A stretch of DNA of 64,000 nt, taken from positions 13,179 through 77,178 of the forward strand of contig MNCI01003042.1 in NCBI GenBank assembly GCA_015680685.1, in the 5' to 3' direction. Positions 1-64,000 of the stretch are shown piece after piece. Position 1 is the first letter of the stretch, and each line of letters begins with the position of its first letter. The position numbers were made by a program, and so were the translations under genes. Below the pieces are notes generated by a model. The model had not been told where the DNA came from. It saw only the letters and a program-made list of their open reading frames with translations, and ran no database searches. The stretch comes from Gnetum montanum (Eukaryota > Plantae > Gnetophyta).

Positions 1-2002
1 CCTTCCCTTGTCTTATCAGAAAGCTATGCTGATGTGCTGGTATCAGTGGGTAAACTAATGATGTCCTCCGAAAAGCCCAAAATGATTCATATGCTAAATT
101 GTTAAAGCCACCAGCTGCAAGGAAAATCACTGGTAAGACACTGGGACCAGAACAAGAAGAAGAACAAATGGTTGGACCAACTACAACCCATCTTGCAAGA
201 CCTAGCCAACCTATAAGTATAGGATCCATCCAACAATAGGAAGTAGGGCCTAGCATGGGCCAAGATCAATCACCACCACCACAAGATTATAGATCGTCGA
301 TGAGCCATCTCAAGGCCATCGCTAAGACAATCAATTGGGGAAGTCGTGATGATGTAATTCTCTTCTGCGTCATTGATGATGCCATACAGCCCACATTTTC
401 TTTGGATCGTACAAGGGGTGAAGTGTCTATTCATATAGGAGGAAAGGAAAGTACTTGGTCACAACAGATCTCAGGAAACATGGCATCTTTCCAAGTGCAA
501 TTAGAAACTGGTGAAGGGGCCACTATGGTGGTCATGCAACACTAGGATGCCATAGGAGTTGTAGAAGTGGTTGCATACCACATTAAAGAATCATTCAATG
601 TACCTATTGTACCACTGGTAGATCTCACAGAAGCACAGGATGCTCAAACTTTGGTCAAAACCTCAATGACTCCTGCGGAACATGAGGATGCACTTGATCA
701 ATTACTACAAATAGGATAAATAATGACGTCTCTGTTTGACATCCCTCAAGATGTTACAACAAGTCAATCAAACCTCATTTTCACTAAGGGAAAGCTGGTC
801 TTAACAAAAGTGAGGGTCGAGCATGCTGAAGTAGAGGTGTAGAAATTACAAGAGCAGCTCGTGGCCCTACAAGCAGCACAGTGGGACCCTTTGCAATTTG
901 TTCCCGCAGACTAGCTAGACAATTTCAAAACTGAGAAACTAACCAAACTACTAACAGAGAATAAGAAGGTGGTAGAAGAAAAAGAGAAGGTTGTTTGGGA
1001 TGCCTCTACAGCATAGGTGCAAACTCATGCGCATATCAAGGCACTCAAGGCCTTACAGGAGGAAAGCAAGCAACTTGTTGTTGACAACCTTCGGTTGACC
1101 TCTGTGGAGAAGCAAAAGAATGTTCTTGAGGAACACTTTCATCAGTTGCGAGAATAATTCATCCGGGTTAACCAAGACATGAGAATTTTAGCCAGGGAGA
1201 ACTGAACCCTCTCAATGGAGGAGGTATGTGCAATCCGTCAAAAATAGCTATTGAAATAAGCACATGGAAAAATGAGGCTAAACGGCATGAAAATCTAAAG
1301 GAGCACTTCTAGGACCAAGTGGGGATGTACAAACAGATCCTTAAGAAGGAGATCCATATGGCCAAGGCCCACATCAACGTTATCAGTGCTGAACACACTA
1401 ACTGGCGGGCCATATTGGACACATATGCATTTTCCCATCATGTGAAAGTTAAGAACCAGGACCTGCAAATCCAAGATCTTACAAAATACATGGAGTTGGA
1501 AAACTTGCAGTATGCCAACCTTGCCATGTTAATAACAGGGCACCTGAGAACAGAGCTCGAGCAATAGGTAGCTACCACCCACATCAAATATGAAATGGAA
1601 TTTGCATAATGCAAGAAGCTATTGCAAAAAATGGAGATTGCAAATTCTGAACTTGAGGTGGTGAAAGCAAGCTACCAAAGACAAAAAGGTGTTACAACAG
1701 ATTTGGCTTGATGGCTTGTGGATTTTTAAGAATACAAAGATAAAGCCAGAGCCTACGAAGAGGAACATCAGGTATTTGCGGCTTGGTATGTCAAGGCCAA
1801 CCAAATGTTTCCACAACTACCCTGCCCATGGGAAGTGCCAACTCCATCAAACATCGGAACATTAGCATGGACGGCACAGGATCCTCAGGCTAAAGAGGAG
1901 AAACTCCATGCCATACTTCAACGCCATCAAGCCTTAAGACCTGGAGCACAAGACAAGGGGAAAGCACTTATGGAAGAGCCACCGCCACTAGGAACTACAT
2001 GA
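1..2002 (+). pseudogene. Extra 3' ORF (env-position ORF2) of element A, stop-interrupted; coiled-coil region and C-terminal FPQLPCPWEVP motif
   Basis: ORF fragments 255-545, 1319-1567 and 1805-2002 are collinear with the fragments at 8069-8338 and 27386-28738 (shared EYMELANL.YANLAML, LPCPWEVP, EEPPP). Confidence 0.85.
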
Positions 2003-2182
2003 GTTCCACCAATTTTGTAGTTGTAGCACATTCTTTGTGTCGTGTCTCTATTTTTTTTATTCCACACTGCGGCATAAACCCATTTTCACCATCTAAATAA
2101 TCCCATACCTATCCACTATGTAATCAATGGAGCTTGTTCTCACTGTAACTCAAGGATGAGTTTTCACTTAGTCATGGGGGTA

Positions 2183-2965
2183 TGATGAGTCGCCATTTAA
2201 CCTAGCCATGACCTCCTCATCTATAAATAAGAGGCAAGAAGTTCTAATAGAGAGATTTTGGCATAAGTCAGTTTTAGAGTCAAGTTTGATTTTAGTTTTT
2301 GCTTTTCTTCTCAACCCTTTTCCTCCCAGTGTATGCCTACAGTGTGGTGATTGTAATTGTACGACATCCTTTATTCTAGTGTGATGTACTTGGACACACA
2401 CATGACTGGCAATAAAGATCGAGATTACTTCATCATTGCAACATTCACTTAGCTTAATTATTTATTTAATTGTTATTTACTACTTTCTTAGTTAATACCT
2501 TCTTACCCTAAACTCCTGTTAAACGTGGAATGAGTACGACTTGATTACGAGCATTTAGGTGTGACTACTTGGTAACCCAGTAGTGTACCTAGGATCTGCG
2601 CTTGGTAATCCTAGTGGTAGTCATACACGAAGTCCAAGATGTGTATGGATAATTGAGGAACGGATGCTCTTTGTACTTAGGCTAGCTTAGACTCTCTCTC
2701 TCTCACCCTTTCTCTCTTAGCCTAGTGAATATTATTTTCCATTACCTTCAGGAGTAGCATTAGCATAGAAACACATCATACACCTCACTCTAGACTAAAC
2801 CATACGTGATAAGGCTAATACTAGTCCAAGTGGGAAGACAGCAAACTGCGCCCTAAGGCTAACTATCTAGATGCCACAACTAGTCCATCTGTGGAGTTCG
2901 ACCGGATCACACGTGTAACGCTCATATTCATATGGTTGAGTGTAGGGGTACCTCGCCACTCATGA
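2183..2965 (+). repeat. 3' LTR of element A (short U3 without palindrome array, TATAAATA at about 2222)
   Basis: Homologous to the reverse complements of the LTRs at 18530-19402 and 60981-61797. Confidence 0.85.
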
Positions 2966-5900
2966 TTACTAAATTGTCACTAACTAGATTAAGGTAAGAC
3001 CACTCCCTAAGAAGAAAATTGATCAAAAAATTCCTTTAATTTATTTACGAGTAGATGAGAATAAACCATGCAAGGGTCTATTAGACTCAAGTTCCAGAGT
3101 GAATTTGATCTCTTATAAAACATATCAAGCATGGAATCTACCATCATTGGAAGAATGCAACATTAGGCTAGAGCTTGTAGATCAATTTGGAATCACTTCT
3201 TTGGGGTAGATAGACAATGTAGTGATCACTATCAATGGGCGGTCCTATCCAGCAAACTTTCTAGTAATTGATGTGAAAAACATTGATAATGAATTCCCAA
3301 TAATCATGGCAAGAGCATGGCTTAGCACAATCAATGCTAAGTGAAGTATGAGAGATTTATCAATTGAAATCTCTAAAGAAGACATGCATGGTGCCATACA
3401 TATGCAATGAATTCTATGCATTATTGTTGAAAGCAAATGATGCAATTAAGGGCTAACACTTCAAAATGTTAATACATACACCATTCCAGTCCACAACAAC
3501 AATGAAAAACTAGTGTGAAAAAGATAGAGCAAGGGCCACCAAAACAAAAGACACCTTGTGGCCACTAACTAAGAATCAACAATCACCTAAAACATGCATG
3601 GAGACATCTAAACCACTTACTAATTGCCAATCCAAGAAAATGACTCCAATTAAAACACCAAAAACCAAATGATTAAGTCATAATCATACACCAAAGGAAA
3701 AAGAAAATAGAGACTTAAATGACCATAACTCCAATTCCATCAAATTATATGGGATGATAGGTGACCATAATAGAGACTTAAATGACCATAATCAAAAAGT
3801 TACATCACTAAAAATAATAGGTGAACCACCTATAATGTATGATCTAGAAGATCTAAGAAGCATTTTCTGAACACTCACCCATGAGTTCAGTCATGGGGGA
3901 AAATGCCTTATCTTAATTTAGGAATTACTAAGTGTTTTTCTATTTTTTTGTTTTACAATTCTTTCCATTTTTCACATTCTTTGAAATTTCCTTATTTTCT
4001 TATACTTTTCCATTTCTTCAATTTTTCATATTCTTTTACATTTGTTAATTCTTTAACATTTTTCATTCTTTACAATTTTTCATAATTTTTACTATCTTTT
4101 CCATTTCTTTTATACTTTGTTTTCAAACCATTTGTGAATAATTTTGATTGTTAATAATACACATTAAATAAAGTAAAAATGTAGTCCAATAGGGTGAAGA
4201 TTTCTCTATGTTATCAAGTTATAAGAGACTAATTATTTGCATAGTGAGCCCACATCATCCATCCATTCATTCCATTAATAACAGGTTCTTACCATGGCCA
4301 TAACAATATTCTTTTCCATCATACAACTAAGAATAAGCTTTTCATCATTATGCCTAGACCAAAAAGTGAAGAACCAAGTGGGAATGAATAGGGTGTGAAA
4401 TCAAGGGAACTTGTGGATTATTATTGTGAGTTCTATTATGTTACTATGGTTTTGTTATATCCTTGTAGATCTAATGAAAAATGGGAGTAAGAGTAAAATA
4501 AGTGCTACCTTTAAAGGTTGACACAATTCAAAAATAAAAAGAGCACAAAATAAATTTCTAGGGGTCCCACTAGAAATACGTGTTACCAATACCTGAAGGT
4601 AGGTGGCTTTTCAAAAATCTAAAAATAAAAATAAAAATAAAGTGCTATGAATAAAAATCATCCCTTGGATAATATGCCAAGTGACAATACCCCATATAAT
4701 ATTCATAGTCTTACAAATGTAATTCCAATAGATGAAATGATGCAATGTCACTAGAATGTGGTTTGGACTTGGTCTAAACTTTTCACAGAAAGGCTAATAT
4801 TACTTTAACCACTAATAAAACACAAGAATTTATTATGCTTATGGTAAGACACCTCAAGTCTCGATTTCTGCAATCCATTCTAAGTCCATCTCATCTCACT
4901 ATTCGAATAGTTATAACTTGTAATTCTATGTAACATAGTGTTATTTTCTAAATTGATGGTACTAACATGTATGTTTTGCTAAAGTGGTATGTGTTACATT
5001 TAACTCCTTAAGTGCCTAAGGACACTTCTATGCATGGTTATACAAGGGCATAAAATGCTAGAGCCTACGTTGGGGATAATTGTTGTATCTTATACATGCC
5101 AAGCAATTCCACATCATCTTGAACCTTCCAAATATTAATAAACACTTCCCATATCACTTACACTCTCCATTCTACATATATAAATTCATTACTCTTCTTA
5201 CCCAACTTATAAACTTTTGTAGCCTAAGATTCCTTCTCTATGAACTTCCAATGACAGATAACAAAAATAAGCATATTCTCATCATCCAAACCCTCTAAGA
5301 TAACCTTAGATCCTTCCAAACATCCAAAGGAATCAATTTTTTTCATCTGATCCTCATGAAACATGCATTTTTTTGGGCTCTAATATCAAGTCACTAATAT
5401 CAGGTCTGCACTAATATCGAATCTCCAATGTTGAGTCCTTGATATTGGGTCCCTTAAAACCTACATATACGTAGGGACTTAGGAAAATTTTTCACATTTT
5501 TCATTTTGAGCTAAAGGAAATTTTTTCATTTTTCTTTTTTGAATTAAGCTTTGACCTCCTAGCTTTCCTAAGCTATATCTCAATCAATATTGCTCAAATT
5601 TTCATGATTCTTAAACCTATTTGATCATGGAGTGCTCAACTTAGTTGTTGGGGGTGCTAGTGAGGAAAATCGAAGCTGATTTTTCCAAAAAATCTAATGC
5701 CCAAAAGGTACTTTAAGGGTAAGTATGAAGAGATAATTGGAATTTTTAAATAATAATCAAACATATTAAAGCCAAAACACTCAATTAATGATCTTAAGGG
5801 CCAATAACCATCATACATAGGGATAAAATGAGCAAATGTGAAAGGTTACCAAGAGATTAACACCTATGTTTTTGAAAATTTTTCTAACTCTGCAATCTTA

Positions 5901-6000
5901 GCAACATAGAACTTAATGAAACTAAGGGTATGAATTAGGTATGAACCTGTTAAGAATACATGCAAAAACCTTAGTAATTTTAATTTCTTAATGATTTCAA

Positions 6001-8705
6001 ATTATCCCAAGAAGAGGAGGAGCACAAGGAGGACCTTTATAAGGAGCAAGCAAATGACCAAGAGGCCAAGGTAGAGGCTGAAATGGAGGCCAATCATGAG
6101 AACATGAGGAGTAGGAAGCACAATCGTTTATCATTCATCAAGACACTCCTACTATACTACAACTGGCCTAAGGAGAGGCAAATGAACCACAAGTTAAAGA
6201 ATAATGCCTCATGTTATCATAGGACTATTTTCAAAAAATTCAAGAAAGACCCATCCTAACCACAGTCATCATGGAAATGAAGTTTGGTCCATTTATGGAA
6301 TTTGTTCCTAAAGTGATATGGATGCAACTCCAAGCGTCATCGTTATGGCCTATGTTGTCATAAAATAGTGAATGGTGCCTTGGAAAAACTTATCAATTTT
6401 GGCACAACAAAGAAGATGGTACTACTGTCAACATTGGAGAAATCTTAGTGTCATTTTCAATCAAAGCAATTGCAGAAGCTCTAAACATCCCCAATGAAGG
6501 GGCACTCATAGCACATTTGTCCATCCAATCTAATCCTGAAACTAGGAAGTTATGGCTGAAACAGGCTTATGGCAAAGAAGATAAAGGATAAATGAACTAA
6601 CTCTAGAGGAGAGAATATACTTTAAAATTGACACTTATCATCTATTCCCAACAAAAGGACTCAATCGACTATCAACTTATGCGACTAGGGAAAATGCAAT
6701 TCTAATGGGAAAGCATAATGTCAACGTTGCACAACTCTATTTTATAGAAATACAACGATGATTTGAAGAAAGAAAGGTAGGGAAGCCAACACTTTCATTC
6801 CCTTGCCTTATCATGAAGTTGTACAAGCAAGCCAAAATCCTGGGATACACCAATGATGTTTTCAAGAGAGCCCAAAATGCTTCATACACTGAGTTACTTA
6901 AATTAGCCCCACCAAAAAAGAATCATGGTGAGGAACAAGAGCAAGAGCAAGAACAAGAGTAATAACATGACCAAATAACAAGTCCCACTACCACTGCCAT
7001 AAGACTATAGACCATCGATGAGCCATCTATAGAAAATTGCAAAAATAATCAATTAGGGAACCAAGGAATAGGCCAATTCATATAGAGTTATCGATAGTGC
7101 CATCAGATCCATAATTTTAGTTGATCCAGCAAGTGGATAGATTTCATTATAGTTAGGAGGAGAGGTATGGTCACAATAGATCTCTTGGAATGTTACATCA
7201 TTCCAAGTGGTGCTAGAGACTAGAGAAGGAGCCATAGTTGTGCTAATGCAACACCAAGATGTAATGGGAGTAGCAGAGGTGATCACCGATCACATTAAAT
7301 AATCCTTCAACATACATATTATACCACTGGTGGACCTAATTGGAGCTAGAGATGCTCAAATGTTAACCATAACCTCAACGACTCCTACTGATTAGGAGGA
7401 TGTACTTGATAGGCTACTGCAAACCAAACAAGTAATGATAACACTTTTTGACATCCCCAGCGATGTCACTACAGTACAATCTGAACTCATAGCTACTAAA
7501 GGAAAATTGGTCATGGTAGAGACTAGGGTAGAGCATGTAAAGGAGAAGTCCTGAAACTACAAGAAGAGCTCACAGCTTTAAGAGCTTAAAGAAGAGATCC
7601 CATACAATTTTTACACCTAAATAGATCTAGCAATTTAGAATGGAGCATATGAGTATATTAATTAAGTAGAGTAAACAATTGGCAAATGAGAAGGAGAAAG
7701 TGATATGAAATGCCTCTATAGCTAAAGCATAGATGTATGCACATGTGAATGCACATATGGTAGTTCAAGAAGAAAACAAACAAAATTAATGTAGACAACC
7801 TAACGTTGACCACTGTGGAGAAGCATAAAAACATTCTAGAAGAGAGCATCCACTAGTTCAAAGAATAACTTATGAGGGTTAACTAGGACATGAGCCGCCT
7901 CGCAAGAAAAAAAAAACCCTCTCTATGGAGGAGGTACACACTATTCAAAAAAAATCAGCTATTGAAATTAGCGTGTGGAAAAACGAGCCAAAGAAACATG
8001 AAAGGCTCAATGAACACTTCCAAAATCATGTGGGCATTTACAAACAAATCAACAAGAAATAAATTTAGATGGCAAAGGCCAAAATCAATTTCATATCAGC
8101 ACAAAATCTTGATTGGAAACCCATCCTAGATAGCTATGCCCTTGTCCACCAAGCAAAAGTGAAAAATAAAAACTTGCAGACTGAGGACTTGAAAGAGTAC
8201 ATGGGGTTAGCTAATCTTTGTTATGCTAACTTGGCCATGTTAATAGCAGGTAGGCCTAGAAATGAGCTAGAACAGCAACTAGCAGCCACCTATGCCTTAT
8301 ATGAGAAAGAGTTTGTAGATTTAAAAGATGCTTTGTAGAAACTCCAAGTAGCAAACACAGAACTAAGCAGTAAAGGTTGGCTATCATGGGTAGAAAGATG
8401 TAGCAGCAAACCTAGCTAAAAGACTATTAGACTATCATGAATTAAAAGAAAAGGCCATAGCATTTGAGCAAGAGAGGAGGTAATTCGTAGCTTGGTATGT
8501 CAAAGAAAACTAAATGTTTTCATAGCTATCATGCTCATGGGACATGCTAATTCCATCATACATTGGTTTATCAACATGGATGGTCCATGATCCTAGAACT
8601 AAAGAAGAAAAACTTCAAGCACTTCTAAACTAATACAGATTTTAGAAGCCTGACGATAAGGGGAAGTAACCAATGGAAGAGCCACCACCACCTGGAACCA
8701 CTTAA
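6001..8705 (+). pseudogene. Extra 3' ORF of element B, decayed
   Basis: MKFGPF..., GEWCLG.TY.FW, AIAEALNIP, YFKI..YHL.P, PCLIMKL, MGLANLCYANLAML and EEPPPPGTT blocks are collinear with the 27386-30238 copy. Confidence 0.8.
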
Positions 8706-8910
8706 AGCTACCTCCAACTTTGTTAATTTTTTCTTCTTTTTGTAAAGTTGTCATGTCATGAAATGTGTCATTTTTGTAAATCCACTGTAGCATTAGAGAG
8801 TCATGTATATAAGGGCTAGTATCATGTAAATTTATCTTCCAATTTTGTAAGAAACTCCACCCTTACTTTTTTTTAACTCATGGATGATTTTTCAGTCAGT
8901 TGTGGGGCTA

Positions 8911-9780
8911 TGATAAATCAAGTTTTTTTGTCAACCATGATATCGGACCTATGATATCAAATCATCAACATTGAGGCATAAGATACGATATTGAGTATCT
9001 GATATTGCATACATGTGTAGGCCTATAAATACAACACTTAGGCACACCATCCATACACAGTTTCATTTAACGCTTAGCAAAATTACATGAGTTTTTTAAC
9101 TCAATTTTAGCACTTAGTATTTAAGAGTGTATGCTTGTAGTGTGATGTTTAGCAATTGAATGGAGTCTTTATTTGAGTGAAATGTACTTGAACACATTTC
9201 ATGAATGGAAATAAAGATCGAGATTACTTCACATCATTACAGCATCACTTAGTCTTTATTGTTTACACTTAGAATAATTTTCTTGTTTTCACATAGGTTA
9301 ATGTTTACTATTTTCTCTAGTTATTGATTTACTTTCTATGCACATTATCATTTTTGTTGTTAACGGGAATGGATACAATTGATTTCAAGTGTTAGATGTG
9401 ATCACTTGGTAACCTAGTAGTATTATCACTTGGTTCACCCAGTAGCGTAATACTTGGTAATCCTAGTAATGATTGCATGAGTCCAAGATGTGTCTGGAGA
9501 ATCAAGAACGAATGTCCATCATATAGGCTAGATTAGATTTTCTTTGCTATCACTTAGATTTAGAAACTACTACCTTTACTTTATGTTTTCTAGGAGAAAT
9601 ATGGCCAACACAACATCATTATCATATGCCTCACTATGAGTCAAACCATACACATCGATTTTACTAGCTCATGTGGGAAGACAACAATCACGAACTCAAT
9701 TACTTGCATAATTACATTGCCTTGTTCACAAAATTTGGCTAGGATCTTGTGTGAGCACTTGTATCTTGTATGATTAAACA
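8911..9780 (+). repeat. 3' LTR of element B with GATATC-type array in U3
   Basis: Follows the PPT. TATAAATA 9024-9031. Shares AATAAAGATCGAGATTACTTCA and CTTGGTAA repeats with LTR A. Confidence 0.8.
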
Positions 9781-11763
9781 AGTACTATACCAAGTTCATA
9801 ATTTGGTTAAACAAGTAGTATATCAAAAACTTTGGGAAAATAGCGAAGACAAAAAATATTTCTATATGAATAGTATCAGAGGAGGCTTTAATTTAAAGAA
9901 AATTTATTCAATTGCTACTATGCTTCATCAATTATTATGTACAAATTAAAAGTGCATGAATAGGATCTCATCATCTAAGAGTTGAAACAAGTAGATGACA
10001 CAAACTTCTTGATAAAAAATGAATATGCTAACTATGTAATACAAATTGCATTGAAGATGAGCATCATATTTTCCTATAGTGTCTATCATTAGAGTAAATT
10101 AAACAAAGATGAAATATTACAATTGTAAATTTGATTGATTTGTTCAAAATGTTACTAAGAATGCTTGGTATTTTTTTAATGATGTTTTCAAAACTCATAA
10201 CATGTATATTTTTATTGTCCAATAGATCCAGAGGACATAATAAAATTTCAATTTTAATTTCTATTTCATGTATAATACTCTAGTGATCAATTATATAATT
10301 CCAAATTATATTTTCCAATTTTTTTTATCTATATAATATAACTTTTTTTCAAAATCAATCCATTCTACTTTTCATTAAAAAAAATCTCTTGGTCAAATCA
10401 TAAAGATATATTATAAATATATTGCTACAATAGTTTTAAACAAATTTTAATATATATTTCAGCTAGAGTGCAAGTCACAATTGTAATTCCAATGACCAAG
10501 ACTAATAAAAATTCAATTTTATCCTTAGTTTCATAACTCTCTAAAAGTCTTATTCAAATATTTTGTACATGATTCTCAAAGCCCAATTATGCAATGTGAC
10601 GTTATATTTTTCAAATTTTACATCTTAGATAAATATTTTTTAAAATAAAATTAAAAAGATATATTCTCTTGCCTAAATCATAAATATATAGCCAAACTAC
10701 AATGAGGAGATTCATGTTTTAACAAAATAAAGGCATGTCAATCTTGATACTACAATTGTTCTAAAGAAAATGTAATATAGTAAGTGTTTTTAAAACACAT
10801 TGAAAGAACTTATGTTACCCATTTTTTTGGGCACTATAAGCATGTTTTATCTTTAATAATATTCTAAGGAATTATAAATAAGTCTACTATGTCGACATCC
10901 ATGTATCAACATAGCCCTGTTGATACATCCTATGTATCAACATAGCCATGTATCAACATAGTCTGGTCTTTTTTCTATATAAATGCATGCACCATCTATG
11001 TTTATGAACCTTTGGTCATTCTTATAGCCAAACTCTTATAGTTTCTTATTTTAGGACTTAGCCAAATTTTCCTCTAAGTACCAACAATGTGTAGAATTGA
11101 TTGAATGGAATCTTATTCAAGTACGTGATGTACACAAACACTTTTTCATGTTAAGAATAAAATCAAAATTAATTCCTTCTATTACAACACTTGGAATAAC
11201 ACTTAGTTTATTTTCTAGCACTTATATAGTTAATATTTTATTCCATAATTGTGTAAGCACAACCACTTTGAACATTAAATATTAATTTTTGGTAATCCTA
11301 GTAATGGATACTTGGTATGCTAAATAGTAACCATTTGGTAACCTAGCAATGTTAGTATAAGTTCAGGATGCACATAGGAATGGATGTTTCACATGTCAAA
11401 TAGTTTAGGTTACTCTTAGTTTTGGAAGTAGTTAGAAATTAATATTTTAATGATAAAAATAAAAAATAAAAAAATCTTATGTCTCAATCATACTTAACCT
11501 TACCCATTGAGCTACACAAGTGGTGATCGGAAACACAATGACCAAGAATGTCACACTAGATCATGTGTAAATGCTTATGATTTTTATGATTGACTGTAGG
11601 AAACTCTTGCCACTCATCATTTGTGTTGTTACTAAGGATTTGGTGTGCTAAGTATCCTAGATAGATAATTCACACAAGCATCATTATAGGAACATAATGA
11701 AACATCATTAGAAAAATAATAATAATATTTTATTCAATGCACACTACAAGAACAAACTAAAAG

Positions 11764-14700
11764 ATGTCTTCTTCTTACAAGTTGACTCCCCACTTGCACA
11801 TGATACTAATAGAACTTATGACAAATAACGTAAGAACCTAGATGAAGTACCCAAACAACTCAAAGTGGTCTATATCCATCTAGATCCATACTATCTAGAC
11901 TTTACTTTCATCCTTCACTAGAATGAGTAGCGATGGTGGAGAGTCCTAGAGGAAAAAATTATGTTCTCATACAATCATGACATTCCATCAATGTTCATGG
12001 CAACATTGACAAAGCTGGAACTTGAAGCAATAGCCCTAGAGCACCAAGTGGCAAATCACCTTTCTAAGGATTATCAACCTACAGAGGCTCAACTCATTAA
12101 AGACAAACTCATAAAGGCCCACAATAAATCCTTCAAGGATAAAGGGATTCTAATCACTTTAATATCATAATCTAAAAATGAGAACACTAAATATCCATCA
12201 ATAAGATCTCAATGCCAATGTTCTCCTCCCTTTGGTGGAGAAAATTTAATCCATAACTGGTTATTTTTCATTTTGGAAAGTAACCAAGGTAAGGAAAGAG
12301 CTAAAACCAAAACTAGGAGGACCTCTAGGCTAAGTTCTCCCAACCATAAGCAAGAAAATTCCTAAGGGACTAAAGAAGAAAAGCAAGCCAACACAACTCT
12401 CCTACCTATTCATCCTCACATTTTTTTCACCATTAAGCTCTAATAAGGAAGAACATGACTAGGATCAAAGGAGAAATGATTTAAGGCAATGTGGAGATGG
12501 TGGAAGACTTCATCATAGGGATGGGAGAAGGGAACATAAATTGGATTAGGACGAAGAAGGGCATCATCAATAAAGAAGGCATATCAAATCACATCATAGG
12601 AGATAAGGCCATGACAAGTAGCACAATGAATGAGATTACTATGATGAATAATTTCTTGCTACAATGATCATGATCAAAATCCATCTGGTAATTCACATCC
12701 CCACTAGGCATTAAAGGAATAGCCAAATCAAATGACTTGATATGAACAATATTCACAAGTTTGAGGTAGGCTACAATGCTGATTCATAGCATCATCTATA
12801 GGTTTGACATGATCTATGCACCATACTAAACATTGAAAACAACTTGTAGAACCTTAAGTTATTCCCTAAGATACTTAAAAATGAAGCTTAAAGTTGGTAC
12901 CCATCCTCAAAACTGAAATCTATTCATAAATAGAACATAATGCTAGAGTTGTACAATGATAAGTACTAGATGTACTCTAGGATGTCCAATCTAAAGAAAA
13001 AAATTTATGTGTTGAAATAAGATAATCATAAATCCCTTGATGTATCCCTAGGAAGATACTATTCTTTTCTACACCAATGCCCAAGCCATAGATTCTCTTA
13101 AATGAAATAGCTTCGCCACATCATAGATGGGCTTAGAAACAAAACTAGGAAAACTCTTGGAATCTATGCTTAAGAAATACTATCAAAAATGATAGTCCAT
13201 CATATCCAAAGGCTAATTGACCAAGTAGTAAATCAAGCATAGAATTTAAAGAAAATAGAGAGTGAAAAAGACTACAATAGAAATCCTTCCATTTACAAAA
13301 AGTAGATCCATCTCTATGAACTTGAGAAGGAAGCACCATTAGAGGAGGTTATGTAATGGAAAACCATGCCAATACAAAAATCTGTTATTGAAACATCAAC
13401 CAAGATAAACAAGATGTGGGCCTCTCTTAATAAAAAGTTTCAAATAGAACTAAATATTATGGAGGAAAAATTAGATCAAGAAAGATTCATAGACAGAGAT
13501 AAAAGAAGAAAGAACAACATGGAAAAGGACTATTATCATCAAAAAGTTAAAGTTTTAGTAGTGGAGGAGGCTACAAACTCCGATTCAGATGATAAAGGGT
13601 ATGAAATATGCTAATATGAACATCCAAAGTATTATTGCCCAATTTTGTAACATTTATAGAAGTCTAGGATATATGCCTTAAACCAAAAATTTATAAAATG
13701 ACAAGTACCTAAGAGGTTGTTTTATCCTTAAGGTAACTACAAGTAGTAGTTTCACAAACAATTATACTACCCAAGAAGGATTCCATCTCATCCTCAAGAG
13801 TATTATTAGCAATGACATAACCCACAATTGTGGGGAATGCCACAACCAATGTGGTAGTATTCATAAAGATAATCATATCCTTATGGGTACTATGTCTAGA
13901 AACTCATGTCATCAAGTGGCTCTTCTATTCATACATTTTTCCACCATTATTATCCTCCCAAATATCATAACCCTATCACACCATGAGTTGATTCTTTCTC
14001 CACATATACTCCTTACCACTTGTAACATCATGCATCCCATGCCTTCACTCCTTTGTCACCCACACAGTTTATGCAAGGTAAAATCCCTCCACAATCTTAG
14101 AAGTGGAATGCCATAAGAGATGTAAACTTGCAAGTAGATGATAATTCAAGAGATTTATAGCTTACACCTTAGAAAATGTCATTCTTCTGGCCTAACAATC
14201 TACTAAGACTATCCTTGGTACCTATGGCTACAGAATCCTCACAAACTACCCAAGGGATATCTATCGAGCCATCTTAAAATCAGAGATCTCAAAATGTTTA
14301 AATTATCATGTTAAGCCATGCTATGATAGAATGGATAAAGGTAGGATACCTTTCCAAGAAAAGAATTGATCCTAGGAGTCTCTTGATCTACTTACAAATT
14401 TCAAGAAATGATCCCATGTAAGGCTCTATTAGAGTCATGCTCCATTATGAATTTTATTTCCTAATAAATGTATAAAACATGGAACCTACCTCTAGTTAAG
14501 AAATGTAATACCAAGTTAGAGCTTCCAAACCAATCCATTCCTATTATGTTAGGATTGGTAAAGGATATTGTGACTACCACTAATGGGTGGTCATATCCAA
14601 AAAATTTCTTGATGATTCATATAGACAACTACGAGGGAAACTTCCTAATCATTATGAAAAGGGCTTAGCTAAGTATAATTGGTGTCAAGTTAGAAATCTA

Positions 14701-17300
14701 AGACCTCTTCTTGAAAATCTCCAAGAATAACGAATTCAATAAAATAGGTAAGAGGAAGATTCCATGCATTACGTATAGTGACACAAGGTCTAAATGCATA
14801 TAGAAGATATGGATGAACGAAAGCATAAACATCACAACATGCAAAAGATGTAAGAAGGCATCTAGTGGTTGACTAAAGGCAAAAGCTCCAATTCTACAAT
14901 ATGCATGGATTTAGTAGAGATCCTCACAAGCACATATATAAATAAGATGAATGAAATACAGTAAATCAAAAATCAACTCTTCAATTTAAAGAACATAAGA
15001 GAGCCAAGGATAGATTGGAGAGAGTTGAAAGCTCTAAAATCCTCTAAACTAAAACCCTTGGAACAAAAAATATTATCAAAATATTTAAAATATATGTTCT
15101 TCAACAATGGAAAATAGTTAATTATAAATGTCCATCTCACTAAGGAACAAAAAGAGAAGCTGCTAAAAGTAGTTAACAAATGGCTAGCAACCTTTACTTG
15201 GTCATATGATGAAATAATAGGGATAGATCCACACATATGCTAGCATTATATTTACACAAACTTCTCTATCAATATAAATAGGCACCCACAAATGAGGTTG
15301 AACCATGAATCAAAACATGTCATCAAAAAGAAGGTTGAAAAGCTCCTCAAGGCTATATTCATCTATCCTATGGTAAATATTAAGTGGATGAGCCTAATTA
15401 TCATGGTACCAAAGAAAGGAGGACAATGGAGAGTCTACATAGATTTTAGGTTGTTGAACATTGCTACTTTTAAAGATAATTAATAAAGCTTACTAAGAAA
15501 GATGCAATATTTAAGTGGACTAATGGATGCGAACTAGCATTTTAACTCTTGAAGAAAAATCTTGTAGAAACACCAATCCTATGAGCACCTAATTGATCCA
15601 ATCGATTCCACATCATGATAGATGCATCCAATTCCACCTTAGGAGCAGTACTTACATGAATGATCATAAACATCCATTGTGCAAGTGTGAGCATTGAAAG
15701 TACACATCTCAACTACATCAAAAGAGAGAAAGAATTAATGGTATAGTGTATGCCCTTGCAAAATTTTTGCACCATGTGCTTGGATATTCTATGTTTATGC
15801 ATATTGACCATAGTGTCATTCACTTCCTTATAAATAAATCAATGATGAACCCCTATATCGTACAATGACTAGTGATTTTACATGAATTTGATCTAACAAT
15901 GGTGGATAGAAAGAAAACTAAGAACATAGTTGTTGATCATTTAACTCAGTTAAGATAGGACAACAAGGCTTATGAAGAACCTTTATCTAATCAATTTCAT
16001 AAGGAGTTGCTTTTTATCAAGGCAGCTAAGGCTTCACCAGTAAGGACCAAAAACTAGTATGATGAATTTCTCTTCTATTTTCTTACAGAGGAAAATCCTA
16101 TCAAATGGAATTGTAAGAGAAAGTAGTAGTTCCTCCATCAGGTCAAGCACTATATAGAAATAGAGGAAAACCTCTATAAAATCTACATAGATGGAGTAGT
16201 ACAATGGTGTATATTTGATAAAAATTAACTCAAAGTTCTCCAAGTTACTCATGAAGGACCTTGTAAAGGAAACTATGCTAGAAGAACAACCATTAAAATA
16301 TTAATGGTAAGATATTTTTGGCCTATGATCTTCAAGGATGCCCACCATTCATCCAATGATGTAAGTGATCTTAACAAGATGAAAAAATGACAACCAGAAT
16401 GGAGAAACCTAAATAGTGGATTTAGCCATTAGAGTCCTTTGTTCTTTGGAGAATTGACTTCATGGAATCCATCACCCTAATGTCCAATGGAAAGTTACAC
16501 ATCATTATTATTATTGACTACTTGTACTTCTTTTACAGTAGCCCAATTCTTTTAGAAAAAAGTGATAAATAGAATTGATGTGCTAAGGACACTAATTTTT
16601 GATAATCGTACCCACTTCATGGATACTACTTTTTCAAAGTAAATACAATGCTTGGAGGTGAAGCAGAAACTTGCAAACACCCTACCATCCCCATGCCAAC
16701 AATCAAGCTAAAGCTACTAATAGGAAGATTGCTAATATTCTAATAATAACTATTAGTTAATATAAAAAGGACTAGAGCATAAAATTTAATAATGCCCTAT
16801 GGGCCTACCATTCAATATGAAAACTTCCTATAGGCTACTCTCCCTATGAGTTAGTGTATGAAAAGTCATCTAAAATTTTAATTCAAACCAAGCTCCATAC
16901 ACTTACAACCATATGTAACCTTGACTTAGACGTTAACTTAACATAGAAAGTGAGATTGATAATAATCAATGTGCTAGATGAGAATTGAAGAATAACACTC
17001 ATAATAAATGAAGTGCATAATGCATATAATAATTAATGACATGATGCTAGTATAGGAAGAGTTGAATTTGAACCAAAAAACAAGGCTTTCTATTAGAACC
17101 CCACACATGTGCCTTACCAAACTACATGTTAAACATTGTGGGAAGAACCTTACATTATGTATTCAATCCTTCTGGAACAATGATAATTTACTATCTAATA
17201 AGTCCACAAAAGCACATTCTAGTTAACATCCAACAAGTAATTCCCTTTAAAGACTTTCAAGCAACTAGTAACAACAACAATACCTCAATTCAAGGATAAA
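11764..17300 (+). pseudogene. gag-pol of element C (gag, protease, partial RT, RNase H, integrase)
   Basis: LKLFPKIL gag core about 12855. WNLP..K..KLEL protease 14468-14668. MVPKKGGQWRVYIDFRLLN RT N-terminus 15292-15483 then jumps directly to KLTKKDA, so the RT core is missing. DASNS RNase H about 15620. IDFM and H.HANNQ integrase motifs 16440-16720. Confidence 0.8.
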
Positions 17301-18529
17301 TACACTTAATTTTTATGATCTTCTTCTTCCAACTCAATCATAGAGGAGACAACCATCTAACTTGATTCCTTATAAGGACTAAATTTTCAATTTTCTATTT
17401 TATACCATCTTTAATTTTTTTTTTCATTCTTCAAATGTTTTCTATTTTCTTAAAACTTTTACTTTCTTCTATATGAAGGATCATTACCTAGAGTCATAGT
17501 ACTCATTCCACTAAGTGAGGTCCCAAAATGATTTGTAGGTAAGCAAAAGCCTAATCTCTTCAAGTAGTTATGCCTAGGCTCAAACCTAAGTCTTTGACTT
17601 AAGAAAAGAGCATCTTACCATTACTTCAAATGACAATCCCTTTTTACTTTCTTCTTATATTTTCATTTATTTTTATTTTGAATCATTTCTTTGACCCAAA
17701 TGTAGTTCATTAGGATTTCCCTATTCATGTACAAGGATATCTGATTATTAAGGCTATGTTCTATATTAATGGTTTATCAAGCACATGATGGTATAAGGTA
17801 GTGAGTTCACAACATCCATCCCTTCCATTTCTATTAATAAGAGATTCACATCATAAAGACAATATGGTTGTTTTACATGAAACTAAAAAGAACTCACGAT
17901 CTGATTACCTAAAGAAAGGATAAAGGATCAAGGTAAAATGAAAAAAGATATGCACTCAAGGAGATTTATTGAGTCTTTCAGCTTCTTTGATGTGCCTCAT
18001 GATACTATGTGATTGTATCATTACTCAGATTGTAATTTTAAATGAAGTATGTTCTTTGCCAAATTTGAATCCCATACAAAAAAGGATAAAAACATACATC
18101 TCTAAAGATCTCTTGGAAATAAACACTAGTTATGGAACTAGAAAGGTATGTTACTCATGCCTAAAGACACTACTTTAATTAAGGCTCAGATTTCTTCCAT
18201 GATTGTAAAGCATAACTGCTTCCTTAGTTATCTTTTGTTAAGTAATGATATTCTTCTATAGTGTGATGATCTCATGATTATAAATATAACATAAGACAAT
18301 GGAAGGTCACTAGTACTAGTATGAATTTGGTTGAAACTTGGATGGAAAGGTACACAAATCATCTTAACCACATCAATCCATAAGAACCTATTATTAAAAT
18401 AGTAAGGTATCTCACGTCTTCATACTTGCAATTCCTTCTAATTTTCATTATTTACCTCAATGTTATGTACCATAGTCTACATAATGAGTTTTGTTTGGTA
18501 CAGTGCAAGGACTTAATGGCAATGGCTGT

Positions 18530-19402
18530 TGATGAGTGGCGAGATACCCCTACACTCAACCATACGAATACGAGCATTTTCACGCGTGATCCAGTCGAAC
18601 TCCGCAGACGAACTAGTTGTGGCACCTATACAATTATCCTTAGGTCACAGTTCATTGTCTTCCCACCTAGACTAGTATTATATTTGTCATATATGGTTTA
18701 GTACAGAGTGAGGTGTATGATGTGTTCCCAATCTAATGCTACTCCTGAAGGCAATGGAAGATAATATTAACTAAGCTAAGTTAGGAGAAAGGGTAAGAGA
18801 ATCTAATCTAGCCTAAGTGCGATGAGCATCTGTTCCTTGATCATCTGTACACATCTTGGACTTCATGCACGACTACCACTAGGATTACCAAGTGCAGATC
18901 CTAGGTATGCCATTGGGTTACCAAGTAATCACACTTAAATACTCGTAATCAAGTCGTACTCATTCCGCGTTGCTAGGAGATAAGGGTGAGAGAGACTAAT
19001 TAAGAAAGAAGTAAATAACAATTAAATAAATAAATGAACAAAGTGAATGCTGCAATGATGAAGTAATCTCGATCTTTATTGCTGGTCATGTGCATGTCCA
19101 AGTACGTCACACTCGAATAAAGGATGTCGTACAATTACATTCCCCACACTGCGGGCAGACACTGGAAAATAATCTATCTCTGGAGGGATCAAACTGCCAG
19201 AGCTTCGCTACTCCTATTTCTATGTTGTGAAATGAGGGAGAGTTGCCTTTTATTTATAGAATTGGCAGTGGGAAGGACACGATATCGTAGCCCATGCGAT
19301 ATCACGACTGTGATATCCCAACTATGATATCACAACCACTGGGATATCACAACTGTGATATCACGGTAGTGATATCACAGCCAGCAAATTCATGACTCAT
19401 CA
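18530..19402 (-). mobile_element. Element E: solo LTR (873 bp) inserted in element C
   Basis: TGATGAG...CTCATCA termini. TSD GCTGT (18525-18529) / GTTGT (19403-19407). No PBS or PPT adjacent. Seven GATATC units at 19281-19376. Confidence 0.9.
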
Positions 19403-20639
19403 GTTGTGTTGGCATGGTTTCTAATCTAGATCAACATTAAATTTTCAAACTACCTAAGGATACCTTATGAAATGGTTATGCAAGGGTATTTATAGCATGG
19501 ACCTATTTTGGGAAGAACCCACTTGCACAACTCTTGGGCATCTAGCTTAGAATCCACTACCACATGCCCAGTTTCATTTGCTTGCAATCCTAATGATTTT
19601 AGCCATCTAACTTTGCTTGTTTTTTGAATTGATTTATGTCCTGGAAACATAACATTTCCAAATCTAATTATGAGCTTCTTTGTGTTAAAAACCTTAACTA
19701 GAATCTTAATTTTACTATCTGCATCTTTAGAACCCCTTTTTGGCTTCCACTTGACCATTAGTTTGTGTTAGAACTATCAAAAATCCCTTAGTTTTTCAAG
19801 TGAAAATTTTTGTCTACAAATATATCAATGCATCCATGAGAAGCTTCTAAACATAAGCTCTACATTGTTGGGGCATTAACAACTATTTTTCCAACAAAAT
19901 TTCAAAAACCCCCATAGAGAGTTAAATTAACTCAAGCATTAGAATAATATTAAAAACTTCACCAATGTCAATTCCAAGCTTAGATACAAAAGAAGGAGGG
20001 TTAGTGTCAAGTTAGTAACTGGTTGTAAAATCTTGCCAAATTGCATGGATGAGTTTCCTTTTTAGATTTTGTAGATACTAGGGCATTCCCTAAATGTGAT
20101 GTGCAATAATCATATGATTGAAGATTATTTAAAATAACTACAAATAAACAAAGTTCTAGCTCTTCATAAAGACGAATGATGAAAAAGAACTCATGTAGCC
20201 TACCCCATTTTCTTAGGACAAGGCCAAGAGGATGATTATTATTATTATTATTATTACTATCATATTAAAAATAAAAGGTATCAACAATTTAACTACCATT
20301 AACACCTCAAGACTCAATCTCAACAACCACTTAAGAGCTCTAACCCCTAATTTTTTTGAAATTAATACTAACCAAGGGTAATTGAAAGGTATATAAAATT
20401 AGGAATTAAAGCTAAGACTAATCCATGATCATCCTTGTGATCACAAATGGCTTTCAAATGAGGTCCACAATTAAGTGACCATCATAGCTTAAGTAGAAGC
20501 ACCCATGGGAAAAAAGAGAATAGCAACAACAACAACAAGAGCAAGCCACTAAGGCCACCCATGCCATGGGGCCCCTGAGAGAAGAATTCAAGGTAAAATT
20601 TGTCCACCAAATTTCCATTATTGAGACAAAATAATCAAA

Positions 20640-23430
20640 ATAATATTAGGCATCAAACCTAGGCCAAACCTAAAGGTTACCTTACTAGAGGCATGTTTAG
20701 AGAAGGTCCAAAGCAAGAAGATCCAAAGTTAAGTTCTTGGAGAACTTAACTTTGGATCCTTCTTAGAGTTCATGCTAGAGGAGGTTTATGCACAGTTGTA
20801 GATGCCATAACTATGGCCCATGATTTCCAGCAATATAGAATGGTACTTGGAAGAAATTTATATCTTCTAAAATAACTGTCAAGGAGATACAATAGTGGAA
20901 ATTAAAGATATTACTATTTCTAACTTGGTGGAGAGCATAGCAAAGGCCCTTAGATTGTCCAACATTGGAAAAAAGCACATTGAGGTGTTGACATAGGTAG
21001 CCATAGAGATCAAAAAGGAATAAACCTAGCTTTATTATGAAGTTAACTATAAGGAGTATGGTGATATTACAAAGATATAGAAGATATACTTCAAAATTAT
21101 GGACTACCATCTCAATCCAATGGTACAACCAAGCAAGGTTATTATCTTCTCTACAAGGGCATGTACATCTTTGAGTAGGAAGTTCCTTGTCATTCTACCT
21201 TAACTCATATTTCTAAAGATTGAAAAAGGGTTTAAAGAAAATGAGAAGGATGGAAAGACACTCCTCTTTTCTTATCTAATTAGAAAGCTATGCAAAAGGG
21301 GAGGAATAGCATGCTACTTCAATGATACATTCTGTAGGGCCCCTGCCACATCCTAGCAGGAAATGATGAAGGATAAGTTCCTAAAAATTTTAACCAGAAG
21401 CAAACCACAAGCATTTCTTCTATAAACATACTAAAGAGGGGTGAGATTCCCTGAAAACATTTTATGTAGTCACTTTGCTTTTATGTTTGAGCCTTTCTCT
21501 TGATTTGTTCCTTTTAGTCTCTCTGTCTTTCCATCTTTTCTTTAGCTGCACGAGATCTTGCTTAAAATTTTAAGTACCCTAAAATTTTAACCACCTCCTC
21601 CATCAACAACAACTAAAAAATGATTGAAATAACAACAAAAACATATTGCTTAAGGAAACTTAGGAAAAGGATGTAGCAAAAAGCCTTTGAAAGTAGTCGT
21701 GATGGTGAGTCATTGGGGTATGATCCATCCATGAGATATCTCAATGAAGTCACCAAGACTATCAACTAGCTAATAGATGACTTAAGCAACTTGTTCTCTA
21801 TGTAAAGGAATTAGGTTTCTCTTCTCACTAACCCTAGCACATGCAAGGTTATGGTGTCCATCCATGGGAAGCAATTGCCCAAAATCTCTAAGAACACTAC
21901 AAATTTCTTAGTCATGTTGAAGAAAGGGAAAAATGCAATAGTCATGGTGATGTCATACAAGGACTAAGAGACAACTATCAATACTGTTATTAATAGAATT
22001 AAAGAAGCCCTAAGTGCTCTTATAACATTCATTTGAGACATTGCTACCATGGTAGATATCCAAGTATTTGTAGGAGCTAGGAGTAGGGGAATGAGCATAG
22101 CATAATACCAAGAAATGCTAGAATGATTGGTCAGAGAAAGGTAATCAATTTTGAAGATTTTTAACATCTTAGAATATATATCAACAACCCAAACACATCT
22201 ACTAGAGATAACAAGCAGTCTTCTTGGTGCATAAGTACAACTTAAGAAAGCTATCAACATCCATCAAAGATTGGTAGTGGAGGTTACAAAATTCAAAGCC
22301 CAGCTAGAACTTATAAGAGATAAAGCTTTTCATTAACTTAAACAAAAACTGAAGGAGACCAAGAATGCCAAAAATCTTGTAATCCAAGAAGCATCATTAT
22401 CAAAAATAATGTTTACTATAATAAGTAGTGATCTCCTAAACATGCATAGAGAAAATAAACTTCTAGCCAAGGAGAACTAATATCTATAGAAACCTAAGGC
22501 TTAAAAAGAGAAATTGCTGAAGTACATTAGACAATAACAAAAACAACTCACTAGGGTAAATGAAGATGTTAGGAGGTTGGCTACTAAGAATAGGAATCTC
22601 TTGATGGAGGAGGTATTGACCATTTTCTAGAAGACCACCATTAAGATTGCCACCTAGAAGAATGAGGGCTTAAAGTGCAAGAAGATAAAAAAATCATTAT
22701 AGGTTGAAATGCAAAAGAAGGTAAATGAAAAGGAGATAATTCTAGCATACACTAAGATGAATGATGTCCTCTAAAAACTCTAGTAAAGAGATAGTGCATA
22801 ACAATCCATCTTTAATAGACTGGATACATACAATAAAGTAGAGATCTACCTAAAAAAGTTACACATAGAAGAGATGATGTAATATATGGAGTTAATAAAC
22901 CTCCATTAGGCAAACCTAGTGATGTTAATTGATGGGTGACTATAGTAAAATTGGAGAAATAAGTGATTACTTCCTACCTCCTTTATGAGGCAAACTTCAA
23001 GCTCCATAAGAAAACAAAGTAGAAGCTAGAAGTGGCTAATGCAGATCTTGAATTTCTCAAGAGATTTTGAAGATCAAAGATCGATTACTAAGAACTTGAT
23101 GAGAAGAATGACTAATCACTAGGAGAAACAAAACCTTGTGCAAATGTTTGATATCAAATGAAAGTAATTCGTAGCCTAGTTTATAAAAGCAAAAGAGATG
23201 TTTCCAACCCTACCTTATCCATGGAATGTACCAACACTAGCCATTCTAGGTGATGCTACCTAGACCATCAATGACCCAAGGAGCATGGAAGATAAGATGA
23301 AGTTACTATTGAACACCTTCAAGTTTTCAAAAATAATAATAGTAGTTTCAAGGTAGCCAAGGCCACCAATAAGTCTAGGACATGAGTAGAGACCACTAGA
23401 GTCATAGGAGCCTCTACATCCTCGCATAGT
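20640..23430 (+). pseudogene. Extra 3' ORF of element C, decayed
   Basis: FLIRKLCKRGG..YFND (about 21270-21330), YNKVEIYLKKLHIEEM and LPYPWNVPTLA (about 23210) match element D's ORF2. Confidence 0.75.
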
Positions 23431-24559
23431 TTTAAGATTCGATCTTGACCATATTTGTATAGGAATAACTAGTCCATTCTTATAGTATCTCCAATTTTGA
23501 TGGATTTAATTATAAGCACTCAAACATTTTGTAATATGACACTCATAGTTTATTAAAATGTTACTTAGTCAATAGTTTAGTTCCATACTTCCCAATTTTA
23601 TAAACTTGATCCTACTTTTATCACTCAAGAACAAGTTTTCAGTCAATCGTGGATGTATGATGAAGTATAAATAAGCATGATACTTTGATGGGCATGTTTC
23701 AACGTAACTCTATTAATGCATCCCCATTGATGGATCTTATGATGCATTAACATTGTCTAATCTTTTACTTGTATAAATGAGCACACCATCCACATTTTAT
23801 GGACCTTTGGTCATTCTTATAGCTAGATTCTTGTAGTTTCATCCTATAGGACTTAGTCCAATTTTCCTTTAAGTGCCTAAAGCATGGATAGAATTAATTG
23901 AATGGAGTTTTATTTGAGTGCATGATGTAGCTAAACACAACTACATGTCAGTAATAAAATTAAAATTCATTTCTTCTACTGTAATACTTGAAATAACAAA
24001 TAGTTTATTTTTAACACTTTACTTTCTAGCACTTAGATAATTACTATTTTATTTCATAATTGTGTACAATCACTTTGAACATAAAATATTAATATTTGGT
24101 CATCCCAGCAGTTGATACTTGGTACACCAAGTAATAACCATTTGGTAACATAGTAACAGTAGTATAAGTTCATAATGCAAATGGATAATGAGAATGGATG
24201 CTTCACGTGTAGGCTAGTTTAGGTTACTCTTAGTTGATACTTAACTATATCCATTAAGCTACAAAAGTGATGATCAAGAAAGAACCAAAAATGTCATGCT
24301 TAATTATCTAGGATACTGTTAGCCTAAGGTTCCATGAAATTCAACCGAATCATGTTTACATGCTTGTGATTTGTACAGTTAAGCATAGGAAGCTCTTGCT
24401 ACTCAAATATTGTTAAGAACATCAAATATTGTTAAGTGTCTTTAATATTGTTAAGTGTCTTTATTTTCATTTGAACAAAAAAATAACTATACCTGCTTGA
24501 AATTTATAAAGTTAAAAAGTAATGCAATAATTAGCTTGAGGAATGTTGTCATTTTATTT

Positions 24560-25754
24560 TGTACGCCTCCAAACCTTATGGTAGACAACCCTTGATCTCA
24601 CACCTTAGGTACTTAGCCCTTAAGGTAAGGTGCCTAGAATAGTCTAATTAAAGCTAAATCACCCTAAGAGTTAAAGAATGTCAAAAGAGAGAAGAAAAAA
24701 AATATGCAAGTAATAATTAAAACTTTAATTAACTTTAAAATAATAAATCCTTTTTTATTCTTGTTGAAACAAATAAACAATGCTGAGAAGGGAAGGTGCT
24801 CAAGTATCCATAGATGAATACTATAATCATCAATTCCTAAAAGTTGTAGATTCTCAAGATAATGTAATGAGTCCCCTTTCTTCTACATGGGGTAGAAGGG
24901 TATTTATATAAGTTTAAAGGTAAAATTTTTCCAATTTGTAATTTTTAAATAAACTATGACTTTATAAGCCTTTTCTAAACTTTAAAGAAATTAACTTTAA
25001 AACAGAAAGGTTTTAGTTTTCTTTATTTTTGAAAAAAAAATAATTTTTAAAAAGAAACATTATCAAGTTTTTAAAAAAATTTGATTCTATTCTTTGTTTT
25101 TTGTTTTTTTTCAAATTTGGGAACTCTAAAAATAAATTATTATTTTTATTTTTTAAAATTTATTTTTATTTTTTTAATGTTGATTTCAAGGTTTCTAGGA
25201 TGCTTGCAAAATGAGAAACATGCTAACTTTAGCATTTTAGCATTTTGCCTTATTTTGACATTTGATGTAATCAACGTAATCATAGTATGATCCTTAAGCA
25301 TAATGGCCCAACATGATCATTCAACGTGATCATTTTTGGGATTGTAACTTGATGCTTTTGAGAAAATTATCTCAAATATGATTACACCAACATGATCATG
25401 CCAACATGTTGCTTCAACATGATCCACTAACGTGTTATTTTAAGATGCCACCAACATGATCCTGCCTGCTTCAACATGATCCACTAACGTGTTATTTTAA
25501 GATGCCAATGTAATGCATTTTAGATGACCATCTCAATTTTGATTGCTCCAAATTGTTAGCTTAGCATGATCACAAGTATAACATCTTTTAAAATAGTGCT
25601 TTAAAATGTTCATCTAGAAATCATTCCAATTGCACTTTGATTTCAATAGATGAATAGTTCTTTATTAGAGTTTAGAGCATTCTAGGGGCAAGGGTATAGC
25701 CAAATTTTTTATCTAAGGGCATTTTAAGTGGATTTTAGGAATGTGAACCCCACA
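24560..25754 (-). mobile_element. Putative solo LTR or repeat of an unrelated family
   Basis: TG...CA bounded (TGTACGCC...ACCCCACA). TATA-like TATATAAATACCC on the minus strand at about 24898-24910. CAACATGATC motif array 25270-25510. No matching TSD found. Confidence 0.35.
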
Positions 25755-26202
25755 AAACAAAATGTTGAAACTATAATGCTCAAACATTGAAAGATCTCAA
25801 AATTTAATGAATATTTAATACCAATGATGTTTTTAGGCCACAATTTTAGATGTTTCAACTATAAGCTTATGTTATATAATAAACATATACTAATAAGCTT
25901 ATAATATAACTTATATAGTTTTAGCTTACATAAACTATTATAATCTTATCAGGTTATTTAAGTTTATAATAAAGTTATAACCTTGTAGAAGCTTTTAAAT
26001 ATATAAGATCATAGCATAAACTTGGTATAATTATATAATAAAATTGTATATGTGTGCATAGATAATAAGTATAGTTTATGTTAATAAATGTAATATAAGG
26101 TTATTATTGTGAATTATAATTCCATATTTATTATTATTACTACTATGTTATGATATAAGGTAACTTTTAATTATAAACATTGGATAAGTTTACAAGGGTT
26201 GC

Positions 26203-27134
26203 TGATGAGCGGCTAGGTACCACTACGCCCAACCATAAGAATCACGAGCATTTACACGTGACCTGGTCGAATTCCGTAGACTGTAAGTACTTAACATACA
26301 CCAGACTCTAACCAATGAAACTTTGGGTTAAAACGGTCATTGTCTTCCTAATCTCACTTGTGATGTTCCGTTTACGATGGTTAAGTGAGACTAAGGCTAA
26401 TGATTTTTATAGCTTTTTGCATATCTTTTGGCGGCTAATTTAAGGTATGAAAGGTAAGGAATAAACTATGATCTAATCTCTAATTATCCTAACTTGTATT
26501 CTAACTATTCCTAGCATAAGTATCCGGTCCCATCTTCCAAGCACGTTCTGAGCATCTCCTAACACTTCTGGGCTACCAGACGTTAAGCGTCACTAGGTTT
26601 ACCAAGTGTTTGATTTACGTTCGAGATGGTCGTACTTAAGGCCTTTACGAACTATGAATGAATAATAATGATTAAAATAATAATAACAGAAACTTAAGTA
26701 ATTAACATGTAACTAGCAAAGCATAAATATATTAAACTACTAAATGCATAAAATAGCTAAGTCCAAATACTGCAAGGAATGCTTGAATAGTTCGTCTTTA
26801 TTGTCGTCATGCCAATGGGCTCAAATACATCAACACTCGAATAAAAAGCTGATCACTTTTCTTACACATGCTGCGGGCACTTGGAAAATATTCTATCTTC
26901 TGCAGGAACAAACTGCAAGAGCTTCACTACAACTAACTAAAAGATGCCTAAATGAGGTGGAAGGCCCTCTTATTTATAGGCCGAGAAAGGTGACTATGTA
27001 AACAGGGCCACATCGATGGGGGAAGGCCACGTCAACAGGCCCACGTCAACGCGGTTGGCCACGTTGATGCGGCCGCATATACGCAGCCCCGTATACGTGG
27101 CCCGGCCGATGCAGGACTCAAAGACACTTCATCA
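26203..27134 (-). repeat. 3' LTR of element D
   Basis: Near-identical to 38345-39256; differences are mainly transitions. Adjacent PPT at 27135-27148. Confidence 0.95.
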
Positions 27135-27148
27135 TACCCCCACGACTG
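27135..27148 (-). promoter_or_regulatory. Polypurine tract (CAGTCGTGGGGGTA) of element D
   Basis: Abuts the 3' LTR. The same motif abuts the LTRs at 2183, 8911 and 61797. Confidence 0.85.
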
Positions 27149-27385
27149 AGCAAAAACTTGTCCTCGAGTTACTATACAAATTGGAAGGTATGGATTCTTA
27201 TTTGCAACACAAATAACTAAAACACATACATCACGCACACAGGACACAACATGAATTTGACCAAGTGCCCGAGTTATAGAGGAGAACAAATCACAAAAAT
27301 GGCTGTGTTCAAAGACAAAATTGAACGCCTCGCTGATCCTGGAGCCTCTGTTGTGTAGAATGATGCACAAAATTGCTGGAGAGGA

Positions 27386-30238
27386 TCACACTGTCCCTTG
27401 GGGCGGTGGTTCTAACAGACCTTCTCCAGCCTCTAGCCCATGTGTTGGTGGCGACACGAATGACAGTTGTCTTGCGGTAGCTGCGACTTCTGGAGGTAGT
27501 TGGAAAGCCTCCAAGAGAACCCTCATCTTTTCTTCTTTGCTTCTGGGGTCATTCACAGTCCAGGCAGCTTCTCCAATGTGTGCTAGAGCTGGAACTTCCC
27601 AAGGGCATGGCAACGTTAGAAAGAGTTCTTTTAGATTGACAAACCAAGTTGCGAATTGCTTACGTTCGATGTCGAACACTCGAATTGATGCCTGCAGCTG
27701 CTGGTAGTCATTCATTCTTTGGGCCAAGTCCTCCATGACTATATGTTGTCCTTCAAAGCTTGGGTGGAGGACCTCGAGTTCGGTGTTTGCTATTGCCAGC
27801 TTCTGTTTTGTTGCCTTGTGCGCCTGGAACTCACCCTTGTATAAGGAATACGAGGCGGCCACTTGCTTTTCGAATTCTGACCATGGTCTTCTAGTTGTGA
27901 GCATAGCTAGGTTTGCATATCAAAGATTGGCCAATTCCATGTATTCTGTCATCTCCTCGATTTGCAGCTCCTTTAGGCAGATTTTTACTTTGTTGTAGGC
28001 ATTCAACCCATCAAAGATAGATGGCCATACATTGCCTCCCTCTTGAAGCTGCTGGAGCACTTGGTTCATCTTGGCTTTGGCTACTTGAATGTACTTCTCT
28101 TTTACCTCCTTCTGCAATCCCTCTTGGTCTCTGTAATAATTTTTGACTCTTTCAAATTTCAGGGCCTCATTTTTCCAAGTGGAAATCTCGATTGCAGACT
28201 TCTATCGCAATGCCCGAACCTCCTCCATTGACAAATTTCAATTTTCAATTGCCAACCTTCTTATGTCTACATTCACCCTAGCTAGCTCCTCCTACTGTTG
28301 GTGGATAAAATATCTCATGTGTTCATTCTCCGTACCAACATTACGTAGGCGATGAACTTCCGCGGCTAGTTGCACGTTCTCCTGGCGAACCTCCACCAAG
28401 TCCTTCTCTAAGTGATACGCTCGGGCGTCTGCTATGGACTTGTCGAGGATCGCTGTCTTTCGTTCATCCTCAATGACCTAAAGTTTAAGCTAAAGCTGTT
28501 GAAAAGCTTCATCTCTGGTGATTTCGTGATCTAGGATGGCTGGATCGGCAAGCTGGGCTCTTAATTGGGCTACCTCTATTGCCAAGCGCTGACAAGCATC
28601 TTGAGCAGCTTCTAGTTGCCCTTCCAAGATGATGCTCTTGCCCCTTACCGATAGCAGCTCTAACTGGGTTGCAATGATGTTGTCCAGAAGGTCAAAGACA
28701 TCCCAAAGCGGTTGCCTGGTTCCCACCAGTCGGTCCAACAGCTCTTCATGTTGGGCTACGTCAATCTGGCTATGCGAAGTTTGGCAAACACCTGTACATC
28801 TTAAAGTCCATGAATGTTTGGTATAGGTGCTGCCGATGCATTAAGAGCAGTAGCAATTGTGTCAGCAACCACTTCGGCCACAACTTCTTATCCTTGGTGC
28901 TGCATCACCAGGATCGTCGCCCCTTCACCATCTTCCAAGCAGACCAAGAAGGCATCAGCATTCCCTAAGATTTTAGGGAATAACTATTGGGTTGAGGTTG
29001 ATACATCTCGGATGCTCGGATCTATTCTGGTTGGGACTTGTGCTCGAGTAGTGGATAAGATTGGCCCTGCCCTTTCAAGCAAGCTAACTGATTGAGCCAC
29101 TTGCTCTAGGTGGCTCATGGCAAGGCGATAGACCGAAGGATCTTCTCCTCCACCAGTCCTGCCAGATTACTCTTGCTGACTCAAGAGCGTTTCCCAAATC
29201 TCACAGAGGTATTCTACTATTTTTTGCGAGCTCAGCTGCATTGTTTGTGCAGGTGGTGGAGGTGGTTGCTACTCCTCCTCTGTCTGTGTGGCAGCAGGAG
29301 TTTTGTCTTTCATCATCTCTCGCGACGAGGCAATTGGGATGTGCCGGAGTGCATCGTTGAAATATTGTGCTCTCCCTGCCCATTTGCACAATTTCCGAAT
29401 TAGGCAGGAAAAATGGGAGAGCTCATCTTCCACATTCGTTCTTAGTGAACCTTTTTTCAATTTCCAGAAACAATAGCTATGGAAGACTCATGGGAAATTT
29501 CCCACTCAAGGCGACACACACACGAGCGGAGAAGGCTGTGATTTTGCTAGGTCTTACCATTGGGTTTAGGTGGTAAGACACGATTTTAAAGTACACTCTC
29601 TCTACCGTGGTCAAGGAGCCGAATTCCTTGCGCTCTACACCATAGCACCATTGGGTCCATTGCGCTTTTACCTCTAGATCGGCGTGTTTTGGAATTTCTG
29701 CCACATCTGCCCCAGTTTTAGGCAACCCTAGAGCTTGCACTATCGCCTCTGAAGAGTAAGAGACATAAATGTCTTTGATCCTTACTCTTGACCCTGGTTG
29801 CCGATTCATCCAGAAGAGATAGGTTTCTCCTAAGTACCACTCACCATTGGTTGTGATGATTGGCCACATCGGAGAGGTCTGTAATTGGAGTCTCACATCT
29901 TTTGGAGCGTTATCGAGGAATGGTCCAAAATTTAACTCTTGGAGGACCGTCCATTGCACCTCGTGTGGCATGATAGCATCAAGGTAGGCTTGGGTCAAGG
30001 TGACTTCAAGCCGTGGTGCTATCCCAGGAGTCTCATCCCCTAGCGATTACACGTCATGAATCTCCTCTTCAAGAATCTGGTGAACAGATTCCACCTCAGG
30101 TCTTTCGCGGAAGGGCCCAGTTGCATGAGAGCCCTTCGCATACTCTGGCTATTGCACACCTCGTCCCCTTCCCGTGCATGGGCGCTTGTCCCTAGGTTGA
30201 GACAATCCTTCGTCCCTTGGTTGCCTCGGTTTGGGTAT
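27386..30238 (-). pseudogene. Extra 3' ORF (about 950 codons) of element D: basic N-terminus, plant-transposon (PF20167/PF03078-like) domain, long coiled coil
   Basis: ORF fragments 29477-29998, 29269-29460, 28490-28738, 27920-28117 and 27386-27904 form one reading path with stops and frameshifts. Start inferred as ATG>ATA (PKPRQPRD). Domain call is from motif memory (V..S...I..ALGLP; L.P...S; LI.KLC..AG). Confidence 0.8.
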
Positions 30239-32254
30239 ATACTTTCATAAGTAGTTTAAGATGGTCTGTATATACTTTCTCAATTTGACCAAGTTATGTT
30301 AATGACACAGGCACACTGTTAAGTTTCCTGAAGCATTAAGTTAGGGGTTAGGGCCAAGGTTTTTATAATTTAACAAACTAATTAATTAATTAATTAGTTA
30401 TCGTTACTTTCACAAAGGCACCACACCCCCATGACTAAAAGCATACCTCCAGGTGCTTAAAAGGGCAAGGATCGGTTGATGAGGACTCGCGACGGAATGT
30501 AGGTGCATTGGGAAGGGTTAGGCAAAAAAAATGGCAAAAAATCCCGTCAGTTTGGACTCCAAATAATGGAAAATGAAGAAGTGCGGTGGGGTATATATAG
30601 GGGTTAGGCGTTGCGTTGACGGGGCCCCATCGACACAGGTGTGTTCACTCGTTGACCAGCATTGACCAACCCTTAAAAAGCCTGAAATGATAAATTTGAA
30701 ACTCCAAATTGGGGCAGTTGAAGCATGTGAGGGGCCCAGACATGGTCAAGGACATGAGGAAGGTAATTAAACATGAAAAAGAGACAAAAATAGGAGAACA
30801 AGACTCAAAAAGAACTCCACAGGCAATAAATCAAGCGATGGGACTTGAAAACTAGGCAACCCCGAAATCCAAAGGGTGGGAGGCTTAACAAGTGGGACCA
30901 AGGAAATGCAGGTGGGTCCTCCCAAGAGCAGGTCATAGCCTTAGTAGCCCCTGCAAAGCCCTCAACACCGAGGTCCGTGGGCCCCGAGGCCAAGAAATGG
31001 TGCTCACCAGGTAAGACTCCAACCCAAGAGATCCCACCAAGGCATGGAAAGCCCATGGATAGCACGACACACTTTCACAACATAAAACAGGTAATGAGGT
31101 GAGCGGTAGAGAGAATGGGATGAAGAGAGAGACGAGAGAATGGTATTCCATTCATTGGTCACAAGAAACCCCATGTGGAGATGTGGTTAACTGACCTAGT
31201 AGAACCGTTCCAAAGTTCAGACCCAAAACCATCCACATCCAGTGATATTGCAGTAATAAACAAAGTCCCAACCATCCCCCAAGGAGGCAAGAATGACCTC
31301 ACAGAGAACCACCACTCCAACAAACATGAGAAGTAGGAAGTGAAATGGGCCAAAGTTAGAGGGAACCAAGGAAGTCCCATAACTAGTGCATGTGGCCCGA
31401 GAGAGGCAGTCTAAGGGGTGTGCTTTGAATTCCCCCACGATTCATTTTTCTTTTATTTTTTGTGGGGGAACCACACTATGCGAAGACCCATGCGTGTTTG
31501 CATGCATCCGACCAAGGGGTGTGCTTTGAATCCTCATTTTATTTGTTTTTTTTTTTGTTTTTTTTTTTTTGTTTTTGAATTTTTGAATTTTTCCAGTGAG
31601 GACCACACCATGCAAGGTCGGACTGCCTAGAAGCTTCCATGGAGAGAGACTTGGAGTGGGAGGAAATCTGTAAGGGCACACCGGCAACCCAGGGAACAGA
31701 ACATAACAACAAATAAAGTGTTCTCCTTGAAGTCACACCCGATTCAAACCATTAGGCCATCCCTCAGTCTGGAAACTACACAAGTCATACATTAATTAAA
31801 ATTTTGTTATGGTAAGGGGTTGCATGTGCTCAACAGAAGGGAAACCATGGAGTGGGTGAATGGGTGGATGACGTGAACTCACTACCAATTTTATGAGTGA
31901 AAAGTAGATGTAAAATCCAAAAAGAACCATGCGAGGGTGGAAACTAGACAACTAGGTAGATGAGTGTACATTACCCATCGCAACGAAAAGCATCCGCGCC
32001 AAACCTCTGAAGACAACAAGATGACATATTAGCAATTACATGAAAAAATAAAACAGTTATAAAGAAATGAAAAATAAGTAAAGAAAGGAAAAAATGTACA
32101 AAGAAGTTGCAAACGTATAAACGATAGTGAAAAACAAAAAAGTGTAAAACAAAAAATGATAAAACAGCAAGGGGTGTAGTGGAATGGATTAGCAGGAATG
32201 ACGGTCTCCCCCATGACTGGGTGGAAAGGAGGAGACACGAAAAATGGAGTGTGG

Positions 32255-35200
32255 CTAACCTGATGATGATGAGGTGGATGCACTAGTTGAGCAGAGTTCG
32301 CAGAGAGGTTTCAGTTGTTGGTGGTTGATTAACTATGTTCTGGTGGGATCCACAGGTTTGTAAATAAGTAAGGCCCTAGATGGGAAGGTTTCGAAGACTA
32401 TGTAAGGCCCCTCCCATAATGTTTGAAACTTGGTCGGTTGAGATACATGTGAGGGGTTCCAGTACAACACTTTATCTCCACATCTAAATGTGACCTTCCA
32501 AATCCTAAGATCGTGTCATTTTTTATTGTAAGCCTTGTGGATCTCATTGGAGGATAGGGCCACTAATCGGTTCTCATCTAGCACACTTAGATTGATCAGT
32601 CATTCACGTTGTGCTAGCAAGAGGTCAAGGCCTAAGTCAATGGTAGTGGATAGTGTCTAGAGTTCTACCTGGATTGGAAGTATTGGCAACTTTCCATACA
32701 CTAAATCATAAGGAGAGTACCCTACAGGAAGTTTCCAAGTGGAGCGATAGGCCCATAGGGCATCATTAAGCTTAGTGCTCCAATCCCTCCTGTATTTGCT
32801 GATGGTTCAGGTAAGGATCTTAGTGATCTCCCTATTGGTGACTTCGACTTGCCCATTGGCTTGGGGGTGATAGAGAGTTGTGAATTTATGTGTTACCCCT
32901 AAGCGTTGCATGAGTTTCTGAAAAGTGACACCCGTAAAGTGAGTTCCATTATCAGAAATGAGTGCACGTGGCACTCCAACCCTGTTAATGATTTGTTGTT
33001 GGACAAATCGTGCGATGGTGTTGGAAGAAAAATCAATGACGACGGCCACTTTTGCCCACTTTGTACAATAGTCCACAGCTACGATGATGTATGCCTTTCC
33101 ATGTGACAGGGGTGTGATGGATCCCATGAAGTCGATGCCCCAAATGTCAAGGGCTCCAGTGGCTGGATCCACTGTTGAGGTCCCTCTAACCGTGTCTTCA
33201 TCCCACCGTCCCTCTGGAATCATTCACAGGAGTAGGCAAACCATTGTGTGTCCCTGAAGATAGTGGGCCAATAATATCCTGCAAGCAGGATCTTAATGGT
33301 AGTGCGGCATCCAGCATAGTAGCCCCACAAGGGCCCTCATGAGCATCCTGGAGGACACGCAGTGTATCATCATTAGGGACACACCATCGAACCAAGCCAT
33401 CTACCCACACCTTATAAAGGTGGTCATTGATTTCCATGAAACGCTTGGCCTTATGGAGAAACTGTTATTTCTGCTGATGGTTCCACTCCTTAGGTAGCTC
33501 CTGGGTTGTGAGGTAGGTGAGGATGCGATTGAACCAAGGGGATTCCTTGATTGCTTGAGGATCAACCGCACCTGTGAAGAGGAGTTCATCAAGAAATTGG
33601 TTGAATAAGGGCTCCTCCTCTTCTGCATCATCCCATCGCACCCGAGACAAGTGGTCAATGACCATATTCTCAGTCCTCTTTCTATCTACCATGGTAAGAT
33701 CAAACTCCTGAAGAATCACCAGCCACTAGATAATGCGGGGGCTCACCGTTGGTTTGTTCATCAGGAACCAGATAGCACTGTGGTCAATATGCACAAACAC
33801 CTTGTATCCGAGCACATAGTGCCAGAATTTTTCCAAGGTGAACACCATTGCCATCAACTCCTTTTCAGTGGTGGTGTAGTTCAACTGAGCACCCACAATG
33901 CTACGGCTTGCACAGTGGATATAATAAGGACATTTCTACTCATCACATTGTGTAAGCACAACTCCCATGGTGAAGTTGGATGCATCCATCATAATGTGAA
34001 AGGGTCTAGACCAATCAGGGGCTCGTAGAACTGGAGTTTCTACAAGTTTTTGTTTCAGCACTTGGAATGCAGATTCGCACTTCTTGGTCCAGATGAACAG
34101 AGCATCCTTCTTTGTCAGCTCTACCAACAACTTGGTGATCTTTGAGAAGTTTTCAATGAATCGTCAGTAGTAACCAGTGTATCCAAGGAATGACCGAACA
34201 TCTTTGACGGTACTTGGTTGGCGAGTAATTCCTTGGATAACCCTGATCTTTTTAGGATCTACGCTGATCCCTATTTGTGAGATGCGATGCCCCAACACAA
34301 TGCCTTCTTGGACCATCAAATGTCTTTTCTGCCAATTGAGCCACAGATTGATGTCTACACACCGTTTGAGAACCTGCTCAAGATGGTCCAAGGCTTGCTC
34401 AAATGTGACCCCATAGGTGGAAAAGTCATCCATGAAGACTTCTACACCATTGCTGATTTGTTACTGAAAAATGCTTAAGATAAGGCGTTGGAACGTAGTG
34501 GGTGCATTGCACAGGCCAAAGGGCATCTTCTTGTATGCAAAAGTCCCCCATGGACTCGTGAAAGTAGTTTTGGCCTAGTCCTTTAGTGCTATTTGGATCT
34601 GGTTATAACCACTATAACCATCCAAAAAGCTGTAGTAGAGGTGCCTAGCCATGGTGTCCAACACTTGGTCCATAAATGGGAGCGAGAAGTGGTCCTTCAA
34701 GGTCGCCATATTGAGCAACCAGAAATCAATGCAAACCCTTCACTTGCCATCTTTCTTGGGCACGATAACGAGTGGGCTAACCCATTCACTATCAGCAACA
34801 GAATAAATGAATCTTGCCTTTAGAAACTATTCGATTTCATCTTTTACAACCTGCTTCAATTTGGGATTCAACCGTCTTTATAACTGTCATCATGGCTTCA
34901 TGGAAGGGTCAAGGTAGATCTGATGCTAGCAAACCCTGGGATCAACTCCCGTCAACTCAGGATATGACCTTGCAAATGCAGCAACCCATTTGTTTACCAC
35001 CTCCAACAACTTATTCTTCTGTTCTAGAGCAAGGGTGGCATTAATGATTACCAACTTTCCATTTTGCAAAAATGCATACTCTAAGTGAGCTGGTAAAGAC
35101 TTTAAATCCATGGGCTCTTGTTTGAAGCTCTCAGGGATTTCTAGCTGTCCCCAGTCATCTTGGTCATCAATAGTAGAGACCTGTTGATGAATCTCTTCCA

Positions 35201-38177
35201 TTTCATCTCTGCTGTCAATGTAGGCTTGTACAAGCCCCTCTGATGATTCCATGCACAATGTGCTGCTAGCTTCAGCTGTCAGCCACTGGGTGCCTTCTTG
35301 GTTAGTGGCTGCTGCGTACAAGCACTATTGAACAGGTGATTCCTCGGTACACTAGCTGCATGCTTGAATGGATATCCGCTTAGCGAACCATAATTTCTGC
35401 ACACAGTTGCACCCTAAGTCGCTGTACGCAATGCATGGAACATGTTTCTTCTCGATCTTCCCGAAAGGATTTTCCTTGGAAATTTCAAGGGATAGATCAT
35501 AGAGGCTTAATCATGCGTCCAACGTGCTTAGCCAAGCCCTTCCCATGATGATTGGGAAGTTCCCCTTACAGTTCTCTACACAGATGACCAGGAAATCAGC
35601 AAGGTAGGACCACTCACAGACAGTGGTTACAATGTCCTCCACCAATCCCAAGGGAACGGTGATGGACTGGTTTGCTAACTTGAGCCAAATGTTGCTCTTC
35701 TTTAGCGAGGGCAGGTTCCAGTTCTTGTACATATCATGAGAGATCAAATTAACCCCTAACCCTGAGTCTAAAAGAGCTATGAATGGCTCATTCCCTACCA
35801 CCTGGAGATAGATGAGGGGGCTTCCCAAATTAGTAAATTTTTGGGGAAGGTGACTTGCTTTGATCCAGTCGGTCACAGCATGCATGAGCATGACCGTCTG
35901 GACGTTAGAGTGTTGTTGTTGTTGGCTTGGAGGCTGCTCTGGCAGTGGAGTAGTGGAGGCGCTTGTAGGTTCAAAGGCACTGGCCACAGGTGTATGCGAG
36001 GGTATGTTCAAATTGTTGGGCTAGAAAAAGGGATGTTTTTGTGGCTTGGGTTCTGGTCCACACGGCTAAGGTGCCAGTTGTAAGTTAACAGCCCTCGTAG
36101 CGTTTCGTTGTTGCGGCTGTGGTGGTATCTCTCCCTGCATCGGAGGTGCAGGTGGTAGCTGAGTGGGATGTGGTGGAGCAGTGGTAAGAGAAGGTGATGG
36201 AGGATAGAAGAGATGTGGGTTTTCCCCTCAGGGTGATGGAGATTGAGGTCGAAAATACTCTGGAGGGTGGTAATGACTTTGAAAGGCCGCATGGCTAGAA
36301 GAGTCCCTTGGAGAGACTGGTTGCTGAACATAGTACCCATAAGGATCTAGCTGTTTGTAAGGGTACTACTACCTTGAAGGTGGCATTCCCCATGTTTGTG
36401 GGTGCTGCCACTGTTGGAAGTATTCATATGGTTGTGGTGGCGCTCCACTTGGATAGTATCCTTACTGCTGCTGGTGGAATTGCCTAGAATTGCCTTGTGG
36501 ATAAGGAAACTTTCAGGGTGTTTACCTTTGTGCCAAGCAAGGGTTCAATGCATACACCCCAGACTCTTGAAGATGTAACACCACAAGACAACATCCCTTA
36601 GGATGTTCATATTGGCATATGCCACATTTNTTTGCCAAAATTTCAGATGTGAACTTTTGTAACAGCAAAGTCTTTCGGCTTACCGCTACTTCCAGCGATG
36701 ATTCTTCCTCCTAATCATAAAAATGGACTTCCCTTTTTCTGAGGGAAGGATCCTGGTTGAATTCTTCTGCACTCTCCTTTTTTCTGAGTTCTCCTTCCTC
36801 CTTGGCCACTTGTTCAATGAGGCATTGCAACTGATGGGCCCTTAGCTCTTACAGTTGCCCCTAGGCATACACGTCAAGGGTCTTTCACATTTCAAAACAG
36901 ATCCCATCAATGATGTGGCGAAGCTGTGCCTGCTAAGAGTAACCATGACCAGGGCACTAATGCAACAACGAGTAGTACCTACTCATGGTGGCATCCAAGG
37001 GTTCATGATTCGCTTGTTTCCAGCCTTGGATTTGTCGTCTCAGGTTCGCCACTCTGGAGTATGTTTGATATTTGTCATTGAAAATTTCAAGCATTATACT
37101 CCATCTCTTGATTGATTCCAGATCCAAGGATCAATACCAACTTTCAGCTTCTTTGATGAGTGTGCGAGGGAACAGCTTCAGCCTTTGCCAATTATTGTCA
37201 ATATTTTGCAGGGTGCAGGTGTCATGGAACGCCGGTAGGTGGGCCTGTGGATCACAGTTGTATCCCCCTTCAAACCTGGGGATGTTGTTCATATCAACAT
37301 GCTTGATCTGGCTATCCTTTATGTGCCTACTAGGAATTTGAACTGCCTCAAAGATCTAGAGCATACTCCGGGTAGCCAACAACGGCTTATCTGAATCATA
37401 GTCCTACTGAGGACCACGATGTCTATGACGATTCCAACTATCCCTCCTTTCATGCTTGTAAGCATCACACAATGGTTTGCGTATTTCCTCTTATTTCTCC
37501 TTTTGGTCCTTCCGATCCTTTCAAACCATTTTACTCCCATCCTTTTGCTTCCTCCTACCTCGATTATGATCAAAGCCTGAGCTGGATGAAGGAGAAGGAG
37601 AGCAAGAGGATTGAGAAGAAGGAGAACGATCTCTCCCTCTACCCTAATGACGGTCCTAATCATCCTGTTCATCCTTGCTATGTAACCCTTCATCCCCTTG
37701 GAAATCTTGGCCACCTAGGTGCTTAGAATGAATCATGGATTGGAGGACCTGGTGCCCCAGGGGAAGTTCAGTTGAATGGGTGTCATGAAAGATGGGATCC
37801 CCATCATCTAGAAGCCCTTGTGAAAATAAGGGGTTACTAAATTATTTCCCCTTCAACTATTCATATTTTTCTGCCTACTGCTGATCTCTTGCTCGTTGAG
37901 CCTCATTGGGATGATAGTCCCGATAGTCATGGTCCTCCATGACATACTCTGCTCCCAGGTACTGGATGCCCAATCTTCCAAGATTGTGAAATAGCATCGC
38001 AGGGGCCAATCAGTCAGGAGGATGTACAATATTGCCCTTCATGTCCCGCCATTGTAGATGCTCATCCTGATGTAGGATGAACGTGAAATCAGGGACGTAC
38101 TCATCGGGATGCTTGTACACCACCCGACATTCTTGTGGCACTGGTGGGGTGGATATCTCTCTCCTGTAAGAAGACAT
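32255..38177 (-). pseudogene. gag-pol polyprotein of element D, stop-interrupted
   Basis: gag core IPRFEGG...RLKLFPRTL about 37130-37290. Protease ALLDSGLGVNLI about 35760. RT VFMDDFS 34433. RNase H DASNF and YTTTEKEL 33860-33990. Integrase [21 protein letters not shown] 32807-33223. WEGPY motif about 32410. Confidence 0.93.
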
Positions 38178-38325
38178 GCTGGACGTTAGATGGTCCACAT
38201 GATTGATGTACCTTAATACTAACTTTTAATCCACCTAGCGTGCGTAAATATTTCTATCCTGGGTTCGTTCCAATGACTTGAATGATAATTTCACTAAGGT
38301 TAGATGATGCATGTAAGACATATAG

Positions 38326-38343
38326 TCCTCAGCAACGGCGCCA
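38326..38343 (-). promoter_or_regulatory. Primer binding site TGGCGCCGTTGCTGAGGA (tRNA-Asp type, characteristic of Athila)
   Basis: Lies 1 nt inside the 5' LTR; two mismatches to the Athila PBS TGGCGCCGTTGCCGGGGA. Confidence 0.9.
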
Positions 38344-38344
38344 A

Positions 38345-39256
38345 TGATGAGCAACTAGGTACCCCTACGCCCAACCATACGAATCACGAGCGTTCACACG
38401 TGACCCAATCGAATTCCGTTGACTGTAAGTACTTAACATACACCAGACTCTAACCAATGGAACTTTGGGTTAGAACAGTCATTATCTTCCTAATCTCACT
38501 TGTGATGTTCCGTTTACGATGGTTAAGTGAGACTAAGTCTAATGATTTTTATAGCTTTTGCATATATTTTGGCGGCTAATTTAAGGTATGAAAGGTAAGG
38601 AATAAACTATTATCTAATCTCTAATTATCCTAACTTGTATTCTAACTATTCCTAGCATAAGTATCTGGTCCCATCTTCCGAGCACGTTCTGAGCATCTCC
38701 TAACACTTCTGGGCTACCAGACGTTAAGCGTCACTAGGTTTACCAAGTGTTTGATTTACATTCAAGATGGTTGTACTTATGGACTTTACGAACTACGAAT
38801 GAATAATAACGATTAAAATAATAATAACAGAAACTTAAGTAATTAACATGTAACTAGCAAAGCATAAATATATTAAACTACTGAATGCATAAAATAGCTG
38901 AGTCCAAATGATGCAAGGAATGCTTGAATAGTTTGTCTTTATTGTTGTCATGCCAAGGGGCTCAGATACATCAACGCTTGAATAAAGAGCCGATCACTTT
39001 TCTTACACCTGCTACAGGCACTTGGAAAATATTCTATCTCCTTCGGGAACAAACTGCAAAAGCTTCGCTACAACTAATTGAAAGATGCCTAAATGAGGTG
39101 GAAGGCCCTCTTATTTATAGGCCAAGAAAGGCAGCTGCGTAAACAAGGCCACATCGATGGGGAAGGCCACGTCGACGGGCCCGCGTCGACGTTGCCACGT
39201 ATACGCGGCCCTATATACGTGGCCCAGCCAACGCAGGACTCAAAGACACTTCATCA
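38345..39256 (-). repeat. 5' LTR of element D
   Basis: TGATGAG...CTTCATCA, followed by the PBS on the minus strand. TATAAATA about 39112-39119. Confidence 0.95.
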
Positions 39257-39378
39257 GTTGCTTATATAATCTAGGTAATATTAGCTTACATAAATTGATA
39301 CAATCTAATAAGGTTAAGTACCTTGATAATAATGTTATAGCCTTATATAAGCATCTAATTATAATAAGGTTATATGAA

Positions 39379-39515
39379 ACAATGAGTTATTAGCTTAACA
39401 GTAAGATTCTTGATTTGAAAGCTCCAAGTCATAGGTTCAATTTTGGTGGGCAATGCTAAATTATAAAGTTCTAACAAGACTATATATCTTAAAGTATACC
39501 TATATTACAATTATT
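39379..39515 (+). mobile_element. tRNA-derived SINE-like repeat, copy 1
   Basis: Degenerate A box (TAGCTTAACAG) and B box (GGTTCAATTT); homologous to the copies at 39650, 45334, 46474 and 58913. Confidence 0.65.
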
Positions 39516-39649
39516 GTATACCTCCCCACTCATACCTCTTGCCCTCTCCCCCACCAACCCTCCCACCCCATAGTAAGATCTTAAGTATATAGTATTATGA
39601 TTATAAAGCTATATAATAAGGTTCATCATCATCAAAATTGGACTAACCA

Positions 39650-39803
39650 ACAATGAGGTATTAGCCTAGTGTTAAAATTTTTGATTTAAAAGCTCCAAGT
39701 CATCAGTTTGATTTTGGTGAGTAATGTTGAGTTATAAAGTTTTAATTGAACTATATATCTTGGGCTGTACCTATGTTATAATTATTTTGAGATTCCAACA
39801 CAC
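39650..39803 (+). mobile_element. tRNA-derived SINE-like repeat, copy 2 (full ~155 bp)
   Basis: ACAATGAGGTATTAGCCTAGTG...AGTTTGATTTTGG...GTTATAAAGTT...CCAACACAC. Confidence 0.7.
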
Positions 39804-39989
39804 AAAATAGGGTTTTTTTATATGGTATAAACTTAATATATATCATTAATTATTATATAAGATTCTTATTATGAACTATAGTTATCATAATTATTATTTA
39901 AAGTAGAAGATGAGTTGGTTGGAAATCATGTCATCATCATTTAAACTTTCTCTTACAAATCAATGTGTTTCATGATGCTGACAAGAAGA

Positions 39990-41340
39990 AGAAAAAGAAA
40001 ATATACCAAATGAAAATCATATTAGAGGCTAAAGAAAAATATAAGAAGGTGGTACAAAACCAGTGGATTGCTAAAGGATATGCTAAGGACTTAGAGTAGA
40101 TATTAATAGAGGTAGCTAAATAGGTTACTAATGATTACAAGACTCACTCAAAAAAATTAGTTTGATCATGATTGTGTATAGGCTAGAAGGGACATTTTGA
40201 AGCTAATAGAAATTAAAGACAAAATCTGGTTAGGCTGTATAAAAGATTAATTGTGAAAAGAAAAGAATTTTTGTTTGAGAATAACATGAACATTTTGCAT
40301 ACATGATTTAAAATAAGCCTAAAATTTTTGAAAATAGTTTTAGTAAAAAGTGTCTCCATCACCTAATTTCTCTTTTCATGAAATTTATGCATTCTATAAT
40401 ACTATGTTTTTAGGCAAAGCTATTATTGTTTGCATTCTTGTCAAGATTTTATCTAATTTACTCTGAAGGAAGTAAAAAAAAGGCATTAATAGATTGACAA
40501 CTAGAAAAGTTGTTGATTGTAATGGCTTGTATGTTGAATTACTTAAATGGGTAGGGACTTCTCTTCATAAAGAAATTTGTCAACTAAACTTAGTTATGAA
40601 GAATAGCTTGAATCAACAATGGAAAGTCAACAAGGTTGTACTTTTATATAAAAAAGGTGATAAAAATAATTTGAACAATTATCGAATGATAGTTATATTT
40701 AATATCATTGCTAACCTATTAGGCACTATTCTTCCAAAAAGACTTAGCATTTAGGCAGAAGATAATAACATAAGATCAATGTGTTAAGCTAATTTCAAGC
40801 AAAACTATTTCACAATTAACCATTTACTTACACTTAGCTATTGTATGAAAGCCACAAAAAAGCCTAATAAAAAATTATTTATTTGCTTTTTTGATCCATA
40901 AAACTTTGCTAAATAGTTTAGGCATCTCTATCGAATTAATGGTAGCAATACAAAAGTTATATAAAGAAATCATCATTGAGCTTAATGACAAGGATTCATA
41001 GGAAATTTTTAAGTTTCAAAACAATATTAAAGTAAAGTAAGTTTGGCACTTATTCCCAACTCTTTTTGGCCTCTTTATTGATAAGTTACAAGTTTGGATT
41101 TGTATAGGCAATCATAAGCATGCTATCAAGATTGGATCCCATGTAGTGAACCTACTTCTTTATGCAGATGATGTAGCTTTAATTTCTACTTCTAGGAAAG
41201 GTATGCAAAATATATTGCAAAGTCTGAAAAATTTTGGTTTTTATTTTGGCCTTTAAGTCAATGTGAAAAAAAAAACAAAAATGATGATATGAGGTACAAG
41301 AAATACATCTTTTAATTTTAATTTTGGAACTATAAGAAAT
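39990..41340 (+). mobile_element. Truncated RTE-X-like LINE, copy a (linker and RT)
   Basis: GLYVELLKW, LLYKKGDKNNLNNYRMI and LLLYADDVALIS (YADD 41161-41172). Paralogous to 43200-44580. Confidence 0.8.
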
Positions 41341-41349
41341 ACATATTTT

Positions 41350-44300
41350 AATTTTAATTTTAGTTGTGTGGGTTTCAGTGGTGAGGGTTTTGGCTTTGAT
41401 TTGCAACAACAAGGAGTTTTGCAATGAGGGTTTTAACATTGAACATCAATTTGATTTGAGATAGTAGGAAGGGAAGTTATAGGAAGTCTAGATAGATTAA
41501 TATTTTATAAGTATAGATTTGTTGCTAAAGAGATTGAGTCATCTACCAAAGAAATTTGAAAATTTTATCATGGCATCATCATAGGGGGTACACAAAAAAT
41601 TTCTTTAAATACCACTATTGTAAAAGAAATTGCAATTGCACAAAGGGAGTATATGGTTAGAAAAATGGCATTGTTGGATGAAATCCATGAACAAAATAAA
41701 GAAATTCTTTGAAAGGTATCAACCCTCAAAGAGAAGATGGAGGAAAAAAAGAAGACTAGTATGGATCCTAAAAATAATGAAAAAAGTTTGCTAAAATTAG
41801 CAAAACTTGAAGTCATGGTGGAGGAAAATAAAAATGAATCTAATCTTGAAGGAACAGAGACAAAGACAAAATCTACAATTGTAAAAGCCTTGAAGGAGAA
41901 AGATAAAAAAAGGGAAAAATGAAAAAAATTACATTTTGTAGATATCTCAGAGAGACAAAAGGTGAAAGAGATGAAACTTTATTTAAGAAAGTTGGAAAGC
42001 TTATAGATGATATGCATATAACTTCTCCAAAAATTCATAAAGCTTTTAAGGTTCCAAGTGAATGACGTAAAAAGCCTTGACATGTAATTGTTAAGTTTCA
42101 TGATGTAGAAGATAGAGTGCATGTTGGAAGACACCAACACCATATGAACAAAACTAAGAATGGGAAAAGCATTTAGATAAATGAGTACTTACTCGAAAGG
42201 AACTTGTAGAAAGAGCTTAACAATGAAAAAGGATTAACGCGACTTATGAACAAGGTTTGGTAACATACTTAAATGCTAGGAATGTTGCGATCATTACAAA
42301 TAAGCAGTATTCCAAAAATTATTTTAAAAATATATAGACCCTTTAAAATGTGAATTTATTAACATTGATGGTGGAATTGCAAATAAAGGTGTTTCTTTGA
42401 CTAATATTAGCTTCGTTGATAGCTTTGGTATTTTTGGTTTTGTTGAAACTTAGGAAGATGTTGGTTTTGTTGAAACTTAGGAAGATGTTGGTTTTGTAGA
42501 TTTTATAGTTACTGGATTTATTAAATTTGTTGCAAGGAAGACAAGAGTAGGGCAAAGAGGCAGACCTTATAGGAGCATTGCAGTGTTAGTGAGAAAATAT
42601 TTTCAAATTTGTGCTCTTTTAGAAAGAATTAATAATCATAAACAATATGTTTGACTAAAAATCTTATGCCAGCATGGTTGTCCATTTCTTGTCATATGTT
42701 ATTTTTCTTATAGAGATGCTACATTATATAATTCTATTGAGCTTTCTCGTGATCATCCTTTTCAGTTCTTAGTAGAGATCTTGTAGAATTTACAACAAAA
42801 GCCTAGGCATTTATTTATAGAGATTCTAATGCAAGGATAGGTTCAAAGTAAATAAAAATTATTCAATGCCAAGATAATGTTGGCAATTTGGATATTGTTA
42901 AAGATGACAATTGAACCTAACATTTTGTAGATGCCACTATTAATAATATGAATTAATAATTATTAGAATGAATAAAAATTTGTTATCTTCTTATTGATAA
43001 TGAAATTGCTAGATTGCCTCAATCTTCATCATTTACTTTCACAAGACCTCAAAGTAACTCTTATATTGATATGCTTTTATGTTCTTATGAAGATATTGAT
43101 TTTATTAAGGAGTTGAAAGTTGGAGAAGATTTAGTCGAGTCTTGTCATCATGATGTTGAGTTTTTGTTGCAAATTTTAATTGTTTCCTAGACAACAAAAA
43201 ATTAAGAATAGAAAAAAATATTAGTGCAAACTCACTCTAGTAGTCAAGAAAAAAATATATGAATGTGGCATATAACAAATAGGCTTTTGAAAGATGACAT
43301 AAAGAGCTTGAACAAATTTTTCTTGCAACAACTAAGCAAGTTATGTATTCAGAACAACAAGGTGTTTAAAAGATTTAGTTTGATAAGGACTACATGCAAG
43401 CTAGCAAAATATTAAGAATGTAAACAAGAGTCACATACAAATTTTAGTTAAGGCATATAAATGCTTGATTTGAACGCAGAGAAAGAAACTTATTAGGGAA
43501 CAACAAGAATATTTTGCTTATATAATTAAAAAGAAAGCTAGATAGTTTTAACAATGTTTTCATCATAAAGCCTCTTCATCATTTAAGTTTTCTTTTGAGG
43601 ATATTTGCTCATTTTACAATAAGCTTTTTACAAGATATGATGATAATTATACTACTATTGTACAACAAGCACATCTCCAATTTACTCTTGAGAAAGTCAT
43701 ACAGGGTGTTAAAACGTTAGCATTTGACAAAGCTCTTGATTCAAATGATTTATATGCAAAATTATTAAAGTGAGCAAGATTTGATATTCATAGAAAAATT
43801 TGGCACAAATTAAGTTTAGAAATGTAGTAAGGATTAAATAAAAATTAGAAAACTATTAAAGCTATATTGTTATATAAAAAGGGGAATAAGAATAATCTGA
43901 ACAATTATCAAATGATTATTATGAATAATATTTTTGCTAAGTTGTTGTGCACTCTACTAGAAAAAAGAATCAGTTCTTCAACTAAAGGTAACTAAGTCAA
44001 GACAATATGTCAAGTAGGTTTTAGAAAAAATCACTCTAACATTGATCACTTAGTTACTCTTAAACACTGCATGAAGATTGCAAAAATTCATAACAAAAAA
44101 GTTTTTATTTTTTTTAATCACTTTGGCAAAAGCATATGATTCAATGATTCATACAAAACTATGGTTACGCTTACATAAAATTGGCCTCCCTTCAGATTTG
44201 ATTACAACAACTAAACAATTGTATGAAGAAGTGATTATTGAAATTATAGACAACAATTTAGAGAAAAATTTTCAATTCCAAAGCAAAACTAGAGTTAAGT

Positions 44301-44841
44301 AAGATTGTCCACTTTCTCTAAATCTTTTTGGTATCTTTATTGATGAAATGCAAGAATGGTTGTGGAATGGACAAGATAATCATGCTATCAAAATTAGATC
44401 ACAAGAAGTGAATCTTCTTTTATATGTACATGATGTTGCCTTGATTTCCACTATTGCAGAATGTATGTAAAATATGTTACAAATTTTAGAAAATTATTAT
44501 CGTTCATCCAATCTTTAAGTGTATGTAGATAAAACCAAACTCATGATTTGGGGTACAAGAAATAACTATTATAACTTTCATTTTGGAAGTACCAATGTTC
44601 AAATAGTAAATTCTTTTAAATATTTAGGTCTCATATATATTAGCACTTACATGTGAGGAAAGTGCATTAAAGAAAAAATAGCATGAGGTTTCAAGGCTTT
44701 GTATACATTCAAAAATGTATAAAGATTTAGGCCTTTGGGCTTGTAAGCTTAGAAAACAAATTTTTGAAACTATCATCTATCCTGTCATATTATATGGATG
44801 TGTTGTTTGGGGATGCAATGGTTAAGAAAATGGAATATCTC
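41350..44841 (+). mobile_element. RTE-X-like LINE, copy b (ORF1, APE endonuclease, RT), decayed
   Basis: ORF1 has a coiled coil plus K.R.VIVKF and I.INE.LT motifs at 41520-42330. Endonuclease GDFNARIG-like motif about 42815 and S.ID motif about 43060. RT motifs AKAYD, CPLS..LF..FID and degenerate YADD at 44423. Confidence 0.8.
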
Positions 44842-45305
44842 TAATGAGTGGCGAGGTACCCCTACACTCAACCATACGAATATGAGTGTTACAAGCGCGA
44901 TCCGGTCGAACTCCGCAAACTAAGTGCCTGCACGCCTTATGGAACACCTAAGGTTAATCATTCGTTGTCTTCCCAGACTCACTTGTATTTGTCACGGTTG
45001 TATGGTTAAGTAAGTCTGAGGTATGTGATTTTTATATCTTTTATGTTTTATCTCCTATGCTAATGAGGTAAAGGGTGAAGAGACTAAGTAACTAACTTTA
45101 ACTAACTAAGTTCTAATGCCTAGCATCAGTATCCGTTCCCACTTACCATTCACACCTTGAACCAATGCAACCTTCTGGGATTACCAAACACTATTCGTTG
45201 CTGGGATTACCAAGCGTAACGCACGTGCTCGAAGCGGTCGTACTGAATGCACTTAACTATGGGAGACGGGTTGAGAGAGATTTAATTGACTAATAAAGAA
45301 AAATG
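44842..45305 (-). repeat. Element G: truncated Athila-family LTR (U5 end only)
   Basis: TAATGAGTGGCGAGGTACCCCTACACTCAACC matches the family LTR terminus. Two GGATTACCAA repeats. Confidence 0.85.
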
Positions 45306-45333
45306 TTTATAACTCAACTTTATAGCCCACAGA

Positions 45334-45420
45334 CAACTTTATAACTCAACCTTGTCCACCAGAATCAAACCCATGACTTAGAGTTTTTAAATCAAGTCTT
45401 CTAAGTTAACACCTCATTGT
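45334..45420 (-). mobile_element. tRNA-derived SINE-like repeat, copy 3 (partial)
   Basis: Reverse complement reads ACAATGAGGTGTTAACTTAG...GTCATGGGTTTGATTCTGGTGG...GTTATAAAGTT. Confidence 0.7.
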
Positions 45421-45424
45421 TCAA

Positions 45425-46290
45425 AGTTTGAAAACAAATATTTTAGGTTGTTATTTATCCTACTGTGTCATATGGATGTATTGTATCAAAGCCATGATTT
45501 AGTGCAAAATATTGGCAAGCTATTAAAAGAGTGCAAAAAAATGTTTCTATTAGATGAATTAAAGGTAACAATACAAACACTTTATCATATGCTACTTGTA
45601 GAATGTGATTTACTCCCATTAGAAGTTGAAGCTCTTTTTCAGTTCATCAGCTATATTTATAGTCTACTAGAAATTGAGTGAGGCAAATTTTCCAAAGTAG
45701 TCCTTGAAGATAAAAAATAATAAGGATGGTATTTTTAGGAAATACAATGACTGAAAAATGGAATCTCTTGTTGGAAGTAGTACAACATAATCCTAAACAT
45801 ATATGTAAGTTAGTTAAATAGAAAGTGTTGAGAAAAATATGGTCATATGTGGAAAGAAAGAAAAAATTTTACTTGGAGTACATTAGAGGTAATCAACTTG
45901 ATTCAAAAGATTCCTATCTTATAGCTAACATTCCAATCAAATCTTGTAGATTAATCAACAAGTTTCATTTGAGTTCACATCAACTCATGATAAAAAGGGG
46001 AAAATGGATTAATTTTCCTAGTGAAGAACATACATGTCGAATTTGTAGATCAACAACTCTTGAAGATAAGCACCATGCCTTTCTTATTTTTCCTATAATT
46101 GATCATCTCCACCAAAAATATAATATTGTAGCAAAATGTTTGTATGACTTGTTCCTATTAAATCTAGTGGTGCTTAGCCACTTTATGAAATTTATTTTTA
46201 TTTTCCATGAGATAAATGTATTGTCTATCCAATAGATGATTTTTAGTCTACATGCATAATAAAATCTTTAGTTTCATTATAATTACTACT
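45425..46290 (+). mobile_element. RTE-X-like LINE 3' end, copy c, with C-terminal Zn-finger-like domain
   Basis: ORF 45825-46235 contains LSSHQLMIKRGKW...C..C...ED.HH. AATAAA at about 46258 and an ATT-like tail. 45430-45495 re-covers sequence homologous to 44752-44820. Confidence 0.75.
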
Positions 46291-46473
46291 ATCTTATGCT
46301 ATATAAGATAAGTAGTATTTATCAACATTATATAAGCTTATAAAGCTTATGGAACCTTAACTTACATACGTTAGTAGAATCTAATACTGTTATACAAGTT
46401 TATAATACTCTTAGATTATTATTTAGTGCATTCAATTAAGGTATGACTAGAACTTATAATAATTATAACATAA

Positions 46474-46586
46474 CTATGAGATGTTAGTTTAGTGGTAGGA
46501 CTCTTGATTTGGAAACTCCAAATTATGGGTTCAATTTTGGTAGGTAATCTTGAGTTATAAAGTTCTAATTTTAATATATATCTTGG
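46474..46586 (+). mobile_element. tRNA-derived SINE-like repeat, copy 4
   Basis: TAGTTTAGTGGTAGGACTCTTGATTTGG...GGGTTCAATTTTGG (A and B boxes). Confidence 0.7.
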
Positions 46587-48659
46587 TGGTAGATATTGTT
46601 TAAAAAAATTTGAGTTCTCGCATCCTCCTATAATAATTATATCATTATTAATAAATATCTAAAATATTTTGATAACTAAATATTAGTACCTCAATATTTT
46701 AATAAAATCCTTTATTGCTCATCAAGTGTGTCTCCTCTAATGATTGAACTTTAACTAACCAAAAGAAATTAAAATACCAAAAACCTCACAATTACCTTAA
46801 CCACATCCTAAAAATTCTATTGTAAATTTAAAAGCAAGCCAAAATTATTTAGTAAATTTTATTTTTAACCTCTAATATACAAATTTATATTTTTCTTAAT
46901 AGTCAAAGAAAGTAGTTTGATACACTCTTGAAAAAACTACTTATTATAAATAAAACTTAAAATTTTTCTTTATTGTGTTTAAAACTTCATAAATCTATTA
47001 AACGAGCTTAGTTTCAACCATTTTTGTTGCATAGTGCCTAGATATCTTAATATGAGTCCCATTTGATTATGATGTGATGTGTTAAATCTAGGTTGTCTTA
47101 TAGAATTGTAGAAAGGTGTATGAGACAAACTAGATTATAAAATACCAAACTTCAAATTTTATGCGATTCCTAAGATGAAATTATAATTCTCTTACCTTCA
47201 AAATTAGTAGAGTAAATTCATCTTTTTTTGATCATTGGATCATAACAATTGTTCCTTTTGGAAGAACTATAAAACTTACACTTAACTTACTTACCTTGGA
47301 CTAAACTTTGATTGGACTTTTTACCACTCAAAGAGTCGCAACTTACTCTTTATAACCTTTGATTGGTTACAATATCAAATCATTTTTTATGTAGCTCATA
47401 ATGATGTGGAACAATGTTTTTTTTTTTTTCCTTACTTAAAACATTGTAGAATAGAGTTTTAAGCCTTTCATACATCCATGTAAATGCTGACTTACCACAA
47501 GGTGACATGGCGAAATTGAATTTAGTCTTGTCCCCATAATGGATTTTTGGTCCTATGAGCTCCACAATAAAAGCCAATGTTCTTTGATTCTAAGCTTCTA
47601 TTTCTATAAATTGCCTTAATACATAAGCTTTAAATGCATTTTTTTGATGTGGCAATCCTTAAAATTGGATTATAAATCTACAAGTTCTTTTCTTAAAAGT
47701 TGATTAAGATGTAATTATTTCTAACTATTAGCCTAATTTTGTCATCTTAAATCCAATGTGGCAAAAGGGGCATCTTGTAGAACCAAAATAGTTAAAATCA
47801 AAATTTAGTTCTACAAACCAATTCTACATAACTTGAACCAATGGACCTATCAAGAAATAAATACGCTTGACTAATTAACAATCTTTGAGATCCATTAATA
47901 GTAAAATTGTCATAGTTGTGAATCGATCTTAGAACCTTAGTTTGATTAAACAAACTCTTTTATTAATCCCTAGGTATTTTCACAAACAATTTCCATTGCA
48001 AACTTCATTTTTCTTCCAAGGCTTTCTAAGTTGCACATTCGCATTCTCATAAAACAAATCTATGAGCAATAATTTAACACAAATGTGCAAACTTCCTTAG
48101 CAAGCTCTTTTAGAATATTATTATGTTTGCTTGGCAAGAAAGATTCATCAATTTCCATCATACTTATTCTTTTCTTAGAAAATCTTCTATTCACTTGGAG
48201 AAATTTATAAATAGTTCTCCAAATAAGCTTAACACTTTGAATGTTTGTTGTTCCATGTCATGGCTAAGGCTTGACAACACTTTATTTGGTACTATGATGT
48301 TGGCAATAATATTGCCTTAATGAAATTCCTAAGACTAAATATTCATGAGTCTTGATCCATTAACATCCCAGTTTGCTCATTCACCTACACTTTCAATTAT
48401 TTGATATCACTCTCAAGGTCTTTGTACCACACTTGTAGTACTACTTGAGGCAATATCATTCAAGTCCTCATCTTTTGTGTTACATTCTCCTTTTTAATCT
48501 AATGGTGTTGTAGTTGATACTTCATTCATCTATTGATCTCCTCTTGACTTTGTATATTGTTTTGATATCAAAATGGATGGATCAATATTAATATTGTTAT
48601 TATTAATATTATGTTCATTATCAACATTTGGATGAGAAGACTCTTCTCCCCCTTTTATC

Positions 48660-48880
48660 ATTTAGGAGTTGCTCTTCATGGAATGTTATGTCTCTAGGCA
48701 CAACCAGTTTTTGCATATTCTTGATCCCATATATGATATCTTTTTAGTATGGATACCATATCCTATAAAACACCCTTATTGAGCTTTTTGATCTTCTTTG
48801 GTTTATGTTGGCACATCAAAATAAACTCTACATTCAAAAATTCATAAATGGCTAAAAACTAACTTAAATTTTGTAGTTGT
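48660..48880 (-). pseudogene. Ty1/copia integrase C-terminal (SH3-like) remnant; the element probably extends further in 46700-49300
   Basis: Minus-strand translation HL*IFECRVYFDVP...GCFIGYG...IWD...VVPRDITFHEE. Confidence 0.65.
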
Positions 48881-50664
48881 TCTTTTACATGGAAATTTCA
48901 ATTTTGTTTGTTTTCCCAATGCACAAGATTTACAAAACATTCTTGAGTTTAAACTTAATTATGACATTCCATGTAATGATCATAAGATTTTGTGCATATA
49001 TTCCTTGGTCATATGTCTTAATCTTGCATGCCGCAATCTATCTTCCTAGAGTTTATAGGTAGTAACATGCCGCAATCTATCTTCCTAGAGTTTATAGGTA
49101 GTAACATGTGTAATTTAAATACTTCATTTGTTTCAACTAACATCTTTGGAGAATTTTTTTCCAAAATTGTACATTTCACTTTCTTAAAAAATTTCATAAC
49201 TCTACATTGAAAAGAAAATTAGGTCTCTTTAATGCTAAAGTATTATATACATTCTTATTTTACCATAGTTGATCAACAACTTTTGTAGTGATATCTCTTA
49301 CACCTTTATATTTGCAAACTACTCTTGTAGAGGTCACACCTTAATGATAAGAGACTTAACATGCAAAATCCAGGTCATAAATTTGATTCCAATGGATAGT
49401 GTTGCTTTATGCAATAAAAACTAAAAAAAAATCAACTAGTTAAGATCTTAATAAACAATTTAGTTTCAATATTGTCCTAAGCTAAATGTTTAATTTTATA
49501 AACCTATGAAAACCAAATATAGATGTGGGCATTGCCAATTAACTTCTATTTTACAAAGCATTTGTACCTTCATAGGAATAATGACTCAATAGCTTACCTA
49601 ACATTAATAATAATTCAATAGCATACCTTACTTACCTTTATAGGAATAATGACTCTATAGCTTACCTAGCATTAATAATAACTCAATAGCCTACCTTAAA
49701 CCCTGTTGCACACATATTAGCTGACATGATGAAGAAATATGGCAGCCCTTCTTCCGTACCAATCTTTGAAGCTGTAAAAAATTCAGTTGCTCTTTTGCTT
49801 TTGAATATTTTCTTAGCACAAACTGTAGAATTTGAAGATACTAAAATCCTAGTCCTATAGTAATACTTCATTGACTTTTTGAGACATTGAAAAAATAAGG
49901 ACATTTACATTGTCCAATAAACCAAAAATACCAGTCAACAAAGTCCAGAGTCCTAGTATTTAATTCAGTACCCGGATGCATGAAAAACAATGCCTATTCA
50001 AGAGGCATTCAGTATGAGAATGGCATTAAAAGTTCCGTCGGCTGTCTAATGCATCCTCTCTTCAATCTCAAATGATGAACTTCGAAATTTACTGATGCAT
50101 ATTTTGGAGCAAATTTCTTAAAGTTACAGGAAAATCTCATTTTTAAATTTTATCAGTAAGTACACAAAGATTTGATAAAAGCTTCGCGGTAACATTCCAC
50201 ATCACCCCGACAGTTAGGTAATAAAGACATCCATTTTGAGTAGGCTCATTGGCACCTCATATAGGGCAAGCTTAATTGCAAAATGCTCAAAACACAAATG
50301 CCAACCCAAAGAAAAGTTATGATTCTCGGTAACAAGAACTTTGTCAGAGACCCAAAAAAAAGGTAAAAACAAAAGAAGCCAATCGAGATGCTCCATACAG
50401 AAACAATTTCCTTTGCACATAAAATAGACATGATAAATTTCTCTCATTCTACATCTGCCACTTTAAAAAATTTAGAGAACGACATCCCATTGAAGGACCG
50501 GAGAGAGCTCCAATGAAAGAATCTATACATTACATTGAATCTTGAAGATATGAAGAGGACATCAGTACTTCCCAGGACTGCTCATAAATCTCAACTAAAT
50601 CTACAATTTAACATCCCCACCTGTGTTCCAGAGCAAACACAACACTGCCTTCGGGAAACGCTAA

Positions 50665-53600
50665 CTACTTTAGAGGAGAAGGCCAACCATAATTCTGAAA
50701 TGTTCGCAACTTCCCATCATGTCCTGCTGTTACAAACACTAAACCCCATGCTGGAGACTGATCTTGATGGATGGAGTCATTATCAGTTCCGTATGGACCT
50801 GCATGGGGAACAACTTGACTTTGAATACCAACAGAAGGAAGCTTCTCCTCAGGCCAAGTTGCTGAACCTTTGGATAAACTATCAGCCAAGATTCCATGGT
50901 TTGAACTTGACTGTTGGAGAGGACTTGGAGCAATGGATGATGCTGTTGAATTTCCCCCATGAGGTGGCCCTGATACAGAATCCAAAATCATGGAGCCATA
51001 GCCAGAAAAGCTGTGCCTTTCTGTTAGTAGTGGTAAAGAATTGGGGATCACTTCCAACGCTGCAATCTCTTTCCTAACTTTTCCTCTCTTACTATGATCG
51101 CCATTGTTAGAATCACCATCCTGCAAATGCCCTATTAGGGGAAATGAACTACTCTTTCGCCCAGCAGCTATCCCTCGAAGCAAAAGGTCATCTTGGTGGA
51201 CATAATTTTGTTGAGGTTTCAACCCAAGCCAAGGCACTACCGTATACAAATGTCGTGAAACAAAGTACTCATAAGCCTGACAAACACCTTGATTTTTGGC
51301 AGCAGGTGTATCCCGACAGTCATAGTTCCAAATATAAACATATGAATTTTCACTCGCAGATATTACATACTTGCCATTTCCTGTGAATGAAGCACTAATT
51401 TGACTGCTCAAATTTTTTAAGCCTGGAAAGTGTGACAATAAACAAATTAAACATCTTCAAACAGCTCTGATGCCTGACCCCTCAACCTTATCTAAAAATC
51501 ATATGCTCAAGAATATAAAACCTATCAATGTGTGATACCTAAAATATCAGCAGTCAATAATTGTTTGCTACCAGCATTACATGTAAAGCCAGGCACTGTT
51601 ATAAGCCTAGGTCTTAATTGAACCAACTAAATTTTTTTTAATTATTTGAAAAGATAAATCAAAACAACAAAAACATATAAACAAAAACCAAAGATCAAAA
51701 ATGTCTCTAAAATTCAGTTATCATTCCTTAGATTTATTTCCATAACTAAGCAGAAAACATTAGTTGCCTAAGATAATTCTGTGGAGATCATCAGCCACTC
51801 CTAAAATCCCCAATTATTATTAGATAGGCAAGGAAGTAAGCTTCACACAAAAACTGAATCCATTTAAATTTCTTTTCAAAAGAAAAAGGCTAAAAATGCT
51901 CATCCTGCCAAGGCAGGGTCTTGGGAGGGCCATGGATGAGCAAATGCCTAACCTCTTTCTAGTGGCTTCACCCAAGCTCAAACCTAAGTCTTATGACTTG
52001 AGAAACAAGCACCTTACCATCACTCCAAGTGATGGTCCCCATAGATTCAATGATACTGTATTCCAAAATCTTATAAATAAAACTTTTTATTGAAAACAAA
52101 AACCTATAAACGTTATTATTAAACATATAAATTTTAACTACCAAAAGAAAAAATCGCTTGCTAATAACAAGAACTGTGGGATGGTTAAAAAAAATACCTT
52201 TATACTTCTTAACAAGGGAGGAACCATCAAAAACACGAATTCGGGAGTCTGCGGATGATATCAGTACTTTCTGAGAGCTTCCTGAAGAAAACTGACAATA
52301 TAAAATAGACAGTGTAAATGAAGAATGTTTCAAAGAATACCATACCAATAAAATTAGTCCAAAGGTGACCAATTCCAAGCCATTATTAGAATTTTACCTG
52401 AAATCCTGTGATTTTCTTCCCACGAGCCTTTTGCCTCTTGTTCTGTACATTGATTTGAGTTTCCTCTTGCAACTTATTGCCTGTGAGAGTAATGCTACAT
52501 AGTATAAGTAATATAATCTTTAATAACAAAGTTCAAAGCTGACTGGATTTAAATACAAATAGAATCAGAGCAGACTTAATCTTAAATTTACGTCACAAAT
52601 ATGAAGCAGATAAGCAAAAATTTCGTGTGCCATTCCAGAGACATTTGATTGCGACCACAGATACTTATAATTTGGTTTGCATTGATAATTGTAGTTTGGT
52701 TTCTTCTTATACAATGTTCATTGTCCACACAAAATAATGATTGTTGCAAAGATTTTACCAATCATTGCATAACATACAAAACTCAACAGATTTTTATTAC
52801 GGTCAATTTCTTACTCTCCTGCTTGCACTTTAGCAGGAACATCAAAAATGTTAAGACATCCTGGCAAACATCAACTCATTATTATTCTAAAAGTTTACTA
52901 GATTGAATCCTAAGATTAACATCGATGCAGATATGCACCAAAATGAAATATAAACCAACTTAATGGATAAATTACAAAGTAATGATTAGTCTGATTTCAG
53001 ATATGAGTAAACATTTTAAAATATTGATATTAACTTCTTAAACAAATGATCAACATTAAATATTATAGGATGTTTTGTGGAGAAACAATTCATCTAATAT
53101 TAAATACATATAAAACGTTAATACAATTTAAAAATCAGTATTTCTTGCGGAGTTGATTGTAACCTGGCCCTTCTTTAATAACTTCTAATATAAGCTAGAG
53201 AATGACAAAACATGCTTTTAACACAAAGGTATCTCTATGCCAAAATTATGTTGATCTTTTCTTCTATTTTCATTTTTTAACCAAATTATTCTATCATGCA
53301 TGGATTTTTATTTCAACCACTTTTTAAGAAATACCCTTCTAGTCATTTAACAAAAATAACTAAAATTGCACATGAAAAATTACTAACATGCAATGCACAA
53401 ATGACTTTAAAGTTATTAATCCTCTAGAAAATTTATCATTTATGTTTTGATACCTAATTTCACATTTTGAATCCAATGCTTAATCTGGAAAGTTTTCAGT
53501 AGCTGCAATTCAAAATGCCCATCTTAGTTTTTGAAAGAAAAATGTTTCTGCACCAATGACTCCAATGAACACAAAATGAAAGTACAAGATCAAATATAAC

Positions 53601-56600
53601 AAATATAAAGTAACACATAAACAGGCATAAAAATCCATGTAATTTGCTACTGTTATTACAAACTTCAATTTCAGTTTCAGTACAAATTAGAATAATTATA
53701 TTATAAAAAAGGTAACATCAAACACTTTTAACAAAGAAATGTTTTCTTTCAATTGAATAATATCACACTTTATTGCATTTTTAAAAAATAAGCAAAAGCA
53801 CAACCTCAAAAATCTAAAGCAATACCATATTTCAATGGACACGATGGAATAACAAAGATTTGCATGCTACATACCTAATGTATTGTAATGGTAGCAGTTC
53901 CCAATATTTGTACCAACATATGCTGCCTGTTCCCACAGATGATAGCAATAGTTCTCAAAGATTGATAATTAAGTATTTCTAAATTGATTATAATTATAGA
54001 AGAACAAATAAAGTATAATACATTAATAAGAACACACACACACACACCTGACCATCCGGAGTATAGCACACAGCTGTAATCATTTCATGCAAATCAGTCC
54101 AGTCAACAATTTGTCGATCAGGAATACTCCAAATTCTCACTTTTTTATCCAGTGAACCACTGATGAAGAATCTATCATCCACAGGGTTGAACTGAATGCA
54201 TGTCACTGCCTCAAAAATCGAAACAGGATTTTTAAATCATGGAAAACAAAAGTTCCTAGTAAATAAATGCTTCAAACATCTCAGAGTATGACCGGAAGTC
54301 TTTTTCACAATAATCCATAAAAAATTACAGAACTAAATGATGACTGGAAAATAATTCAAAACCACATAAACATAATGTGACACAAAATCTTACCAAAGTC
54401 ATTGTGTGTAAATACTCTTAGGCAACTTTGGCTTGGCATATGCCATAGTCTCACTGTCTTGTCCATTGAAGAAGAAAGAAGGTACTGTCAAAAAATATAA
54501 AAATGCATATGATTAGATAATTGAAGGAATCATGGGTTAGGGAATTCGGTCAATCAGAAACTCAAAAGTAATAACTGTAAACTAGGCATTATACTATGTT
54601 AATTGAATAAGCCCTATGCATTTGATAGAATTCATGTAAATATTACAAGATTCAAAAGTCCTTTCAATGCACTAAAAGTTTCTTCACACTCTTAGAGTAA
54701 TTGAAAATGCATATGATCACATAATTGGGTTTGGTTGTGCTCCATTCAAATCATGGTCTCTAGTAAAGGGTGTTCCTCCGTTCCCATTGCGAACAGCTTC
54801 ATTTCATTTCATAATTGAAGGAATCATCGGTTAGGTAATTTAGTCAGTAAGAAACTGGCAAGTAATAACTGTAAACTAGTATTATAGTATGGTAATTGAA
54901 TAAACCCTATGCATTTGATAGAATTCATTTAAATATTATGAGATTCAAAAGCCCTTTCAATGTACTGAAAGCTTCATCACACTCTTAGAGTAATTTAAGC
55001 TCTAACACTCTTTTGGATTTTGAATAATTTATTGAAGAGTCCATCTTCCATAGATTAACTAATATATCAAACCCTTAAGAATTGAAAGATCTTAAATTGC
55101 CAATACTTTGTGCAGAATTCTCACTTATCAAAACAACAATGAAACCAACCCGCAAACTTTTTCTTTAATTAAAAATAAATTTGTGTTTCATTGACAATCA
55201 TTGATTCTAAGTTATAAGTACGAAGTAAAACTGAAGGGCATTTTTATGATTGTTGAAAAATCTAAGGACATTTTGATATACAGTTAACATATATCAACAC
55301 AAGGATTCATCTTTTGTTTTGGGAACAACGTGTTGTAAGGTATCATCTGGCATAGGTGTTCATGAGAGGAAAATAAAAAAGCTTGTGAATTAAATTTTTC
55401 TTGTTGAATTTTAAAGTATTTCTTGCATCATAAATTAATGTATGGTTAACTGTTACAACTGACTAGGTGCTTCAAGTGTAAATCATAGTTCCAGAAGAGC
55501 GTTCCCAACTAATAACAAAATCGGTCCCATAGAGAAGCATAAACAAATATTGATTCACAAACATGAGTTTAACATCAGAGACCGAATATATATTATTAAA
55601 AGGGGTCTTGAAAATAAACTTTACATAAAGACTTGAGAAAAAACTTAAAAGAAAAACATTTGGGCTAGGCACTTACTTGAGACTGAGACCATGAGAGGTC
55701 CAAGATATCGCAACTGTGACCATGAAAAGAACAATTAGGTTTATCCGACAGCAAGAAAAGATTCTCAGGAAGCAAAATTGATTCCAAATTAGTACTCTTC
55801 CTCCCCCCTGCAGTTTTCCCTTTCTTTTTCTTATTAGGATGGCCATCAATATGCAATGACAATAAATCGGAAGTTCCATTTCCAGATCCTGTAACATAAG
55901 TTCGAGTGATCCCATCCTCGGACTTTTCATTCACCAGATTATCATACTTCCTCTCTGATTCTGTAACCTGCCAAACATGAATCACCCCATCCTGCCCGGC
56001 GGTGGCAAGATAACGCCCATCGCCACTGAACCTAATAGCCCAGATGGGACCACAGTGAGCTTGAATTTCCTGGCCCATGTACATAGCACTGAACTCCTTG
56101 CAATTCTTCCCATACTGATACACCTTGGTCCACTGCGGATGATGAAGCAGAATATCCTGACTATCATCTGTAGCAGAACTGGATCTTCTTCCTCCTTTCT
56201 CAGAAGATGTATCCTTCTCATCACTGCTGACCTTTACCTTATGCCCCATGAAATTATCAGCAACAACCTTGATGGATTTCAGCCATCCCCCTTTCTTCTT
56301 CCGCTTCGGATTTCCGTCCTCCTCCTTATCTTTGGCCTGTTCGGCCATCTCCCTGCGCATGAGCTCCTGAACCAGAGGAGATTGCCCTAAAACTCTCTCA
56401 AACTCCTCCATACTCAACTCCCGTCCGGTCTCCACCTCCTTAAGCTTGCTCCACATCCCATCCTCGCTGACGCTATTCACAATGAATTCCTTGCCTGTAT
56501 CCAAATTCTTGACCAAACAAAACGTCGACTCCTCGGGGTTGCTATCCCCGGATCGCTCCGCGTCCGTGCCGAGGTTCGACAGAGAAGAGGAGTCCGAATT

Positions 56601-57185
56601 GCTGCTAATCTCGCGCTCAATAATTCTGCCGCTAGCAGCATTATTATTCTTATTCTTATTATTATTATTATTGCTTGAAACCCTGTCCCCAAGGCTGTTG
56701 CTTCTGGAATCCAAATTGAATCTCGAATTCGAATTCACACTTGCATTTGAATTCGATTCAGCTGATCTCGAAATGGAGAAGGGACTATCTACATTATTAT
56801 TGCTCCTCGAAATTGCAGAGGCGGATTCGGCGACCGAAGACTTACCGGAGGGGGAAAGGGGGGGAAGCCATCCGTCCGTCGTAGACACGGATCTGCCGAC
56901 TTCGAAAACGCTGCCGGCAAAGCGCCGTTCATCCGGCCGCGAATTCTGCGTTCCGCTACCGCCGTTGTCGTTCAAGCCGAACTGCCGGAGGAGACGCTGC
57001 CGGCGTTCTTCGACGGAACACGAGAGCGCATCGAGGGAGCCGAAATTCGCCGCGAAATTCGTCGCCGGCGGCAAGGGTTTGCGCAGACCGCCGCCTCCGC
57101 GGAAATCATCCTCCGTGTCGGATCCGGAGGTGGACGGGATTCGATCCAGCGACTCGAAGAAGCAATCGTCTTCATCCTCGCTCAT
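50665..57185 (-). CDS. WD40-repeat protein, WDR44/Rab11-binding-protein-like; 7 coding exons: 57185-55677, 54484-54394, 54205-54048, 53926-53875, 52480-52398, 52291-52198, 51422-50665 (2745 nt, 914 aa)
   Basis: All six introns are GT-AG and exon phases join in frame. Motifs [78 protein letters not shown] and LRTFQNYG.P are typical of plant WDR44-like proteins. Confidence 0.95.
54500..54995. repeat. Tandem duplication (~200 bp unit) in intron 1, second unit interrupted by an 82-bp insertion
   Basis: 54517-54702 matches 54811-54995. AAAATGCATATGAT occurs at about 54500 and 54704. Confidence 0.85.
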
Positions 57186-58050
57186 TCTCAGAAAACTCCA
57201 ATTCCTCTTCGCATCATGACAAATGTGCCAAAATCACCGGCAAACGAGCGTCCGTCCGTCGGCTCGCTCTTTATAGCGAACACGCACGAGTTAAAGAATT
57301 CCGGGACATAAACCCTACTGTAACTACGACTCTTCACCTTCTTCTTCTTCCTCTTCTCGCTGCGACTGGTCTTCCTTTGTGAACTCCGCTGCGGATATGG
57401 CAAATTCCAACGCGATCCGCCGCGTGCATCGAAAACGCGCAAAACTGGCCTCCACTGCAGCAGCGGCGGATCACACAAAAATCAAAAACGGCAACGACGC
57501 AGATGATGACGGAAATCAACTAATCAAGCAAAAGCAACGACTCTGTGTAAAGTCTCGTGGCGGAGGAACAACGACGACAACGACGACGACGAAGAAATCA
57601 AACATGGATCCGGAACACAAGAATTACAAACCCTCGCATGGCAGCCATGGCAAAATAAAAAATTTGCTAAAGACGATCCATTTCTTGCCAGCCTCCTGTT
57701 TTCGCTACAGCGAAGCGCTTGGCAAAAGAGGCTGCCCATAAAATATTTCGACGGCGAATCCCACATGTGCGTCTATCCGTGCTAAATTTTCGCGGCCCGC
57801 TAAATCCGGGAGCCCGTGTTTCCGGCAATGCCACGTGGCGCCCGGAGCGGCCCAGCTCATCATTTCCCCCATTTCCTTTTTATCGGATTTTGGCGACCTT
57901 TTTGATGAGTTGTGCGGGAGTGGAGATCACGTGTTCGAATCCCGGGAGCGCCGTTGACAAACACGGGGGGGCGGGGTTCGGCCCCTGATCTTGGTCTCCG
58001 CGAATCGGACGGCGGACATCGGATTTCACGTTGCGGTGTTTTGTTTACGC
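57186..58050 (-). promoter_or_regulatory. CpG-rich 5' UTR and promoter of the WD40 gene with G-box and E2F-like site
   Basis: CpG retained, unlike the flanking repeats. GCCACGTGGC 57830-57839, CACGTG about 57928, TTTCGCGG 57788-57795, GGCCCA about 57849, telo-box-like AAACCCTA about 57310. Confidence 0.6.
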
Positions 58051-58912
58051 CTACACAGCGAATCCACCATAAAAGCGGAGACTTTGTTTTTGCGTTAAAT
58101 ATTTTGTGGGTTGGAAACCTTTGGTTGCAAGTTAATTTAATGATTTTGCATGCATTCTTTTGCCCTCCATGTGTGTGGATTTTGCTGTGCCTTTTTCCAT
58201 TTATTGTGTGGCCCCCTTGCACGTTATGGGGGTGCTATTTTATTGAACTTATCTGTATTTGTCCTGGCCATGATGCCCTTACATGCTCTGGAAAATCACT
58301 TGTGTTTTGAGTATTTTGGTTTATTTTAATGCTCTTTGAGTGCTGGGTTCATGTCTCCAGCTCTGCCAAGTTGTGGTTGACTCTCTTGCAGGTGTGGGTG
58401 AAGAAGTCATCTAGGGGAACATGGAGGCCCTGTTTGACATGGACCTTGCTAGTTGCCACACCTCTACTTTTCATGATGGTCCTACAAAGTGGAAACTTTA
58501 CCTTAAAAGGCATGCTATGTTTACCGCGTCATGTTTGTAGACACTATCACATGAACTTTATCTTGTATCGTCGGTGAGAGAGCTTTTTTAAGCTTATTTA
58601 TTTTATGTCTCTTCATTTATATGAGTTGTTTCTCCATTATGAGGCTTTTGATTAGACAAGAACTAGGACATTTGTTTTTGAAATAATATGTATTACATTT
58701 GTCTTCTTCTCTTATTTGTTTATCATGGGGGTTGGTCATATCCTATTTTCATATTATTTGCTCTATGATGGTGATGGCGTTCCACCTTTAGTATATGGTA
58801 TTATAACTCACTAACGAATTTGTTGGATTTAATCTTGTACGTTTATTTGATACCTTAGGATTCAAGAATTAATATATCATTAACCAATCATAAAAGATGC
58901 ATAAAGAAGGAG

Positions 58913-59067
58913 TTGTGTTGGGACCCTAAAAATAAGTGTAATATAGGTACACCTCAAGATATTTAGTCCACTTAGAACTTTATAACTTAGCATTGCCCAC
59001 TAGAATTGAACCCATGACTTACAACTTTCAAATCAAAAATCTTATGAGTAAGCTAACACCTCATTGT
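58913..59067 (-). mobile_element. tRNA-derived SINE-like repeat, copy 5 (full length)
   Basis: Reverse complement aligns end to end with 39650-39803. B box GGTTCAATTC. Confidence 0.72.
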
Positions 59068-59349
59068 AAAGAATGGGTTGTGTCACTAGAACTAAATGAC
59101 GATATATTCCCTTGGACATATAACTAAGACAAAACTTTTATAGAAGAATGACTATAAATACACTACAAAACATATATAGCCAACATAGTATTTTAATAAA
59201 AGAATTATAAAAGAATATAACAAAGTCATAAGTGTGACCTAAACTGGTAACTTTTTACTTAACAAGAGAATGAACTACTCACTTGAGTCACCTATCACTA
59301 GCAAACTCACTAATGTGTCAATTAAGCATGCATATTAGAATCAAACACA

Positions 59350-60980
59350 TATGCAGGGTGAACTCCTGGCTTAACCACAACAATGCAACACTACTAGGGC
59401 TATTAATCTACAATCGGTTCATCAATTAAGTGGTTTGGATACTCGATCAAAGAAAAGACCTTTATTCCAACCACGCAGTTTGCCTAAGCCCTCAAATACA
59501 CTTGCTATTGACAGCCTTGTTCCTCCATCTTTCTCTGTATCAAATTCCTTTGAGTTCCCTTCAAACCAAACATTGCCTAGGATCCATACTATAATGCTTA
59601 CTCATGTCGTATCTGATTGGATTCATGCTGGAAACCTTCCCAGGAAATTAGCCAATCTTGAAATTTCTATGATTTATTTGTAGATTGCTAGAAATGAACC
59701 ATGTAAGGGTCTTCTTGATTCTGGTTCCAGTGTCAACCTAATCTCTCATGAGATGTATACTGCATGGAACTTGCCTCCTTTAAAAAAGAGTAATATCAAA
59801 TTAGAATTGGTAAACCAGTCCATCATTGTTCCATTGGGATTGGTAGAAGACATTGTAACTACTATCTATGGGTGGTATTATCCTGCTGATTTCCTAGTGA
59901 TTAAAGTGAAGAAATGTAAAGGGGGCTTTCCAATCATCATGGGAAGGGCATGGGAAGGGAATGAGCATCAGAGATCTTTTCTTGAAAATATCTAAAGAAA
60001 TGCATTCGAAAAGATCAAGAAGAAGTGAGTTCCATGCATCACGTATAGCGATACAAGGTAAATTTGTGTACAAAAACTCTAGGTAGTGAAACGAGCATCC
60101 ATCTTTGCATGCAAGTAGTGTGCACTAGAAGTAGAAATTCAAAGGTGTCTATATGCAGCAGCCATAAAATAGAAGGGTACCCAGTGGCTGACCACTAATT
60201 CTAAGAGCAAACCAACTGAGAGCTTGACATGCACATATGTTGTAGGCATGAATGAACTAGAGCAAGTTCATCACCAACTCTTTGATGATGCAAATGATGA
60301 TACCTATTGGGGAGAGTTGGAAATTCCTAAAAATTTCAAGCAAGTGCCCCTTGAACTAAAAGCTCTACTGGTCGACATGGAATATGTGTTCTTAAAAAAT
60401 GGAAAGCTAGTCATAATTAATGAAAATCTTCCTCCAAAACAAAAAAAGATGTTGTTGAATGTGGTTGAAAAATGGTTAGTAGTCTTTGCTTGGTCATATC
60501 TTGAACTCACAGGGATTAATTCTAGGATATGCCAGCATCGCATCTACACTGATACAGCCATGAAGCTAAAGCAACAACCATAGAGGCAATTGAACCCCAA
60601 TCTAAAGTAGATTGTTAAGGAGGAAATTGAACAACTTCTCAAGGCAAGATTCATTTATCCCATCGCAAATAGCAAGTGGATTAATCCACTCATGGTTGTG
60701 CCAAAGAAAGGTGGCAAGTGGCGGGTCTACATCAATTTTCGACTATTAAATATGACAACATTCAAGGACCATTTTCCATTGTCATTTTCTAATTAGGTGT
60801 TAGACACAATCTCTAGGCATTGCTAATATAGTTTTCTAGATGATTATAGTGGCTATAACCAAATCCAGATCACGTCAAAGGACTAAGCCAAAACAACATT
60901 CACAAGTTCCTAGGGGACTTTTACATATCACAAGATGCCTTTTGGTTTGTGTAATGCCCCTACTACATTTCAATGCCTAG
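59350..60980 (+). pseudogene. Element H: Athila-like gag C-terminus, protease and RT N-terminus, cut by insertion of element F
   Basis: KGLLDSGSSVNLIS, FPIIMGRAW, VPKKGGKWRVYINFR and KMPFGLCNAPTTFQ, ending at the LTR start 60981. Confidence 0.88.
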
Positions 60981-63900
60981 TGATGAGCAGCGAGGTACCC
61001 CTACACTCAACCATATGAATACGAGTGTTCATGCACGATCCGGTCGAACTCCATGGACAGGCTAGTTGTGGTATCTAGATAGTTACACATTGATCGCAAT
61101 TCGCTGTCTTCCCACCTGGACTAGTATTAGCTTTGTCACGTATGGTTTAGTCCAGAGTGAGGTGTATGATGTGATCCTAAACTAATGCTACTCCTAGAGA
61201 CAATGGAAAATAATCTTAATTAAACTAATAAGCAATAGAAAATGAAGTCTAAGCTAGCCTAAGTGNGATTACCAAGCGTAGATCCTAGGTACGTTATTGG
61301 GTTACCAAGTAGTCACACTTAAATGCTCGTGATTAACTCGTACTCATTCCACATTTAACAACAAGAATAGTAAATGATGATAAAGAAATATTAACTAAGA
61401 AAATAATAAATAACAATAACAATTAAATAATTAAACTAAGTGAATGCTGCAATGATGAAGTAATCTCAATCTTTATTGCCGATCATGTGCATGTCCAAGT
61501 ACGTCACACTTGAATAAAGGTTCCGTACAATTACAAGCATCACACTGTGGACATGCACTTGGGAAAATATTCTAACTCCTACGGAAATAAAATGCAAGGG
61601 CTTCGCTACAACTACTCAAAAAGATGCCTCAATGAGGCGAAAGGCCCTCTTTTTTATAGGCCGAGATAGGCGGCTGCGTAAACGGGGCCATGTCGATGCA
61701 GGAAGGCTACGTCGAAGGACCGGCGTCGATGCAGCCGTGTATACGTGGCCCTGTATACGCGGCCTAGTCAACGCATCGACTTAATGACACTTCATCATAC
61801 CCCCACGACTAAGTAAAAACTCGTCCTCGAGTCAAAGAAGGTGAGGAACAAGCTCAATTGAATACACAGTGGATAGTTATGGGATTATTGACTAACAAGA
61901 AATTTATTCATGCCCCAGTGGAGAATTAAATAAAATTTGGACAAACACAAAAGACAAAACTTGTGGAACTCATTAGGTTCCCGGTAGTGGTGGCTCCTCC
62001 ATGGGTGCCTTTCCTTTTTCCTATGCATCAGGCTTCTTAGATTGATACCATTGAAGAAGCACCTGACGTTTCTCCTCTTCTATTTTAGGATTATGAGTCG
62101 TCCATGCTAATGTTCCAATGTTTGATGGAGTCAACACGTTTCATGGACACAACAACTGCGGGAACACTTGATTGGCCTTGACATGCCATGCAGAAAATAG
62201 CCGTCATTCCTCTTCATAGGCTCGGGCCCTAACCTCTCCTCCCTTTGCTTAGATAGATTATGTAGTAACAGGAGTTTCATGATGGATGCTGAATGATTAC
62301 CTTCTGCTTTGCATGTTTTGCATGAGGTCCTTGGCCACTGCCTTCCCCAGGTCGTTTGGTTGCACCTTGAGAAGGTCCTCCGTATTGTCTTCTTTTAGGG
62401 GCCATCTATAATCACACAAAGATCAATTGTTAGTAAGGTTTTTGAAAAAAAGTTCAATGATTTCATACCTTACTCATTGCCTTTAATAAATGTTGCATTC
62501 TTTACTTAGTGTGATTTTAGAGTTAGAAATTTGTCAAGGAAGTTGCCCCAAAAGTTGAATGTTGAACCTAGTTTTGAGGAACGTTTGATAAAATAATGAC
62601 AAAGGAAAGAATAGATTTGGCAATAAAATACTCAGAGGGTATAAGATGATGTGGTGGTGTGCAACAAGTACAAATTACAAAAGTCATGCAAGTGGATCCT
62701 CCCCAAAGCAGGTTCCAACCTATATGCCCTTGCGTAACCACACCTTAAGATGTCCGTAGGCACTAGAAGGGTTAAATGTAATCTATACCGATGCAACAAA
62801 ACACACACATGTTGATACCACCGTGATGAGGTATGAATTCAATGCTATACAAGACACNNNNNNNNNNNNNNNNNNNNNNNNNNNNNNNNNNNNNNNNNNN
62901 NNNNNNNNNNNNNNNNNNNNNNNNNNNNNNNNNNNNNNNNNNNNNNNNNNNNNNNNTTTTTCATTAGATCTACAAGGATCTTAGTACAACCACATTGCAT
63001 GATAACTTCCACAGATGTTACCAAAGAGAATCCACAAGTCCCCTTGATGTCACACCCTGGCCATTCTCTCTTAGTCCATCCTTCTTCACTCTGGGCATAA
63101 TGAGCACAAAAATTACTTTAAGTTTTAATGATGTCAAAAATATCATCGTAACCGGAGTAGAACCTCTTATTAATAGAATGGTTGGGTGGATGTGATGGAC
63201 TTGCTGTTCAAATAATTAGTCACCCAATACTTGATAGCATAGAACAACACCTCAACCAATGAGTCACATGAGTGTTTTATTCGTAGATGAGATTACTCAA
63301 AAAAAAAAAAGATAAAAAGACAAAAACATAAAACAATAAATTAAAATGTGAAAAACTGGAAAACAAAAAGCTGAAAAATTTAAGAAATAGAAAAATGTTT
63401 ATTAATTCTATGTTGTTATAATGGAGGATATCCCCCATAGCTAAACAGTTGAGCATGGCTAGAATTAATAAATGGAAGGTGGGGATCCTTGCATGTTGGA
63501 AATATTGGGACCTGGTCATACCTACCCCATTGGGGTTCACACACTTGATTAGAGTTGACATAGTGGGGCAAGTTATAAGATGTGGTTAATTTATAAGGAG
63601 TTGACCCACTATCCTACTTGTGACTGTAAGATGGTATGCAAGGATCAACATGTCTACCCATGTGGCAAAATTCATTGGGCCCCATGGTTGTTGGAGTATT
63701 GAGTGGTGGCCTTGATAAGGTAACATGAGGCGTTGGGTTCGAAGAGGAAGATGCACCACAGTGTTGGATTTGTGCTGAGTTGGCGGATGCAATGGTTTCT
63801 GAATTGTGGTGTCCCTTTCGACGGTCATGTCTAAAGAAGGGACGCCTTCGATGTTGTGAAGGACCTCCACTACTATTGACAGTAGTAGCATAAGTAACGT

Positions 63901-64000
63901 TTGCGGGTTGGTGTTGTGGTGCAAAATCTTCTGGCATAGCTAGTGGTGATGTAGAAGGGGGTGAAGTATGAGAATATTGAGGTTGAGGAGAAGTGTAAGG
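60981..64000 (-). mobile_element. Element F: non-autonomous Athila-like element (3' LTR 60981-61797, PPT, internally deleted extra ORF 61972-62405, spacer, gag C-terminus without pol)
   Basis: TGATGAG...CTTCATCA followed by PPT 61798-61810. ORF2 start MAPKRRQ is fused to the C-terminal RARAYEEE...EEPPLPGT. Internal PPT-like motif 63432-63442. Pro-rich gag tail 63600-64000. Continuity across the N gap is assumed. Confidence 0.75.
62858..62956. other. Assembly gap (N run)
   Basis: Run of N bases. Confidence 1.

Follow-up and report, generated by a model that had tools for sequence, protein, structure and literature searches.

The window, a 64-kb stretch of Gnetum montanum DNA analysed as a whole, carries decayed Athila-like Ty3/gypsy elements (B, C, D, F and A) and a solo LTR (Table 1). 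The LTRs of the full-length element D (39256-38345 and 27134-26203) are identical at 846 of 912 aligned bases, and its 5' LTR is followed by TGGCGCCGTTGC, a candidate for the tRNA-Asp primer-binding site typical of Athila. A Pfam scan found the domains in the order Retrotrans_gag, RVT_1, RT_RNaseH and rve, with a protease motif read by eye; neither a second RNase H (aRH, the mark of Tat) nor a chromodomain was found in the scan of 32000-38300, which decayed domains may escape. A sense open reading frame (ORF2), under selection and weakly PF20167-like, lies between pol and the 3' LTR. This PR-RT-RH-INT order, the single RNase H and the sense 3' ORF bear out the Athila-like identity given in the initial annotation, and they match what the accessible parts of the literature describe for the Athila clade (PMC6317226, PMC11728184, PMC7197481), although Arabidopsis ORF2 is described there as a spliced subgenomic RNA and the ORF2 seen here has about 900 codons and a long coiled coil. 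A Sirevirus identity was rejected: the Ty1/copia order places INT before RT, whereas RT precedes INT in D, which is therefore not a Sirevirus despite a similar promoter layout.

Table 1. Features of the Athila-like elements, in positions of the window.
Feature	Position	Strand	Description
B internal array	5381..5447	+	4 exact and 1 near ATAT-centre units, spacing 14/17/14/14
B internal TATA-like site, putative	5460..5470	+	CCTACATATAC; also fits the TATA-centre unit pattern (5464)
B putative splice donor	5719..5724	+	GTAAGT; presumed 5' leader intron before ORF2
B ORF2 (extra ORF)	6001..8730, ends approximate	+	many stops and frameshifts; PF20167-like N-terminal region, coiled-coil C-terminal half
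B 3' LTR	8911..9560	+	begins with TG at 8911; no 3' end found, probably truncated
B U3 array	8938..9007	+	4 ATAT-centre units plus a single TCGA-type match; TATAAATA lies downstream at 9024
C 5' U3 array	10890..10958	+	5 TCGA-type units
Solo LTR nested in C	18530..19402	-	5 exact ATAT-centre units at 19280-19377
C internal site, weak	19823..19881	+	2 TCGA-type units at a distance of 51 bp; no recognisable TATA
C 3' U3 array	23711..23752	+	3 TCGA-type units
Element D	26203..39256	-	full-length decayed Athila-like Ty3/gypsy; gag-PR-RT-RH-INT, ORF2, 5-bp target duplication
D 3' U3 array	27011..27097	-	4 TCGA-centre and 2 TATA-centre units
D ORF2, broken	27400..30240	-	best PF20167 match E=0.0023, 18.3 bits vs cut-off 45
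D internal array	30614..30668	-	2 TCGA-centre 8-mers and 2 weaker matches, upstream of TATA-like site 30590-30601
Element F	60981..62857	-	U3 of D type joined to R/U5 of A type; A-type ORF2 with large internal deletion

The U3 of these elements is an array of 8-bp palindromes of the form YR-N4-YR, with CpG at both ends in the least decayed copies and a self-complementary centre (ATAT, TCGA or TATA). A 10-bp palindrome was rejected, as pairing at arm position 5 is seen in 9 of 41 units against 11.8 expected, so that symmetry ends at 8 bp. The 14-bp phase proposed earlier was retained, accounting for 16 of the 31 gaps between neighbouring units at the 11 sites examined. A window scan showed that arrays cluster only at two promoter-like sites of the elements; among the 43 ATAT-centre matches in 64 kb, clusters of at least three occur at the B internal site, the B U3, the solo LTR (19280) and an AT-rich stretch at 48563, the last of which looks like chance. 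The ATAT and TCGA centres are not interconvertible by C>T or G>A, which rejects the B and D cores as deamination products of each other.

In B, exact internal 8-mers start at 5381, 5395, 5412 and 5440, with a one-mismatch unit at 5426, and U3 units at 8938, 8952, 8986 and 9000. ATAT-centre units number 4 at the internal site against 0.07 expected and 4 in U3 against 0.19 (p = 0.0002, 5000 dinucleotide shuffles), p-values that here and below describe clusters and are not blind tests, the unit patterns and site windows having been picked after the sequences were read. The paired B arrays of the initial annotation, with internal spacing 14, 17, 14, 14, were thus confirmed with one near-match among the internal units, whereas the fifth U3 unit placed near 8967 falls outside the ATAT pattern and is replaced by a TCGA-type match at 8963. 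At the internal site of D, TCGA-centre 8-mers start at 30614 and 30628 (p = 0.003) and 6-mers match more weakly at 30651 and 30661, while its 5' U3 has 3 TCGA- and 2 TATA-centre units; D's internal TATA-like site also fits the TATA-centre pattern (30592). Hence the GTCGAC-type arrays claimed for both sites of D hold at 30614, 30628 and in U3, but a third internal unit at 30643 is only a loose match, and the second U3 unit type, with a TATA centre, had been missed. C is not treated as a third core class, because decay or derivation from the D type may explain its core.

We show that the centre is equal at U3 and the internal site in all three elements that keep both (ATAT in B, TCGA in D and, with a weak internal site, in C), a comparison resting on three elements only, two of them in one core class. 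Unit counts are block-diagonal (B 4 + 4 ATAT; D 4+2 and 3+2 in the U3s and 2 internal TCGA; C 5, 3 and 2 TCGA), and the sites of C, D and F are all free of ATAT units, confirming the claim that one core is common to both sites of an element and differs between subfamilies. An 11-mer similarity test on B and C singled out the cognate U3 of B (z = 2.9, others <1.2); for C the cognate value was not significant (z = 1.4). The internal array occupies the same place in all of B, C and D: a conserved block precedes it by about 240-300 bp, and the TATA-like site is next to it where one is recognisable. D has a donor-like word at 30441-30450, a place similar to that of GTAAGT in B. On sequence grounds, it is likely that one regulator serves both sites, possibly the candidate ORF2 protein. 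F, with its D-type U3 and A-type ORF2 remnant, breaks the linkage between core and ORF2, as had been noted; no internal array was found in its sequence, which has a donor-like word at about 62468, and a unit scan found no array in the U3 of A.

Contigs from outside the window extended the picture for the D family. Over 781 bp of D, 4320, 5001 and 4252 contigs aligned (runs X2, X5 and X6), and in all three runs those aligned on the TATA side of the internal site run on into TATA-centre units 14 bp apart, with loose-end groups of 96, 96 and 33 contigs at 30626. TATA-centre units were present in 10 of the 11 array-site inserts listed (read by eye, with 9 further rows left out); D-family internal sites therefore carry D's second U3 unit, which is absent from D's own internal site. 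Most contig depth has CpG where D has TpG at 30611 and 30649 (3/3 runs) and 30617 (2/3 runs), and no part of the D-family spacer varies more than the array, with a depth trough at 30632-30658 and unit-number joints. The words ACGTGG/CCACGT, presumably the core of a host bZIP site, occur 4 and 3 times in the 3' and 5' U3 of D and once in the U3 of F; a word count found no ACGT in the B, solo LTR and C arrays or at D's own internal site.

ORF2 was under purifying selection (pS 0.68-0.86, pN 0.33-0.43 in six pairwise blocks), with gag/RT/RH showing a lower pN of 0.19-0.29. Its synonymous sites are saturated between subfamilies that have the 8-bp frame and 14-bp phase in common. Heptad stretches in its C-half bear out the coiled coil that had been proposed, and no clear transmembrane segment was seen: the Kyte-Doolittle 19-residue maximum is 1.58 in the N-terminal 315 aa of D, whose frameshifted middle lay outside the scan, and the C-terminal parts of D and A stay under 1.0. 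The Pfam search matched PF20167 in one of four ORF2 rows (E=0.0023, below cut-off) and, up to E=5, neither DUF1985 nor PMD. The N-termini are about equidistant (C-D 0.58; to B 0.59 and 0.54). Fold models were poor (pLDDT 37.7 and 34.4), and a fold search with such a model (pLDDT 34-38) returned nothing at E<=0.001; no sequence match was found in PDB. The only relative among 1862 candidates was a 103-aa B-type fragment, P0001, also the single match in 1.84 billion representatives, and neither a protein search nor the PPT/LTR-start pattern found relatives in metagenome contigs.

RNA reads aligned on D numbered 2090, 1328 and 845 (X13, X16 and X18), of which only 6, 5 and 3 were 99% alike, and read-start pile-ups appeared only at 33688 and 32670. 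The putative internal promoter region of D received 10 reads from X14, at a depth of 0-3 that is too thin to place a putative start and with no 5' pile-up.

A literature search found no report of paired U3/internal palindrome arrays for Athila, in agreement with the initial annotation; the two-site layout itself was already published in 2010 for the Ty1/copia Sireviruses, whose palindromes, specific to each element, lie upstream of both the LTR TATA and an extra ORF (PMC2829016). Its occurrence in an Athila-like Ty3/gypsy element suggests that the two superfamilies reached it independently. This precedent was missing from the earlier interpretation, which held for the shared core, the 14-bp phase, Athila-likeness, a selected, non-membrane, coiled-coil ORF2 and the F exception. 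As in Sireviruses, the palindromes contain CpG, are element-specific and occur at both places, and one listed Vitis motif even has a GTCGAC core; there, 77 of 79 linker motif copies precede ENV, and an internal promoter was proposed, not proven (PMC2829016, PMC4728375). In contrast, Sirevirus motifs bear a CGG-CCG signature rather than CG-N4-CG within YR-N4-YR units and lie 200-400 bp into long LTRs, whereas our U3 is 110-150 bp long and its array begins no more than about 30 bp into the LTR; neither a 14-bp phase nor a self-encoded reader is reported in the accessible parts of those papers. The Arabidopsis VANDAL/VANC system, offered earlier as a model, shares family-specific short tandem motifs in non-coding DNA, present in our elements too, and an accessory protein with a predicted coiled coil (PMC5735166). 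However, VANDALs are DNA transposons with non-palindromic motifs across introns, intergenic and terminal regions instead of two promoter-like sites, and binding and demethylation are demonstrated for VANC; the Pfam search gave ORF2 no match to DUF1985 or PMD. Foamy virus Tas (Bel1) is the closer working model, as its accessory gene has an internal promoter and the product contacts DNA both in U3 and upstream of that promoter (PMC3185757), although it belongs to an animal retrovirus, its circuit was shown experimentally where ours is conjectural, and its accessible description mentions no palindrome arrays. The TRP28 ORFs of Retand/Grande differ, as they belong to the Tat clade, are antisense and encode another domain, with repeats not reported, in the text available, to match U3 (PMC11963269, PMC7264820).

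Our first-ranked reading, held tentatively, is that one dimeric factor, most likely the candidate ORF2 protein, reads both the U3 and the internal arrays, which would act as enhancers of two promoters. The internal TATA-like site would start an mRNA for ORF2 that carries a short leader intron; the protein, with its basic N-terminus, PF20167-like region and coiled coil, would oligomerise and bind the units, first raising its own expression and then driving the LTR, as Tas does, by activation or removal of silencing, while unit copying between sites plus selection could hold both arrays in step. The accessible text on a sunflower Athila ORF with PF20167 predicts it to be nuclear (PMC11728184), coiled-coil oligomerisation is predicted for the ATHILA domain as well as for VANC (PMC13547354), and what the extra ORFs of plant LTR retrotransposons do is called unclear or open (PMC7264820, PMC11963269, PMC12844716). 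Somewhat more doubtfully, ORF2 might be an element-encoded, sequence-specific binder of CG-N4-CG palindromes in 14-bp phase at its own promoter and U3, with a subfamily-specific centre. Equally guardedly, such binding may serve foamy-virus-like feedback or VANC-like anti-silencing, with ORF2-deleted derivatives such as F borrowing the array of another subfamily. Several observations argue against ORF2 as the reader: the combination in F together with the arrayless U3 of A; the TCGA centre common to C and D, whose ORF2 N-termini are no closer to each other than to B; the sub-threshold PF20167 match and the absence of any DNA-binding domain found; the ACGTGG words in D-type U3; and the reported splicing of Arabidopsis ORF2 from full-length RNA (PMC7197481), along with the retention of LTR palindromes by Sireviruses without the extra ORF (PMC2829016, Table 3). 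The two centres in D's U3 fit a reader blind to the centre. The arrays provide named candidate binding sites and, with three centres in one frame, a built-in control for specificity, which makes ORF2 as a DNA-binding regulator a directly testable idea; should it be the reader, plant elements of a very abundant class would regulate their own expression.

Ranked a close second is that host proteins read both arrays, either one factor per subfamily (for D possibly a bZIP protein on ACGTGG) or a general reader of the CpG ends, with ORF2 co-expressed with gag-pol and acting elsewhere. Two-site agreement is equally expected here, and the ACGTGG words, the joint occurrence of two centres in D and the U3 swap in F all fit, as do the palindromes kept by ENV-less Sireviruses and the host-bound repeated U3 boxes that are usual in plant LTRs (PMC2829016). 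However, since the B, solo LTR and C arrays and D's internal site lack ACGT, a single 8-bp frame and 14-bp phase would have to be common to several host factors, and Bousios 2010 could not identify a common host site for Sirevirus motifs (PMC2829016). Host readers would make the arrays tidy but ordinary subfamily-specific U3 enhancers.

A further reading, which appears unlikely, takes the internal array for copied U3 units that gene conversion or template switching keeps similar and that have little function themselves, with ORF2 made from spliced LTR-driven RNA, as reported for ATHILA (PMC7197481). The repetition of both U3 unit types with like spacers at D-family internal sites points to such copying, and the variability of the array and the internal and LTR core promoters, which align across sites about as well as within them (scores 36.5-43), are consistent with it. 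On the other hand, random copying would show no preference for one site, yet the array keeps its position in B, C and D and in B and D is accompanied by a TATA-like site and a donor-like word; a single switch between arrays would also remove ORF2 and the PPT. That the arrays are mainly CpG-rich, hairpin-prone targets of small RNAs or methylation, their centres shifting at both targeted sites to escape siRNAs, an idea put forward for maize Sireviruses, whose palindrome region is a hotspot for both siRNA matches and sequence change (PMC4728375), seems improbable because escape needs neither a fixed 14-bp phase nor a symmetric centre and an 8-bp symmetry is short for a hairpin, although the D arrays are indeed rich in CpG (o/e 0.9-1.2 vs 0.41 in the element body).

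The window consists of nested, decayed LTR retrotransposons, all of one lineage. Element D, the complete copy, has LTRs ending in TGATG...CATCA that share 846 of 912 aligned bases, a flanking 5-bp target duplication and the primer site TGGCGCCGTTGC. The domain scan of D showed gag, RT, RNase H and integrase in the order of Ty3/gypsy elements, and neither a chromodomain nor a second RNase H. ORF2, the extra frame between pol and the 3′ LTR, is in D a broken sense ORF of ~900 codons with a weak PF20167 match. Judged from these sequence features, short of an RT tree, D agrees with the definition of the Athila clade in excerpts of PMC6317226. Element B retains spacer, ORF2, PPT and an LTR as one run, most of pol being gone. 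The LTR pair around element C (10863-11640, 23658-24390) is only ~75% identical, with slightly different units; either C is very old or two copies have recombined to form it. The ~50 bp immediately 5′ of the 3′ LTR, including the PPT, are among the lineage's best-kept non-coding DNA and are matched by many partial RNA reads.

Coordinates of the mapped features and numbers of palindromic units per site
Feature	Position	Strand	Remark
Element D	39256 to 26203	minus	complete copy, both LTRs present
Element B ORF2	about 6001-8730
Element B LTR start	8911
LTRs compared for U3	2183-2963 (A), 18530-19402 (solo), 60981-61797 (F)
Conserved non-coding block	30875-30955 (D), 5030-5080 (B), 19480-19530 (C), 62686-62721 (F)
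Well-kept pre-LTR block	2136-2189, 8861-8923, 23620-23676, 27116-27184, 61779-61835
Dispersed repeat copies	39378-39515, 39649-39786, 45323-45421, 46472-46609, 58914-59067, 25893-26013
B U3			4 ATAT
B internal			4 ATAT
Solo LTR			5 ATAT
D 3′ U3			4 TCGA + 2 TATA
D 5′ U3			3 TCGA + 2 TATA
F U3			2 TCGA + 2 TATA
D internal			2 TCGA
C U3s			5 and 3 TCGA
C internal			2 TCGA

Arrays of 8-bp palindromic units, named here by their centres, occur in U3 and again upstream of ORF2; they are real and well above chance. The frame YR-N4-YR is common to all 41 units found (10 sites), the centres are self-complementary (ATAT, TCGA or TATA), the ends are CpG in the least decayed copies, and the symmetry stops at 8 bp. 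Each tabulated count reached p ≤ 0.012 against 5000 dinucleotide shuffles, p-values that are not blind, the unit patterns having been picked after the sequence had been read; the site counts gave no unit for element A, and a single stray TCGA match in the B U3 is at chance level. Inter-unit gaps measured 14 bp in 16 of 31 cases and 28 bp in two more. The array coordinates and spacings of the initial annotation were borne out with small corrections. One centre at both sites of an element, which it described for B and D, was seen in three of three elements (B, C and D, the C internal array being weak and C and D forming one class). A loose cluster of ATAT and TCGA matches at 48563-48620, irregularly spaced in AT-rich DNA outside the mapped LTRs, is likely due to chance.

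A centre that tracks ORF2 would fit ATAT in B and the solo LTR and TCGA in C and D, but not F, which has a D-type U3, or A, which has no array. Similarity in R/U5 and at the 3′ end of ORF2 puts A, B, F and the solo LTR in one group (0.66-0.85), with C and D outside it, and F joins a D-type U3 (0.79 to D) to an A-type body; in the N-terminal region of ORF2 the pairings of B, C and D all score about the same (0.54-0.59). Neither internal array nor TATA was found in F, possibly a non-autonomous derivative, whose pattern would be expected of a derivative borrowing D's regulator and equally of a plain recombinant. Within F (61979-62857, minus strand), the ORF2 start is fused directly to its last 250 bp, most of ORF2 being lost. 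Three LTRs that are 82-85% alike in R/U5 each have a U3 of another kind: no array in A, an ATAT array in the solo LTR and a D-type array in F. U3 is a module, exchanged or lost as a whole.

B, C and D share a conserved block ~240-300 bp upstream of their internal arrays; this block occurs in F too and forms a depth peak among family contigs. The order in B and D (array, TATA-like word, donor-like word 150-260 bp on, pyrimidine-rich DNA, ORF2) is the anatomy of a putative promoter with leader intron. C has no clear TATA there, and the internal TATA-like word also matches the TATA-centre unit pattern. RNA matches to the putative promoter were sparse and much diverged. Production of ORF2 by splicing of full-length RNA, instead of from an internal promoter, is a real alternative; a portion of PMC7197481 describes splicing of the full-length RNA as the source of ATHILA ORF2 in Arabidopsis.

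Contigs of three DNA runs (X2, X5 and X6, from organisms coded A, B and C) were aligned to the D internal promoter, a comparison confined to the D family, with contigs too short to join U3 and internal site of one copy. In or beside the units, most contig depth has CpG where D has TpG, at 30611 and 30649 in every run and at 30617 in two of them, so that D's variants resemble products of deamination. Many contigs depart from D at 30625-30630 into TATA-centre units spaced 14 bp, with 96 of 4320, 96 of 5001 and 33 of 4252 contigs over the stretch breaking off at 30626 (X2, X5, X6); we infer that these are internal copies, since their aligned TATA-side flank differs from the LTR flank. A TATA-centre unit was present in 10 of the 11 array-site inserts displayed, whereas D's own internal site has none against two in its U3; the D family thus appears to hold both U3 unit types internally. 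Depth fell to its minimum at 30632-30658, the distal array, and was high in the upstream block, the donor-like region (30443-30550) and the pre-ORF2 region (30254-30307): the array is a changeable stretch between steadier flanks. In RNA run X13, a loose-end group of 77 reads at 27128 led into ATAT-type U3 units of other copies.

ORF2 was long under purifying selection: between subfamilies, pS is 0.68-0.86, with synonymous sites saturated or nearly so, against a pN of 0.33-0.43, and in six of six blocks the second codon position is the best conserved. Constraint on gag, RT and RH was somewhat stronger. The protein has a basic N-terminus and heptads in its C-half, and the scanned parts showed no membrane segment. 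The search for outside relatives turned up one protein fragment, P0001, and no structure match was found. The stretch around 'AIVQALGLP' in D may resemble PMD and DUF1985 motifs, a likeness not confirmed by profile search. DNA binding is a candidate function.

Linkage accounts for the joint travel of U3 and ORF2 but not for the same units in two separate arrays, which call for a shared reader, copying between the sites, or a combination of the two. The unit mix common to both D-family sites points to copying; the constant position, frame and phase, and the symmetry of the centres, suggest instead that a dimeric reader has exerted selection. If such a reader shifts its centre preference with the geometry kept, it would most simply be a protein evolving with the element, and ORF2 is the sole accessory candidate found. 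We tentatively favour the ORF2 protein itself as this proposed regulator. Host factors might instead read the arrays, a reading only slightly less likely, to which the ACGTGG words in the D U3 and the two centres held by D lend weight. Near-neutral copying of units, with ORF2 from spliced RNA, seems unlikely, and small-RNA escape quite improbable; excerpts of Bousios 2016 (PMC4728375) tie Sirevirus palindromes to siRNAs.

The two-site palindrome layout is shared with Sireviruses, for which Bousios 2010 (PMC2829016, in part) reported palindromes particular to each element in front of the LTR TATA and of the ENV-like ORF, a palindrome-free linker in ENV-less members, and a proposed internal promoter. 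From excerpts likewise, foamy virus Tas binds both U3 and its own internal promoter (PMC3185757), the motifs bound by VANC are tandem and specific to a family (PMC5735166), and whether Athila ORFs play a part in epigenetic state is called open (PMC12844716); related literature, also in part, comprises PMC11728184, PMC13547354, bioRxiv 10.1101/2024.09.27.615353, PMC11963269, PMC7264820 and bioRxiv 10.1101/2021.07.15.452536. The initial annotation knew of no such Athila system, and among the best-ranked main texts outside subscription journals our search likewise found no Athila element described with paired arrays or with a DNA-binding regulator that it encodes itself. The layout, known from Sireviruses, appears new for Athila-like elements, and its new, testable part is the concerted centre change within a fixed frame.

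Elsewhere in the window, a dispersed repeat of 110-140 bp, with several copies in both orientations in AT-rich DNA, perhaps represents the ends of a non-autonomous DNA transposon. A GC-rich island (50-54%) at 55665-58310 holds a minus-strand open frame of 522 aa, the longest in the window. A 1.1-kb direct repeat (40219-41332 and 43437-44591; 65% identity) is strongly G-skewed. Short tandem duplications lie at two places, 49565-49698 and 54506-54998.
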